Shown: positions 1 through 64,000 of the stretch, piece by piece | Numbering within the stretch: position 1 is the first letter of the stretch | Layout of the letters: the number at the start of each line of letters is the position of its first letter | Source of the DNA: a virus | DNA length: 64,000 nucleotides | Virus record (IMG/VR): IMGVR_UViG_2802428968_000003 | Reading direction: 5' to 3' (one strand) | Notes under the pieces: generated by a model | What the model was told of the DNA's origin: nothing | What the model saw: the letters and a program-made list of their open reading frames with translations, nothing else | Databases searched by the model: none | Made by a program: the position numbers and the translations under genes

Positions 1-248
1 GTCGGTCGCCCAACATTCACACGGATCTGAGCCGGTGCGGGTCGGAGGACCGTGTGCCGCCGACCGTCGGACGTCGTGTACTCGTCGCTCAGCGCTACCG
101 GACGAAAGTTCTGATTTTCAACGCGCCCAAGGCCGTTGATGCGCAGAAGGAGCCGCTCGGCGGCTTGATAGAACTTCTCGTCTTCTGAGGGAGAGTCGAT
201 CTCGTGAAAAGCCAAGTAATAGTGGGTGGAGTATCGCGACCGGATCAT
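1..248 (-). CDS. hypothetical protein, C-terminally cut by the window edge (ORF runs off position 1)
   Basis: Hand translation of the minus strand in frame low-end=0 mod 3 gives MIRSRYSTHYYLAFHEIDSPSEDEKFYQAAERLLLRINGLGRVENQNFRPVALSDEYTTSDGRRHTVLRPAPAQIRVNVGRPT with no stop before the window edge. ATG at 248-246. G+C visibly lower than the neighbours. Not in the supplied ORF track because no stop lies in the window. Confidence 0.3.
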   Translation of the reverse strand, partial: MIRSRYSTHYYLAFHEIDSPSEDEKFYQAAERLLLRINGLGRVENQNFRPVALSDEYTTSDGRRHTVLRPAPAQIRVNVGRP

Positions 249-333
249 CGCCGTGTTCCCGGAGACCGATGCGAACGAACTCGGTAGGGTGCCGCCGTTC
301 GTTGCGTGTGCGTGTGCTCCATATGGCCACGGT

Positions 334-828
334 TCAGCGCCAGAGCAACGTGAGCTCTCCGCCGTCGGGGAGTTCCGCCCAGCGCGGTGCGAAGTCGTCG
401 TAGCGGGCGAAGATCCGGTCCAGGAGAGCGGGTTCGACGTAGACCTCGGCCGCTGGCCCGGGCCACGGGCCAGCGGCCTGCCGGTGGCCGCGCTCGACCT
501 CCCACAGCGCCGCCGTCAGCGACGCGAGGTACTCCGACCGTGCCATGTCCGCCGCCTGCGCCGCCGTGGGCTTGCGGTTTCGCCGGGACGCCTTCCGCCG
601 CTCCGCCGGATCGGCGGGCCAGAAGAGCCCGTCGAGGCCGTTGGCGTCGGCGAGGCGCCCGAACACGCCGCCGCGCAGCCGCGCCTCCTGCTCGACGATG
701 AGGTGCGCCGCGTCGTGCGGCACGGGTGGACGGCCACCCGGCCCGCCGCGCGGCGTGAGCTCGGGGCCCCTCTCCCGGCGGATCCGCACGTCGTACCCGT
801 TCCGGCGCTTGACGAACGTGACCTCCAT
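334..828 (-). CDS. hypothetical protein (164 aa)
   Basis: Internal ATG of ORF 334..1191 at 828-826 (MEVTFVKRRNGYDVRIRR...), preceded by AGAGGG. Sequence upstream of this ATG is Arg/Pro-rich and looks like high-GC frame noise. Confidence 0.45.
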   Translation of the reverse strand: MEVTFVKRRNGYDVRIRRERGPELTPRGGPGGRPPVPHDAAHLIVEQEARLRGGVFGRLADANGLDGLFWPADPAERRKASRRNRKPTAAQAADMARSEYLASLTAALWEVERGHRQAAGPWPGPAAEVYVEPALLDRIFARYDDFAPRWAELPDGGELTLLWR

Positions 829-1133
829 GCCCTCTAGGGTGCGTCGTAGGCGGGGGCGCCACAACCGGTTTTCGACGGCCTGCGGCCCGCCCGCCACGCG
901 CCCCACAGTGATTCCATGTCGATCCGTGACCGCTGGTGCCCGTCCCTCCTCGACGCGACGGCCGGACTCGGAGCGGTCTACAGCACGTAACCCAAGCCGT
1001 GGGAGCCCAGGTGTCAGGATCCGCGCCCCGTCGACGGGGCCCTTCTTCGGCCGCCCAGCAGCTGAACATCGCCCGCCTGATCGCTGGATATGGTGGGTGA
1101 CATCGTCGGGAAGCGAGGGATGAGGGGAGCGCC

Positions 1134-1622
1134 GTGGATGGTCTGAGTGACGTGTCGGTCGATCACCGCGTCCGGCGTTGGAACCTCGCACGGTCGCTGT
1201 TCGCGTTCCTCACGTTGGCAGGGGTCGTGTTCTGCATCGCCAGTGTGCTCGGCACCTCCCCGCACTGGGTGTGGATCGCGGGGTTCGCCGCCACCTTGGT
1301 GAGCGGGTGCCTGCTCAGGATCGCCTGGGACAAGCACCGCGTGGCTCTCTTCGCGGGAGCCCCCACCGCCGTGGGCACGGTCCGCGACGTGCTGGAAAGC
1401 CAGTTCGGAGACGGGGCATCGAAGTACCAGCTGCTGATCGATGCGGAACTCGCACACGGGGTGTCGATCCACCGGCGGATCGACATCGGCGGGGATCCTG
1501 ATCCGCTCGGCTGGGTCGGGAACCAGGTCCGGTTCCGTCACCGCACCCTCGACCCGGATGACCTCGACGACGCGTTCGTCGGGCGTGAGGAGCGCAACGC
1601 GTCGTTGGGGCCTGGCTCGTGA
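1134..1622 (+). CDS. DUF3592-like membrane protein (2 TM plus beta-domain), family A paralog
   Basis: GTG start at 1134 preceded by GAGGGGAG. Two hydrophobic helices, then a domain ending VRFRHRTLDPDDLDDAFV, which resembles the PF12158 C-terminal V.V.YDP..P motif. Confidence 0.65.
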   Translation: MDGLSDVSVDHRVRRWNLARSLFAFLTLAGVVFCIASVLGTSPHWVWIAGFAATLVSGCLLRIAWDKHRVALFAGAPTAVGTVRDVLESQFGDGASKYQLLIDAELAHGVSIHRRIDIGGDPDPLGWVGNQVRFRHRTLDPDDLDDAFVGREERNASLGPGS

Positions 1623-2152
1623 GCGCCCACGAGTCCGCGTCGACCCCGCCCGGCCGCGCCTACCGCTGGTGGGGCGTCGGGGCGATCACGTGCCTGGTTC
1701 TGGCGGTGACCGGTCTGCTCGGAGCCATCGCGAGCGCGTTCAGCTCCAGCCCAGAACAGCTGTGGGTCGCAACCGCCGTCGCGGTCTTCGTCCTGATCCC
1801 GGCGGGCATCCTCGGCGGCCTCTACTGCGGGCACAAGCGGTACCGCGCGTGGTTCACCAACGCGCATGTTTCCGAAGCGCCGATCGAAGAGGTCACCGAG
1901 GTGCGTCGTACCAACGACGACGGCAGCGTCTCGCGCTACTTCATGCTCACCGTGTCCGTGTCCGTGTCCGTGTCCGTGTCCGTGGCAGTGGAGGGCGGGC
2001 CGGCCATCCGAAGGCACTGCACCGTGGGTGGGGACCACCCCCGCCCACGGATCGGGCAGACGCTGCGCTTCCGGCACACCACTCTGGACCCCGACGACCT
2101 GGAGGACGCACTGTTCGACAGCATCCGCGAACATCAGCGAGGCACCGGGTGA
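1619..2152 (+). CDS. DUF3592-like membrane protein, family A paralog with internal SV-repeat
   Basis: GTGA start/stop overlap with the upstream gene. Two TM helices. C-terminus is LRFRHTTLDPDDLEDALF. Carries an in-frame (GTGTCC)5 repeat encoding SVSVSVSVSV. Confidence 0.65.
   Translation: MSAHESASTPPGRAYRWWGVGAITCLVLAVTGLLGAIASAFSSSPEQLWVATAVAVFVLIPAGILGGLYCGHKRYRAWFTNAHVSEAPIEEVTEVRRTNDDGSVSRYFMLTVSVSVSVSVSVAVEGGPAIRRHCTVGGDHPRPRIGQTLRFRHTTLDPDDLEDALFDSIREHQRGTG
1952..1984. repeat. perfect hexanucleotide tandem repeat (GTGTCC)x5 plus GTG, in-frame inside a CDS
   Basis: Read directly: gtgtccgtgtccgtgtccgtgtccgtgtccgtg. Confidence 0.9.
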
Positions 2153-2904
2153 GTCCGACTGAGCTTCGGCCCTGGCCCGCCGATCCCGTGTCCGCATGGG
2201 CGCAGGCAGTCGCTGCCCCAGCGGCGAAGTCACGGTATGGCGAGCGGCCGTCGATCAGGCCGTTGGAGGAGATTGCGGCTGACGTGCGCGGGCAGCGGGT
2301 GTTCGTGCCGGCGGTCGCCCTGGTGTTCACCGTAGTTGGTGCGATTCTCGTCGGTGGCCTGCTGGTCGGGGTGTTCCCGCTGAGCGGGCGCAGCACCTCC
2401 GCTGGTGTGCAGTGGTTCGCCGGCGTCGTTCTGCTGATCGTTGGGCCGGCGCTGTGGCTCGGGCACCGGCAGTGGCGCAAGTATGAAGAGCGCCAGGGTT
2501 TCCCACCCGCGCGCGGTGTGCTGTGTGAGATCTATCCGACGAGCTTTCACATCGGTGACGGCGATGGGTGGTGCCTGACCTCGGTCGCTATCGACGCACG
2601 CACCCCGGATGAGCAGGTGTCGAGGATCGCGACCGCATTCCGGATCTGGCTGGCCCGCCTCGAAGCCGACAAGGAAGCCGACTCCGCCGCCAAGAATGCG
2701 TGGAACTCGGGGTTCCGGCGGCGCATCATCAACGCCTTCGCATCTGACGAGATCTTCGGCCCCGAGGCCTCCGGTGGATACCTCGTCCGCGGGACCGCCA
2801 AGCGTTCACGGTGGGCGCTGCTGCTCGACTGGCGAGAACCCGAGGCCCCGGCATACCCGATGCGCAATGCGCTCGTGATCCCCGTCGACCAGGCACAGGG
2901 GTGA
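2149..2904 (+). CDS. 2-TM membrane protein, family B paralog (C-terminal domain with IFGPEASGGY motif)
   Basis: GTG at 2149 overlaps the upstream TGA (GTGA). Only the second half of ORF 1441..2904 is protein-like. Two TM helices. The domain shares the (L/I)FGP(D/E/Q)A(K/S)GG(Y/F) motif with the genes at 7847..8665 and 9899..10732. Confidence 0.55.
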   Translation: MSPTELRPWPADPVSAWAQAVAAPAAKSRYGERPSIRPLEEIAADVRGQRVFVPAVALVFTVVGAILVGGLLVGVFPLSGRSTSAGVQWFAGVVLLIVGPALWLGHRQWRKYEERQGFPPARGVLCEIYPTSFHIGDGDGWCLTSVAIDARTPDEQVSRIATAFRIWLARLEADKEADSAAKNAWNSGFRRRIINAFASDEIFGPEASGGYLVRGTAKRSRWALLLDWREPEAPAYPMRNALVIPVDQAQG

Positions 2905-2911
2905 GAAGCGC

Positions 2912-3709
2912 ATGGGCTGGATAGACCGACTGCGCGGGCGGGAGCGGCCGTCCACCGGAGACGCGGCGTCGGCGGACGTCGGTGTCCCGGACCTCGCCGA
3001 ACCCGTCTACGCGCGTGCGCTCGTGCTCCAAGTTGATCACGACGCGGCGATCATCGAGGTCCAGCCGCCGGGCCGAGCCTCCTTCCGAGCGGAACTGCGC
3101 AGCGGCACGGATCCAGAGAGCTTCACCGGACTGGTCATCCGCTGGCACGCCCCAGTGATCATCGACGGGGCCGATCCGAAACGCGTGATCCTGCTCGAAC
3201 CACCGTGCGGCCCGGATCTGCCGCTCGTGCCAGATGATCTGCAGGCGATCCGAGACGCCCGGGACCTGCGCACGAGCGCCTTGGCGGCACTGTACCCGCC
3301 GCCCTCCGCCGCCGAACTGGCCAACCTGATGACACCGACCGCGTCGGCGGCGCACCCGGCCTGGGACGCCGTCTGCTACCGGCTCGGCCTGCTGACGACG
3401 CCCGAGGCCCAGGCCATCCTCGATCACATCCGCCGTGACGGAAACGCCTGGGTTCGAGCAGAAGCCGAGCTGTACTCCTGGGGCCCGAGCATCCCCGACG
3501 ATCTACGCAAGCAGGTCGGGGCGTTCCTGTCGCATCTGCATGATGTCGCCCCGCAGGGCCGCGGTATCGATCGCGGGCCGTTCTGGACACTCGGCGTCGC
3601 GGCCCTGATGCGCGACCTCGCCCCCAACGACGTCGACGCCCGAGTCTTCGAACTGGTGATGGGTCCGTTCGTCGACGTCTGCGGCCCGCTGCCGGAGCAG
3701 CTGCTGTAG
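2912..3709 (+). CDS. hypothetical protein (265 aa)
   Basis: Clean ORF following gene 2149..2904. No recognisable motif. Confidence 0.5.
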   Translation: MGWIDRLRGRERPSTGDAASADVGVPDLAEPVYARALVLQVDHDAAIIEVQPPGRASFRAELRSGTDPESFTGLVIRWHAPVIIDGADPKRVILLEPPCGPDLPLVPDDLQAIRDARDLRTSALAALYPPPSAAELANLMTPTASAAHPAWDAVCYRLGLLTTPEAQAILDHIRRDGNAWVRAEAELYSWGPSIPDDLRKQVGAFLSHLHDVAPQGRGIDRGPFWTLGVAALMRDLAPNDVDARVFELVMGPFVDVCGPLPEQLL

Positions 3710-3722
3710 CGCGTTGCTCGGT

Positions 3723-4493
3723 TCACAGCGTTGGGAAGCCCTCCGGTTCTCCCCGGCAGGGCGCGAGCCAGGACAGTCGCCGGTCGCAGCCCACATCGAC
3801 CATGCTGACTGGCGATCGGACCTGGTAGACGACGTAGGCGTCCGCGCCCAATCGGGCATCGATACCTATTTGCGTGTGTGCAGTGTCGGGGTCGTCCGGG
3901 GTGGGCATCGTGCAGCGGTCCGGCTGATGAGACGGCGGTACTCCTTCGGGATTCATCCACCAGAGACCTGTCGCAAACTCGTCGATCCTGCTGGCACCGA
4001 CGTCGGGGGTCAGCACGTCGAAGAGTGGCTCGGCACAGGAGGGTTCACCCGCAGAGTGGCCACGGAGGCGCTGTGCGACCTGCGCTGCGTCATCGGCATC
4101 GGGCGGCAGCGCGTAGATCTCGTAGGCCAGGAGCGCGCATTGTTGCCAGTAGAACATGACCACGTCCTGCTCACCGTCGCCGTCGCTGTAGCGCGGGGAC
4201 ATCCAACACGAGACCTGAGTCCATGAGCGCGCCGGGTTTCCTAAGCTCGCGAGCGGTGGCCGGAACTCGTCCTGTTTGGCGAGCAGTTTTGCGCGTCCGG
4301 TGGAGACGTCGTCAACCAGCTGACGGGCGTTGTTCGCCTTGAGGATCCCCGAGACGGGGCCGGGAACGAATACGAAAAGTGCCAGCACCACCACCCCGCT
4401 GAGAACACCGAACGTCCGGCGGCGGCGCGGTGGCCACGGCACCGCAGTCGCTTCCACGTCCGCTGGTTCCTGCCCATCACCCATACACGCCAC
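3723..4493 (-). CDS. hypothetical membrane-anchored protein (N-terminal TM), start 4493 (GTG) or 4484 (ATG)
   Basis: ORF with N-terminal hydrophobic helix VLSGVVVLALFVFVPGPV. Last gene of the leftward operon, convergent with the plus-strand operon. Confidence 0.45.
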   Translation of the reverse strand: MACMGDGQEPADVEATAVPWPPRRRRTFGVLSGVVVLALFVFVPGPVSGILKANNARQLVDDVSTGRAKLLAKQDEFRPPLASLGNPARSWTQVSCWMSPRYSDGDGEQDVVMFYWQQCALLAYEIYALPPDADDAAQVAQRLRGHSAGEPSCAEPLFDVLTPDVGASRIDEFATGLWWMNPEGVPPSHQPDRCTMPTPDDPDTAHTQIGIDARLGADAYVVYQVRSPVSMVDVGCDRRLSWLAPCRGEPEGFPTL

Positions 4494-4526
4494 GATATCG
4501 ACGCGGGTGCACCCGGCCTTCGCGCC

Positions 4527-5042
4527 TCAACTGAGCGCACCGAGGATGGCGACTGTGGTCCATGCCGCGGCGACGGCTGCCAGTGCGAGCGACACCCACA
4601 GCAACGCCCAGAACGCACCAGAGCCGTCACGCGGACCACGCGCCGACCAGAGCAGGGCGATACCCACTCCAAGCCCGTTCGCGGCGATCCCGAGTGCGAC
4701 CACGGGTAGCGCGAACATGCACGCGACGACGAAGAGAGCGGAGATCAACACCAGGATCGTCAGCGCCGCGCGAGTCCACCCTTGCTCGGGATCGTGCCGG
4801 CGGCGCAGGACGGTCTCGAGGATGCTGAACCCGGGGAAAGAAGCGATGAGCCCGCCCATCACGGTCAGCGAGTAGAACACCGGCGCGAACAAGAGCGCCT
4901 TGTTCTCCGCGGGGACGTTGCCGGTCGTCGCACCGAGGGCAAGCATCCCCGTGAACAACAGTGCGCCCAGGATGAGCGGTGCCGTCCCCGTGACGGACGC
5001 ACGATCTCCCGCGCCCCTGGGGGCCGCGCTCTGTCTACTCAC
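4527..5042 (-). CDS. 4-TM membrane protein (171 aa)
   Basis: GTG at 5042-5040 overlaps the TGA of upstream gene 5039..5356 (GTGA). Multi-TM C-terminal part of ORF 4527..5318. Resembles the TM half of 7149..7850. Confidence 0.5.
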   Translation of the reverse strand: MSRQSAAPRGAGDRASVTGTAPLILGALLFTGMLALGATTGNVPAENKALLFAPVFYSLTVMGGLIASFPGFSILETVLRRRHDPEQGWTRAALTILVLISALFVVACMFALPVVALGIAANGLGVGIALLWSARGPRDGSGAFWALLWVSLALAAVAAAWTTVAILGALS

Positions 5043-5356
5043 CGCCGCCGTTCCCAGTCGACGAACCAGGTGGACTTTCGGTTCGGTTTCTTTGGGTCGT
5101 AGCGGATCCAGTGCTTGCTGCCGACGTAGGGCTTGTGGGTGCGCGTCATGGCCTTGTGATCGTGCTCGATACCTTGGGAGTCGGTGAAGCGCAGGATGAC
5201 GTCGTAGTACGCGTGGACGTTGCTGCCCTTCGAGCGCTTCACCTCGACCACCTTCGCCCGCACCCGCGGCCCGGTGAGCCGGATACTCCGAGCACGCTCG
5301 GCGCGGCGGTGTCGCCACCCGAACAGAGCGCCGAGGAAGTTCTTTGCGCGACTCAT
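5039..5356 (-). CDS. small soluble DUF3592-like beta-domain protein, family A domain without TM
   Basis: KVVEVKRSKGSNVHAYYDVILRFTDSQGIEHDHKAMTRTHKPYVGSKHWIRYDPKKP matches the family A domain pattern. ATGA overlap with upstream gene 5353..5895. Confidence 0.5.
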   Translation of the reverse strand: MSRAKNFLGALFGWRHRRAERARSIRLTGPRVRAKVVEVKRSKGSNVHAYYDVILRFTDSQGIEHDHKAMTRTHKPYVGSKHWIRYDPKKPNRKSTWFVDWERRR

Positions 5357-5895
5357 GTCACTGGGCCTTCTGCGGGATCTGGTGCATCGACGAACCCGAG
5401 GAACAACACATCCTTCAGGTCGTCCGGGTCGCCGGTGTTGTGACGGAACCGGACCATCTGTCCAAGCTCCGGCGCCGTGCGCTCAGACACCCGGCAGGTG
5501 CGACGGATGCCCCCATTCGGAAGCCTGGCCGCGATCGTGATGTCGTATGCGGGCAGTGCCTCTGGATCCGTGTGTTCATCGACAACGATCTTGGTGATAG
5601 TGCCGACGGTTTCGTCACCGTCGGCATACCGTGCGACGTCAAGCCTGAACGAGGCCAGGCACCACGGGAGGATCGAAACCACGAGTACTGCGAAGGCTGC
5701 GAGGAAGACCCACCACGGGTCCGGCTTCCCGAGGACTTCGCGGATCGCAGCCACGACGACGGTGATCACGAACCCCGTCAACCCGAGGCAGGCCAGCCCG
5801 AAGAAGACGCGCTTGAGGAACACCCACCGGCGGATCCGCGCCCGGGTCTCGGGCGTCCGCGCCAGGGCCATCCACGCTGTGGCGTCGCGGTTCAC
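5353..5895 (-). CDS. DUF3592-like membrane protein, family A paralog
   Basis: N-terminal AWMALARTPETRARIRRW motif shared with the paralogs at 8668 and 9285. Two TM helices. C-terminal MVRFRHNTGDPDDLKDVLF. Confidence 0.7.
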   Translation of the reverse strand: MNRDATAWMALARTPETRARIRRWVFLKRVFFGLACLGLTGFVITVVVAAIREVLGKPDPWWVFLAAFAVLVVSILPWCLASFRLDVARYADGDETVGTITKIVVDEHTDPEALPAYDITIAARLPNGGIRRTCRVSERTAPELGQMVRFRHNTGDPDDLKDVLFLGFVDAPDPAEGPVT

Positions 5896-6529
5896 GAGAC
5901 GAACCTGCGCTTCCCGTTTAGGAACGGCGACCCTGCTGCGGGTTGTTGGAGGCTTGTGAACTCGGTGTTGCCGTGGAGGCCGGTGATCAGGTAGCCGCTG
6001 CGTCGCACGTCGTCGTGTGCTTCGGTGAGCAGAACCATGGTGTCGGCCAGCTCCGGATCGGCGAAGGCGTACACGTGCCAGCTGCTCTCGGGTGTGAACT
6101 GGTCGATCGACGCCTCGTTGATGAGATCGCCCAGCCAGGCTGTGTGTGTCTTCCCGTCGGCTCCGTCGTAGTCGACGATGACCTTCTTCGTTTTTGCTTC
6201 CGCTGTGGTGTCAGGTTGGTCCCATTCGCGGATCTCGCGCACGCGCGCCACCCGGGGGTGTGGTCCAGCGCGGGCAGTGGTGTGCTCGACATCGCCTGGA
6301 GCCACCCGACGCCGCACGCGATCGCGACCACGAGAATGGCGAAGAACAGCATCACGCCGCGGACAGTCCCGTCGAGCGGCAAGGACAAGATGCCCCAGCT
6401 CAGCAGGACCGAGCTGGTCAGGAACAGTCCGATCCATGTTCGACCGTCGGTCCAGATCGAGCCGCGCGAACCGTTCACCGGACCTAGCCGGCGGCTGTCT
6501 GCTGCGCCGGTCACGACTCGATCCTCCAC
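5892..6529 (-). pseudogene. frameshifted family C paralog: 2-TM N-terminal half in one frame, conserved C-terminal domain in another
   Basis: ORF 5987..6529 supplies the TM helices and the LPALDHTPGW segment, which aligns to LPAIDRTPRV of the paralog 6511..7152. ORF 5892..6641 supplies the C-terminal domain WHVYAFADPELADTMVLLTEAHDDV. The frame switch lies near 6247, at a G5 run (cacccgggggtgtgg). Confidence 0.45.
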
Positions 6530-7152
6530 TTGGAATCCTGGCTGAAGAATGTCGATCCCGGGCGAGGTTTCCGGAACCGACCGGTGTGCACTTCGCCCCG
6601 GACCCCGAGCCAGAGGTAGATGCCCGAGCGCAGCACCTCATCGTGGGCCTCCGTCAGGAACACCACGGTGTCCGCGAGCGCTGTATCGCGGAACGCGTAC
6701 ACCTGCCAGGTGCTCCCGATGGGGAAGCGATCGAGCCAGGATTCATCGACGTCATCGGCGAGATGCACTTCGTATTGTTTGCCACCCCTGCCCTGATAGG
6801 TCACGTACAGGCCGGGCCAACCGGTCACTGAGTCGGTGCCCTCGTTCGCCGAGACCGTCGCAACGCGCGGGGTCCGGTCGATGGCCGGCAGGGTGTCGAG
6901 AGATTTCGGGCTGAGAAGCACTGCGCGCAGGATCACGATGGCAGAGAAGAGCACGAGGAGTCCGATGAAAGCCCACATGAACACCGGCCCCAGCGCTACC
7001 AAGAGGACGGCGAGCCCAACGACCCCGATGACGCAGGCGATGACGATCGTCGGCATCACTCGGTCGTAGCGGTGGAACGGCATGTCGGGCCCGTACCCGA
7101 TGCCCAGCAGCCGCATCGTGACCCGGTCGAACACTGATCCGCACTTGCTCAT
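6511..7152 (-). CDS. 2-TM membrane protein, family C paralog
   Basis: Start MSKCGSVF at 7152-7150, ATGA overlap with upstream gene. Two TM helices. C-terminal domain WQVYAFRDTALADTVVFLTEAHDEV. Confidence 0.6.
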   Translation of the reverse strand: MSKCGSVFDRVTMRLLGIGYGPDMPFHRYDRVMPTIVIACVIGVVGLAVLLVALGPVFMWAFIGLLVLFSAIVILRAVLLSPKSLDTLPAIDRTPRVATVSANEGTDSVTGWPGLYVTYQGRGGKQYEVHLADDVDESWLDRFPIGSTWQVYAFRDTALADTVVFLTEAHDEVLRSGIYLWLGVRGEVHTGRFRKPRPGSTFFSQDSKWRIES

Positions 7153-7850
7153 GACGACATCTCTTCGATCCGTGCTTGCGCCCGGTCCCTGCGGTAAGCG
7201 CATGCAGCGTATAACCAGAAACCGAGCGGGATCGCGACGATGCTGGCCGGGAACAGCACCGCGGGGTTCGTCCAGCCAGGGAAGCCGTCGAACGGATGAT
7301 TTCCGAGGAGGAGCATGCCGATGAGAAGCCAGCATGCCGTCGGGACGACGAGCATGACCCCGCCCCAGCCGATCATGAAGCACAGGCTCGCGAGAACGCC
7401 CCAGATCCGGTAGCCAAGCGTCCCAGGACCGTGCGGCCGGAACGGTGCCAGCTCTCCGTCGAGCTCCGCCGGCCATTGGACGACGAGCACGTCGCTGTCG
7501 TAGGTCGGATCGAGCGTCGTGTGGCGGATGACGACTTCCTTCCCGATGAGCCTGCGGCCCGCGGACGGGCCGAGCAGCGGGGACCGGACCGTCCGAGGCA
7601 ACGTCACATGCTTACCGTCGACACTCACGTCGATGTGAATGACGAGGTCGTCGTCTGTCGGCCCACCCTCGGGGGAGTCGTTCGACACGGCGTAGCGGAT
7701 GACGCCAACGGTCTCTCGCCCCTCAAGGAGCTCTTTGCGGAGCGGGGCAGGGCGCGGCTTCGGCGGAGGGGTGAACTCGCTGGCGATGCCCTTCCCGATC
7801 CGTCTGAGCACAGACCGAGCTGACCGTTGGCCGGGTGAATGATTGCTCAT
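7149..7850 (-). CDS. DUF3592-like domain (N-terminal) fused to a 4-TM module
   Basis: ATG at 7850-7848 with GGAG seven nt upstream. VVIRHTTLDPTYDSDVLVV domain followed by four hydrophobic helices. Same architecture as the gene pair 5039..5356 plus 4527..5042, but fused. Confidence 0.6.
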   Translation of the reverse strand: MSNHSPGQRSARSVLRRIGKGIASEFTPPPKPRPAPLRKELLEGRETVGVIRYAVSNDSPEGGPTDDDLVIHIDVSVDGKHVTLPRTVRSPLLGPSAGRRLIGKEVVIRHTTLDPTYDSDVLVVQWPAELDGELAPFRPHGPGTLGYRIWGVLASLCFMIGWGGVMLVVPTACWLLIGMLLLGNHPFDGFPGWTNPAVLFPASIVAIPLGFWLYAACAYRRDRAQARIEEMSS

Positions 7851-8665
7851 GATCCGCTCCTCATCGAGTCCCAGTCGATGCCGATCGAGTCGGCGTGCTC
7901 GGTGGTCCACCACACGGGCAGGGCGTGCGCATGGTGCCAGGGGTTGCCCAGCCGAGCCTTACGGCGGCGGGGGATCGCGAGGAACCAGCGGTGGTGGCGG
8001 TCCACGCAGGTGATGAAGCCGCCCTTCGCGTCCGGGCCGAAGAGCAGCTCGGTGGGGAGCACCTCCGGGTCCTCCCGCTTCCATCGCCGCCAGAACTCGG
8101 CATAGGCCGACGGATCCTGCTCGAGCTGGGTCGCCCACTGTTCGCAGGCGCTGACGATGCGCATCGCTTTCTCGCCGTCCATCCGAACGGTCTCGCCTTC
8201 GATGCCTCCGCCGCCGAGCAGGATCGTCGCGACGGCGGCGCTCGACGGGTGCTTGCGCAGCCGCAGCCGGTACGGGTGCGCCTCGCACAGCATCGCGGAA
8301 TCCACGACCCACGCGGTCGGCCCCCAAGACCGGCGCGGGTACAGCAGCAAGAAGACACCGAGCGGCACCATCACTGCGGCTACCAACGCCGCCATTCCGA
8401 CGACGAGCCAGTCCTCCGGCTCGCCCGAGAGCGACCGAAGCAGCATCATCACGCTTATCGCCGTGACGATGAGCAGCCCGACCCCGGCAACCTGGTTCAT
8501 CAGACCGCTCATCTTCTGCAGCCGGGTGCCGAGATCGTCCATACGGGGGATCGCCTCAGGCCGGTCGGAGAGACGGTGCGTCCGCGCGCGCTCTTCCACG
8601 GCGGCCCACGCCGTGGCCGGATTGCCCGGCCAGGGCTGCACTGCGATCTCATCTACTCGGCTCAT
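7847..8665 (-). CDS. 2-TM membrane protein, family B paralog
   Basis: ATG at 8665-8663 (GAAGGGG RBS, TGA-CG-ATG coupling to the upstream gene). C-terminal domain carries ELLFGPDAKGGFITCV. The rest of the 470-aa ORF is out-of-frame noise. Confidence 0.6.
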   Translation of the reverse strand: MSRVDEIAVQPWPGNPATAWAAVEERARTHRLSDRPEAIPRMDDLGTRLQKMSGLMNQVAGVGLLIVTAISVMMLLRSLSGEPEDWLVVGMAALVAAVMVPLGVFLLLYPRRSWGPTAWVVDSAMLCEAHPYRLRLRKHPSSAAVATILLGGGGIEGETVRMDGEKAMRIVSACEQWATQLEQDPSAYAEFWRRWKREDPEVLPTELLFGPDAKGGFITCVDRHHRWFLAIPRRRKARLGNPWHHAHALPVWWTTEHADSIGIDWDSMRSGS

Positions 8666-8667
8666 CG

Positions 8668-16982: not shown

Positions 16983-17273
16983 GAATACAACCGCCCCTTT
17001 CAGCCGACGCTGAACGCGCCCCTGGGCAGATCATTACACACAGATGGTTGCCATGTCGAGAAAACCCCAGCTATTGAGTTAGCCACTTCAGCACGGGCTT
17101 GCATCTCCGCTGGTAGACACAGCATGAAGACCCTCGCGCGGTACCGCGATCTTGGAGCAACATCGACCATGGGACGCCACGTCTCGGTCGGCGGGTCGGC
17201 CAGTGTTCGCCAGATCTTCATATCCTGACCGCGATCTAGCCGTCATGTCGGACTCTCGGCGTAAAACTCGCCC

Positions 17274-17681
17274 ATGGACGCATTCACGGCCATCTGCGAG
17301 GTCATCAACGCAATCCCGGACTTCTTCCGGGAGAAGCGGCTCGTACGCAATGAGGTTAGGCAGGGTTGGAGTGACGAAACGGCGATCTTGTCGCAGGCAG
17401 AGATCGCCGTGAAGGTGGCGCGGGCACTGTTGCACCGCCTCGGCGACAGGGGCTATCAGGTGGTCTGGCTGCCACCGGTCAATGAGGATGAATTCGGCAC
17501 TCGCACGGTGCAAGTACCGCTGTCCTTCCAGCCATGGGCCGACGGCGAAGTACGGCTCAACGAGCACGGTACGGGCGTAGTGATCGCACACGTACCGTCG
17601 CGGCTGCCCATACGGGATGCACCCCAGCTGGCAGCGGCACTGCTGGCAGCGCATCGTGCGACACGCACCAAACCGGAGTAA
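17274..17681 (+). CDS. hypothetical protein (135 aa)
   Basis: More protein-like than the overlapping minus-strand ORF 17088..17654. Confidence 0.4.
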   Translation: MDAFTAICEVINAIPDFFREKRLVRNEVRQGWSDETAILSQAEIAVKVARALLHRLGDRGYQVVWLPPVNEDEFGTRTVQVPLSFQPWADGEVRLNEHGTGVVIAHVPSRLPIRDAPQLAAALLAAHRATRTKPE

Positions 17682-17836
17682 CCGCTACTGACCTGCACAT
17701 ATGGCAAAATGAGTCCCAACATGTCGGTGGGATAACTATGTCCACTGCATGAAAACCCCGGCCTAGCTGGGGTTTTTGTCGTTTCTGGGGCGATGTCCAT
17801 TCCGCCCAACCTCATCCCTTAGCCCGAGGGGGACTC

Positions 17837-17998
17837 ATGAAGCGCACCATTGCCCGCGCGCTGCGCAGCCTTGCGAATCGTCTCGACCCGTCGCGCGGCT
17901 GGACCGTCAAGGTCGAATATGCACATGCCGCGGCCGGGCGAAGCGCTGGTGACGAGTTCAGGCAGCGCATGCAAGCACCTGGAAACCCGTTCCTCTGA
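17837..17998 (+). CDS. small hypothetical protein (54 aa)
   Basis: ATG at 17837 with GAGGGGGAC RBS. Its TGA overlaps the ATG of the next gene (TGATG). Below the 60-aa cutoff of the ORF track. Confidence 0.3.
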   Translation: MKRTIARALRSLANRLDPSRGWTVKVEYAHAAAGRSAGDEFRQRMQAPGNPFL

Positions 17999-18399
17999 TG
18001 GCCAATCAGCTCTTGGTGGATCTGCTCACCCGCACGTTCGCTTCGGGAGCCCTTCAACATCCCGGCGACGCAAACAGTCCCGCACGAGTGATTCCGATTC
18101 CCGGCTTCCGGTCGACCGGTATGCCTGATGATCAGGCGCAAGAAATGATTGGCCAGGCCGCAAAGCTCTGGGCCGAGGCCATCGAGTCGGTCATCGATGG
18201 CGAATTCGACGTACTCACCAAAGCCGATGCGGCACAGCTGCGCCAGGACGCCGCAGAAGCGCCGGACGGCACCCGAATCGTCACGCTGTACGACCGCACC
18301 GACCACCAGCGCGCCACGCCCTTGTTGGTGCTGACGGTCGGCAAGACCGACGACGTGACGATCGATACCCGTCAACTACGAAAGTTCCTAGCCCAATGA
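17998..18399 (+). CDS. hypothetical protein (133 aa)
   Basis: ORF. Coupled to its neighbours. Confidence 0.45.
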   Translation: MANQLLVDLLTRTFASGALQHPGDANSPARVIPIPGFRSTGMPDDQAQEMIGQAAKLWAEAIESVIDGEFDVLTKADAAQLRQDAAEAPDGTRIVTLYDRTDHQRATPLLVLTVGKTDDVTIDTRQLRKFLAQ

Positions 18400-18794
18400 G
18401 CAATATCAAGATCACCGTCGACGGCAAGGTCCTCATGGACACCGACCCGGGTAAGTGGCGTTCCACGCCGCCGGATATCCCCGACCTTAAACGCCAATCC
18501 GGCGGGCAGGGTTGGGGCCTGGCCGTGATGGTCACTCTCGCGCAGGCGGGCACGCTGGCCGAGCTGGGCCAGCCCATTGGGGATACCACGATGACCATCA
18601 CTACCCGCGCCAACGGCTGGACGCTGGATGTGGAGCAGGACGGCAGCGAGCCATCCGTCGCACCCGTCAAGGTCGCGCCAGCGCCTACTGCACCACCAGC
18701 GCACGCCGAGGCCGATGCAAGCGCTGGCCGCCAGGGGTTTACGTCGGATGCGCTGATCATGGATGAGCCCTATGTCGCCGAGGCCCGGCCGTAA
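18396..18794 (+). CDS. hypothetical protein (132 aa)
   Basis: ATGA overlap with the upstream gene. Confidence 0.45.
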   Translation: MSNIKITVDGKVLMDTDPGKWRSTPPDIPDLKRQSGGQGWGLAVMVTLAQAGTLAELGQPIGDTTMTITTRANGWTLDVEQDGSEPSVAPVKVAPAPTAPPAHAEADASAGRQGFTSDALIMDEPYVAEARP

Positions 18795-19164
18795 GGCCAG
18801 CACCACCGATCGCGGTCTGGGCTGGAAACACCAACAGCAAGCCGAAGGGCTGTTGCGCCGTCACGTAGACGGCACCCTGTGCTGGTGGTGTGGCCTACCG
18901 ATGTTCAAAGCGCCCTTGCTGGAGCGCAACTGGGACCGCAAGCAACTGGCCGCAGACCATAGTCAGGCTCGGGCATTCGGCGGACAACGCGCCGATCGCC
19001 TACTGCACGGCATCTGCAACAGCCAGCGCCAGGACGGCAGACATGACGCGCACAGACCTGCGGTGCTCGACGTTCATCCATCCGAATGGTCCGGTGCCCT
19101 TGCGTCACTGGGCATCACCACCGCGCCCGTCATCACTACCGACAACCTGGCGATGGACTGGTGA
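18763..19164 (+). CDS. HNH endonuclease
   Basis: CWWCGLP...ADHSQARAFGGQRADRLLHGICNSQRQ is an HNH motif. Position upstream of the terminase is typical for phage HNH. Confidence 0.6.
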   Translation: MSPMSPRPGRKASTTDRGLGWKHQQQAEGLLRRHVDGTLCWWCGLPMFKAPLLERNWDRKQLAADHSQARAFGGQRADRLLHGICNSQRQDGRHDAHRPAVLDVHPSEWSGALASLGITTAPVITTDNLAMDW

Positions 19165-19613
19165 CGCTCTACCTGGTGACCGGCCCGCCTGCGGCCGGCA
19201 AGTCCACATGGGTACGACAGCACGCCAAGCATGGCGACATCACGATCGACTACGACGCCATCGCTTCGGTGCTCACGCCCGCGGGTGGAGATCCACACGA
19301 CCCGCCGCAGCACATCCGCTCGGTCACCAAGGCCGCGCGGCTGGCCGCGATCGATACGGCGCTGACGTTCGCGGACCAGTGCGATGTGTACCTGATCCAC
19401 TCCATGCCCGGGGAGGGCCTGCTCGCGCGTTACCGATCCGCTGGCGCGCAGGTCATCACCATCGACCCTGGTCAGAGCGTGGTCATGGCCCGATGCAAAG
19501 CCGAACGACCGTGGCGCATGGCGCAGGCAGCAAAGCGGTGGTACGCCGACCAGTCGCACAGCAAACATCCCGACCCTGTCAGCAAACACGACGGAGGTGT
19601 GATGTCGTGGTGA
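19161..19613 (+). CDS. P-loop NTPase / polynucleotide kinase-like protein
   Basis: GTGA start overlap. Walker A GPPAAGKST. Confidence 0.55.
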   Translation: MTLYLVTGPPAAGKSTWVRQHAKHGDITIDYDAIASVLTPAGGDPHDPPQHIRSVTKAARLAAIDTALTFADQCDVYLIHSMPGEGLLARYRSAGAQVITIDPGQSVVMARCKAERPWRMAQAAKRWYADQSHSKHPDPVSKHDGGVMSW

Positions 19614-19718
19614 TCGCCAACCGATGGGCCGAAAGGCCCCTGACCAGCACCGATACACACGCCCAAAAGCGCCATAACCGCAGGTCAAAGCCCCTCCCCC
19701 TGAAATTATCCAGGTGGG

Positions 19719-19758
19719 GGGCCTTCCTGACCCCCGGAGGCTCCCGTCAGGTTTTTTT
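19719..19758 (+). terminator. hairpin CCTGAC(N14)GTCAGG followed by T8
   Basis: ttcctgacccccggaggctcccgtcaggtttttttt read directly. Lies just upstream of the terminase genes. Confidence 0.5.
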
Positions 19759-19773
19759 TGAACGCGGTGAGCG

Positions 19774-20175
19774 ATGACAGCAGCCACGAAACCGGCAAAG
19801 GCCACCGCTAACTCAGCAAAGACTTCAGCTAAGCGGGCAACGCGTCGGCAACCGGCCTCCGAGAAGACCGTCGGCCAGCGACTCATCGAAGAGTTGTCAC
19901 AACCCGACGACCCCTACCCCTTACGGCTCATCATCGAGCAGGCCGGATACGCCGCCGACTACCTCGCCCGGCTCAACGCTCTACTGGACGGCGACCGCGA
20001 CTGCTGGCTACAGCTCAAGATCGGCGCCAAGACCGTCGAAGTGGTGGTTAACAACGTGCTGGTGCAGCAGCGCCAGCAGGCCGAGCAGATGCGCAAGCTG
20101 ATCACCGAGGTCTATCGCCAGCGCGCCGCACTGCCGGATGATCCCGATGACGACGACGTGCTCGCCGGTATCTGA
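19774..20175 (+). CDS. putative terminase small subunit
   Basis: Small basic N-terminus, sits immediately upstream of TerL. Called by position only. Confidence 0.35.
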   Translation: MTAATKPAKATANSAKTSAKRATRRQPASEKTVGQRLIEELSQPDDPYPLRLIIEQAGYAADYLARLNALLDGDRDCWLQLKIGAKTVEVVVNNVLVQQRQQAEQMRKLITEVYRQRAALPDDPDDDDVLAGI

Positions 20176-21736
20176 CCTGGCACCGCGTGAGTGGCCAGAG
20201 TTCATCGGCTTGTGGCCACGCCTGAAGGGCAGTCAGACACCACGATTCGAGTCCCGACACCCCGGCGATGAATCATGGGGCGACCGGGCGGCGCGCTTGG
20301 GATCGCGAATTGGCGTGCGCTGCATGCCCTGGCAGTGGCTCACCTTACGCGCGGTGCTCTCGCTACAGGAGCCCAACGAGTGGGGCGATCGCGTCTGGAC
20401 GCACCGCGACGTGTGCATCGAGTGCCCACGTCAGAACGGCAAGACCCTGATCGTGGTGCTACGCATCATCTTCGGGATGCTGGTGCTCGGGGAGAAAATC
20501 GCCTACACCGCCCAGGAATGGGAGACGGCCAAGGACGTATTCGGCCGCTGCGTCGATGTCATCGACCGCATCCCGTCTCTCAAGAAACGCCTACGCTCCG
20601 AGCCAACTTCGGCGGGCAACCGCGGGCTGATCAAGCTCGGCAACGGCGAGGCCAAGTTCGGGCCGCGCACCGCCAAGTTCGGTCGCGGTCTTACCGAAGT
20701 GGATCTGCTGATACTCGACGAGGCCTACGACCTCACCGCGCAAGCCGAAGCGAGCTTGACCGGCGCGACCCGCGCCTCGACCAAGGCGACCGGGCCGCAG
20801 ATCTGGTACGTCTCAACACCTCCGGTGGCCTCGGTACACCCCAACTGCCAGATCCTCACCGGGATGCACAACCTGGGCCACAAGCGGTCCCCGGATCTGT
20901 ACTACGCCCTATATGCGGTACCCGAGGGCACCGAGCTCGGCGATATCGACGCATACCGCCTGGCGCACCCCTCCCTGGGTGTCGTCGGCGATGAGCACGA
21001 GCTCGAAGCCAAACGGCGCAAGGCCCGCACCGCCGAACAGCGGGCGATCTTCACCGCCGACTACCTCGGGATCGGCGACTACCCGCCCGACGAGGACGAG
21101 GTTGGCTCGCCGATCCCGAACTGGAGCGACATGGCGAACGCCGACGCGAAGCTCACGGGAGCCCGCACCATCGCGGTGCGGCGATCCTGGAACCGTCAGG
21201 TGTGGTCAATCAGCGCCGCGCAGATGGCCGAAGACGGCAACATCCATGTCGAGGTGGCACCGCTGCGCACCGGTACGCACTCCGAGATCGCCGAGTATCT
21301 GGTCGCCAAGGTCACCGCGTGGAATCCGGTGGCGCTGGTGATCGACCGTAAGAACACCGCGCAGGTACTTGAACCGCTGCTCATCGCCGCCGGTATCGAG
21401 CCGCTGATGATCGGCACGTCCGAGATCGCGCAGTCCTGTAGCGGTTTCCTGGCAGACGCCGATGCCGTCAAGTTGTCGCACAGCGATCAAACAGTGCTCA
21501 ACGACGAGGTGGCCACCGCCAGCATGCGCGAGCTGCCGGGCGGCGATTTCGTCTGGGCCGAGGAACCCAACGGCGCAGGCATGCCGCTGATGAACGTGTC
21601 CATGGCGCACTGGGCCCTTCGCAAGTACGGAACCAAGGCGCCCGCCAAGACCGTCAGCGCCCGCACCGGGGCCGCACGAGAGCACCAAACACACCGGCAT
21701 AGCGCCGATTTCGACGCGATGAGCGCCGCATTCTGA
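20138..21736 (+). CDS. terminase large subunit (start may be a downstream ATG such as 20323)
   Basis: Size 532 aa, typical TerL composition, followed by portal. The ATPase and nuclease halves are inferred from size and position. Confidence 0.65.
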   Translation: MIPMTTTCSPVSDLAPREWPEFIGLWPRLKGSQTPRFESRHPGDESWGDRAARLGSRIGVRCMPWQWLTLRAVLSLQEPNEWGDRVWTHRDVCIECPRQNGKTLIVVLRIIFGMLVLGEKIAYTAQEWETAKDVFGRCVDVIDRIPSLKKRLRSEPTSAGNRGLIKLGNGEAKFGPRTAKFGRGLTEVDLLILDEAYDLTAQAEASLTGATRASTKATGPQIWYVSTPPVASVHPNCQILTGMHNLGHKRSPDLYYALYAVPEGTELGDIDAYRLAHPSLGVVGDEHELEAKRRKARTAEQRAIFTADYLGIGDYPPDEDEVGSPIPNWSDMANADAKLTGARTIAVRRSWNRQVWSISAAQMAEDGNIHVEVAPLRTGTHSEIAEYLVAKVTAWNPVALVIDRKNTAQVLEPLLIAAGIEPLMIGTSEIAQSCSGFLADADAVKLSHSDQTVLNDEVATASMRELPGGDFVWAEEPNGAGMPLMNVSMAHWALRKYGTKAPAKTVSARTGAAREHQTHRHSADFDAMSAAF

Positions 21737-21750
21737 GAAAGGGGGCGAGC

Positions 21751-23199
21751 ATGGCCGATCAGCAGGCACCGAAGAAGACCGCCGCCCCGCGTACCGAACA
21801 GGGGTACGTGCTCAGCTCGGCCGGCGCGACCGGCTGGGGTGGACCTATCGATCAGTTCGAGCAGACTGCCGACCTGATTTGGCCGCTGTCGGTGTGGACC
21901 TACACGCGCATGGTCCGCGAGGACGCCCGAATCTCGTCGGTGCTGCGGGCAATTGGGCTGCCCATTCGCCGCACCGCGTGGCGTATCCGGCAGAACGGCG
22001 CCAGCGATGAGGTCACCGAATTCATCGCCCGCAATCTGGGTCTGCCCATCGAGGGTGCCGCCGACGAGGACGAACCCCAGGCGCGGTCCCGTGGCCGGTT
22101 CTCCTGGGACAAACACTTGCAGCAGGCCCTTATGGCATTGCGGTACGGGCACTCGGTATTTGAGCAGGTCTACCGTCTCGAAGGCGAGGGCGCCAACGTA
22201 CGCGCCGTGCTGCGCAAGCTCGCCCCGCGTCCCCAGGTGACCATCGCCAAGTGGAACGTCGACCGCGACGGCGGTCTGATCTCGATCGAGCAACACCCCT
22301 CCAGCGGGTTCACCATGACATCGAGCGGAGTGGCGATACCCGCTGGCGGGCCGCTGGATTCGACCATTCCCATCAACCGGCTGGTCGTGTATGCGTACGA
22401 GCCCGATCCGGGTGTGTGGATCGGCAACAGCCTGCTGCGGCCTGCCTACAAGCACTGGAAGCTCAAAGACGAGCTGATGCGCATCGAGGCCGCCGCAGCA
22501 CGCCGCCATGGCATCGGCGTCCCGTGGATCAAGGGCAACGAGAACGACTCTCAGGACGAAGAGCGCATGGACGCGCTGCTCGATGTCGCCTCTAAGTACA
22601 GCGGTGGCGAGTCGTCCGGCCTGGCCCTGGCTGAGGGCCAAGAGGCCGGGATCATGTCGCCATCGGGCACCCCGATGGACCCGCGCCGTGCGATCGAGTA
22701 CCACGACCACCAGATGGCCCTGGTTGCGTTGGCGCACTTCCTGAATCTGGATGGCAAGGGCGGCTCGTACGCGCTGGCCAGTGTGCAAGCCGACACGTTC
22801 GTGCAGTCGGTCCAGACGGTCGCCGAAGACATCCGCAACACCGCACAGGCGCACATCGTCGAGGATCTGGTCGACCTCAATTTCGGCGAGGACGAACCGG
22901 CGCCGCTGCTGGTGTTCGATGAGATCGGTTCGCGCCAGGACGCTACCGCCGCGGCACTGCAAATGCTGGTCAACGCAGGACTGTTGACACCCGACGCCCG
23001 TCTTGAGGCCTTCATCCGCTCGGCCACTGGCCTACCCGGTCCCGATCCCAACGCGCCCGAGGCCGAACCGGAGCCCGACGACGAATCCGCCGCCGCGCCC
23101 CGCAACAGCGGAGGGCCGGTGCGTGTGCGCACCCATACCCGAGCGCGCCCCGGTGGCGCCAGCACGGCCACGAGGAACGGAGACCCGACGCTGTGGTGA
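21751..23199 (+). CDS. portal protein
   Basis: 482 aa, acidic C-terminus, canonical position between TerL and protease. Confidence 0.65.
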   Translation: MADQQAPKKTAAPRTEQGYVLSSAGATGWGGPIDQFEQTADLIWPLSVWTYTRMVREDARISSVLRAIGLPIRRTAWRIRQNGASDEVTEFIARNLGLPIEGAADEDEPQARSRGRFSWDKHLQQALMALRYGHSVFEQVYRLEGEGANVRAVLRKLAPRPQVTIAKWNVDRDGGLISIEQHPSSGFTMTSSGVAIPAGGPLDSTIPINRLVVYAYEPDPGVWIGNSLLRPAYKHWKLKDELMRIEAAAARRHGIGVPWIKGNENDSQDEERMDALLDVASKYSGGESSGLALAEGQEAGIMSPSGTPMDPRRAIEYHDHQMALVALAHFLNLDGKGGSYALASVQADTFVQSVQTVAEDIRNTAQAHIVEDLVDLNFGEDEPAPLLVFDEIGSRQDATAAALQMLVNAGLLTPDARLEAFIRSATGLPGPDPNAPEAEPEPDDESAAAPRNSGGPVRVRTHTRARPGGASTATRNGDPTLW

Positions 23200-24446
23200 C
23201 CAAGAATCGCACGGCGGGCCAACGCCCCCCGTGGTACAGCATCCGCAATGCCGCCAAGACCGATGACGGCCCGGCCGAGCTGCTGATCTACGACGAAATC
23301 GATTCGTGGTACGGCATTTCCGCCGAACAGTTCGCCCGCGACCTGAGCGCGATCGACAACGATGCCATCACGGTGCGCATCAACAGCCCCGGCGGCTCGG
23401 TGTTCGACGGCATCGCCATTCTCAACGCGCTACGTGATCACCCCGCCACGGTGACCGTCGTGGTCGACAGCCTCGCGGCCTCGATCGCCTCGGTGATCGC
23501 GATGGCCGGCGATGAGATCGTGATGAACCGCAACAGCCAGATGATGGTGCACAACGCCTGGGCGGCGTGCGTCGGAGATGCCCGCGCCATGGAGAAGAGC
23601 GCGGCGCGACTGGCCCAGCACAACAGCAACATTGCGCAGATCTACGCCGACCGGGCAGGGGGCACCGTCGAGGACTGGCTCGACGTGATGGCTGAGGAAA
23701 CCTGGCTGCTCGCCGACGAAGCGGTCGAGGCCGGTTTGGCCGATCGTGTCGTCGAGCTACCCGAGCCTGACTCCAAGTCGGCCGCCGCGCGTGCATCGGT
23801 GTTCGATCTGTCGGCGTTCCGCTATGCCGGACGCCAGTCCGCGCCTGCGCCACGAATTCCGCTGGTGCACAACAAGACCCCTCGGCCCGAGAAGGGCGAG
23901 GTCAACAGAGGAAAGGAGCCCATTGTGGCAACCCTGAATGAGGGCCTCGCCAAGCTGCTCGGTATCGATGCCGACGCCGACGACGAGACCATTTTGTCTG
24001 CTGCCGCCGAAGCGCTCGAAGAGCGTGCTGACGACGGCCAGGAGAGTGACGAAACCCCGCCCGCTGCACCGACTTTGGAGCAGGCCACGGCGGCGCTCGC
24101 CAAGGCCGGTATGACGGTCGTCGAGCGGGCCCAGTACGAGGCCACCGTCGCGGCCGCGCAGGCGGGTGCCGAGGCGCGCGCACAGCAGTTGCGCGAGGGT
24201 GACGAGCGTGTGGTCGATCAGGCCATCGCTGATGGCAAGGTCGCCCCGGCGCGTCGCGAGCACCACTTGCAGGCGCTCGCCGCCGACCGCGAGGGCCACA
24301 CCGCCGTGCTGGCCGCGCTGGCACCCGGGGTGGTCCCTCTCGCCGAGACGGGGCATTCGACGCAGCCCGCAGACGGTCCGGTGCCCAATGACCTGAGCTG
24401 GTTTGACTCCGCGCCCACCGCGCCGAGTTCGGAAGGGAAGGAATAG
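23193..24446 (+). CDS. prohead protease (ClpP/S14-like) fused to scaffolding domain
   Basis: VRINSPGGSVFDGIAILNALRDH...DSLAASIASVIAMAGDEIVM is a ClpP-like Ser-protease core. Ala/Glu-rich helical C-terminus. Confidence 0.7.
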   Translation: MVTKNRTAGQRPPWYSIRNAAKTDDGPAELLIYDEIDSWYGISAEQFARDLSAIDNDAITVRINSPGGSVFDGIAILNALRDHPATVTVVVDSLAASIASVIAMAGDEIVMNRNSQMMVHNAWAACVGDARAMEKSAARLAQHNSNIAQIYADRAGGTVEDWLDVMAEETWLLADEAVEAGLADRVVELPEPDSKSAAARASVFDLSAFRYAGRQSAPAPRIPLVHNKTPRPEKGEVNRGKEPIVATLNEGLAKLLGIDADADDETILSAAAEALEERADDGQESDETPPAAPTLEQATAALAKAGMTVVERAQYEATVAAAQAGAEARAQQLREGDERVVDQAIADGKVAPARREHHLQALAADREGHTAVLAALAPGVVPLAETGHSTQPADGPVPNDLSWFDSAPTAPSSEGKE

Positions 24447-24449
24447 ATC

Positions 24450-24827
24450 ATGACCAACGAGAACGTGGGCGTCTACGAGCCCGGCCGCGATATCACCGGC
24501 CGCGCCACAGCTGCCGTCACCGGTAAGCGGTTCCTCAAGATCAGCGGCAACCGCACCGCCACCGGCAACATCGCCGTGGCGCCTGCTGATGCGGCGGGCC
24601 GGGTGTGCGGCGTCTCCAAGTACGACGCGGCCAGCGGCGACATTGTTGGTGTGGCGCGGGGCAATTCGCGTGTCACCTACGTGACCGCCGACGGCGCGCT
24701 CGCCGCATTCGATGAGGTCGAGGTCGGCACGGCCGGCAAGGCCAAGAAGTTCGCCAGCGGCGTCGCCGTTGGCTACGCACTGTCCGCGGCCACCGATGGC
24801 GCCGACGCCGAGATCAGCCTCTACTAG
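24450..24827 (+). CDS. DUF2190-like small capsid-associated protein
   Basis: 125 aa, Gly/Ala-rich, lies between protease and major capsid. Family assignment from memory. Confidence 0.4.
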   Translation: MTNENVGVYEPGRDITGRATAAVTGKRFLKISGNRTATGNIAVAPADAAGRVCGVSKYDAASGDIVGVARGNSRVTYVTADGALAAFDEVEVGTAGKAKKFASGVAVGYALSAATDGADAEISLY

Positions 24828-24843
24828 GAAAGGGCTACCCACC

Positions 24844-25755
24844 ATGACAACATCTCCCGTCGCGTACCCGCTGGGTGCGCCGGTCATCAATGACAACAAG
24901 ATCTCGGTCGACCTGGCATATAAGCAGCCCGGCCGGATCACCAAGCGGCTCTCGGACCTGACGCTGCAGAAGTTCATTGCCCCGGAACTGTTTTCGTCCT
25001 CGGGGGCGAGCACCACCGCCGGGGCGATCATCTACGACGTGATCCGCATCAACGAGCTGTACACCAAGAACGATGTGGAACAGCGCGGCCCGTCCGATGA
25101 GTACACGATCGTGCAGGGTGAGCGCACGCAGCCCGAGGTCGCCAAGTCCGAGGACTGGGGTGGCAAGTTCTGGATGTCCGATGAGGCGATCCGGCGCAAC
25201 GACCGCGCCCAGATGGACCGCCTGACCACACAGCTGGCGAACACGCTGGTGCGCAAGATCAATCAGCGCACCGTGGCCGTGCTGGAGGCCGTGATCGCCA
25301 GTCTCGGCGGCGCGGGTGTCATCCCCGGACACGACTGGGGCAACGTCACCCTGACCGGCAACAACCCGACCCCGAACAACGCCCGGCCATTCGCCGACAT
25401 CATCGCCGCGCAGCTGGCCGCCGATGTCGAGGAATTGGGCTACGTCTACAACGTGTGGGTCGTCAACCCCGTGCAGTACGCGGACCTGCGCATCGCCTAC
25501 GGACCGGACTTGCCGCAGATCCTGGCCGACGCCGATATCTCGATGTTCCGGTCCAACCGCGTCGCCAATGGCAGCGCCTACGCGGGTGTACGCGGCGGTG
25601 TCGGGTTCCTGGACTACGAGCAGATGCTCTCGACCGAGACCTGGCGCGAGCCCAAGACCAAGCAGAACTGGGTCCAGTCTTCGGTGCTGCCGATCATGGG
25701 CGTCACTGACCCGTACGCGGTCAAGAAGGTGACCGGATTGAAGGGCGCCCCGTAA
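24844..25755 (+). CDS. major capsid protein (HK97 fold)
   Basis: ATG at 24844 with GGAAAGGG RBS. 303 aa. Follows the protease and DUF2190-like gene. Confidence 0.65.
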   Translation: MTTSPVAYPLGAPVINDNKISVDLAYKQPGRITKRLSDLTLQKFIAPELFSSSGASTTAGAIIYDVIRINELYTKNDVEQRGPSDEYTIVQGERTQPEVAKSEDWGGKFWMSDEAIRRNDRAQMDRLTTQLANTLVRKINQRTVAVLEAVIASLGGAGVIPGHDWGNVTLTGNNPTPNNARPFADIIAAQLAADVEELGYVYNVWVVNPVQYADLRIAYGPDLPQILADADISMFRSNRVANGSAYAGVRGGVGFLDYEQMLSTETWREPKTKQNWVQSSVLPIMGVTDPYAVKKVTGLKGAP

Positions 25756-26204
25756 TGCCCGAGGTCACAGAACATCGGGTGACTGCGGCGACATGGGAAT
25801 ACCTCACGCCCGCAGGCACTCGGCGGCGCGCGTTTTTCGGCGAGCTCGTCACGCTCACCGACGAAGAGGTCCAGCGCGGCCTCGCCGTCGGTGCACTCGG
25901 CGCCCAGCTGCCGGCCGAATCGACCGATCCCGAAAGCGACTCGGCCGAGGCGGATGCCACCGATGACGGCGACACCGACAGCGGCGACGGTGGGGATGGC
26001 GATCCCAGCTCCACCGCAGGCGATTCCGGGAGCCCGAGCCAGACCACCGGTACCGAAGGTGATGCGCCCCGTAAGAAGCCGCTCAAGGCCGCGACCAAGG
26101 CCGTCCTGGTCGACTGGCTGATGGCCAACGGCACGTATGACCGTGACGAGCTGGAGGCACAGGAGAAGGACGACCTGTGGGCGCTGATCGAGGCCACGGA
26201 CTAG
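25755..26204 (+). CDS. hypothetical acidic protein (Asp/Gly/Ser-rich)
   Basis: ORF. TAATG coupling to the capsid gene. Confidence 0.45.
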   Translation: MPEVTEHRVTAATWEYLTPAGTRRRAFFGELVTLTDEEVQRGLAVGALGAQLPAESTDPESDSAEADATDDGDTDSGDGGDGDPSSTAGDSGSPSQTTGTEGDAPRKKPLKAATKAVLVDWLMANGTYDRDELEAQEKDDLWALIEATD

Positions 26205-26208
26205 TTTC

Positions 26209-26571
26209 GTGACCGACTTCCTTGACGTAGAGGCGTTCGCCGCCAGGTTCCGGCCGCTGTCGGCAGCTGAGAAACTGGTGGCGGCGCCTCTACTGACGGT
26301 CGTCTCCGATTGGATACGCGACAAGAAACCGGCCATTGCCGACGATGATCCGGCGGCCAAGGTGGTCACATTCGAGGTCACCCGAGACGCGCTGATGTAT
26401 GGCGAGTTCGGCCCGGTCTCATCGTTCACCAAGACGGTGGGTCATCGCACCAAACAGGCTGCGATCGATCGTGAAGCCGTCGAGAAGTTCATCGCACGCC
26501 GCCACTACCGCATGCTCGGCCTGGCGCTACAGGCCAAGGCGCGCGGCCACTTCCCCAGGGGTGACTACTGA
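26209..26571 (+). CDS. head-tail connector/adaptor protein
   Basis: 120 aa, position after the capsid. Confidence 0.4.
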   Translation: MTDFLDVEAFAARFRPLSAAEKLVAAPLLTVVSDWIRDKKPAIADDDPAAKVVTFEVTRDALMYGEFGPVSSFTKTVGHRTKQAAIDREAVEKFIARRHYRMLGLALQAKARGHFPRGDY

Positions 26572-26978
26572 TGGACACCCTGGGCGGGCAGCGGGTCGCG
26601 ATCGTGTGGGATGTGCCGGTGCTCGACGGGCAGGGCGACCCGATCTTGGACGAGTACCGCAAGCCGCAAGTCACCGAACGCGTTGTGTGGGTCGATAACT
26701 GCCTGTTCGAGGTGCAGTCGACGGCCGAGGACAACCAGGCCATCACCACCACAACCACTGAGCAATCGTGGGCGTTCCTGCCGGTCATCGATGGTCACAT
26801 ACCTGCTGTTGACGGCAGTGGTGCCGCCGCGCCGGTCGCGGTCGCCGACATCCGATCGGCGCACCGGATTCGCCACCTGGACCGCGATCACAGCATGGTC
26901 GGTGACGCGGTGCTCGAATTCGACCTCGACGGCCGCGAAGATCATGTGTTCTGTACCTGCCAGCGCAGGGTCGGCTGA
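26571..26978 (+). CDS. head closure protein
   Basis: 135 aa, position. Confidence 0.4.
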   Translation: MDTLGGQRVAIVWDVPVLDGQGDPILDEYRKPQVTERVVWVDNCLFEVQSTAEDNQAITTTTTEQSWAFLPVIDGHIPAVDGSGAAAPVAVADIRSAHRIRHLDRDHSMVGDAVLEFDLDGREDHVFCTCQRRVG

Positions 26979-27337
26979 TGGCCGCAGATCGCAGACCCAA
27001 CCCACTGGTCGCGTTGGGTGTGCCGCAGTCCGAGATCGACAAGGCGATCCACATCTCGGCGCAAGCCAAAGCCGAGAAGGCGCGCGTCGGCAAGGAGATG
27101 GCCGCACACGCCAAGTCCATCTCGCCGGTCGATCACGGCGACTACGGCGCGGCGTGGAAAGTGCAGCAGGGCAAGGGCCGTGACGATGACACCAAGGTCA
27201 TCAACGACAACTTCAAAGCCCACTGGATCGAGGACGGCACCGGGGGCACCAGCCCGACACCGGAGTTCGCCGTCGCGGCCCGCACCGCCATCGCGTTCGG
27301 CGGCACCGCCGCCGATGTCATCAACAGGCCCGACTGA
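26978..27337 (+). CDS. HK97 gp10-like head-tail joining protein
   Basis: 119 aa, position. Confidence 0.4.
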   Translation: MAADRRPNPLVALGVPQSEIDKAIHISAQAKAEKARVGKEMAAHAKSISPVDHGDYGAAWKVQQGKGRDDDTKVINDNFKAHWIEDGTGGTSPTPEFAVAARTAIAFGGTAADVINRPD

Positions 27338-27747
27338 TGACCGTCGCGCTGCATGAGCAGATGCCCCCCAACGCGATCGTGATGATGCTCGCCCACCTCG
27401 CACCGCTGGGCCCCTGCGACATCGAACGCAAGCCCGACGATCCGCTGCCGTTCCGCCAAGTCAACATGATTGACGGCACCTACGACGCAAACCTGTTCTA
27501 CTGCACCGCTGTCCTGTCGATCCACACCTTCGGCAAGACGATCACCGAGGCGCAGCGCGAGGGCATCAAGACCGATCAGCGGATCATGCGGCTCGGCGAC
27601 GAGATCGTCGATGTGCCCATGCCCGATGGCACGGCCGCCAACGTCGACTACATCGACTTTCAGCAGCTCTCCACGCTGCGCGAATACAAGGCCGACAACG
27701 CCTTTCGCTTCAAGGCGATCTGCGAGCTCGGCCTGTCGTTCAACTGA
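27337..27747 (+). CDS. tail terminator/completion protein
   Basis: 136 aa, immediately upstream of the major tail gene. Confidence 0.4.
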   Translation: MTVALHEQMPPNAIVMMLAHLAPLGPCDIERKPDDPLPFRQVNMIDGTYDANLFYCTAVLSIHTFGKTITEAQREGIKTDQRIMRLGDEIVDVPMPDGTAANVDYIDFQQLSTLREYKADNAFRFKAICELGLSFN

Positions 27748-27837
27748 TCGTCGCGGTCCCCTGATCGCGTCGCGGCATCCGCCGCACCTCAATCGCCGGA
27801 ACCCTTTCCGGTTCATCACCCATGGAAGGAGCGTCAC

Positions 27838-28917
27838 ATGACGCAACCCGAAACCGGCGCTGACTGGAGCGTCGGCGGATTCACCGACACCGATAGCCGT
27901 TTCGCTATCCGAGGCCCGCTCGTTGCCGTATTAGCGCGCGACTATCGCGGCGCGGCCACTGATATCAGCCCGCATCTCTTCAACCCGCTGGCCAAGGATG
28001 GCAAGCTGCGCGCGGACCTGTTCGCCCGCCGCAAGGTCGGCGGGTACTGGGTCAACAACCCCGAGCCCAACCAGGGGTGGCTGTTCCTCGGCGCCAACAC
28101 CAAGACTGGCGGCCCCGAGCGTGAGCCGAACATTGATGTCAGCCCGCTGGAGATCTTGCAGTCGAATTACCCGATCGAGAAGGACATCACCAAGATCGAA
28201 AAGACGGTGAAGTTCACCCCGATCGAGACCTTGAACCCTGTCGTCAAGGCCCTGCGCAATAACGTTCCGCTGCAGGATGAGGACGGCAACCTGCTCGTGG
28301 CAGAACCGGGCCAAGGCGACTATTTCGTGGGCACCCCGCTGGAAGCCGATTTCGTTCCCCGCCAGCTGCTTTTGGTGCGCGCACGGTCCCGGGCCGGCGG
28401 CAAGCTGTACACCGTCGAACCCATCCCCCTGTGCAAGCTGACCAAGATCGGCGCGGCCAAGATGGACACGGAAGACGCCGACGCCAACGAGCTGGAGTTC
28501 TCGCTCGAACCTGACCCGTTCTTCCTGATCCCCGATCCGCGCAACCCGGGCATCCTGATTCCCGGCCTGGACGGCGAATGGGTCGGCGGCAAGGGCTGGA
28601 CCACGATTCAGGGCGCCCCCAAGGTGTCGAACACCCCGCCGACGGTCACCCCCGGTGCCGCCGGTAAGGCCTCGATCGTATTCGCCGACCCCACGGGCGC
28701 TGGCGATCCGTTCACCTTCGCCGCCGAAAGCACCGTCGATGACGGGACCACCTGGCTGCCCGCCGAGCTCGATGGGCCCGCGGTCTCGTCCGGTGGCAAC
28801 ACCACGGTCAAGGTCAAGACGGTGGCAGCCGGTGCAACCAAGTTCCGCGTGAAGGTGACCGGCACCAACGGCGCTTCGGTCTACACCCCGAAGTCTGCCG
28901 CCGCGACCATCGCCTGA
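27838..28917 (+). CDS. major tail protein with C-terminal Ig-like domain
   Basis: 359 aa. The C-terminal ~100 aa are Thr/Val/Gly-rich beta-sandwich-like (TVKVKTVAAGATKFRVKVTGTNG). Confidence 0.55.
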   Translation: MTQPETGADWSVGGFTDTDSRFAIRGPLVAVLARDYRGAATDISPHLFNPLAKDGKLRADLFARRKVGGYWVNNPEPNQGWLFLGANTKTGGPEREPNIDVSPLEILQSNYPIEKDITKIEKTVKFTPIETLNPVVKALRNNVPLQDEDGNLLVAEPGQGDYFVGTPLEADFVPRQLLLVRARSRAGGKLYTVEPIPLCKLTKIGAAKMDTEDADANELEFSLEPDPFFLIPDPRNPGILIPGLDGEWVGGKGWTTIQGAPKVSNTPPTVTPGAAGKASIVFADPTGAGDPFTFAAESTVDDGTTWLPAELDGPAVSSGGNTTVKVKTVAAGATKFRVKVTGTNGASVYTPKSAAATIA

Positions 28918-28956
28918 TGAACCCTCACCTGGCGGGCGTCGGGCTGCGCCCGCCAG

Positions 28957-29463
28957 GTGAGCCCCACCCCCATTCCAGCCCGAAACCCCAAGCCCACCAG
29001 CCCGAAAGGAACAATCATGAGCTCCGAAGACACCAAGGACGTTCTACACCCCGTCGACCCCAGAAAGGCACGCGAGCAGGCCGCCGATCACCTCGGATTC
29101 ATGGCAGGTGTGCCCTTTGATCTCGGCGACGGCGAGATGTGGGAGCTTCCCAACCCGGCGTTTCTCGATACCGAGCAGCGCAAGCGGTACCGCGACTACC
29201 AGCGGGACATGAAAGCCCTCGACAAGGAAACCGTCGATCATCCTTTCATCGACGGCAAGACCATCGAGCAGAACGTCTATCCGTATCTCAAGGACGGCAA
29301 GGATTACGACCCTGACGAGCAGCTGTGCATCGCACTCATGGGTGAGGACATCTACGCCAAGTTCCTCGCCGCGGGCGGTGTTCCCGGCCAGATCGATACG
29401 CACTGGAAGGTGATGCAGCGCCAGCTGGAGGAGCGGACAAAGATCGACTCCAAAAGTAATTGA
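28957..29463 (+). CDS. tail assembly chaperone (G-like)
   Basis: Acidic 168 aa between major tail and tape measure. Confidence 0.55.
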   Translation: MSPTPIPARNPKPTSPKGTIMSSEDTKDVLHPVDPRKAREQAADHLGFMAGVPFDLGDGEMWELPNPAFLDTEQRKRYRDYQRDMKALDKETVDHPFIDGKTIEQNVYPYLKDGKDYDPDEQLCIALMGEDIYAKFLAAGGVPGQIDTHWKVMQRQLEERTKIDSKSN

Positions 29464-29887
29464 GGCAGTAGCGCTGTGGTGCCGTTGGCCCAATGCGATC
29501 GAGGCCGATCTTCGTTTTCGCGGTGTGCGCATCGCTGATTGGCACCAGGGCACCCGCGATGAGCGCGGCGCCCTGGTGCTTTCCAGCCGCCAACTACTGT
29601 CGCTGATCCACCAGCTGCCCGAAGACTCAGAGTTCAAAACCCATGCGCCGCCGCCGTTTGGGCGCGACGGCGACTGGACGGTCATGCAGAAGATCATCGC
29701 CGAGACACACAACGAGCTCGCGGCATACCGGGCCAGCCAGTACGCGGGCACCCCGCACGAATACATGTACACCAAGTACTCATCGCCGCTGGATTCTCGC
29801 AGACAGCACGAACTTGACTCCGCTGAAAACGAATTCATCGAGTCGGCGCGAGAAGAGTTGCTAGATGACGTATTTGGCGACCAATGA
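29414..29887 (+). CDS. tail assembly chaperone frameshift extension (T-like)
   Basis: The second frame is open from 29414 and overlaps the 3' end of the G gene by ~50 nt. It is +1 relative to the G frame. CCAAAAG lies in the overlap. Confidence 0.45.
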   Translation, partial: CSASWRSGQRSTPKVIEAVALWCRWPNAIEADLRFRGVRIADWHQGTRDERGALVLSSRQLLSLIHQLPEDSEFKTHAPPPFGRDGDWTVMQKIIAETHNELAAYRASQYAGTPHEYMYTKYSSPLDSRRQHELDSAENEFIESAREELLDDVFGDQ

Positions 29888-29901
29888 TCAGGAGGTGAAC
29901 C

Positions 29902-32900
29902 ATGTCCGTGCAGATACCCATCGGTGCCGCCGCTGATCATCGGTCGTGGAAGCGGGTCGCCGATGACGCCACCCGCACGTTCGGCAACGCGGGTAAGGAT
30001 GCCGGCCGCGATTTCGCCAACGCGCTGGCGGGCAGCTCCAAGGATGTCGAGAAGTCCCTTAAGCGCATGGGCGACAGGGCTTCTGATGCCTACGACAAGG
30101 CAGCATCGGCCGTCGGGAAACTCAAGTCCGAGGAATCCGAACTACAGCGGCTACGCGACCGCGACGCCGACGGCGCACGGATCATCCGCCAGACCGAGAA
30201 AGTCAACGACGCGCGGCGCGCCGAGGCTCGTGCTGTCCGGGACGCAACGCGGGCATACCGCGAGTATCAAGAAGCTGCCGACGAGGCGAGCCGACGCAAC
30301 AACACCAACCTTGTTGACGGCATGCGCGCCCAGGCTGGCCAGGCCGCCCAGCTCGGCCGCGACATGGGCAATGGGTTCTCAGGCGGATTCACCCACGGGG
30401 TGAGCAGCGCGGCCTCGATCGCCCGACTCGGCACCGCTGGCGGGCCAATCGGCGCGGCCCTGTTGGGTTTGACCGCCGTAGGCATCCTCGTCGGAAGTCG
30501 GCTCTCCAACGCCATTGCCGAAGGTATGGCCACCACGGCCACCACCAAGTTGTTCCAGGGCCGCATGGGTCTGGATGACACCTCGATGGGCAATTACGCC
30601 AAGGCTGCCGGTCAGTCCTACGCCAACAACTTCGGCGCCTCCGTAGCGGACAACCTCAGCGTCGCTCAAGCGGCCCTGCGCAACAACCTGATCAAGCCCA
30701 ACTCGCCCGATGACGAAATTCAGTACACGATTCAGCAGCTCCAAGGTGTGGCGCAGGTCGTCGAGAAGACCCCGCAAGAGCTCGCGCACTCCGCGACCCA
30801 ACTCATGCGCACCGGCCTTGCCAATAGCGTCACCGAAGCGCTCGACATCATCACCGCGGGCTCACAGAAGGGCCTGGACGTAACCGGCGACTGGCTCGAC
30901 TCTATCGGCGAGTACTCCACGCAATTCCGCAAGCTCGGCCTGACCGGCAGCGAGACAATGACGCTGCTCAAGCAAGGCATCGAGGGCGGTGCCCGCGACA
31001 CCGACAAGGTGGCCGACTCCCTCAAGGAATTCAGCATCCGCGCGGTCGACGGCAGCAAGTCAACCAAGGAAGGTTTCGAGGCGCTGGGGTTCAACGCCGA
31101 CGAGATGGGACGGCGCTTCTCCGCAGGCGGCGAGCAAGCACACCAAGCATTTGCAGCGGTGCTCACCGGACTACGCAATCTAGATGACCCGGTTCAGCAA
31201 GCCCTTGTGTGGCAACGCCTTTTCGGCACGCAGTGGGAGGACATGGGCGATGCTGTCAACAAACTCGACCTCGACCCGGCTAAAAACCAGTTCAAGGATC
31301 TGCAAGACACCTCGCAGCGATCGACTAAGACCGCGACGGAGACGTTCAAGTCCGAATGGGAAAGCGCAACCAAGACGGTCGATCAGTGGTTCACCGACCT
31401 AAAGACCAGTATCTCGGATTGGTTTGTGGATCTGCCTGTCATCAGGGACATCCCGACGATGATCAAGGATCTGTTCAGTTCCTCGCCGCCACCGCCGCAA
31501 TACGCTGCACCGCTCGGCGGTACGCATCCCGGTACCGACATCCTGGCCAACACCCTTCCCGGTGCGCCGGGCGCGGGCTCAACCGTCCTGCCTCCGGCAC
31601 CCGGCGACAACTCAGCACGGACACTGCTCGGCAGCGCGCTCGCCCCCGGGACCGCCCTGCCCCCGCCGGATGCCCAGCGCGGCAATGCTGTCGATAACGG
31701 TCCGCAGGCAGGCGACAGGAAGCCGATCGCACCGGCCGGGGACGACGACAAGACCAAGGCCCCGATCGATCCGAGTCTTTGGTCGGTGGAGTCAAAGCCC
31801 GTTGCCATGCCGCCAGGATTGGCCACGGCGCCCACCGCAGCGCCCGGGGTGCTCGTTTCGTCTCCCAAGGGCGGGCCCGGTCTCGGTCGCTACGAGGTCG
31901 ACCCCATGCGGGTGTATGACGCTGAGTCGTCGGCGATCCGGGCCAAGAACTCTCTGGAGCAAGACCGCATTGCGTTGATCCGGCTGGAGCAGCAGGGTAA
32001 CGCCGATCAGGACGCACTACTGCGAGCGCGCAACCAGGTTGCCGACGCCGAACGCTCGTACGTTTCGGCGCAGATGAAACTGGCTGAGGCGCAGCAAGGT
32101 ACGTGGAAGAAGCTGGAGAGCTCTACGCAGGGCCTCGCCGACGGCATGGGCCAGATCGGTGCCGCACTAGACAAGGATTTCGGGATCTCCAAGGGCCTGC
32201 CGGGGCTGGCCGAGAATCTGACCAAGTTCCTGGCCAATATGGCGGCGGCCCCGATCCTTGGCCAGCTCGGCGCGGTCAGCCAACTCAACCCGTCCAAGGG
32301 CGGATACGGCGCTATGGGCATCCTGGCCGCCCAGGGCGTGTTTGGGCCGCAGTACACAGGTGTTGCCCAGGACGTTGCCATGGCGGGCATCGGGCCGATG
32401 GCGCTGCAACAGGGTGTAACCCCCAACCTCGCCGCGATGTATGCATTGGCCGCGCGTGGCGGAAAGTACGCTCCGGCATCTGATCTGCAGAACGGGCTGG
32501 CCGACTGCTCGGGTGCCGTCTCGGATTTGGTGGAGGTGCTGCGCGACGGGAAGTCCTCACCGGCACGGCTGTTCGATACCACTGCGTTCGCCACCGATGC
32601 CAGCGCTGCCAAGCTCGGTTTCCTGCCCGGATATCAGCCGGGGGCCTTCAATGTCGGTGTGAATCCCCTGCCGGGGCAGCAGGGCCACATGGCCGCGACG
32701 CTGCCCAACGGCATGAATTTCGAATCTGGTGGAGGACACGGCCCGATGCTGGGAGGCTCGGCGGCCGGTGCCCTCGATAAGCAGTTCCCCAAGCAGTACT
32801 ACATGCCCCTTGGTTCGGGCACGTCGAGCGCACCGTCGCCGCAGCCGATCGGGCCCACGGTCGATTATCGGGCGCTCTACCCCAAGACGGCCGGTCCTGG

Positions 32901-33528
32901 CTTAGCGGTCACCGATCCGGTGATGAGCGATCCGACGTTGACCAATCCTGCCCTGACAGCGGGTATTCCGGCCGCTGGCGGCGGGTGGGGTGGGGCTACC
33001 GGGCCTGCGCAGGCGTGGAGCCCGTCATCGACGCGCATTGGTGGTGTGGAACCGGCGACCGGTTCGGGTGCAGGCGGGGTCGGTATCACTCCCGGCGGCA
33101 CCATCGATACCGCGATCGGGATGGCCGCCTCGGCGGCCGACATCTTCGCCCCAGGTGCCGGGCAGGCAGCGCAGACCGGAATCAAGCTGGCCAACAGGGC
33201 GATTCAGTTCGGTGCACAGGCCGCAGGTATCGGGGTGCAGGGCTTGATGGATACGGTGCTGCCGACCGCGGGCTCGGAGCTGGCCAACAAGAGCTGGCTG
33301 ACCAAGATCCTCGGTGGTGTCGCTGGTGCTGCCCCGGCGATCCCGAACGTGGCCGGCAAGGCGACCGCGCCACCAAACCCCAATCAGGGCGACCCGAACG
33401 CCCAAGGCGGCCCAGTCAAGGCGGGCGACACAAACATCCACGTCACCAACAACCGCGCCACCGAGGACGGCACCGGCCGCGATATCGCATTCCATCAGCA
33501 AGCCCGCAACTCCGGGCCGGGGATGTGA
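29902..33528 (+). CDS. tape measure protein
   Basis: 1208 aa, Ala/Gly-rich, coiled-coil N-terminus, canonical position. Confidence 0.8.
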   Translation: MSVQIPIGAAADHRSWKRVADDATRTFGNAGKDAGRDFANALAGSSKDVEKSLKRMGDRASDAYDKAASAVGKLKSEESELQRLRDRDADGARIIRQTEKVNDARRAEARAVRDATRAYREYQEAADEASRRNNTNLVDGMRAQAGQAAQLGRDMGNGFSGGFTHGVSSAASIARLGTAGGPIGAALLGLTAVGILVGSRLSNAIAEGMATTATTKLFQGRMGLDDTSMGNYAKAAGQSYANNFGASVADNLSVAQAALRNNLIKPNSPDDEIQYTIQQLQGVAQVVEKTPQELAHSATQLMRTGLANSVTEALDIITAGSQKGLDVTGDWLDSIGEYSTQFRKLGLTGSETMTLLKQGIEGGARDTDKVADSLKEFSIRAVDGSKSTKEGFEALGFNADEMGRRFSAGGEQAHQAFAAVLTGLRNLDDPVQQALVWQRLFGTQWEDMGDAVNKLDLDPAKNQFKDLQDTSQRSTKTATETFKSEWESATKTVDQWFTDLKTSISDWFVDLPVIRDIPTMIKDLFSSSPPPPQYAAPLGGTHPGTDILANTLPGAPGAGSTVLPPAPGDNSARTLLGSALAPGTALPPPDAQRGNAVDNGPQAGDRKPIAPAGDDDKTKAPIDPSLWSVESKPVAMPPGLATAPTAAPGVLVSSPKGGPGLGRYEVDPMRVYDAESSAIRAKNSLEQDRIALIRLEQQGNADQDALLRARNQVADAERSYVSAQMKLAEAQQGTWKKLESSTQGLADGMGQIGAALDKDFGISKGLPGLAENLTKFLANMAAAPILGQLGAVSQLNPSKGGYGAMGILAAQGVFGPQYTGVAQDVAMAGIGPMALQQGVTPNLAAMYALAARGGKYAPASDLQNGLADCSGAVSDLVEVLRDGKSSPARLFDTTAFATDASAAKLGFLPGYQPGAFNVGVNPLPGQQGHMAATLPNGMNFESGGGHGPMLGGSAAGALDKQFPKQYYMPLGSGTSSAPSPQPIGPTVDYRALYPKTAGPGLAVTDPVMSDPTLTNPALTAGIPAAGGGWGGATGPAQAWSPSSTRIGGVEPATGSGAGGVGITPGGTIDTAIGMAASAADIFAPGAGQAAQTGIKLANRAIQFGAQAAGIGVQGLMDTVLPTAGSELANKSWLTKILGGVAGAAPAIPNVAGKATAPPNPNQGDPNAQGGPVKAGDTNIHVTNNRATEDGTGRDIAFHQQARNSGPGM

Positions 33529-35255
33529 CCGTGACGATCCGCTATCCGGCCAACCCCGTCACACCCCATGGCTGGTATCACCTCGTCAACGGCGAAAAGC
33601 CCATGATGCGCCTGACCGCCTTTGACGGGTCGGTCGAGATGTTCATGATCGGCGGATACGCGATTCCCGACCCGTACACGGCGCCAGAAGCCGTGCATTT
33701 GATCGACCTCGAAGGCCTCATCGCGCCATGGAAGCACGTCACCCAGAAGGGTGCGACCGAGGATGGCGTTCACCATATCGACGCGTTTTTGGATCCGGTC
33801 GAGGTCAAGCTCACGGTCAAGTGCCGGGGCCGCAACGCCGCGCGCACGCGCCGGGTCTATCGGCATCTGATCGATTCGCTGGACGCCATCAAGTGTTCCC
33901 GGCTGGACTTTTTCGATCACGATGCCGGGTACTGGTGGGCCGACGTGCGCTGGTTCCAAGGCGGGCAACCCGATCCGGTTTCGGCTATGCGCAAGGGCAC
34001 CTCGCAGAAAGCCACGTTGCGGCTACAGGCCGACACCGGCACCTGGAAGTCGTTCGACCACGCGGACTCCTTCGCGTTCACCTACGACGCGATTACCGAC
34101 ACCTTCGCGACCGATCATCGCCAAACCAAGGATCTCGGCGCGGTTCCGCAGCGCTACAGCGGCCCCGGCGGCGGGTTCTGCACGTCCTACAACGACCAAA
34201 TGCGTTGGTGGGACGACCCCGAACACGGGTTTGGCACCCAATGGCGCCGGGTCATCAACGGGCCCTGGCCCGATTTCGCCACCGATACCGATAACCAGGT
34301 CGTCTCCCAGGTGCACGGGGGATTTCAGGAGTGGTCGGTGCCCGACTCGGGCCGAAACATCCTGGGCGCGCGCATGAACCGCAATCCTGACGGCAGCTGG
34401 GCGGGCGACGGGGTGTTCGTCGAGTACGGCGCCGGATACCTGCGCCTGTACTACACGATCAACTTCGTTGAGACCACCTTGCGCAGCTGGCCGCTGGCCA
34501 TCCCCATCGGGCCGCTGCCGGGCGAGAAGTTCACACTGGTGTGCGGCACCGAGGATCACCCGCGCACGTTCCGCGTGCTGCGCAACGACATGGAGATCTT
34601 GTCGGTCACCGAAACCGGCACGGGCTCGCCTCTGGGGGCAGCGCATCGGGGCGTCGGCAACGGCATGTTCGCTGCCGGTGCGGTGATCAGCCAGGCAACG
34701 CCGTCCGCTATCCGCAAGCTGGCCGCGGGCGATAACGCTGCCGTGGCGCAAACCGGGTTCCTCAAGCGCATCAACATCGGTGATCAGGACATGTACGACG
34801 ACTACGTGCTGTTCGGGCCGTTCACCAAGGTCAAAATCTACGACGGGCCCGGCTCGGACCAATATGTCGAATTCGGGCCGCTGCTACCCAATCAGGTGGT
34901 GTTTTTGCGCACCGATCCGCGCGTGCACACCACCTTGGTGAAAGACCTAACCTCGGTGCCGCCCTCACCGCAGGAACTCGATTTGTTCCAGGAGGCGATC
35001 GAGAAGTTCATGAGCTTTGCGGGCATGAACGGTACGGCGTTCGCCGATCAGATCAAGTCGCAGTTCGGCATCACCCCGCCGCAAGGCCCGCTGTACAAGT
35101 ACCTCAAGGGCCGCTTCTCCAAGAACGCGGCGATACCACCGAAATCACCGGGCAATCCCGCGCAGCCGTATTTCGTGAAGGTCTCGATCGAGGGCGGCAA
35201 CGCCGACTCCAAGATCATCGCCTCGGGCACGCCGCGACGGAGATACCCGCTCTAA
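33525..35255 (+). CDS. minor tail protein (distal tail/Dit-like position)
   Basis: GTG at 33525 overlaps the ATGTGA stop of the tape measure. 576 aa. Confidence 0.5.
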   Translation: MTVTIRYPANPVTPHGWYHLVNGEKPMMRLTAFDGSVEMFMIGGYAIPDPYTAPEAVHLIDLEGLIAPWKHVTQKGATEDGVHHIDAFLDPVEVKLTVKCRGRNAARTRRVYRHLIDSLDAIKCSRLDFFDHDAGYWWADVRWFQGGQPDPVSAMRKGTSQKATLRLQADTGTWKSFDHADSFAFTYDAITDTFATDHRQTKDLGAVPQRYSGPGGGFCTSYNDQMRWWDDPEHGFGTQWRRVINGPWPDFATDTDNQVVSQVHGGFQEWSVPDSGRNILGARMNRNPDGSWAGDGVFVEYGAGYLRLYYTINFVETTLRSWPLAIPIGPLPGEKFTLVCGTEDHPRTFRVLRNDMEILSVTETGTGSPLGAAHRGVGNGMFAAGAVISQATPSAIRKLAAGDNAAVAQTGFLKRINIGDQDMYDDYVLFGPFTKVKIYDGPGSDQYVEFGPLLPNQVVFLRTDPRVHTTLVKDLTSVPPSPQELDLFQEAIEKFMSFAGMNGTAFADQIKSQFGITPPQGPLYKYLKGRFSKNAAIPPKSPGNPAQPYFVKVSIEGGNADSKIIASGTPRRRYPL

Positions 35256-35295
35256 TGCGCAATGCGTTGCGCCCCTGCGATCCAGGGGCCATCTC

Positions 35296-37002
35296 GTGAT
35301 GCCCATATCCGATGAGCAGCGCTGGGAGGCCGCCAAGCGCTCGGGCGATATCGCGCGGATCGCCACCACCGCCCGCGCCCTGACCGAGAAAAACTCGAAG
35401 GTCGACACCAGCTATCGGTTCACCGTCTGCGACAAGATGTGGACCCCGATGGCCTCGGTGGGCTCTGACCTGATGGAGGGTTCGGGCGCCCGGCCGCGCA
35501 ACGACTGCCCCACCGGAAAGCTGATGCTCAAGGGCAGCTCGCCACTGATCCAGATGTTCATGGACTGCCGCAACACCCTGGTCGGGGTCGAGATGGAGAC
35601 CGCCGGCAGCCGACAGAACTTCTACACCAAGGTTCACCGCTACCGCTACGAAAAGGGCGCGTGGACAGGCAATGTCGAGATGCGCGGCATTTGGGACATC
35701 CTGAACTACTACGTGATCTGGCCGACGTGGTGGCTTCCCCTTGCCGCCCAGCCCATTTCGCACGCAATCTTCATCTGGGCGCTACAGACCTGCGTGGAGA
35801 ACATGGTCGCCGAATGCGCGCTGCGCATCCAGTCCGGGTGGCTGGAGTTCGTCAACAACGGCCTGTCACTCAACGGCGACATCCGGGCATGGATGGGCAC
35901 CATCTTGCAAGCCCTCAAGCGCGACAAGCTCTCGGTGCAGACCTTCGGCAAGATGCTGCGCACCCCCACCTATGTGCAGCGCACCAACCCGTTCCTGGAC
36001 ACATCGCCCATGTGCGCCAAGACCGTTCGCATGGAAACCTGCGGAACGGTCATCAAGGATGTCACCCGCGCCTACGGTGTGGACACCCGCATGGACCTGT
36101 GGCGCCCGGGTGACCCGCAACCGGACAAGTGGGCCAACCTCGATTCGCCCACCTACGTGTTTTCCACCCGGGACCGCCAGCAGATCTCGGGGCCCACCAA
36201 AACCGTTGCCGATTCGGTGATCAAGACGGTGATCGACCTCGGCGGATCACTCGGTGACATCTTCAAGCCAGTCATCCAGCAGGTACCCGGTATGAACGGG
36301 GTGTTCTACGCCCCCAAGCTCGGTGTCGATTTCGAGCAGCCCTACGCCTACGTCGTCGCCCCCGAAGAGGGCGAGGACTCCAACATCATCAACTGCGAAA
36401 TCGCCGACCACACCCCCGAGGGCTGGCAACACATCATCGGCGGCCGTTCTCCAAAGTGGTTGAACGACTTAATGAATGCCACCTTCGCATGGTTGATCGA
36501 TTCGCTGATGATCGTGGTCGGGTTCTCCGGCATCCCGTCGGATCTGCTCTCGGGATTCCTGAACAACAGCTTCCTGGCGTTCCAGATGGTCCAGGTGTAC
36601 CAGGTCCGCGACGAGGTGGGCCCTTTTCATCCGGCGATCGAGCGGTTCTACCCGACCGCCAGCGCCCCGTACAACATCGAAACCATGTTCGCGTTCATCA
36701 ACGCGATTTTCGATGCCCAAGGTGCTACCACGGCGCAGGTCACTTTCCGCAACGGTGACCAATATGCCTTGGGCCGAGACATTTTCGAGGGCGGCCTGAT
36801 GTCGCTGGTGTATCACCGCCGAACCAAGATGATCACCGACTACATCGAAAACACCATGTGGCGCATCACCCCCACCGAGCAGACCACCTTGGTGCAGCTC
36901 GGTGACGGCCGCCGCGACGAGGCCCCCTTGGGCAGGATTCAACGCTTCATCACTGGCGCATTCGAAGCCATCAACGTCATCACACTGGCCCCCCAGTCCT
37001 AA
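35296..37002 (+). CDS. minor tail protein
   Basis: 568 aa ORF directly after the previous minor tail gene. Confidence 0.5.
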   Translation: MMPISDEQRWEAAKRSGDIARIATTARALTEKNSKVDTSYRFTVCDKMWTPMASVGSDLMEGSGARPRNDCPTGKLMLKGSSPLIQMFMDCRNTLVGVEMETAGSRQNFYTKVHRYRYEKGAWTGNVEMRGIWDILNYYVIWPTWWLPLAAQPISHAIFIWALQTCVENMVAECALRIQSGWLEFVNNGLSLNGDIRAWMGTILQALKRDKLSVQTFGKMLRTPTYVQRTNPFLDTSPMCAKTVRMETCGTVIKDVTRAYGVDTRMDLWRPGDPQPDKWANLDSPTYVFSTRDRQQISGPTKTVADSVIKTVIDLGGSLGDIFKPVIQQVPGMNGVFYAPKLGVDFEQPYAYVVAPEEGEDSNIINCEIADHTPEGWQHIIGGRSPKWLNDLMNATFAWLIDSLMIVVGFSGIPSDLLSGFLNNSFLAFQMVQVYQVRDEVGPFHPAIERFYPTASAPYNIETMFAFINAIFDAQGATTAQVTFRNGDQYALGRDIFEGGLMSLVYHRRTKMITDYIENTMWRITPTEQTTLVQLGDGRRDEAPLGRIQRFITGAFEAINVITLAPQS

Positions 37003-37017
37003 CCGGAGGTAACCCAC

Positions 37018-37857
37018 ATGGCTTGGCCTATCGTCGATTTCAACGGCGCACGCTACTACCAGGGACAGGGCTACACCCTGGTCCCGGTCGACGGCACCGG
37101 GGTGGCGCACGTGCTGCTGCGCGAAGACGGCGGAATCATGGGAGGGGTGTCCGGGGTCGAGCAGGGCCCGCCCGGAAAGCACGCCGAGTTCGACGAGAAG
37201 ATCGACCTGACACCACTGGCCCCCGAAGACGCGACACCCGATTCAGCATTTTTCGAACTCATTACTCCCCCAACGGACAACACGCCCGGCAGGTGGAAGA
37301 TGCACCTGGCGCTACACACCGGCAAGACCGGTAAAGACGGCGCGACACGCTGGAATCCGCTGGACCTGTCGACTAATCCCAAGGCGGGGTGGATTCCGGC
37401 CGTCAAAACCGACCTGCTCGGTTTTGAGCTTGTGCCGCAAAAGGTTGCCGAGGTGTTCTACCCGGGCGAGATCAAGAACATCGGTACGGGCAACGCGAAC
37501 GGGACTATGGCCGCGATCGACATCCCTCCCCGCCCGTGGCCTCGGCGTATCCGCGCGCAAGGCCAAACGGTCGTTACCGGCGAAGCGGCCGACGTGCGCG
37601 TGAATCTGCTGGCCCGGATCAACGGCGAGGCCAACGGCAACATCGTGGGCCGCTGCGTGGGCATCGCCCAGACTGATCGGCTGGCGTTCTCACCGGGCAA
37701 GCCCATCGGCCCCGGCAGCACCACCGACGACTACGACACCATTCCCGCTGGCACCTCGGCCACCGTACACATCCGGTGCGAGCGCCAAACTGGCACATCG
37801 ACGTACACCGCCACCGCCGCGATGTCGCACTTCAACATAGAGGCCTGGCCGCTGTGA
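37018..37857 (+). CDS. minor tail protein
   Basis: 279 aa. Confidence 0.45.
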   Translation: MAWPIVDFNGARYYQGQGYTLVPVDGTGVAHVLLREDGGIMGGVSGVEQGPPGKHAEFDEKIDLTPLAPEDATPDSAFFELITPPTDNTPGRWKMHLALHTGKTGKDGATRWNPLDLSTNPKAGWIPAVKTDLLGFELVPQKVAEVFYPGEIKNIGTGNANGTMAAIDIPPRPWPRRIRAQGQTVVTGEAADVRVNLLARINGEANGNIVGRCVGIAQTDRLAFSPGKPIGPGSTTDDYDTIPAGTSATVHIRCERQTGTSTYTATAAMSHFNIEAWPL

Positions 37858-40301
37858 GCGACAACCTGCCCGAGATCCCCGATTGGGCAAGAGATGTCCC
37901 CTCGGCCCCGGTACACCGCGAGCAGGGTGGCGGTCTCACGAGGCCGTTCACAGCCCAAGAGCTCCAGGAGTTCGGCAAGGGGTTCATTGAGCAGTTCCTC
38001 GGTCGCGTGGTGCTCGCGGTCATGGGGCACCTCATTCCCGGTGTGGGTTCGTTTGATCAGCTGCGCGAGTGGGCCAAAGACAAACCTGGTCTCGGCGATC
38101 TGGTCGAGCTGCTGACCGGGATCGAGGACGGCGACGAAAATGATTTAGGGACATGGGCCCTCGGTATCCGCAACGCCCTGGCTGGCATCGATCTGGCCCA
38201 CCCCGAATCGATCCTGACTGCTATCGCCAAGGTGGCGGGCCAGTTCCTCAAGGGCGTTATACCGGCGTCGTGGGTGGCTGATGTGGCCCACGACCTACTG
38301 GGCGGCGCTGGCGGATTCACCGACCCGAAGATGGTCGAGGACAACCCGTACTGGCGATTCGACGCCGCCCAGAACGGGCACCTGTCGGGCAAGTCGATCT
38401 ACCTCAACGCCGATGGCCAGCTGCATGCGATCAGCATCAAAGACCCGTTCAACGTAGCTGCCGGCCAGGCGGTGGACATCTCCGCATCGGCGATGTGGCA
38501 AGGCGTCTCGGCTGCAGCGGGGTCCAATCCGATCCGGTTGTGCATCACCCCGTTTGCCACCGATGGCACCAAGCTCCCCGATATCGTCATCAAGAAAATT
38601 CAGCCCGTGGCCGCGGATTCGTCCTGGATACGTGCCAGCCTGACTGGCTCGTGGACGGTGCCGACCGACGGATCGGTCAAGTCCGCGACAGTGACCCTGG
38701 TGGTCACCGAGGGCGCCAGCGGCGGCCGCATCCACTTCTCTAACGTCACCTCGGTCATGTCGAACCTCGGGCCGCTGCTCGGCAAGTGGAGATCGTTCTT
38801 TGACACCCTTGGCGGCAAAGCCAATTCGGACATCGACGATTTCGAGCAGCGATTCGCCGCGATCACCGCCGACGGCAAGATCACCGCCGAGGAAATCATC
38901 GGGCTACTCGGGTTGGGCAATATCCCGAAGCTGCCCCCGGCCAAGGTGCACAGCCCGATCGGCAGCACCGACATCGGAGAAGACCTCAAGGACACGTGGA
39001 ACAACTTATGGAACGCGGTATTTGGGGACGGATCTAGCGGCAGGGGTCCTGTCGATGTTTCCACCGCGACCGCTGCCCTCAAGAAGAAGGCCGATGACGC
39101 GTACGCGGCCGCGGTGTACGCCACCGACGTTGTGAACCTGCCACGACTGACCCCTCGCTGGATGTCCACAGGCATCAACGACGATGTGTCGTTCCCCATC
39201 ATCAATGCACAGTCGACATTCGTGCCGGCCGACCAAAAGCTGGTGTTCATCCCCATCACGCCGGGTGTTGAGCGCACGTATCGAACCGTGAAATTCGCCA
39301 TCACCGGCAATGGCATGACGCAGTGCTACGTGGGCGTGTACCGGATCAATGAGTCGCTGCAAATTCAGAAGGCCGTCGACCTCGGGAACGTCAAGGCACG
39401 GCTATCGGGCACCAGCCGCGTGCAAGCTCTGACAATTCCGTCGCCGGGATTGACGGTGCCCAAGGGCCACACCGCGTTCATCGGTGTGCTGCAGGTCGGC
39501 AACCCGCAGGGCCTCTACACCACACCGGCCATGCCGACCGTGCTGGAAGTCGTGCAGAACATCCCCCTGTTCTTCACCCAGGACGGCGGCACCGGCTACA
39601 CCTCCCTGCCCACCCTGGTGGGCGGGCACGTGGAATTCACGCCGGTATGGGGCGCCCTGGGCGAGTCGACCAACTTGGCAGATCAATGGACCGAGTACTC
39701 ACCCACCGGGGCGAACCTGCCCCTGTCCGTCTACGACATCCCCAGCGCCAGCACCGTGCTGTACCTGGCGGGCTGCGGTGGCGGTGGTGGGGGCGGCGGC
39801 GGTGACGGCGGCTGGAACAAGCCCGGCGAGGGTGGCGGCGGCGGTTCCTGGAACTCGCTACGGCTGGAGCGCGGCGTCGACATCCCGGTGTCCGTCACTC
39901 AGATCACGGTGCAGTCCGAGCGTGTGGGTTCACCCACAGGTATTGGCGGCGAGCCCGGCAGCAAGGAGACCGACGGCAAGCCGGGCCACGACATCGTGTT
40001 CCGCAACGGCACCGACAACAGCGAAATTCTGCGCTGCGCTGGTGGCCGACTGGGGCGCCTGGCCTATGGCAGCTTCTACAACCGCGACTCGGTGGGCTAC
40101 GGCCCCGGCGATCTTGGGTTCTCCGCGCGCCTGTTCAAGGGCGGGCAGAACACCCCGCCCAGCGCGTCGGTAGGTGCGGCCAACGGAGCCCCGGGCAACG
40201 GGCCCGGCGGCGGCGGCGCGGGCGGTGCCGGTGGTACCGGGGGCAGCGCCGGTACCGGCGGCTGGGGTGCCGCGGGGTACGCCGCGATCAAGGCGGTCTG
40301 A
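37854..40301 (+). CDS. minor tail protein with glycine-rich/collagen-like C-terminus
   Basis: GTGA start overlap at 37854. GCGGGGGGGGGDGGWNKPGEGGGGGSWN and GGGGAGGAGGTGGSAGTGGWGAAG tracts. Confidence 0.55.
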   Translation: MSDNLPEIPDWARDVPSAPVHREQGGGLTRPFTAQELQEFGKGFIEQFLGRVVLAVMGHLIPGVGSFDQLREWAKDKPGLGDLVELLTGIEDGDENDLGTWALGIRNALAGIDLAHPESILTAIAKVAGQFLKGVIPASWVADVAHDLLGGAGGFTDPKMVEDNPYWRFDAAQNGHLSGKSIYLNADGQLHAISIKDPFNVAAGQAVDISASAMWQGVSAAAGSNPIRLCITPFATDGTKLPDIVIKKIQPVAADSSWIRASLTGSWTVPTDGSVKSATVTLVVTEGASGGRIHFSNVTSVMSNLGPLLGKWRSFFDTLGGKANSDIDDFEQRFAAITADGKITAEEIIGLLGLGNIPKLPPAKVHSPIGSTDIGEDLKDTWNNLWNAVFGDGSSGRGPVDVSTATAALKKKADDAYAAAVYATDVVNLPRLTPRWMSTGINDDVSFPIINAQSTFVPADQKLVFIPITPGVERTYRTVKFAITGNGMTQCYVGVYRINESLQIQKAVDLGNVKARLSGTSRVQALTIPSPGLTVPKGHTAFIGVLQVGNPQGLYTTPAMPTVLEVVQNIPLFFTQDGGTGYTSLPTLVGGHVEFTPVWGALGESTNLADQWTEYSPTGANLPLSVYDIPSASTVLYLAGCGGGGGGGGGDGGWNKPGEGGGGGSWNSLRLERGVDIPVSVTQITVQSERVGSPTGIGGEPGSKETDGKPGHDIVFRNGTDNSEILRCAGGRLGRLAYGSFYNRDSVGYGPGDLGFSARLFKGGQNTPPSASVGAANGAPGNGPGGGGAGGAGGTGGSAGTGGWGAAGYAAIKAV

Positions 40302-41356
40302 TGCCCTGGTCCACCAATCCGTCTGCGCCCTCGGGGCAATCGAGTAGGTGGTCGACCAAGCCCGATCCGCCCTCGCCGCCATCCATGGGCAAGTGGGTCT
40401 GGATGCCACGGGTCACTGTCGCGGACTCGGCAGTCGGCGCCGATCTGGCCCATCTGCTGCGGGTGGCCCACACGGGCATCGATCAGGGTGTTAGCGCAGA
40501 CCTCGCCGTCGCAGGAGTGGGCCTACGCGCCAGTGATGCCGGCCGGGGCGCCGACCTGGCGCGGGCGAAGCTGCGCGTGGCTGCACGAGACGCCGGGATA
40601 GGTGCCGACTCGGCCCGCTCCGGTGTGCGCGCCACTGATTCGGCCGTGGCCGCCGAGATGGCGCAGATGCTCCCCCGCGGGGCCGCCGTCGGTGCCGCCA
40701 CGGCCGCCGATATCGCGGTGCTGTCGCGGGTTCGGCTTCCCTCCAGCGCCAGTCAAGCCATCGGGACCGATACCGCCACCGCCCGGTTCAGTCCGCAACC
40801 GGCAGCGCTGACCGCGATCACCGCAGTCGGCACGACCGTGGTCCCGATCCCGGTGTGGTGCCGCTATCTCGATCTGGCGCTGGTCGGCGCTGGCGGCGGC
40901 GGTGCGAGCTCGGGCACGTTCTACCTACTCGGCGGCTTCCCCGGCAGCCCGGGAACCTGGGCCACCACCACTTTGGAGCGCGGCATCCACATTCCCTGGA
41001 CCACAACAACCCTGACATTCGTCATCGGCGCAGGCGGCGCAAAGGGTAGCGGCGGTTTCGCCGGAACCGCGGGTGGCCCAGGTGCGGCAACCACCGCTAT
41101 CGGCGACGGGTGGGCGGGCCTGTCCGCTGCTGGCGGCGCTGGTGGCCCGCAGCACCCCACCGGCATCAACGCCAACGACGGCCCCGGCCCGGGCGACAAG
41201 ACCTACAACGGCGTGACCTACCCGGGTGGTGCCACGCAAACCTCCGATGGCGGAACGGGCTACGCGCCCGGCGGTGCCGGTGCCGGCGGTGCCAACTTCG
41301 GCGGCCCCGGCGGCGTCGGCGGCGCAGGCGGCGCCTGGTGCCGCGCATACCAGTAA
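40301..41356 (+). CDS. glycine-rich minor tail protein
   Basis: GGGASSGTFYLLGG...GAGGAKGSGGFAGTAGGPGAA. Confidence 0.5.
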   Translation: MPWSTNPSAPSGQSSRWSTKPDPPSPPSMGKWVWMPRVTVADSAVGADLAHLLRVAHTGIDQGVSADLAVAGVGLRASDAGRGADLARAKLRVAARDAGIGADSARSGVRATDSAVAAEMAQMLPRGAAVGAATAADIAVLSRVRLPSSASQAIGTDTATARFSPQPAALTAITAVGTTVVPIPVWCRYLDLALVGAGGGGASSGTFYLLGGFPGSPGTWATTTLERGIHIPWTTTTLTFVIGAGGAKGSGGFAGTAGGPGAATTAIGDGWAGLSAAGGAGGPQHPTGINANDGPGPGDKTYNGVTYPGGATQTSDGGTGYAPGGAGAGGANFGGPGGVGGAGGAWCRAYQ

Positions 41357-41378
41357 CCGCAGGAGGGATCACCCAAAC

Positions 41379-41834
41379 ATGGCCAACCCCAACGACATCG
41401 ACAACTACTCATTCCGAATCCACTTCTACAGCAGACGCGAAACCTCCTATTTCGACATCTACATGAACGACGGCGCAATCGGACTGATCAACGGAAACTA
41501 CTACCTCGACGCGGCCCCACACGACCCGAACGTCGGCGAATGCCTCCTGCAATACGTCCCCAAGCTCAACACCACCATCTGGGACTTTGACGACGGCAGC
41601 CTTCCGGCCAACACCGAGGGCTACCTCTGGTACCAGGTCAACGAAACCTACGTCATCACAGGCGATTACCAGCCCTTCGGTGGCCTGATGATCGAGGGCC
41701 AACTCGGATGCGCCTACCTGAAATCCGTCATCGCCCCTTACAGAGACCACCAATGGACGACCGAATCACCCCGCAACGTCGCGCTGGGATACACCCCGCG
41801 CATCAGCGGATGGACCACCTGGGAAACCCCGTAA
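41379..41834 (+). CDS. hypothetical protein (151 aa)
   Basis: ATG at 41379 with AGGAGGG RBS. Confidence 0.45.
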   Translation: MANPNDIDNYSFRIHFYSRRETSYFDIYMNDGAIGLINGNYYLDAAPHDPNVGECLLQYVPKLNTTIWDFDDGSLPANTEGYLWYQVNETYVITGDYQPFGGLMIEGQLGCAYLKSVIAPYRDHQWTTESPRNVALGYTPRISGWTTWETP

Positions 41835-41853
41835 CCAACAGAAAGGCCCCCGC

Positions 41854-42216
41854 ATGTCCGAATACCAAGCACCGCACCGACGCGCCTGCTGCGCCGCAAT
41901 CACCGCACTCGGCAACCGAATCGGGCTATTCGCCGGTTCCACCCGGGTAGGCACCGCCTACGCCGACACCACCTGGGCCACCCCAGTCGATGTCACCGAA
42001 TCCGGCATCGACAAGGCATCATCCACCGGCTCGCTGGTAACCATCTCGGTACCTGGCGGCACCGTGGCCAACGGCACGGTGATCAACCGGTACGGCGTGT
42101 TCAACGGCGCGACCCTGCTGCGCACCGAGGCACTACCGGTCTCCCTGACCGTCAACGACGGATCGCAGCCGTTACAAGTCGATGTCACACCAACATTCAA
42201 GTTCTGGGGGGTGTAG
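41854..42216 (+). CDS. hypothetical protein (120 aa)
   Basis: ORF. Confidence 0.4.
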   Translation: MSEYQAPHRRACCAAITALGNRIGLFAGSTRVGTAYADTTWATPVDVTESGIDKASSTGSLVTISVPGGTVANGTVINRYGVFNGATLLRTEALPVSLTVNDGSQPLQVDVTPTFKFWGV

Positions 42217-42218
42217 TC

Positions 42219-42362
42219 ATGGCCCGCCAGCTTCTCAAGCACTCGGCCTTCTACTCCGCACTTGCCGCCATCTCATTCCGGCTGGGCTGGTGGGCATCCG
42301 ACCGCCTGTCCTCCTACGCCCAAGAGATCGACCCCCGCATCGAAAGGAAGTACACCCGATGA
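42219..42362 (+). CDS. small single-TM protein (47 aa), holin-like, not in the ORF track
   Basis: Hand translation gives MARQLLKHSAFYSALAAISFRLGWWASDRLSSYAQEIDPRIERKYTR. Its TGA overlaps the lysA ATG (ATGA). Confidence 0.35.
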   Translation: MARQLLKHSAFYSALAAISFRLGWWASDRLSSYAQEIDPRIERKYTR

Positions 42363-43006
42363 GTTTCCGCACCGCATACGGCAATACGGTGTCCGAGAAC
42401 GGTTGGCGTATGTGCAACCGGGACGAATGCGACATCGTACGCATCGACGAGCTGTACCTCGTCGATACCGCACCGCTGCGCAAGGGCGCCCCGCTGACCA
42501 TCCTGGGCGCCTGGCTGTACTGGTATGACCGCAACGTCGAAGAGATCACCTCGCCCGTGTGGGGCTGGTCGGCCACAAACGATGTCGCCAACAGTAATCA
42601 CCTGGCAGGCACCGCTGTTGACGTGATGGCACCCAAGTACCCCTGGCAGCGGTACACGATGGATGCCGCCACGCAGGCCAAGGTCCGCAAGGGCCTGGCG
42701 CTGTTCGAGGGCTCGGTGTTCTGGGGCCGCGACTGGTCGCGCCCCGACGAGATGCACTACCAGATGGCCTGGCCCGAGGGCGACAAGCGCAATGACGCGT
42801 TCGCCGCCAAGCTGCGCGCCGGATACCTCGGCATCTACGCGCCCGCGCAGCCCCCGGCGGTCGATCCTATTGTGCTACACCAGCAATTCGTCCAAGAAGC
42901 TCCCGACCGCAAGCTACTTGAATACATCGCCGAACAACTCGGGCCAGGACATCCTGACTGGGCATCGAAGGGTATGACGCTGCGCGACAAGGTGTGGTCC
43001 AAGTGA
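42359..43006 (+). CDS. lysA: endolysin LysA, M15-type peptidase
   Basis: ATG at 42359 with GAAAGGAAG RBS. SNHLAGTAVDV resembles the M15 H.AG.AVD zinc-peptidase motif. Confidence 0.55.
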   Translation: MSFRTAYGNTVSENGWRMCNRDECDIVRIDELYLVDTAPLRKGAPLTILGAWLYWYDRNVEEITSPVWGWSATNDVANSNHLAGTAVDVMAPKYPWQRYTMDAATQAKVRKGLALFEGSVFWGRDWSRPDEMHYQMAWPEGDKRNDAFAAKLRAGYLGIYAPAQPPAVDPIVLHQQFVQEAPDRKLLEYIAEQLGPGHPDWASKGMTLRDKVWSK

Positions 43007-44178
43007 TCCGCATCGGAGACTGCAATGAAACGGTCCGTCAGTGGCGGGCCGTGATGAACGACTGGTTTGGGCCGCTGTACACCCGGCTGCTGGGGCCGCT
43101 GCCCCGCGACACCGACGAGTTCGGGCCGCGCGCTGCCCTGTGGGCCGCCGAATATCAGCGCCGCACCGGCCAGATCCCCACCGGGCAGGTGTCCGATGAT
43201 GACCTACGCGCGCTGGGCATTGCGCCCCCGGCCCCGCCCGCCAACCGCCACCTGGGCCTAATGTTCCGGGGCACCGGAGGAGTCATCGGCCAAGACTACG
43301 TATCTCGCGTCATGCAGGCCGTGGCCAACCTCGTTGAGGAAGTGCACCCCGAATTCGCCGCAACCATGGGCGGACTCCCGGTCGGCGCCGCGGGCAGCAT
43401 CAACGACATTTCGATGGCCAAGGCCGTCGACATCGCCGTGGCCGACGCACAACGCATCTTCGCCGAGCGCTACCGCGCCAACCCCAACATCAAGGTTGTC
43501 ATCGGCGGATACTCGGCCGGCGCGGTCGCGGGCGCCCGGTTCCGCGCGTGGCTGGCCGAGCACTACCCGGACAACTACCTGTGCTCATTCAGCTTTGGTG
43601 ACCCCACCCGGCCCCACGGTGGCAGCTACTACGGCGGCCCAATCCTGGCGGGACAGGGTATTTCATCGTGGCGGTTCGGCGATGTCACCGACTACCGGCA
43701 CTGCTGGCTCACCGACCCTGGCGACATGTACGGCAACATCCCCCTCGGGGTGGTCGGGGACATCATGGACGACTGTTTCGACATGGTGACCGCATTCCAG
43801 ATCACTGACCCACTCGGGGCCGCTGGTGCCATCCTGCCCAAAATCCCCGAAATCGCCGCCAAGGCATTGGGTGTCGAGCTGCCCGCCATATTCGGCGCGC
43901 TCACTGGTGGCCCCAACGGTATCGCCGCGCTCGGCCTACCCATGGTGCTCGGCGGTCTACAGGGACTACTCGGCTGGGGCGATATCAACAAGCTCACCGG
44001 GCCCGCGGCCGCGGCGCAGGCCGCCTTGATCGCGCTGCGTTTCGTCACCACCAGCCCACCGACCGCCGCGCATATTCAATACGAATACCGCGAGGTCTGG
44101 CCCGGCCAAACCTATCTCGGCCTCGCCATCCAGCACGTGCGCGACTGGGCCAGCCGCACCCCCGCCATAGCCGCGTAG
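42994..44178 (+). CDS. lysB: LysB-like lipolytic enzyme with N-terminal peptidoglycan-binding domain (start 42994 or GTG 43003)
   Basis: ETVRQWRAVMNDWFG...GQIPTGQVSDDDLRALGI is PG_binding-like. GGYSAGA Ser-hydrolase motif resembles LysB GYSQG. Confidence 0.55.
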   Translation: MVQVIRIGDCNETVRQWRAVMNDWFGPLYTRLLGPLPRDTDEFGPRAALWAAEYQRRTGQIPTGQVSDDDLRALGIAPPAPPANRHLGLMFRGTGGVIGQDYVSRVMQAVANLVEEVHPEFAATMGGLPVGAAGSINDISMAKAVDIAVADAQRIFAERYRANPNIKVVIGGYSAGAVAGARFRAWLAEHYPDNYLCSFSFGDPTRPHGGSYYGGPILAGQGISSWRFGDVTDYRHCWLTDPGDMYGNIPLGVVGDIMDDCFDMVTAFQITDPLGAAGAILPKIPEIAAKALGVELPAIFGALTGGPNGIAALGLPMVLGGLQGLLGWGDINKLTGPAAAAQAALIALRFVTTSPPTAAHIQYEYREVWPGQTYLGLAIQHVRDWASRTPAIAA

Positions 44179-44316
44179 ATCAGTCCGCCCCCGCGCGAGG
44201 AGAGCGCGCAGGGACTCCCCACACCGTAGCGTTCCCTATCCATGGCGCCATCGAAAAAACTCCCCCTGAACTGCCCAAACGCAGTTATCCACAACCCAAC
44301 CGCCGAGAGGACCGTC

Positions 44317-44613
44317 ATGCACATCACCATCCCGCCCTGGCTCAAGGACGCCGCCGTTGACGCTGCCGAGCGCGCTATCAAGACGTTCGCGGGTGGCTTC
44401 ATCGTCGGCGCCAACCTGGCCGACGCCGCGGTGAACGCAGCCCTGACCGAGATCGATTGGCAGAGCGGTATCAATGTCGGCGCCGGGACGCTGGCGGTAT
44501 CGCTCATCTTCTCTGCGGCATCGATCAAGCTGGGCCGATCCGGTACCGCCTCGGCCACCAAGGCGGTCGTACCGTCCAGCCTGTTCAAGCTCGTGGCGGG
44601 CAGCGGCCGGTGA
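44317..44613 (+). CDS. holin-like membrane protein
   Basis: ATG at 44317 with GAGAGGAC RBS. Two hydrophobic segments. Confidence 0.4.
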   Translation: MHITIPPWLKDAAVDAAERAIKTFAGGFIVGANLADAAVNAALTEIDWQSGINVGAGTLAVSLIFSAASIKLGRSGTASATKAVVPSSLFKLVAGSGR

Positions 44614-44861
44614 GCCCCGACCAGATCCAAGCCGTCGGCGGCGCCATCGTCGCCATCCTGGGCGCCTGGCAAGCCCGCACCTCGCGCAAAGTCCGCGACC
44701 TGGAAGCTCAACTAGCCATCGTCGTAGGCCAGCGCGACCAATATCGTGACAAACTCCGCGCAGCCGTCCGACACATCCGCGAATGGATGGGCTGGGCGCG
44801 ACAACACAGACCCGAAACGCCCACACCCGAACTACCAGCAGAGCTGGTCGACGAGGTGTAG
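44610..44861 (+). CDS. small TM plus coiled-coil lysis-associated protein
   Basis: GTGA overlap. N-terminal TM IQAVGGAIVAILGAW, then charged helical region. Confidence 0.35.
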   Translation: MSPDQIQAVGGAIVAILGAWQARTSRKVRDLEAQLAIVVGQRDQYRDKLRAAVRHIREWMGWARQHRPETPTPELPAELVDEV

Positions 44862-44894
44862 AGAGCCCACACTGATTGCAGGCCAACGAAATAA

Positions 44895-44936
44895 CGCCCC
44901 TCACCCCGACCCGGTGAGGGGCGCTATTCGTGTTTC
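44895..44936. terminator. bidirectional terminator: 11-bp perfect stem CGCCCCTCACC/GGTGAGGGGCG, 7-nt loop, T-rich tail
   Basis: Read directly between the convergent lysis operon and the leftward toxin operon. Confidence 0.55.
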
Positions 44937-44943
44937 TAGTGCA

Positions 44944-45372
44944 CTAATCCAGCACGCGGGCCCGGCTTTGCGTTGTGCCGTTTCTGTCCACCACCGCATC
45001 GCAGGTGTAGGGACGCATCCCCGTGTAACCACCAAACGCGTTCTTGGCGTTGACATTGCCCGTCACCGTAAAGTAAATATCACCGCGGTCGGGCGAGTAG
45101 TCCAACTCGGGATCGCGACCACCTCCATGCGCCACGCCTTCACGGGCCACCTCATCGGCGAACTTCGCACTCTCAGGGTCACGCATGCGCTTCATGAGAG
45201 CGGACTGGCATGTCTCGATCGCGTACTTTTGCCTCACTTCAACGCTCACACCAACGTTTCCGGATTGGCCCGACAGCCCTATTGCGCACGCCGCCATGAA
45301 CGCCAGCAGCCCGACAAATACCCCCAGACACACCCACAACGCTTTCGCCGGGGTGCCCATCTCTCTCGCCAT
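44944..45372 (-). CDS. secreted/lipoprotein-like protein (142 aa)
   Basis: N-terminal hydrophobic signal LLAFMAACAIG. Confidence 0.45.
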   Translation of the reverse strand: MAREMGTPAKALWVCLGVFVGLLAFMAACAIGLSGQSGNVGVSVEVRQKYAIETCQSALMKRMRDPESAKFADEVAREGVAHGGGRDPELDYSPDRGDIYFTVTGNVNAKNAFGGYTGMRPYTCDAVVDRNGTTQSRARVLD

Positions 45373-45446
45373 GGACGGCAGATTACAAGATCACGCCCAG
45401 GTCAGAAGTGGTTACAGGAGTGCTCACATCGCGGCGGGCATGCCCC

Positions 45447-45947
45447 CTACCCGGCGTCGGCGAATTCGGGTTGCTCGCGCAAGTGCCAGCCCGGCGCAAC
45501 GTCCAGGTGGTTGTAGTAGTGCTGGAACAGCTCGATAGCTTCAGCGGCGGATAGGACCTCTGACGGTCGTACCAGGTACTCACTGTCGCCGTTGTAGACC
45601 GTCTCTGACTGCTCGGATTCATTTGCCGCAGAAGGCCGTCCGATGGTGTACATACGCCGAACGCCATCGGACTCTTTCCGGCGGATTTCGACGGTCAGGC
45701 GCTCGGCGGTGGCCCCGCAAGTCTGAATCCACTCATGAGGGTATGGGAACTCGTCGTACTCAGTGCCATCGGGGACCTTATAGATCGAGAACGCCACGTC
45801 TGCGACACCATCCCGATCTTCGCCGATCGAGTTGATATTTATTTCGATCTGCCGGTGCGCCTTCCCTGGCTCAGCGCCCATCCACATAATGAAATCTTTG
45901 TCGGTAGTGTATGTATGCATCTGAAAACCATTGCGCTCAAGACTCAT
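45447..45947 (-). CDS. putative immunity protein of the polymorphic toxin
   Basis: Low-GC ORF directly downstream of the toxin, ATGA overlap at 45944-45947. Confidence 0.45.
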   Translation of the reverse strand: MSLERNGFQMHTYTTDKDFIMWMGAEPGKAHRQIEININSIGEDRDGVADVAFSIYKVPDGTEYDEFPYPHEWIQTCGATAERLTVEIRRKESDGVRRMYTIGRPSAANESEQSETVYNGDSEYLVRPSEVLSAAEAIELFQHYYNHLDVAPGWHLREQPEFADAG

Positions 45948-47596
45948 TCGCCCGCCACCTTAATTACCTCTACCTCAGTGACTTTCACCGTCTCGACTTC
46001 CCCGCTCCTGTTTGTGATCGTAACGTAGGCCGGATTCTCTGGAGTTACGGCCGAGTCGAACGCTCGCTGCTCTGCATTGCGTGTGGCATCACCGGATTTG
46101 ACCTCAATACCTTTGTAAGTGCCGTCTGACTTCTGCGCCAAACCATCGTAGTAGCGGCCATTCTCGACCCCATCGACCTTGGCCTTACGACGCTCAGTGC
46201 TCACCCATTCGTCCGGGTTAGCGCGCCGATAACGATCGATACCCTCTGCCTCTGGTTGGCGACCGTATCCTCGGGCTGTGCCGCCTCGGCCTGTGAATGT
46301 GCCGATGGAATCGCGGTCGTCGCCACGGTTGATGCCCTCGCCGGGTCGTCCAGTCCGGGCCTCCATCACCGTCACGCCGTTGACCGCAGCCTCTTTCGAG
46401 AGGTCGAGGGCTGGCGGTATGGCGACGACCGCGCCACCAGCGAGTAAGCCCGCCCCGGCAACAGCGACAGGCGCCGCGACCGGTGTCGCGGCCCCACCGG
46501 TGAAGACCTCACCGACGCCCGCCGCAGCCATCATGTCGTAGCCGACCGCCATCATGCCGACTCCAGCTGCCATCTGGATTGTCTGGCCGGGGTTGTCGAT
46601 CATGGCCTGCCCCAAGGATGCAGTGGCGTTCACTACCGGGGCCACGGTGTTGTATATCTCGTTTCCGAAAAGCTCAACCTGCATCTGTACCAACGACTTT
46701 AGGGTGTCGATGACCATCGATGCGCCCTGGATGATCGGCGCCAGCAGCAGCGCGAGCGACTGCACTTCCGACTTGAACTGGTTGACGATGTTGCGGATGT
46801 CGGCGGCGATTTTCTTTATTTCGTCGTCGTCTTCGCCGGTAATCCAGTCCACGACCTGTTTGGCACCGGTCAGCGGATTTACCAAGCGGGCCAACAGGTC
46901 CAGTATCGATGCGTGCGCCGTATCGATCTTGGCCGCGTAGTCGTTGAGCTTGGTGCCCATGGTGCTGCACATGCCGCCGACCTCGCCGACAGCACCGTCA
47001 ATCGTCTTGAACGCGCTATCGATCTTGGGACCTTCGGGGATCTGCTGGGCCTGCGCGGTTGCCTGCGCCCCCGCTAGTCCGGCCTGCTGAGCGGTGAATG
47101 CCGCACCGGCAGCCGTCCACGCGGCGCCAGCGGCGCGCAGCTTCGCCGAATCACCATTGGGCCAAATCATTCCGATGAACGGCTCCACCAGGAACCAACC
47201 GGGTGGGTCGCCAACATCGCTACCCACCGCAGACGGTGGGGTCCCGGCCTTCACCGCGGGAGTGGGTGAGGCGGCGGGCAGTGGGTCGCCGCCCTTGCCG
47301 TCGATGTTGGATGCCACCTCGGCACGCGAATAGTTGGTCGCCGAGGCCCGGATGCCGTCAGCGGCCCGCCCGGCACCGTTGGACACGTCCACCATCGCCT
47401 CAAGGAGTTCCTTGGCTGACGAGTCATACGATCGCGCGAACACGATCCCGGCGGGGTCATCCCCACCCATACCGGCCGAACTCGACAGCGCCGACTGCAA
47501 TGCCGACAGCGCAGAGCCCCACCCGCCCACCGAGCTGGAGACCGTTCTACCGGCGCCATCGAGGGCAACCGGGTCGACATGAATCGGGGGTGCCAT
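45944..47596 (-). CDS. WXG100-type (ESX-secreted) polymorphic toxin with putative PD-(D/E)xK nuclease-like C-terminal domain
   Basis: Start MAPPIHVDPVALDGAGRTVSSSVGGWGSALSALQSALSS at 47596. Ala/Gly-rich helical middle. C-terminus YYDGLAQKSDGTYKGIEVKSGD has a D...EVK pattern. Confidence 0.5.
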   Translation of the reverse strand: MAPPIHVDPVALDGAGRTVSSSVGGWGSALSALQSALSSSAGMGGDDPAGIVFARSYDSSAKELLEAMVDVSNGAGRAADGIRASATNYSRAEVASNIDGKGGDPLPAASPTPAVKAGTPPSAVGSDVGDPPGWFLVEPFIGMIWPNGDSAKLRAAGAAWTAAGAAFTAQQAGLAGAQATAQAQQIPEGPKIDSAFKTIDGAVGEVGGMCSTMGTKLNDYAAKIDTAHASILDLLARLVNPLTGAKQVVDWITGEDDDEIKKIAADIRNIVNQFKSEVQSLALLLAPIIQGASMVIDTLKSLVQMQVELFGNEIYNTVAPVVNATASLGQAMIDNPGQTIQMAAGVGMMAVGYDMMAAAGVGEVFTGGAATPVAAPVAVAGAGLLAGGAVVAIPPALDLSKEAAVNGVTVMEARTGRPGEGINRGDDRDSIGTFTGRGGTARGYGRQPEAEGIDRYRRANPDEWVSTERRKAKVDGVENGRYYDGLAQKSDGTYKGIEVKSGDATRNAEQRAFDSAVTPENPAYVTITNRSGEVETVKVTEVEVIKVAGE

Positions 47597-47600
47597 CGCG

Positions 47601-47891
47601 CTATGCCCAGTTCTGCATGTTCTTGGCAGCGGCGCCTGTGTAATTGCCGTGCGCGGCGTGGCTCGCGCTACGTAGGCCCTTGAGCGCTTCGCGCATCTGC
47701 TCGGCGCCCTTGGCCCACTTCTCGTGCGCCTGCGTGTGGGCCGTGGCAGCTTCACCTGTGAAGGTGGCGTGCAGGTTGTGAACCTCGGTGTCCATGGCCG
47801 CTATCGACGCCTCGGCTCGCTGCTCAACCTCTGCCATGCGTTCGATGATCCGCATGAGCTCGTCGGGCACAACGCCGAATTCACCTGACAT
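47601..47891 (-). CDS. WXG100 (ESAT-6-like) protein
   Basis: 96 aa, helical hairpin composition, GGGGGAGAA RBS. Confidence 0.55.
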   Translation of the reverse strand: MSGEFGVVPDELMRIIERMAEVEQRAEASIAAMDTEVHNLHATFTGEAATAHTQAHEKWAKGAEQMREALKGLRSASHAAHGNYTGAAAKNMQNWA

Positions 47892-47900
47892 CTTCTCCCC

Positions 47901-48212
47901 CTACATTCCGTCAGCGGCGTTGACGTTGGCGGCGGTGGCCGCATCCTGGCCCACGAACGCATCCCCGGTGCTCGCCAACAAGCTGCCCATCTGCGCAAGG
48001 CCCTGGTGTACCAGCTTGGCGCCCTCGTACCACTGGAACCACCGCGTGGTGAACGCGCTCGCCGACCCACCAGACCAACCGGAGCCGACAAACCGCGACA
48101 CCTCGGCGTCGAGGGCATCCAGCTCCGTCGCCAAACCGCCTGCGGTCGCGGTGACCAATCGCGAAACCCGCTGCAACTCTTCTGGCGAAACCCCGAGGAC
48201 CCCTCCACTCAT
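47901..48212 (-). CDS. WXG100 (ESAT-6-like) protein
   Basis: 103 aa from MSGGVLGVSPEEL. Contains the SGWSGGSASAF W-x-G motif. Confidence 0.55.
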   Translation of the reverse strand: MSGGVLGVSPEELQRVSRLVTATAGGLATELDALDAEVSRFVGSGWSGGSASAFTTRWFQWYEGAKLVHQGLAQMGSLLASTGDAFVGQDAATAANVNAADGM

Positions 48213-48309
48213 TGCCGGATGGTATCGCCGCCGAGTTTGCCACCGCAATAGGAGTGCGAAGCGATACCCATCCGACCTGCACGTTTCGGCGGCATGCGCA
48301 GGGTTATTG

Positions 48310-48609
48310 CTATTCCGTCGCGATTCCAGACTGGTCGGGCACCGCTCTCAGTCCACGGCGCGGTGACCGAGCTTGTAAGTCTCGGACCGCTGCCGCGAAG
48401 CTATCGGCCATCCGGCGCACGTAGTCCTCATCGACGTAGGCCTTGGCCGACTGCCGGCTGATGCCCATCAGCTCGGCGGTCAGGTCGACTTTCGCCGAAA
48501 TACGCTCTCGCGCCATGGCCTCGGTCATGTTCAGGGCGTGCTGCTCAGCGAGATAGCGCACGAGCAACTGGGCGCGTTCATTCATCCAGGGGGACCGGCG
48601 AGCGGGCAT
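48310..48609 (-). CDS. hypothetical small protein with HTH-like segment, immediately downstream of int
   Basis: LTAELMGISRQSAKAYVDED. Start uncertain (ATG at 48609 or 48585). Confidence 0.35.
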   Translation of the reverse strand: MPARRSPWMNERAQLLVRYLAEQHALNMTEAMARERISAKVDLTAELMGISRQSAKAYVDEDYVRRMADSFAAAVRDLQARSPRRGLRAVPDQSGIATE

Positions 48610-48666
48610 TCGGAGACCATATGGGCATCCCCTCGTGCCCGCTGGCCGACCTCCTAGATGTGACAC

Positions 48667-49557
48667 CTACTTGTGACTGCGCTGTTCCATTCTCGATGCC
48701 GACGACCGCGAGGGGCACAAGTGCGACGCGAGCGAGTCGACGGACGCCGCTCCACGTCGGGTCGAGTAAGCGAGGTACCGCATGGTGGTCGCCAGGCTCT
48801 CGTGCCCCATCAATTCCTGGATATCGCGGAGGTCCGCGCCTTCGTCGGCGAGCACGGTCGCGAACCTGTGTCGCAGGGTGTGCAGCGTGTACGGGAGCCC
48901 GAGATTGGTTAGGAATTCCGCACCCACGACCGAGACGTAGTTGGGTGTGACTGGCCCGCCGCGGGGACGGCAGAACATGGTGCCGGGTCGGCTCAGCTGA
49001 ATTGCCAGACGTTGCATGACCTCGGGGGCAACTCGGACGATGCGTTGCTTCCCTCCCTTACCGTGCACGGTCAGGAAGGCGCCGCCGCCTTCATCGGGGC
49101 GAAAGTCGTTGCGTGACATCTGCGCGATCTCCCCAGCGCGCAGACCGCAGTATCCGGCCAATAGCAGCCATGCATGGATGTCAGTCCCGACAGGCGCGCC
49201 GGTCAGCGCGATCCGCAAGTGGTCCTCGGGGATGGGCCGGGCCATACGGCGCTGAATCTTCGGTTGCACCAAGTCTTTTGCGACGTATTCGCTCGTGCGC
49301 CCACATCGGTAGGCCCACTGATAGAAGGTGCAAACATGCGACGTGTAGGTCTGGATGCTAGACGGGCACACCCGCAACGAACCCTGCCAGGCCTCAAGCT
49401 GCTCCGGGGTGGCCTCCAGCAAAGATGTTTCCCCAAGCCATCTAGCTAATCTAGCAATCTGCCCCAAGCGGTGCTCGATCGTTTTAGCTGTGAAGTTCTT
49501 CAGCTTCAGATAACGAGCAAACTCTGAGACGACAGTGTCATTATTCACAGGTGACAT
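48667..49557 (-). CDS. int: tyrosine recombinase/integrase (XerC/D-like)
   Basis: C-terminal HTLRHRFATVLADEGADLRDIQELMGHESLATTMRYLAYS carries the R..H..R..H..Y catalytic signature. Confidence 0.8.
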   Translation of the reverse strand: MSPVNNDTVVSEFARYLKLKNFTAKTIEHRLGQIARLARWLGETSLLEATPEQLEAWQGSLRVCPSSIQTYTSHVCTFYQWAYRCGRTSEYVAKDLVQPKIQRRMARPIPEDHLRIALTGAPVGTDIHAWLLLAGYCGLRAGEIAQMSRNDFRPDEGGGAFLTVHGKGGKQRIVRVAPEVMQRLAIQLSRPGTMFCRPRGGPVTPNYVSVVGAEFLTNLGLPYTLHTLRHRFATVLADEGADLRDIQELMGHESLATTMRYLAYSTRRGAASVDSLASHLCPSRSSASRMEQRSHK

Positions 49558-49577
49558 AAGTACAGCCCGTCCTTTTG

Positions 49578-49967
49578 CTAGGAAACCGAACGGGTGGACT
49601 TGTTGCAGGTCAGTTGCTTCCCCGAGCGGAAACCGTGACCTGAGCTGGCGCGCCGGAACGCGGACTTATACGGTTCATACTCGTGAGTAAGAACTGTGCT
49701 ACTCGCCCCCTCCGTGGCTAGCTGCCCGCCCCACATGAGCCATTCGCGGCTCGCTCCGGTGGCCCGATGAATCGCCTGAATCTTCTCGGTGAGCTTGTGG
49801 GGACTGCGCCCGCTTTCAATCCCTTGTAGGGCATTCTCGGTCAATCCAGTGAGCTGGGAAAACTCCCTACGGCTCATCCTGAGCGCATTTCGCAGGACAA
49901 CAACCCTGGCGGCAAGAGTGTCTGCCGGAACCCAGTTGTTCCCGTGAAGTTTCTCTGCTGTCGTCAT
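49578..49967 (-). CDS. XRE/cI-like immunity repressor (start 49967; ORF extends to 50069)
   Basis: VVLRNALRMSRREFSQLTGLTENALQGIESG is an HTH. Sits 20 bp upstream of int on the same strand, divergent from cro. Confidence 0.6.
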   Translation of the reverse strand: MTTAEKLHGNNWVPADTLAARVVVLRNALRMSRREFSQLTGLTENALQGIESGRSPHKLTEKIQAIHRATGASREWLMWGGQLATEGASSTVLTHEYEPYKSAFRRASSGHGFRSGKQLTCNKSTRSVS

Positions 49968-49989
49968 GGGTAAATGATGACATCTCTGC

Positions 49990-50079
49990 AATCTGCATGC
50001 AAGAAGATTGCATGCTTGAGCTGCAAGTAAACGCATCATTCCCAAGTTATGCTTGCAATCAAATTTCATGCATGTAATT
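49990..50079. promoter_or_regulatory. low-GC divergent promoter/operator region with repeated TGCATGCA / TTGCATGC / GCTTGCAA motifs
   Basis: ctgcatgcaag, attgcatgcttg, gctgcaag, tatgcttgcaat, ttcatgcatg read directly. Confidence 0.5.
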
Positions 50080-50087
50080 ATTTCGGC

Positions 50088-50279
50088 ATGAGCGCAAAAC
50101 TTCTGCTGATCGAGGCTCGGCTCGGTGGTCGAAGACTCCCCGATCTGGTCGGCGCACGCCGGGCACAGGGCAAGTCATGGCAGGGCATCGCCAACGAAAT
50201 CCACGATATGACCGGCGTTGCGGTGTCCCGAGAATCCTTGCGTGCCTGGTGCAATCAGTCCAAGGCAGTGGCCTCATGA
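50088..50279 (+). CDS. Cro-like small HTH regulator
   Basis: MSAKLLLIEARLGG...SWQGIANEIHDMTGVAVSRESLRAW. Divergent from the repressor. Confidence 0.5.
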   Translation: MSAKLLLIEARLGGRRLPDLVGARRAQGKSWQGIANEIHDMTGVAVSRESLRAWCNQSKAVAS

Positions 50280-51052
50280 GCACACTCGTCGCCGTTTCTC
50301 CGTTCGACGCCATCCGACACCTGACCGACGGAGGCCGCGAGTACTGGTCGGCACGCGATCTCATGCCGCTGCTCGGATACGAGAAGTGGGAGCGGTTCGC
50401 CGACGCCATCAGCCGCGCCAAGAGCGCTGCACGCAACGCCGGGTATGACCCTGCGACGCAATTTCCCGGCGCCGGGAAATTGGTCTCCACCGGCAATGGA
50501 GCGCAGCGAGCGGTCGAGGACTACCACCTATCCCGGTACGCCTGCTATCTCGTCGCACTCAATGGCGATCCACGCAAGCCCGAGATCGCTGCCGCCCAGA
50601 CATACTTCGTCATCAAGACCCGTGAGGCCGAGACTGCCACGGCCGCGCCCGCGCTCACAGGCACCGACCTACTCGCCGCCGCCGTGCTCGAAGCTCAGCG
50701 GATGATCGAGGCGAAGGACGCTCGGATCGCGGAGCTTTCACCCAAGGCCGACCTGGCGGACACCTACCTCACGGCACAAGGCGGGTCCCGGCTGATCCGG
50801 GAAGCCGCGAAGCTGCTCGGCATGCGCGAGCGCGAGTTTCGCCAGTGGCTCTTGGATGAGCGGCTGATCTTCGCTAAACACGCTCCGTGTGGCGCGGTGC
50901 AATACGACCACTACGCGCAGTTCACGCACTACTTCCAAGCGCACGAGCACGTCGTCGCGCACTCATGGGGCAGCTGCGCCCACTACACCTTGCGCATTCT
51001 GCCGCGAGGGATGGAACTCATCACCGCACGCTTGGGCCGAATCTCCAAGTAA
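50276..51052 (+). CDS. phage antirepressor (Bro-N/KilA-C type)
   Basis: ATGA overlap with cro. YWSARDLMPLLGYEKWERFADAISRA is Bro-N/AntA-like. C-terminal LTAQGGSRLIREAAKLLGMREREFRQWL is KilA-C-like. Confidence 0.6.
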   Translation: MSTLVAVSPFDAIRHLTDGGREYWSARDLMPLLGYEKWERFADAISRAKSAARNAGYDPATQFPGAGKLVSTGNGAQRAVEDYHLSRYACYLVALNGDPRKPEIAAAQTYFVIKTREAETATAAPALTGTDLLAAAVLEAQRMIEAKDARIAELSPKADLADTYLTAQGGSRLIREAAKLLGMREREFRQWLLDERLIFAKHAPCGAVQYDHYAQFTHYFQAHEHVVAHSWGSCAHYTLRILPRGMELITARLGRISK

Positions 51053-51155
51053 TCGCAAGTCCCACAACTGAATAAGTAAAGACGCTGGCGGTCCCGTCGC
51101 CAAACAGAAACCGCCAGCGTCCCCTACCAAACCAATCCTACTGAGAGGACTTGGC

Positions 51156-51542
51156 ATGCCCCAACATATCCGCAGGCGGTCGCACGGGCGCCGCCGACCC
51201 CGGCTGAGCAGCTACGACGCGATCACCGTCGTGCTAGCCGCTATCGCGGTGCTCGCCGCAATGCTGCTGGCATCACCGGACTCGCACGCCGACCCGGTAA
51301 CCGATGACTTCGTGACGACGAGCGGCTGGCGCGTGTGCAACGAGCTGGACGCGCAGCCCAATTTCGACGGCATCCGGTACTCATACCGGGCACTGTCGGC
51401 GCGCGGGTACAGCCTCGATCAGTCGGCCCAGATCATCGTGGGCTCAGTGAAGGTGTGGTGCAAACGCCATGCGCCACTACTCAAGTCATACGCCGACACC
51501 TACGCTTCAGCGCCGCAGCAGAGCCAGGGGCGTGCGGCATGA
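51156..51542 (+). CDS. secreted DUF732-like two-Cys protein
   Basis: Signal peptide. WRVCNEL...GSVKVWC is the two-Cys pattern typical of mycobacterial DUF732. Confidence 0.45.
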   Translation: MPQHIRRRSHGRRRPRLSSYDAITVVLAAIAVLAAMLLASPDSHADPVTDDFVTTSGWRVCNELDAQPNFDGIRYSYRALSARGYSLDQSAQIIVGSVKVWCKRHAPLLKSYADTYASAPQQSQGRAA

Positions 51543-51859
51543 CCATCACCTTTGACCCCAACCCGACGTTCGACGAACTCATGGCCGCGTTCGACAAGGC
51601 CGAACGGGAGTGCTCCCCCAGCGTCGTGAACATCGTCCTTGATCTCGAAATCGCTGACCTGTTCGAGAGATTGGGCAATCGCGGCATCGCCGTCCTGGTC
51701 GCCAATCAGAAAGCGTGGCGCGAATCCGTCAAGGAGTCCGGCACAGACCCGCGATGTGCCTGGACCGCTGACGGCGGCGCCGAGCGCGCACTCGTCGAGT
51801 TTTTCACCGACCGCGACAGCCGGGACAAGGCCAGCGCCGTGCTCAAGGCGGGTGCGTGA
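51539..51859 (+). CDS. hypothetical protein (106 aa)
   Basis: ATGA-coupled ORF. Confidence 0.45.
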   Translation: MTITFDPNPTFDELMAAFDKAERECSPSVVNIVLDLEIADLFERLGNRGIAVLVANQKAWRESVKESGTDPRCAWTADGGAERALVEFFTDRDSRDKASAVLKAGA

Positions 51860-52401
51860 TGGCCGAACTTGTAAAGAGCCCGTACCCGCCCGATTCGGTG
51901 GACTACCACCCCGGCGGCTACAGCCCCGACGACGACGGCACTATGTCTGAGAACGTCGCGGAGCTTGCCAAATGTGTCGTCGGTCATCGAATTGTCAAGG
52001 CGGAGAACGGCCAAACGGTCAACCTCGGCCCCTATGACGGCAAGCGCAACTGCTACAGCGAGTCGCTGACCGGCCTCGTGCTCACCCTCGACAGCGGCGT
52101 CCAGGTGGTCATCGCCGACACATCGGATTGCTGCGCGAGCACCACCCTGGAGAAGTTCCTACTTCACCCCGAACGCGTGGATCACGTGATCACCGGGGTT
52201 GCCAGTACGGACGGATTCACCAAGTGGCACATCTTCGCCGACTTCGGCGACGTGATGGAACTGGAGGTCAGCTGGTCGGCGGGCAACCCGTTCTACTACG
52301 GGTACGGCTTCGACATCGCCGTTGGCCCACTGGAGGGCGAAATCGTCTCTGAGACAGTCGCGCTCCCGTCCGCACGCCGCGAGTTGGAGGCGGGCCGATG
52401 A
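51856..52401 (+). CDS. hypothetical protein (181 aa)
   Basis: GTGATG start region overlapping the upstream stop. Confidence 0.45.
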   Translation: MMAELVKSPYPPDSVDYHPGGYSPDDDGTMSENVAELAKCVVGHRIVKAENGQTVNLGPYDGKRNCYSESLTGLVLTLDSGVQVVIADTSDCCASTTLEKFLLHPERVDHVITGVASTDGFTKWHIFADFGDVMELEVSWSAGNPFYYGYGFDIAVGPLEGEIVSETVALPSARRELEAGR

Positions 52402-52748
52402 GCGAGACCGTGCGCGACCCGCGCGAAGAGAAGCTGCCCCAGTGGGCACGAAAGCTGTTGGCCGACGAGCGCTACCGCGCCAGCCGTGCCGAGCACAGGC
52501 TCGCCGAGCACGTTGCCAAAATCGCGAAGTCGCGAATCCGTTACGGGGGCTACGACAATCCGATCTACATCCCCGACGACAACGGGTATCAGACCGTGTA
52601 CTTCTACCCCAATGGGGGCGATAGCACGTTCCAGCAGATCGCCGTCACGATCCGCGACGGCGCTATCGAGATTCAGGGTGGCGACACGCTGACGATCGAC
52701 CTGCAAGCGTCCAATACCTTTCGCGCTCGCCTCCGGGGTGACTCATGA
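52398..52748 (+). CDS. hypothetical protein (116 aa)
   Basis: ATGA-coupled. Confidence 0.45.
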   Translation: MSETVRDPREEKLPQWARKLLADERYRASRAEHRLAEHVAKIAKSRIRYGGYDNPIYIPDDNGYQTVYFYPNGGDSTFQQIAVTIRDGAIEIQGGDTLTIDLQASNTFRARLRGDS

Positions 52749-53005
52749 CCGCTATGACGATCGACGTTGACGAGAGCTACGAAACGAACATGCGCGTCCT
52801 CAAGGGCGTTCTGTACCGCCTCGTCGAGGCTGTCCGCGACACAGACCCCCATCAGGTGCATCGCGAGCTGGTCTCAATGTGGTTGCGCCACCCGGTCAAA
52901 GCCGCACAGCTGATGATGGCGCTTGCCATCGGATTCGATCCAGACACGGTGACAACCAAGATGCTCGACCGGCGCGCCGAGGAAATCGCGGGGGTGGCCT
53001 CGTGA
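52745..53005 (+). CDS. hypothetical protein (86 aa)
   Basis: ATGA-coupled. Confidence 0.4.
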   Translation: MTAMTIDVDESYETNMRVLKGVLYRLVEAVRDTDPHQVHRELVSMWLRHPVKAAQLMMALAIGFDPDTVTTKMLDRRAEEIAGVAS

Positions 53006-53886
53006 TCGAGCCCGGGTCGCCCGGGTGGCTGAAAGTGGTAACACCGAGCAAGGTGCCGTCAATCCTTGGCATTTCACGCTGGAAATCGCAGTACACCCTA
53101 TGGCACGAAATGGCCGGAATCATCACACCCGCACCGATTTCCGTCGCCCGACAGGATGACTTCGACTACGGCCACGCGTGCGAGCTGGCAGCACGCGAGT
53201 ACTGGAAGTTCAAGAATCCGGGCTGGCGGATCTCACAGGGTGAGGTGCAGTGCAGCAACGATGACCTACCGTTCGCCAACCTGGCCACGATCGATTTACG
53301 CGGTTCTCGGGGCAGCCTGCGCCGTGTCGTCGAGGTCAAGACCGCAAGAGATCTCGGCGAATTCGGCGATGATGGCAGCGGCGAGCTGCCGCGCGACTAC
53401 GCCGCACAGATCCTCGCGCAGATGTTGATCACCGGGTGGCACGAAACCGCCGACCTGGTGTGTTGGGCGCAGTACGGGAAGCCCCGCATCTACCACGTGG
53501 AGTGGAACCAAAAGGTTGCCGACGGCATCGCCGAAGCCTGCCTGCAGTGGGAGCGCTCAATCGCGAACGGATCTCGACCTGCGCTCGACAACACGGTCTC
53601 CACCTACGAGACCGTCAAGGCGCTCCATCCAGATATCGACGGCAGCACAACCGAACTGGATTCCGATCTGGCCATCGAGTACCTGGCGGCCGACCGCGAG
53701 GCCAAGGCCGCCGAGAGGCACGCACTCGGCCTTAAGACGCGAGTACTCGACGCGATGGGCAACAGCCAGCACGCAGTCGTCGGTGATCACAAGATCGCCC
53801 GCCGTCAACCGAACAAGTACGGCGTCTCGCTCGTACCGAACCCCAAGACAGACCCCCAATCCATCCCAACAAAGGAGATCGCGTGA
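53002..53886 (+). CDS. YqaJ-like viral recombinase exonuclease (PD-(D/E)xK)
   Basis: GTGA start overlap. ILGISRWKSQYTLWHEMAG and VVEVKTARD motifs. Paired with a RecT-like gene. Confidence 0.55.
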   Translation: MIEPGSPGWLKVVTPSKVPSILGISRWKSQYTLWHEMAGIITPAPISVARQDDFDYGHACELAAREYWKFKNPGWRISQGEVQCSNDDLPFANLATIDLRGSRGSLRRVVEVKTARDLGEFGDDGSGELPRDYAAQILAQMLITGWHETADLVCWAQYGKPRIYHVEWNQKVADGIAEACLQWERSIANGSRPALDNTVSTYETVKALHPDIDGSTTELDSDLAIEYLAADREAKAAERHALGLKTRVLDAMGNSQHAVVGDHKIARRQPNKYGVSLVPNPKTDPQSIPTKEIA

Positions 53887-54908
53887 CCAACGAGATTCGA
53901 ACTATCGACTCCGCGCAGGTGGTTACCGCCACCGATACTGCGCTGGCCATCGCCGCCGACCAGACCGAGTTCAACCAGGCTCAGATAGCGGCACTCAAGC
54001 AGCTCGGCGTCGAGGATGCCCCACGCGGCGACCTGGACGTGTTCTTCCACACCGCCAAGCGCACCGGCCTGGACCCATTCAGCAAGCAGATCTACATGAT
54101 CGGCCGTAACACCAAGGTCGGCGGCTATGGGGGCGCACCGGAACGCTGGGAGACCAAGTACACCATCCAGACCGGCATTGAGGGCTACCGCGTCGTCGGG
54201 CACCGCATCGCGCGCCGCGAGGTCATCGGGCGCCCCTTCGCTCGGCGCCTGTTCTGCGGCCGTGATGGCGTCTGGCGGGATGTTCTGATCGAGAACGGCC
54301 CCCCGGTCGCCGCCAAAGCCGAAATCACCTGCAATGGCGTACTCGTGGGCGAAGCGGTCGTCAAGTTCGTCGAATACGCGCAGACCACCCGGGCGGGCGA
54401 GCTTGTCGGCCAGTGGCGCGACAAGCCAACCGTGATGATCGGCAAGTGCGCCGAGGCCGCCGCCTGGCGCGCCGCATTCCCCCAGGACTTCGCCGGGGTC
54501 TACGAGCCCGCCGAGTTCGACCGTCATCAGGTTATCGACGGCGAGGTCGAACCCGTCCGAGTCCGCGCTGAGCGCGCCGACCGAGGCGTTCAGGGCGTCG
54601 CAGCCGCGCTGGGAATCAAGACGGAGACGGTCGACGCTGAGGCGCCCTCGCCCAGCGAGCCCACCCCGGAAGCGCCCGCCGTCGAACTGATCACCCCGGC
54701 CCAGTCGCGCAAGCTGTACGCCCTACTTCGGGAGCGCGGCCTCGAAGACAAAGACGCTGCCCTGGCGTGGATCTCGTCGGCACTGAGCAGGACCGACAGC
54801 CCTGTGGTCAGCACCAGGGATCTCACCAAGACCGAGGCCACCACCCTGATCGACATTCTCGAAAGCGACCGCGCAGAACAACCCACCACAACAGAAGGGA
54901 ATGAATAA
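53883..54908 (+). CDS. RecT-like single-strand annealing protein
   Basis: FKQLGVE...DPFSKQIYMIGRNTKVGG...YTIQTGIEGYRVVGHRIA resembles RecT. Acidic C-terminal tail. Confidence 0.55.
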   Translation: MTNEIRTIDSAQVVTATDTALAIAADQTEFNQAQIAALKQLGVEDAPRGDLDVFFHTAKRTGLDPFSKQIYMIGRNTKVGGYGGAPERWETKYTIQTGIEGYRVVGHRIARREVIGRPFARRLFCGRDGVWRDVLIENGPPVAAKAEITCNGVLVGEAVVKFVEYAQTTRAGELVGQWRDKPTVMIGKCAEAAAWRAAFPQDFAGVYEPAEFDRHQVIDGEVEPVRVRAERADRGVQGVAAALGIKTETVDAEAPSPSEPTPEAPAVELITPAQSRKLYALLRERGLEDKDAALAWISSALSRTDSPVVSTRDLTKTEATTLIDILESDRAEQPTTTEGNE

Positions 54909-54910
54909 CC

Positions 54911-55252
54911 GTGTCCGACAACGACACCGAGAAGAAAGAGGAAGGCACCGAACTCGCGCCAGGTGACATCACCGAGTTCATCGTCGTGCTGACGCAGCTC
55001 GACAAGGGCCGCACGCAAACCGCTGCAACCAAGGCGCTGCACGAATGTGTCGAGGCGGCAATGGCAACCGGCAAGAAGGGCGGTTGCGTCACGCTCAAGA
55101 TCAAGGTCGAGCCCCGCGAGTCCGGGGCGGTGTGCCTTGTCCCCGATGTCGTCAGCGCCCCCGCCAAGGACCCTGCCGGAACGATTTTCTTCGCCGACGG
55201 CGAGGGGGGTCTGTCCCGTGACAACGCCGCCATGTTCTACGGCACCAAGTAA
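54911..55252 (+). CDS. hypothetical protein (113 aa)
   Basis: ORF. Confidence 0.4.
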   Translation: MSDNDTEKKEEGTELAPGDITEFIVVLTQLDKGRTQTAATKALHECVEAAMATGKKGGCVTLKIKVEPRESGAVCLVPDVVSAPAKDPAGTIFFADGEGGLSRDNAAMFYGTK

Positions 55253-55279
55253 CCCAACCCGCCCGAAGGAGTAACACCC

Positions 55280-56116
55280 ATGTCCGACAACACCATTGCA
55301 CTACCCAAGCATGACGCCGATCTGATCGACGAGCCCGACGCCGACACCTCGCTGTACCTCGTCACCGCCAACGGCGAGAACGGCCTCCAGACCGAGGTTG
55401 TCGACGTACGGGGCAAGGTGCCCGCCGCGTTCCCGCCGCGCACACCCGAGCGCCGAACCGTCACCGACACGGCCTCATTCCTTGCCGAGGTCACGCGCCG
55501 GCCACTACTCCAAGGCCTCTCGACCGTCTGGGGGAACCGGGACAAGGGCCAGGTCAGCGTGATCTACAACGAACTCGGGACGGACGCGACGGCGGACTAC
55601 ACCCGTCGAAATGACGTGCTCGCCTTGCAATTCGTCGCCGACCCCGATTGGGCCACCCTGTTCAATGCCGCTGACGGCAAGTTCCACTCTCAGCTGGATT
55701 TCGGCGACCTGATCGAGCAGGCCGGGCACCTGATCACCTCGCACCAGGCCGCCGATGTCATGGAGATCATCGACAGCATCCGAGCATCGAGCAAGGGATC
55801 ATTCGAGTCAGGAATCAAGCGCGCCACCAGCAGCGTGAACCTGACCTACAGCGAGGAAGTATCGGCCAAGGCGGGCACCGCAACTCGGCAACTTGAGATA
55901 CCGCGCGAAATCACCTTGTCGGCCCGACCATTCGAGGACTACCCGGTCATCGAGGTTCGGTGCTGGTTGCGCCTGAACATCTCGCAGGGCCAACTGGGGC
56001 TCGGACTGTTCCCACAGCCCTATCAGCACCTCGTGCGCGATGCATGGACGCACGTAACCGGCGAGCTGTCCGAAGCACTCGGGGTGCCCGTCTACGCCGC
56101 CAACCTCGGCAAGTAA
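55280..56116 (+). CDS. DUF2303/YfdQ-like phage protein
   Basis: 278 aa in the early region. Family assignment from memory. Confidence 0.35.
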   Translation: MSDNTIALPKHDADLIDEPDADTSLYLVTANGENGLQTEVVDVRGKVPAAFPPRTPERRTVTDTASFLAEVTRRPLLQGLSTVWGNRDKGQVSVIYNELGTDATADYTRRNDVLALQFVADPDWATLFNAADGKFHSQLDFGDLIEQAGHLITSHQAADVMEIIDSIRASSKGSFESGIKRATSSVNLTYSEEVSAKAGTATRQLEIPREITLSARPFEDYPVIEVRCWLRLNISQGQLGLGLFPQPYQHLVRDAWTHVTGELSEALGVPVYAANLGK

Positions 56117-56127
56117 GGGGACCAACG

Positions 56128-56991
56128 ATGCCAGTATCCATGTGGTTCTTCCTGATCTTGGTCGTCATCGCCGTGATCGCGGTGATTGTCGGGCTGTTCA
56201 TGCAGCGCGGCGCCGACAAACGAATCTGTTTCGGCGGCGCGGGTGTGGTGTTCCTGTTCGCGCTGGTTTTCCTGGTGTTCGCCTCGACCACTGTGGTCGG
56301 CACTCGCCAGATCGGTATCGAGACGACGTTCAGCCGTCCGACCGGCACCACGCTGACCAACGGTCTGCACCTCAAGGCGCCATGGACGGAGGTCACCGAG
56401 ATGGATGGCGCCGTGCAGATCGACCAGCACACAGGCGATCACCGAATCAAGGTACGACTGGGCAACAGCTCCACCGCGGACGCTGATGTCTCGGTGCGCT
56501 GGCAGATCAAGCCGGACGCAACGCCTGATCTGTTCGTGCAGTACAAGACGTTCGACAACGTGCGGTCCAACCTGGTCACCCGGAATCTGCAAGTCGCACT
56601 CAATGAGGTGTTCGCCTCATTCGATCCGTTGGCGCCGCAGAACCTCGACCGCTCGCCGCTGCCCGAACTCTCGGAGAAGGCGAAGGTGATCCTGGCCGCC
56701 AAGGTCGGCGATCAAGTCGAAATCTTGGATGTGGCAGTGCCGACCATCGACTACGACGACGGCACCGAGCAGAAGATCAACCAGCTCAACCAGGAACGCG
56801 CCGCGACAGCCGTCGCCGAGCAGGCCAAGAAAACGGCCGTGGAGCAGGCCAAGGCCAACGGCGAGCTGGCGGGCTCGGTCTCACATGACCCCAACGTCCT
56901 GGTCTCCAAGTGCCTGGACATCGCCCGCGAGAAGGGCCTCGCGCTGCTGTGCTGGCCCACCCCCGTCATGCCCACCATCCCCACCAAGTAG
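56128..56991 (+). CDS. SPFH/band-7 (prohibitin-like) membrane protein
   Basis: ATG at 56128 with AAGGGGA RBS. N-terminal TM. The body resembles HflK/C-like SPFH proteins (QIGIETTFSRPTGTTLTNGLHLKAPW; Ala/Gln-rich coiled-coil C-terminus). Confidence 0.5.
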   Translation: MPVSMWFFLILVVIAVIAVIVGLFMQRGADKRICFGGAGVVFLFALVFLVFASTTVVGTRQIGIETTFSRPTGTTLTNGLHLKAPWTEVTEMDGAVQIDQHTGDHRIKVRLGNSSTADADVSVRWQIKPDATPDLFVQYKTFDNVRSNLVTRNLQVALNEVFASFDPLAPQNLDRSPLPELSEKAKVILAAKVGDQVEILDVAVPTIDYDDGTEQKINQLNQERAATAVAEQAKKTAVEQAKANGELAGSVSHDPNVLVSKCLDIAREKGLALLCWPTPVMPTIPTK

Positions 56992-57001
56992 AGGAGACCT
57001 G

Positions 57002-57526
57002 ATGTCCCGCAACCTCATCGTCGTAGACCTGGAAACAACCGGCCTCGGCCCGCAGTGCGCGCCGATCGAGGTTGCGGCCATCAACGTCGACACCGGAGAA
57101 ACACTCGAATTCGTGCCGTACGTCGACCTGTCCAAGGTCTCGATCGAGCCCCAGGCCTTCGCCATCAACCGCTATTTCGAACGCGGCGTCTATGACGTAA
57201 TGCTCAATCCCGACGACACCATCACAGCGTGGAGTGACCTTGCCGACATCCTGAGCGGCAACACCTTTGCCGGATCGAACCCGACATTCGACGCAGCCAT
57301 GGTCGCACGCAAGGTCGGCACGCACTGGCACTACCGCCTGGCCGACCTCGCCGCCTACGCGGCCCCAGCACTCGGCCGTGACCCGTCCGAGCTGCCGGGA
57401 CTGGCCGACGTGCTCGACGCCCTCAAGATCGAGAACCGTTGCCCACATTCGGCACTCGGCGACGCCGAGGCAACCGCCAAAGCATTCGTGAAGCTGCGCG
57501 ACTTCTACGCGGATGTGACCCTATGA
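57002..57526 (+). CDS. DEDD-type 3'-5' exonuclease (DnaQ-like)
   Basis: LIVVDLETTGL matches Exo I. HSALGDAEATAKAF matches Exo III. Confidence 0.65.
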   Translation: MSRNLIVVDLETTGLGPQCAPIEVAAINVDTGETLEFVPYVDLSKVSIEPQAFAINRYFERGVYDVMLNPDDTITAWSDLADILSGNTFAGSNPTFDAAMVARKVGTHWHYRLADLAAYAAPALGRDPSELPGLADVLDALKIENRCPHSALGDAEATAKAFVKLRDFYADVTL

Positions 57527-57939
57527 CCGCCCCGTCCATCTCCCGTCGCTACATCGACGCCACCCCCGTGCGCGAGCACCTGGAGAAGCTGCAGTCGATC
57601 GGCTGGACCATCAACGCCATCGCGGCCGCCAACGGCCACCCGGGAAAGCTCGTCACCACTCTGCGCCAGATCCTTCGCGGCCAACAAACCTGTGCCCCCT
57701 CCACCCGCGACTACGTGATGTGGATGGACCCCGAACTACCTCCCGAGACGGGAAAACCGTTCGTACTCAAATGGTCCGAATACGTGTACATCGGCGTACC
57801 CGACCATGCGGCTGCGCGCGAAATGGGCATCACCTACAACTCCATGTCGGAACAGTTACGGCGCAATGGTTTCCAGCCGTCTGCGCTGCTGTATGAGCTG
57901 GCCCGCGAGGAACGCGAGAAAGCCAAGGCACCTGCATGA
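57523..57939 (+). CDS. hypothetical protein (138 aa)
   Basis: ATGA-coupled. Confidence 0.4.
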   Translation: MTAPSISRRYIDATPVREHLEKLQSIGWTINAIAAANGHPGKLVTTLRQILRGQQTCAPSTRDYVMWMDPELPPETGKPFVLKWSEYVYIGVPDHAAAREMGITYNSMSEQLRRNGFQPSALLYELAREEREKAKAPA

Positions 57940-58460
57940 TGCTCACCGAAGATCAACGCTGGCTATTGCGGATGGTCGGCGGGTGGGAAATGCGCGACTG
58001 CCTCATCGGTCCCGCAGGTGTCACCCGTTTGATGCAATCCTGCTACGGCGGCACCCGCCTGCCTACCGACGGATATCCGTCTCACCTCAAGGGATTTGAG
58101 TGCGGACACGGCAAGATCGTGTCGAGGGGCATCCCCGTCGTCACCGTGACCACCGCGCAGCTGAACAAGTTCGCACGCTCCCTGCCAGTCGAGCTTGTCG
58201 CCGAGATGCGCGGGTGCGCCACCGCCGCGCAGCGCAATAACTTACTTCGCCACCAGTTCTGCCACTGCGGGAGCGAACCGTGCGGGTACGCGTACATGGG
58301 CGACCGCATTTGCCCGCCGACCGAGCAGCAGGAAGCCGACGCCAAGGCCGAGTTCTGGCGCTGCCAGGACTGGACCGACGACTTGCTCGACCGCGCACTC
58401 GGGTTCACCGCCGAGGACGAGCCGGTCGGACAGCTGGAGCTGTTCGGAGTCAGCGCATGA
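57936..58460 (+). CDS. hypothetical Cys-rich protein (174 aa)
   Basis: ATGA-coupled. Contains CHCGSEPCGYAYMGDRIC. Confidence 0.4.
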   Translation: MMLTEDQRWLLRMVGGWEMRDCLIGPAGVTRLMQSCYGGTRLPTDGYPSHLKGFECGHGKIVSRGIPVVTVTTAQLNKFARSLPVELVAEMRGCATAAQRNNLLRHQFCHCGSEPCGYAYMGDRICPPTEQQEADAKAEFWRCQDWTDDLLDRALGFTAEDEPVGQLELFGVSA

Positions 58461-59107
58461 TCACGCCCTACTACCAAGACGAATCGGTCAGCCTGCACCA
58501 CGGCGACGCCCTCGACGTGGCCAAGGCACTGCCCGCCGGCGGGGCCGATTGCATCGTCACCAGCCCGCCCTACTTCGGCCTTCGCGACTACGGCGAGCCC
58601 GGCCAGTATGGGCTGGAGGACTCGCCAGCCCAGTACGTCGAGAATATGCGCGCGCTGTTCGCCGAGCTGCGCCGCGTGCTCGCCGACGACGGAACACTCT
58701 GGCTCAACCTTGGTGACAGCTACTACAGCGGCCGGGGCAACCCGGGCCCGAACGCCGACGACCGAAATCGCCGATTGGCCGATGCCATGACGCTCCATTT
58801 CGATCTGCACGTCAACGGCCAATCGATCCACGAGGGCATGACTATCCAGCGCACGACGCCGGGCCGCCCGCATCCCGACGACGTGAACAACTACGTCGTA
58901 AAGGCTAAATGCGACGGTGCCTGGCACACGGTCACCGTCAAGCACCGATACGGCGACGGACCTTGGGTGTTGGTGCGCAAGGCGCTGGCGGCAATCGACC
59001 AGGCGCGACAGCCCCCGCCCAACGGCGGGCACAACCCAGCTCGGCCGAGCGACTGCGCGCGCCTATGCGGCGCCCCGGGGTGCGCATCGTGGGGGTGCAT
59101 TTCGTGA
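58457..59107 (+). CDS. DNA methyltransferase N-terminal region (SPPY motif IV), apparently lacking the AdoMet motif I; possibly truncated
   Basis: CIVTSPPYFGLRDYG...DGTLWLNLGDSYY resembles PF01555-type N4/N6 MTase motifs IV-VIII. No FxGxG seen in the C-terminus. Confidence 0.45.
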   Translation: MITPYYQDESVSLHHGDALDVAKALPAGGADCIVTSPPYFGLRDYGEPGQYGLEDSPAQYVENMRALFAELRRVLADDGTLWLNLGDSYYSGRGNPGPNADDRNRRLADAMTLHFDLHVNGQSIHEGMTIQRTTPGRPHPDDVNNYVVKAKCDGAWHTVTVKHRYGDGPWVLVRKALAAIDQARQPPPNGGHNPARPSDCARLCGAPGCASWGCIS

Positions 59108-59232
59108 CCCGCACCCCCGAGAGCACCAAGGCATACCAGGCCGGTCTGTGCGTGGACTGCAAGACCGAGCCGCACAGCGCCGGTCGGCCGAGGTGCGAGA
59201 AGTGCCATACGAAATTCAGAAGGGGTGAGTAG

Positions 59233-59652
59233 ATGCGAGCGATCACCGTTCGCCAGCCGTGGGCGTGGCAGATCATCAATCAGGGCAAGGACATTGAGAA
59301 CCGCACGCGCAACATAGCCGGGAAGTACCGTGGCCCAGTTGCGATACGCGCCGCGCTCAAGGCCGACGAGGCAGCATTGGCGCGACTGCCGATGCATGCG
59401 CCCGGATGGGTAACCGCACCACGGGTATTCGACTATGGCGTCATTCTCGGCGTGGTCGATCTGGTTGAGGTGCACCAGTCGGCGCCGTTCTGCTGCGGGA
59501 GCGACTGGGGAGAGCTGCTCTGGGGCGGGTACCACCTCGTGTTGGCCAACCCGCGCCCGATTCCACTGAATACACAACCGCGTTGCCGCGGGGCGCTCGG
59601 CCTCTGGACCCCGCCCGCTGACATCCTCGCACGTCTCCAGGCAGTGACGTAG
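59233..59652 (+). CDS. ASCH domain protein
   Basis: MRAITVRQPWAWQIINQGKDIENR. Confidence 0.5.
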   Translation: MRAITVRQPWAWQIINQGKDIENRTRNIAGKYRGPVAIRAALKADEAALARLPMHAPGWVTAPRVFDYGVILGVVDLVEVHQSAPFCCGSDWGELLWGGYHLVLANPRPIPLNTQPRCRGALGLWTPPADILARLQAVT

Positions 59653-60020
59653 TGCCCATCCGTCCGGAGAACCGCGACCGCTACCCCAAGGACTGGCCCG
59701 AGATCTCGCGCCGCATCCGGTTCGAGCGCGCCCAAGGCCGCTGTGAGTGCGAGGGCGAGTGCCTGCGGGGTACACACCTCGACCGCTGCACGAACGTCAA
59801 CGGACAGCCCGCATACGGCACCGGCAGCCGCGTCGTGCTGACCGTGGCGCACCTGAACCACACACCCGAGGACTGCCGCGATGAGAACCTGCGCGCCATG
59901 TGCCAGGGCTGCCACCTGCACTACGACCTAGAGCACCACGCGCAGACGCGCCAGCGGGCCCGCACGGCGGCTCTTGAGGCACAGATGGACCCGATGTTCG
60001 GCCCCGAGATTTTGGGGTGA
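59652..60020 (+). CDS. HNH endonuclease
   Basis: CECEGEC...HLNHTPEDCRDENLRAMCQGCHLHYDLEHH. Confidence 0.6.
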   Translation: MPIRPENRDRYPKDWPEISRRIRFERAQGRCECEGECLRGTHLDRCTNVNGQPAYGTGSRVVLTVAHLNHTPEDCRDENLRAMCQGCHLHYDLEHHAQTRQRARTAALEAQMDPMFGPEILG

Positions 60021-60081
60021 GAAGGAGTGCCGAACGTGCCGCAGTCTGAATACATGCACGCGAATCAGAGAAAGGAACACC

Positions 60082-61011
60082 GTGGCTAACTCGGCCGGAA
60101 TGCTCAAGGAATCAATCTGGCGCGACGGCCATTTCCGAGCGCTCACACGCACCGCGCAATGCACCTACGCGCAGCTGCTCAGTCAAAAGGATCTCGACCG
60201 CGCCGGGATGCAACCACTTCAAATCACCAAGTGGGCCAAGGGGTGCAACGAGATGTCCGTCGAAGACCTACAGGCCGACCTCGACGAGCTGGAGCGTGAA
60301 CGGTTCGTGTTCTACGACGAGGACACTGACGAACTGTTCGTGCGCGCCTACATGCGCACCACCGAGGTCACCCGGTATCCGCAGTACCTCAAGAGCGCCT
60401 TGAAATGCGCCGTCATGGTGGCCTCGCCTAAGCTGCGCCATGAGTTGGCGGTCGAGCTACGTCGCCTGCGCAAGCCCGAGGCGACCAAGGTCGCCGATGA
60501 GATTGACCCGTCTGACCCTGACCCCGATGACACCGTGACGGAACCGTGCGAGAACCCTGACGGCACCGTGCCCGAAGGGTGCGAGAACCCTGCCGGAACC
60601 GTGAACCCTGACGGCACCCTGCCCGAACCCTCTAGGGAAAGGGTAAGGGTAGGGGTAAGGGAACTTACGTTGGTAAGTACTCAAGTTGGGGAGCGCTGCG
60701 CGCCGCCCCCCGAGTTCTGCCCCAAGCATCCTGGCGGCACCGAGGACCCGTGCCGCGCCTGCCAGCGCTACCGGGTGCAGTACTCCCAGTGGGCCGCAGA
60801 CGACGCGGCTCTCGCCGCCGCCGAGCAGCGCGCACAACACCGGGGCGAGCGAGATGCCAAGCGCCAGGCCATCGCCGCGTGCCGCCTGTGCGACCAGGAC
60901 GGCTACAACGGCCTCTCCGTCTGCGATCACGTCGACCGCTCGGCCACCGCCAGAGCCGGACTCGCCAGAGCCCGCGCAGCGCTCGAAAATCCCCCCGCCG
61001 CGACCGGATAG
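60082..61011 (+). CDS. hypothetical protein with internal PEGCENP.GTV tandem peptide repeats and C-terminal Cys cluster
   Basis: GTG at 60082 with GAAAGGAAC RBS. Repeats at 60535-60640. Confidence 0.45.
   Translation: MANSAGMLKESIWRDGHFRALTRTAQCTYAQLLSQKDLDRAGMQPLQITKWAKGCNEMSVEDLQADLDELERERFVFYDEDTDELFVRAYMRTTEVTRYPQYLKSALKCAVMVASPKLRHELAVELRRLRKPEATKVADEIDPSDPDPDDTVTEPCENPDGTVPEGCENPAGTVNPDGTLPEPSRERVRVGVRELTLVSTQVGERCAPPPEFCPKHPGGTEDPCRACQRYRVQYSQWAADDAALAAAEQRAQHRGERDAKRQAIAACRLCDQDGYNGLSVCDHVDRSATARAGLARARAALENPPAATG
60640..60662 (+). repeat. G-quadruplex-forming motif GGGTAAGGGTAGGGGTAAGGG inside a CDS
   Basis: Four G-tracts of at least three G, loops of 3/2/3 nt, read directly. Confidence 0.5.
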
Positions 61012-61080
61012 TCCCGAACGGCCCGAAAACCCGCCAGCGACGACCACAGCCCCAGGAATCGATATGCGAACGGAGACACG

Positions 61081-61446
61081 ATGACCCAGAAAACAGACCC
61101 CGAGTGGTTTACCTGCCCCGGGCTGGAAGAGGGCGGGCGCGTGGCCATCCAGCTCACCGACGGCACGCTGATCGAGGGGTACTGGTACGACGGCGCGGTA
61201 CACGACGAGCCGCGCAAGCCCGAGCCGGAGCCACCAGTCCCGACGTACAACCCCCACTGCTGGCCGTTCCGTGCGGGATTCAGCGAGCCGTTCTGGCCGA
61301 ACCGCCCACCCGCGCCCTGGCGCATTCGGTGTGACGACGACGAGTGGTGGCTCATCGAGAAGCGCCAGACAGTCGGCTACGAGACCTGGTGCCGATTCGA
61401 CACGAGCACAGAAGCTTTCGCCGCGTTTGCTGCCGGGGGTGCGTGA
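61081..61446 (+). CDS. hypothetical protein (121 aa, Trp-rich)
   Basis: ORF. Confidence 0.4.
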   Translation: MTQKTDPEWFTCPGLEEGGRVAIQLTDGTLIEGYWYDGAVHDEPRKPEPEPPVPTYNPHCWPFRAGFSEPFWPNRPPAPWRIRCDDDEWWLIEKRQTVGYETWCRFDTSTEAFAAFAAGGA

Positions 61447-61616
61447 TGAGAGACCGCGACCTCGATGGGCGGGTGCTGAAAATCCGTCGCTGCCGACACA
61501 ACCAGCGCCACTACCGCGACGAGTACGGAAACCGGCGCTGCCGCGACTGCGACGCCTTCGTGCGACCGGTAGCCGGTGCGGTGATGTGCGCACCACCCAA
61601 GAGGGACGGGCGATGA
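61446..61616 (+). CDS. small zinc-ribbon protein (56 aa)
   Basis: TGATG overlap. CRHNQRHYRDEYGNRRCRDCD. Confidence 0.3.
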   Translation: MRDRDLDGRVLKIRRCRHNQRHYRDEYGNRRCRDCDAFVRPVAGAVMCAPPKRDGR

Positions 61617-61771
61617 GGCGCACGCGCCCCGGCGACGCTGACCGGATAGCCGAGCTCTGCTCCGATGCTGGTAAGCCGTTGCAGCCCTGGCAAATTCAGT
61701 TCCTCACCAGGCTCGAACAGCACGATACCGATGTCCAATTCGCCGAAATGGTAAGGGGATTCAACCGTTGA
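61613..61771 (+). CDS. small hypothetical protein (52 aa)
   Basis: ATGA overlaps on both sides. Confidence 0.3.
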   Translation: MRRTRPGDADRIAELCSDAGKPLQPWQIQFLTRLEQHDTDVQFAEMVRGFNR

Positions 61772-62970
61772 CGAAGTGCAAGCGGTGCGAACGCGCAACC
61801 GATCTGTTCGTGTGCAAGGCCTGCATCGCGGAGCTGCGCAAGCGCCTGGCCGACCTGCCGTGGTGGATCGATCGGCTCACCGAGACCGCTGTCGGGCAGG
61901 CGAACCTGGGCGACGGTGCACGCAAGGGCGAGCGCCGCGACGTGTTGCACGGCGACGACACGCTCGTGAGCCACGTCGAGCCGTTCCCCCGCGACAAGGA
62001 CACCACCCCGACCGACAGGGACCGCCGGGACAGGCACCAGGCGGCACTGTGGCATGCCCTGGCGCTCGGCCGGGTCAACGGACGCGCCAGCGACGAGCTC
62101 GACCGAATCCACAACGCACTGTCGACGACCATCCGCGACATGTGCGAGACGCGCGGGCTGGACGTGCCCGAGTTCCGCACCCGGCCAAGGCCTCTGCCGG
62201 TGGTCGTCGACTCGGATGCACGGCGGCCGGCAGATCGGTTCAGCCTCGATTCGGCGCCGCCGGCCCGGGCGGGCTCGTGTCGACGGTGCTTCGTCACGCT
62301 GCCCACCTCGGCGGCTGGGCCACTGTGCGACGACTGCGACGGCGCCCCGGAGATGTGCACGGCCGACGACTCCCCCGCGGATGACCTACGCGTGACCTAC
62401 GCCGGAAGGCGCGGCGACGAGACGCACTCAGTCGCCACGACAGCGCGCATGGCCAAGTGGCTGCACCGGCACGCGTCCAACATCGCGCTCCAGGAGAACG
62501 GCGCCGAGATCTGCGACGAGATCGAGCAGGTGTACCGGTCAATCACACGCGTGGTGAACCGCCCACCCGAGCCCATGATCATCGGGCCATGCATCACCGA
62601 CCCGGCACCCGACGAAGTACTCGCCGTGCGGGGACGCAAGGGCGACAAATCAACCCGGTGCGGGTACGCACTCATGGCACCGAGCCACAGCGGCTCAATC
62701 GTGTGCCCCCAGTGCGACACCGCGCATTCGGTGGCCGACGTGCTGGCACGCAACCTCGGCGAGCTCGACGACCGCAACGCGACCGTGCGCGAGCTGGTCG
62801 ACGTGGTGCTCCCCCGCCTCGACGAACACGTGCCACAATCGACCATCGAGCGGTGGATTAGACGCGGGTGGGTACCGGTACGCGGCCGGGACGCCCACGG
62901 GCACCAGATGGTTCGCATTGGGGATGTGCGCGCGGTGCGAGCGGGGAGGCCGAGGAACACCAGGGCGTAA
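61768..62970 (+). CDS. gene X: Cys-rich (zinc-ribbon) protein with C-terminal excisionase-like HTH; full-length copy
   Basis: CKRCERATDLFVCKAC, CRRCFV...CDDC, CPQC clusters. C-terminal TVRELVDVVLPRLDEHVPQSTIERWIRRGWVPVRGRD...VRIGDVRAV resembles excisionase-family HTH_17. Confidence 0.5.
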   Translation: MTKCKRCERATDLFVCKACIAELRKRLADLPWWIDRLTETAVGQANLGDGARKGERRDVLHGDDTLVSHVEPFPRDKDTTPTDRDRRDRHQAALWHALALGRVNGRASDELDRIHNALSTTIRDMCETRGLDVPEFRTRPRPLPVVVDSDARRPADRFSLDSAPPARAGSCRRCFVTLPTSAAGPLCDDCDGAPEMCTADDSPADDLRVTYAGRRGDETHSVATTARMAKWLHRHASNIALQENGAEICDEIEQVYRSITRVVNRPPEPMIIGPCITDPAPDEVLAVRGRKGDKSTRCGYALMAPSHSGSIVCPQCDTAHSVADVLARNLGELDDRNATVRELVDVVLPRLDEHVPQSTIERWIRRGWVPVRGRDAHGHQMVRIGDVRAVRAGRPRNTRA

Positions 62971-63013
62971 TACTGAAATGTTTGCTGCATCAAACCACCA
63001 TGAGAGATAACGG

Positions 63014-64000
63014 TTGCTAGCGGACGCCCGATATCTGCTTCGATATGTCAAGATTGGGTGCGTGATCCAGATATGGGAAACTCGCTACGCTGCAGGCAAG
63101 AGCGTCGCAAGAGCGATGAGAATCGCATGCTGGCTGGTGGCCGCAGAGTACGTCGTCCTGGTGGGTTCATTCGTATTGATGGCGCTATTCGACGAACGCA
63201 CTTTAGGGTATACGGTGGCCGCTTACGGCGCGCTGACCTTTATGATGCTGGTGCTCGCATCCTTGTGCATAACTGGAGCACTCTCCGTAGTTCTTGAAAG
63301 CGCGGAGAAACAGCGCCTTCGGGAAACCCCTTCGACTGTCTGGGGGATGATTTGGACCCCCTCGCCGCAGAATTTGATGTTTGCCACGGCTTTCATGCCG
63401 GCACTGGCGCTAATTGGTCCACTGCTCGCGGCTAAGGGATTGGATCCTAATCACTCCCCGATACCCGTGTTGAACTGCTTTATCATAATTGCGATGGCAT
63501 CCCTTGGCGCGATGCATGTTCGTTGCTTCTGGCGTATTTGGCGGAAGATGGATAGAGAGGTCAAGAAGGGCGAAGAGGATCTATTCCGTGATTTCGACTG
63601 GACACTCTTTGACAGCGACGACAGGGCGCGCTTTCGCGAGAAGTATCCAAACACACACTGGAAGTTCCCCGCAGATGCGGATTGTGACGCTGAGATCGAC
63701 TGCTTCATCAGGCGTGCCAGGAGTATGCACTCCAGGATTCAATTGTTTAATGCGGTAATTGCATTGTTGATCACATTTGCCGTCGGAGAGCTATTCAGGC
63801 GAACAATTACCGCTTGGGTCGAGATAGCAAGAAATAACGGTAGTACGCTTCTCGCGATGGGGGTGACTTTTGCGCTGTTCGCAATAATGGGATTCTTCTT
63901 TCTGCCCCTTCAACTCCAGCGGCGGGCCACTCGCTATGAGGACTTGCGGAAGGATTATGAAAAGTATCTTGAGAAAAGGGACACGCCCCCTGCGGCGTGA
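63014..64000 (+). CDS. low-GC multi-TM membrane protein (cargo following gene X)
   Basis: Several hydrophobic helices. AT-richer than the flanking sequence. Stop at 63998-64000. Confidence 0.45.
   Translation: MLADARYLLRYVKIGCVIQIWETRYAAGKSVARAMRIACWLVAAEYVVLVGSFVLMALFDERTLGYTVAAYGALTFMMLVLASLCITGALSVVLESAEKQRLRETPSTVWGMIWTPSPQNLMFATAFMPALALIGPLLAAKGLDPNHSPIPVLNCFIIIAMASLGAMHVRCFWRIWRKMDREVKKGEEDLFRDFDWTLFDSDDRARFREKYPNTHWKFPADADCDAEIDCFIRRARSMHSRIQLFNAVIALLITFAVGELFRRTITAWVEIARNNGSTLLAMGVTFALFAIMGFFFLPLQLQRRATRYEDLRKDYEKYLEKRDTPPAA

Follow-up and report, generated by a model that had tools for sequence, protein, structure and literature searches.

The window, that is, the whole 64,000-nucleotide stretch that was analysed, corresponds to positions 359731–423730 of contig FVND01000004.1 (GCA_900136445.1); it is free of Ns, and three loci of that contig match it base for base at the predicted coordinates. 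Its segment from 48.3 to 50.3 kb contains the switch for lysis/lysogeny and for integration of a Mycobacterium abscessus temperate phage of cluster MabC (Table 1). The integrase gene int and the repressor gene rep are both on the minus strand, separated by exactly 20 bp, and are divergent from a plus-strand cro-like gene across 123 bp; the coordinates, orientations, and int-rep spacing given in the initial annotation all held on re-checking. Its description of an int-repressor-cro immunity region was borne out by domain matches and by the gene order of phiGD57-1 (int, immunity repressor, helix-turn-helix protein, antirepressor).

Int has no arm-binding N-domain and ends in ...MEQRSHK. The identical protein is recorded in 730 blocks of the sequence collection and, among the contexts listed, adjoins adh_short/MAB_3947 (the 295-aa adh_short gene) in nine of ten. 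Rep is 98.5% identical to gene 35 of phiGD57-1, annotated as "immunity repressor". Neither the cro-like ORF nor the small gene 3' of int matched Pfam or PHROG models. The latter corresponds to gene 71 of prophiCCUG48898T-1 and gene 33 of phiGD57-1, and the relatives of the former (63 aa, 192 bp in phiGD57-1; 77 aa in prophiCCUG48898T-1) are both annotated as HTH DNA-binding proteins. An alternative upstream ATG at 50049 would extend the cro-like product to 76 aa and would overlap O2, one of the inverted repeats described below.

Table 1. Features of the switch and of the flanking joints (window coordinates).
Feature	Position	Strand	Basis or remark
Left part of cryptic prophage remnant R at tRNA-Lys	11584..14436		same arrangement phage-free in other genomes
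R: 5'-truncated repressor remnant reading into tRNA	11584–about 11870	-	HTH gene
R: 5'-truncated gene X'	11860–12905	+	direct repeat of part of phage gene X
R: two genes	12930–14198	-	R left part
g26, left copy	14211–15171		remnant-like to 14436, phage-like from 14479
Crossover zone, left joint	14437..14538		102-bp exact repeat shared with right g26 copy
Small gene 3' of int	48310..48609	-	"helix-turn-helix DNA binding domain protein" by annotation of relatives
int, tyrosine integrase, 296 aa	48667..49557	-	Pfam PF00589 Phage_integrase, E 2.8e-21; PHROG 1/216
179-bp block: first 41 bp of int, rep 3' end, core	49517..49695		exact repeat
rep, immunity repressor, uncut viral form, 129 aa	49578..49967	-	HTH_3/HTH_31 (Pfam); PHROG 2328 "transcriptional repressor"
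attP common core TACTCGTGAGTAAGAACT, 18 bp, unrecombined	49678..49695		comparison of attL (L021), attR (L010), and window
O1 GCATGCAAGAAGATTGCATGC, perfect 8-5-8 inverted repeat	49995..50015		putative repressor operator at P_rep
O2 GCTTGCAATCAAATTTCATGC, imperfect 8-5-8 inverted repeat	50051..50071		putative operator at early lytic promoter
cro-like gene, 62 aa	50091..50279	+	HTH protein by annotation in relatives
Antirepressor, first early gene past cro	50276..51052	+	Pfam PF03374 and PF02498 (Bro-N plus KilAC/ANT); PHROG 130 Ant
Gene X of phage, full-length	61768–62970	+	PHROG 908

Repressor length, attachment site, and putative operators

The attachment site does not lie beside int: the attP core is inside rep, spanning codons 91–96 and the first two bases of codon 97, and the deposited prophage records end at 49695 and begin at 49678–49681. 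An attP within rep rather than beside int is the defining trait of integration-dependent immunity. The switch is of this BPs type and keeps its attP configuration within a chromosomal contig; the system itself has already been described, and what is unusual is its configuration. MabC phages use attB-13 (MAB_3947), with attP inside rep (Dedrick 2021, PMC8092301). As the system has been described, recombination by Int between this core and attB-13, where MAB_3947 starts, cuts rep; attL then encodes a 96-aa repressor, and int and the rep 3' stub go to attR. In ordinary lysogens, the 96-aa Rep at attL ends in ...TVLTHE, with its TAA stop completed by the first host base, and lies beside a 276-aa adh_short gene; int lies beside the 295-aa adh_short gene. 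The copy in the window is uncut.

All deposited prophage records have Rep split at residue 96, and the 129-aa protein is found only in the virion genome. Comparison of the C-termini upholds the earlier reading that the repressor here is full-length: residues 1–96 are identical to the 96-aa prophage form (L021), and the extension removed by integration (residues 97–129) is encoded by 49581–49679, followed by the stop codon at 49578–49580. In BPs, only the short form of Rep is stable and confers immunity (PMC4557955). Short-form immunity has been presumed for MabC (PMC8092301), and by analogy with BPs we likewise presume the long MabC Rep to be inactive or unstable. The ssrA-like -AA tag is missing from both proteins (Rep ends in ...STRSVS and Int in ...EQRSHK), and MabC Rep and Int are also without it according to Dedrick 2021 (PMC8092301). 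Within the 90%-identity Rep cluster, full-length rep occurs on 22 contigs, compared with 362 for the listed 96-aa forms, so the uncut configuration, or assembly behaviour that mimics it, is recurrent; full-length rep is also present on phage-sized or short contigs of other assemblies (L041, L043, and L044).

The rep-cro spacer (49968–50090) has a GC content of 39.8%, as against approximately 64% in its surroundings. The initial annotation had described it as a low-GC spacer of about 120 bp with at least four copies of a motif, and this is real: four GCWTGMAA half-sites form two 8-5-8 inverted repeats, O1 (GCATGCAA-GAAGA-TTGCATGC), located 28–48 bp upstream of the rep start, and O2 (GCTTGCAA-TCAAA-TTTCATGC), located 20–40 bp before the ATG at 50091. 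The sequence at 49987–50012 is an outer palindrome, TGCAATCT-N10-AGATTGCA. The motif search that had been proposed for repressor sites returned these two 21-bp inverted repeats and nothing else in the 64 kb, allowing up to two mismatches (0.08 matches expected) and using a 21-bp pattern that was itself derived from O1 and O2. Of nine half-sites in the whole window, four fall within the spacer, a cluster of at least three being seen in 0 of 200 shuffles, and O1 and O2 are invariant in the two relatives compared. O1 and O2 are putative Rep operators over divergent promoters. A sigma-70 consensus promoter and terminator scan of 48200–50400 gave no match, a result that is uninformative because the scan has poor coverage of mycobacterial and leaderless promoters.

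Left and right flanks of the phage DNA

The window is 99.3% identical to prophiCCUG48898T-1 over 31 kb (18729–49695), and 48335–51100 is collinear with, and 96% identical to, the virion genome of phiGD57-1. Identity and gene order both place the phage in MabC, the cluster that integrates at attB-13, and an attR at the adh_short gene follows the window. Judged by this collinearity, the structural genes to the left of int and the early genes to its right make up one circularly permuted MabC genome. The collinearity with the virion genome also agrees with the earlier remark that there is no host junction beside int, and no att core flanks 48300–48670. A content of about 1.3 independent phage copies was considered and rejected, as the region holds one genome length plus repeats. 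A tandem-junction search found no second copy of the tRNA-Lys core elsewhere in the window.

To the left lies remnant R. The truncated repressor remnant recognised earlier at tRNA-Lys is indeed a 5'-truncated HTH gene, and it belongs to another element that is found phage-free elsewhere. It shares approximately 41% identity with the immunity repressors of three MabC prophages and of phage IdentityCrisis, and it reconstructs to an end of ...PERKAA, unlike the untagged MabC Rep and Int. R stands alone in AP028613.1 and in many further genomes, loci with R by itself including L008 and L030–L038, and its 160-aa protein is recorded in 1766 blocks. R is a conserved remnant of approximately 8 kb carried by nearly all M. 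abscessus strains. By self-BLAST, gene X (61931–62965) and X' (11860–12894) form a direct repeat of 91.7% identity.

The joint between R and the phage was located by aligning seven copies of g26 (the remnant alone, the left copy in the window, the right copies in L007 and L005, and three ordinary phage copies). The left copy passes from remnant-like to phage-like sequence, and in the right copy the change is the reciprocal one, phage to remnant, at the equivalents of 14509/14539; a short tract is phage-like in both. The alignment identifies the left boundary, at approximately 14.4–14.5 kb, as a homologous-recombination joint with R in g26. The chimeric 100-aa product of the left copy is recorded in one contig only, the source contig, and was not detected in the L007 assembly. 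The same chimera as a 124-aa ORF is not on record, and the allele is present in none of the deposited phages, the best match being 94.7%.

The spacing of the g26 repeat is 49,861 bp, which is one phage genome (49.86 kb), and runs through int-attP-cro. About 1.0–1.15 kb past the window, the contig carries the second chimeric g26, a microhomology deletion joint, the attB-13 attR, and MAB_3947. The partner att site that the initial annotation had suggested seeking beyond 64 kb is therefore the attB-13 attR, about 1.15 kb from the window end. The 179-bp block is repeated exactly at 49517 and 64974 (in coordinates of the window plus L005), where the second copy adjoins MAB_3947. In a separate assembly (L007), the reciprocal g26 joint runs into the right part of R and the tRNA-Lys attR; in the source contig, the right g26 repeat does not continue into the right part of R and meets the deletion joint and the attB-13 attR instead. 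Continuation of the window as L007 (right part of R, then MFS) was rejected on coordinates, which place L005 next. Exact searches of viral contigs found neither the g26//int' deletion joint nor the attP junction. A look-up of the 96-aa Rep for an attL in the source assembly gave, among the contexts listed, only ordinary attL contexts from other assemblies, and a search with the host HTH-cupin protein for the distance from tRNA-Lys to attB-13 returned only unrelated Kitasatospora and Clostridia loci.

History of the uncut copy

We consider it likely that these observations have a common explanation, in which a MabC switch with an uncut attP is carried on phage DNA that is joined to R by homologous recombination and has the following history. 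On this account the site is uncut because the phage copy is joined leftward to R by homologous recombination and is not anchored by its own att. The features of a Campbell-type insertion are present, with reciprocally chimeric direct repeats one genome length apart and an existing empty-site allele. Recombination of the MabC genome with R would have involved either a circular phage molecule or an inversion between R and an attB-13 prophage, and attB-13 would later have received an int-less derivative of the early region, 15.3 kb long. There is probably another early-region copy in the cell, with an attL that supplies the 96-aa repressor. The topology of the chromosome may be an inversion, a two-site arrangement, or a collapsed repeat. 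Each simple history that we constructed needs two genomic copies of the 15.3-kb early region, yet the short-read contig passes straight through, so the contig may thread a collapsed repeat. As assembled, it joins loci that lie at approximately 0.76 Mb and 4.0 Mb on other M. abscessus chromosomes, which would require a large inversion. The inference first drawn from the locus was largely right, since the site is uncut and attR lies past the window; it missed the place of attP within rep and the left joint with R.

Three other readings were weighed against this one. An assembly artefact at the 179-bp repeat, which we regard as improbable, would mean that attR and MAB_3947 come after int in the true chromosome, and that the assembler threaded in an attP junction from free or replicating phage DNA or from a 15.4-kb circular int-less derivative (rep-cro-Ant-RecET-RepA...g26//int'). 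The exact duplication of the block of int 41 bp, rep 3' end, and core would allow this, and exchanging the two exits of the repeat gives a normal attR and a closed 15.4-kb circle. Lysogens of the MabC type release phage, with attP detectable in cultures (PMC9934374), and BPs-type lysogens have a high induction rate (PMC4557955); the full-length rep on phage-sized or short contigs noted above points the same way. A 179-bp repeat can, however, be bridged by ordinary paired-end libraries, and the g26//int' joint and the chimeric g26 are unique sequences that free wild-type phage DNA does not explain. An independent assembly (L039) moreover has a similar, smaller structure, int-rep(full)//int'-rep3'-attR beside MAB_3947, and tandem remnants at attR therefore do occur.

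The same L039 remnant is comparable to what would be left by a tandem double lysogen made by Int at attB-13, of the prophiT36-2a/b type, in which a second phage entered the attL or attR of the first, whose second copy was later deleted and in which recombination with the tRNA-Lys remnant had no role in the uncut attP. An int-attP-cro junction and, after it, a partial copy that ends in attR would be expected from attP × attR integration plus deletion, the route favoured for T36 by Amarh 2023 (PMC9934374). We nonetheless judge this quite improbable as the whole account: the right end is the attB-13 attR, but the left end of the first copy is the joint with R and not attL/MAB_3946, and the second copy is only 15.3 kb. 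Its g26 is of remnant type over about 560 bp and changes over at the same point as the copy that runs on into R in L007; it therefore derives from an exchange with R. The tandem route may have contributed to the history, but it does not suffice by itself. The proposal that the element starts at int and has its att outside the window stood in its second half only. A separate second prophage that begins at int and has no relation to the structural genes leftward of it would fit the usual position of int, rep, and cro at a prophage end and the fact that no att site reaches the right end of the window; it is nevertheless most improbable, and was rejected, because single MabC genomes, in virion as in permuted prophage form (phiGD57-1 and prophiCCUG48898T-1), have the structural, lysis, toxin, int, rep, cro, and early genes in collinear order, the repeat spacing equals one genome length, and int is flanked by no att core.

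Returning to the joint with R, an extension that we hold to be unlikely is that the MabC phage is stably chromosomal with attP uncut and only the 129-aa Rep encoded there. Either the untagged long MabC Rep would be functional, integration then not being strictly needed for immunity in this cluster, or lysogeny would be kept in trans by the 15-kb int-less mini-derivative, residing at attB-13 solely for its truncated repressor. In both cases the near-universal 8-kb R would serve as a homology landing pad through which MabC enters or inverts the chromosome without Int.

A phage whose immunity is thought to need the cutting of rep sits in a genome assembly with rep uncut. If the structure is real, the supposed inactivity of the long MabC repressor is put to the test in nature, and the locus would represent a homologous-recombination route to prophage acquisition and to major rearrangement of the chromosome in a pathogen of clinical importance. 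Tools that find prophages by attL and attR would then mis-call such regions.

Comparison with known systems

The closest relatives are the MabC elements prophiCCUG48898T-1, prophiGD51-1, and phiGD57-1 (PMC8092301), with 96–100% nucleotide identity across int, rep, and their flanks. Gene order, the 18-bp core, attB-13 at MAB_3947, and the split of Rep at residue 96 are shared. Unlike the deposited MabC prophages, which have recombined attL and attR sites, the present copy has an uncut site in a chromosomal contig, and its genome is circularly permuted and joined on the left to the tRNA-Lys remnant.

As in BPs, Brujita, and Charlie (Broussard 2013; Villanueva 2015, PMC4557955), attP lies in rep, int is directly downstream, cro is divergent, and the rep-cro spacer contains palindromic operators, which here are putative. 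The viral Rep exceeds the prophage form by 33 residues in both systems (129 versus 96 aa here; 136 versus 103 aa in BPs), and a tblastn search with Rep recovered neither BPs nor any other M. smegmatis phage among its matches. Rep and Int here differ from the BPs type in having no ssrA-like -AA tag, which is typical there but not universal. The putative operator is an 8-5-8 inverted repeat, unlike the 12-bp palindrome of BPs, and no operator copies were found elsewhere in the phage DNA, in contrast to the five operator loci of BPs.

With prophiT36-2a/b (Amarh et al. 2023, PMC9934374), the locus shares more than one pass of integration-dependent-immunity phage DNA, arranged head to tail with a hybrid att site between the passes. 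That pair differs in consisting of two different phages lying between the attL and attR of a single tRNA site, in that homologous recombination was judged highly unlikely there, and in that its junction still gives a truncated repressor. The junction of the present locus is a true attP, its rep is full-length, and homologous recombination made one of the boundaries. Homologous recombination between prophages is known to cause Campbell-type insertion or chromosomal inversion, as with the lambdoid prophages of E. coli O157 and the prophages of Streptococcus pyogenes. As in those cases, reciprocally chimeric direct repeats flank the insert and an empty-site allele exists. The present case is distinct in that the target is a fixed 8-kb remnant and in that, because the immunity of the phage depends on site-specific integration, the recombination route leaves rep in its presumed inactive form.

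The immunity switch and its attachment site

The module is 96–100% identical to Mycobacterium abscessus cluster MabC prophages and 96% identical to the virion genome of phiGD57-1 (BLAST, deposited phages), whose annotation has a matching gene order: HTH protein, tyrosine integrase, immunity repressor, HTH protein, antirepressor. The initial annotation is borne out by the sequence and its ORFs in the layout of int and rep 20 bp apart with a divergent cro, for which the Pfam and PHROGs searches returned no family match. Directly to the left of int lies a polymorphic toxin cassette (45447–48212, minus strand), a place occupied in other MabC copies by a different toxin (672 aa, Tox-REase-5).

Features of the immunity switch, its putative operators, and the adjoining toxin cassette
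Feature	Position	Strand	Family match or description
Immunity protein of toxin cassette	45447–45947	minus	
Toxin, 550–603 aa	45944–47755	minus	WXG100-like domain
Two WXG100 genes	47601–47891, 47901–48212	minus	
int	48667–49557	minus	Pfam and PHROGs: Phage_integrase
rep, 129-aa HTH protein	49578–49967	minus	Pfam/PHROGs: HTH_3 / "transcriptional repressor"; 20 bp from int
O1	49995–50015		GCATGCAAGAAGATTGCATGC; 8-5-8 inverted repeat
O2	50051–50071		GCTTGCAATCAAATTTCATGC; 8-5-8 inverted repeat
cro-like small ORF, divergent	50091–50279, or start at 50049	plus	ORF list
Antirepressor	50276–51052	plus	Pfam/PHROGs: Bro-N+ANT

The rep–cro spacer (49968–50090) is 123 bp long and has a GC content of 39.8%, in line with the low GC described, and the four or more TGCATGCA-like motifs reported in it resolve to four half-sites, GCWTGMAA, that form two 21-bp inverted repeats, O1 and O2. 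When up to two mismatches were allowed, the O1/O2 pattern matched twice in 64 kb, at O1 and O2 (0.08 expected), a count that, since these two sites were the source of the pattern, shows that it is confined to the spacer and is not an independent finding. In a more neutral count, the window as a whole contains nine half-sites, four of them in this spacer, and clusters of at least three were obtained in 0 of 200 shuffles. O1 and O2 are unchanged in two relatives in which the intervening bases vary, but with 97% identity overall this conservation is weak evidence.

Deposited prophage records end at window position 49695 and begin at 49678–49681, both inside the rep ORF. Alignment of an attL (L021), an attR (L010), and the window gave an 18-bp attP common core, TACTCGTGAGTAAGAACT (49678–49695), occupying Rep codons 91–96. 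In ordinary lysogens, Rep is 96 aa long and ends in ...TVLTHE, with the first host base completing a TAA stop, and its gene adjoins a 276-aa adh_short gene. The collection lists an identical Int in 730 blocks, and 9 of the 10 contexts shown place it about 125 bp from a 295-aa adh_short gene. These contexts agree with the published account of MabC phages, which integrate at attB-13, located where MAB_3947 begins, have integration-dependent immunity, acquire the stop codon of Rep at attL, and have Rep and Int without ssrA-like tags (Dedrick et al. 2021, PMC8092301). Because all prophage records in the phage database split Rep at residue 96 and the 129-aa form is found only in the virion genome, the window switch is a known one in its phage (attP) form. 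The description of rep as full-length holds, and the proposed comparison of its C-terminus with the viral long form places the 129-aa product with the phage rather than with the 96-aa prophage form. The cassette belongs to the described MabC family with integration-dependent immunity: attP lies within rep, int and cro are linked, relatives have the truncated prophage Rep, and there is no -AA tag, in agreement with the published description of MabC.

Within the 90%-identity cluster of the repressor, the listed 96-aa forms are on 362 contigs versus 22 (2 + 11 + 9) for 129-aa forms, with the exact window protein on two contigs. A look-up of cro contexts gave 22 of 24 ordinary attL and 2 of 24 attP-type arrangements. 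A 129-aa variant flanked by int and, on its other side, by cro and early genes is present on 14 further contigs, including a phage-sized one (L040–L044; L040 is a 1.58-Mb contig and L041 a 53-kb contig); these may be tandem lysogens, insertions into the remnant, or free phage DNA that was assembled.

The remnant at tRNA-Lys and the joint in g26

The window corresponds to positions 359731–423730 of contig FVND01000004.1 (GCA_900136445.1); three loci taken from this contig are identical base for base where predicted, and the window has no Ns. Host DNA, including a short CCGTGT hexamer repeat (1950–1991), extends to a tRNA cluster whose last gene is tRNA-Lys (11557–11632). The next ~2.8 kb are the left part of a prophage remnant, R, and contain an HTH gene whose reading frame enters the tRNA, X' (11860–12905, a 5'-truncated copy of phage gene X), and two minus-strand genes. 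In complete genomes such as AP028613.1, whose remnant locus is 99.7% identical to window 2930–15171, R stands alone, flanked by tRNA-Lys and a gene for an MFS transporter, and one R protein is found in 1766 blocks of the collection, with the same context in 9 of 9 places listed. Because of this solitary occurrence and constant context, R is a fixed cryptic remnant.

The phage from which the repressor remnant at tRNA-Lys (11584–11870, minus strand) descends itself had integration-dependent immunity. The prophage form of this repressor ends in ...WDLRIKSP with a TAG stop from the tRNA, and in a separate assembly (L007, 18255–18393) the left arm of the corresponding attR extends this frame to ...PERKAA, an ssrA-like -AA tag; the two core copies differ by 1 bp in a G-run, which puts a naive reconstruction out of frame. 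At an old deletion joint at 11860, also present in genomes with R alone, the repressor minus its 5' end and start codon abuts X' minus its first ~163 bp. Past X, R has two minus-strand genes versus one 312–328-aa membrane protein in the phage; accessory genes of lower GC, 53–61% (12930–17654, minus; 63014–64000, plus), encoding membrane, secreted, or Gln/Pro-rich proteins, lie between gene X and the HNH/terminase region. At the right end of R, a DUF8277 phage gene was called as a single 641-aa ORF (L007 17823–19748, L031, L032) that crosses 67 bp of HNH and the attR copy of tRNA-Lys and enters the host MFS transporter gene; this recurrent ORF is probably a gene-calling fusion. In several genomes (L031, L033, L034, L036–L038), other integrase-bearing elements adjoin the tRNA-Phe/Asp/Glu/Lys cluster on its host side, opposite R, with integrases of 384–417 aa and, in some, BREX, FtsK, or resolvase genes.

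MabC phage DNA starts from 14.2 kb, in g26 (left copy 14211–15171). Seven copies of this gene were aligned: that of the remnant alone, the left copy of the window, the right copies of L005 (the source contig beyond the window) and L007, and three from ordinary phage. The left copy is remnant-like at all informative sites to 14436 and phage-like from 14479, and the right copy switches the other way, from phage-like sequence ending at the equivalent of 14509 to remnant-like sequence starting at 14539. The intervening 102-bp block (14437–14538) is identical and phage-like in both, and looks like a conversion tract; a graph mis-join would not double the phage variant and drop the remnant variant. 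No deposited MabC phage carries the chimeric allele (best match 94.7%). The two g26 copies are 49,861 bp apart, one phage genome, and X' and X form a further repeat (91.7%; 11860–12894 and 61931–62965). The g26 gene (14308–15169, minus strand; D5-like transcriptional regulator, PHROG 323) occurs as two ORFs, of 100 and 179 aa, in the window and several relatives and as one 268-aa ORF in another locus (L004); the split is either a frameshift or programmed.

The right end and possible routes to an uncut attP

In L007 (FSCZ01000004.1), the right g26 runs into the right part of R, followed by a 52-bp copy of the tRNA-Lys 3' end (attR) and the MFS gene, and is the reciprocal product. In L005, the right g26 stops at a microhomology joint, ...GACAGGC/AAACTCTGAGACG..., past which lies an exact 179-bp copy of window 49517–49695, comprising 41 bp from the 5' end of int, the 3' end of rep, and the core. 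The genes that come next are MAB_3947, glyoxalase, PHO4, and others up to sodA. The site so formed, an attR of attB-13, lies ~1.15 kb beyond the window. The phage DNA is circularly permuted relative to ordinary prophages, with attP intact, a homologous-recombination joint as its left anchor, and an attR of its own kind just beyond the window. The initial annotation was largely right in recognizing an immunity region with its att site outside the window, but it was incomplete, and one of its two alternatives, a second prophage starting at int, is contradicted by collinearity with single MabC genomes.

We infer that g26 was the site of an exchange between a MabC genome and R, either by Campbell-fashion insertion of a phage circle into R or by inversion between R and an attB-13 prophage. 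In complete genomes, R lies at about 0.75–0.8 Mb and attB-13 at about 4.0 Mb, and the two appear to be in inverted orientation to each other when different genomes are compared. The g26//int'-rep3'-core-MAB_3947 joint would be expected if a 15.4-kb int-less attP derivative recombined with attB-13 by Int, and every short history devised would need the 15.3-kb early region (49.7–65.0 kb) twice. The phage might lie inside R with a mini-prophage at attB-13, or the contig might be as assembled with an attL-...-R-right junction elsewhere; these versions differ only in end pairing across the 15.3-kb repeat, beyond short-read resolution. Both would hold a whole int beside full-length rep, and both predict an attL producing the 96-aa repressor; the contexts displayed for that repressor were ordinary attL sites of other assemblies. 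By analogy with phage BPs, this Rep96 would bind the putative operators O1 and O2, shutting the rightward cro/Ant/early promoter and modulating its own, and the 129-aa product made at the window locus would be short-lived. The most far-reaching reading, which we regard as rather unlikely, is that lysogeny needs no more than the long MabC repressor or is maintained in trans by a mini-prophage, with the remnant serving as a homology landing pad.

If the 179-bp repeat were mis-resolved, the attP junction would come from a circle or from phage DNA that is free in the cell or culture, which is plausible as these lysogens release phage and 129-aa rep genes also occur on phage-sized contigs. However, free wild-type phage DNA leaves the unique deletion joint and the chimeric repeats unexplained, and another assembly (L039; GCA_900138105.1, FVQJ01000004.1) independently has a small int-rep(full)//int'(212 bp)-rep3'-attR remnant by MAB_3947, so we regard mis-resolution as quite unlikely. 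There, ~830 bp separate int from MAB_3947, and int, the 129-aa rep, and the spacer to the equivalent of 50032 are followed by a second copy of the first 212 bp of int, the rep 3' end, the core, and MAB_3947; this is a tiny tandem remnant at attR that kept full-length rep and O1 without cro. That a tandem lysogen made purely by Int, as in T36, is sufficient on its own is more improbable still: both the left joint and the presence of remnant-type sequence in g26 of the partial copy contradict it.

Comparison with BPs and tandem prophages

In BPs, the reference system, the active repressor is the 103-aa prophage form and the 136-aa viral form undergoes degradation, although both bind DNA (PMC4557955); the viral and prophage forms differ by 33 residues there as they do here (129 versus 96). 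A homologous-recombination route was considered and rejected for those of T36, the one case of tandem prophages described in M. abscessus (Amarh et al. 2023, PMC9934374). The system in the window is a known one in an unusual and partly resolved arrangement, and what is new is the configuration: an uncut attP in a chromosomal context, where the sequence gives direct evidence of homologous exchange with a conserved remnant.
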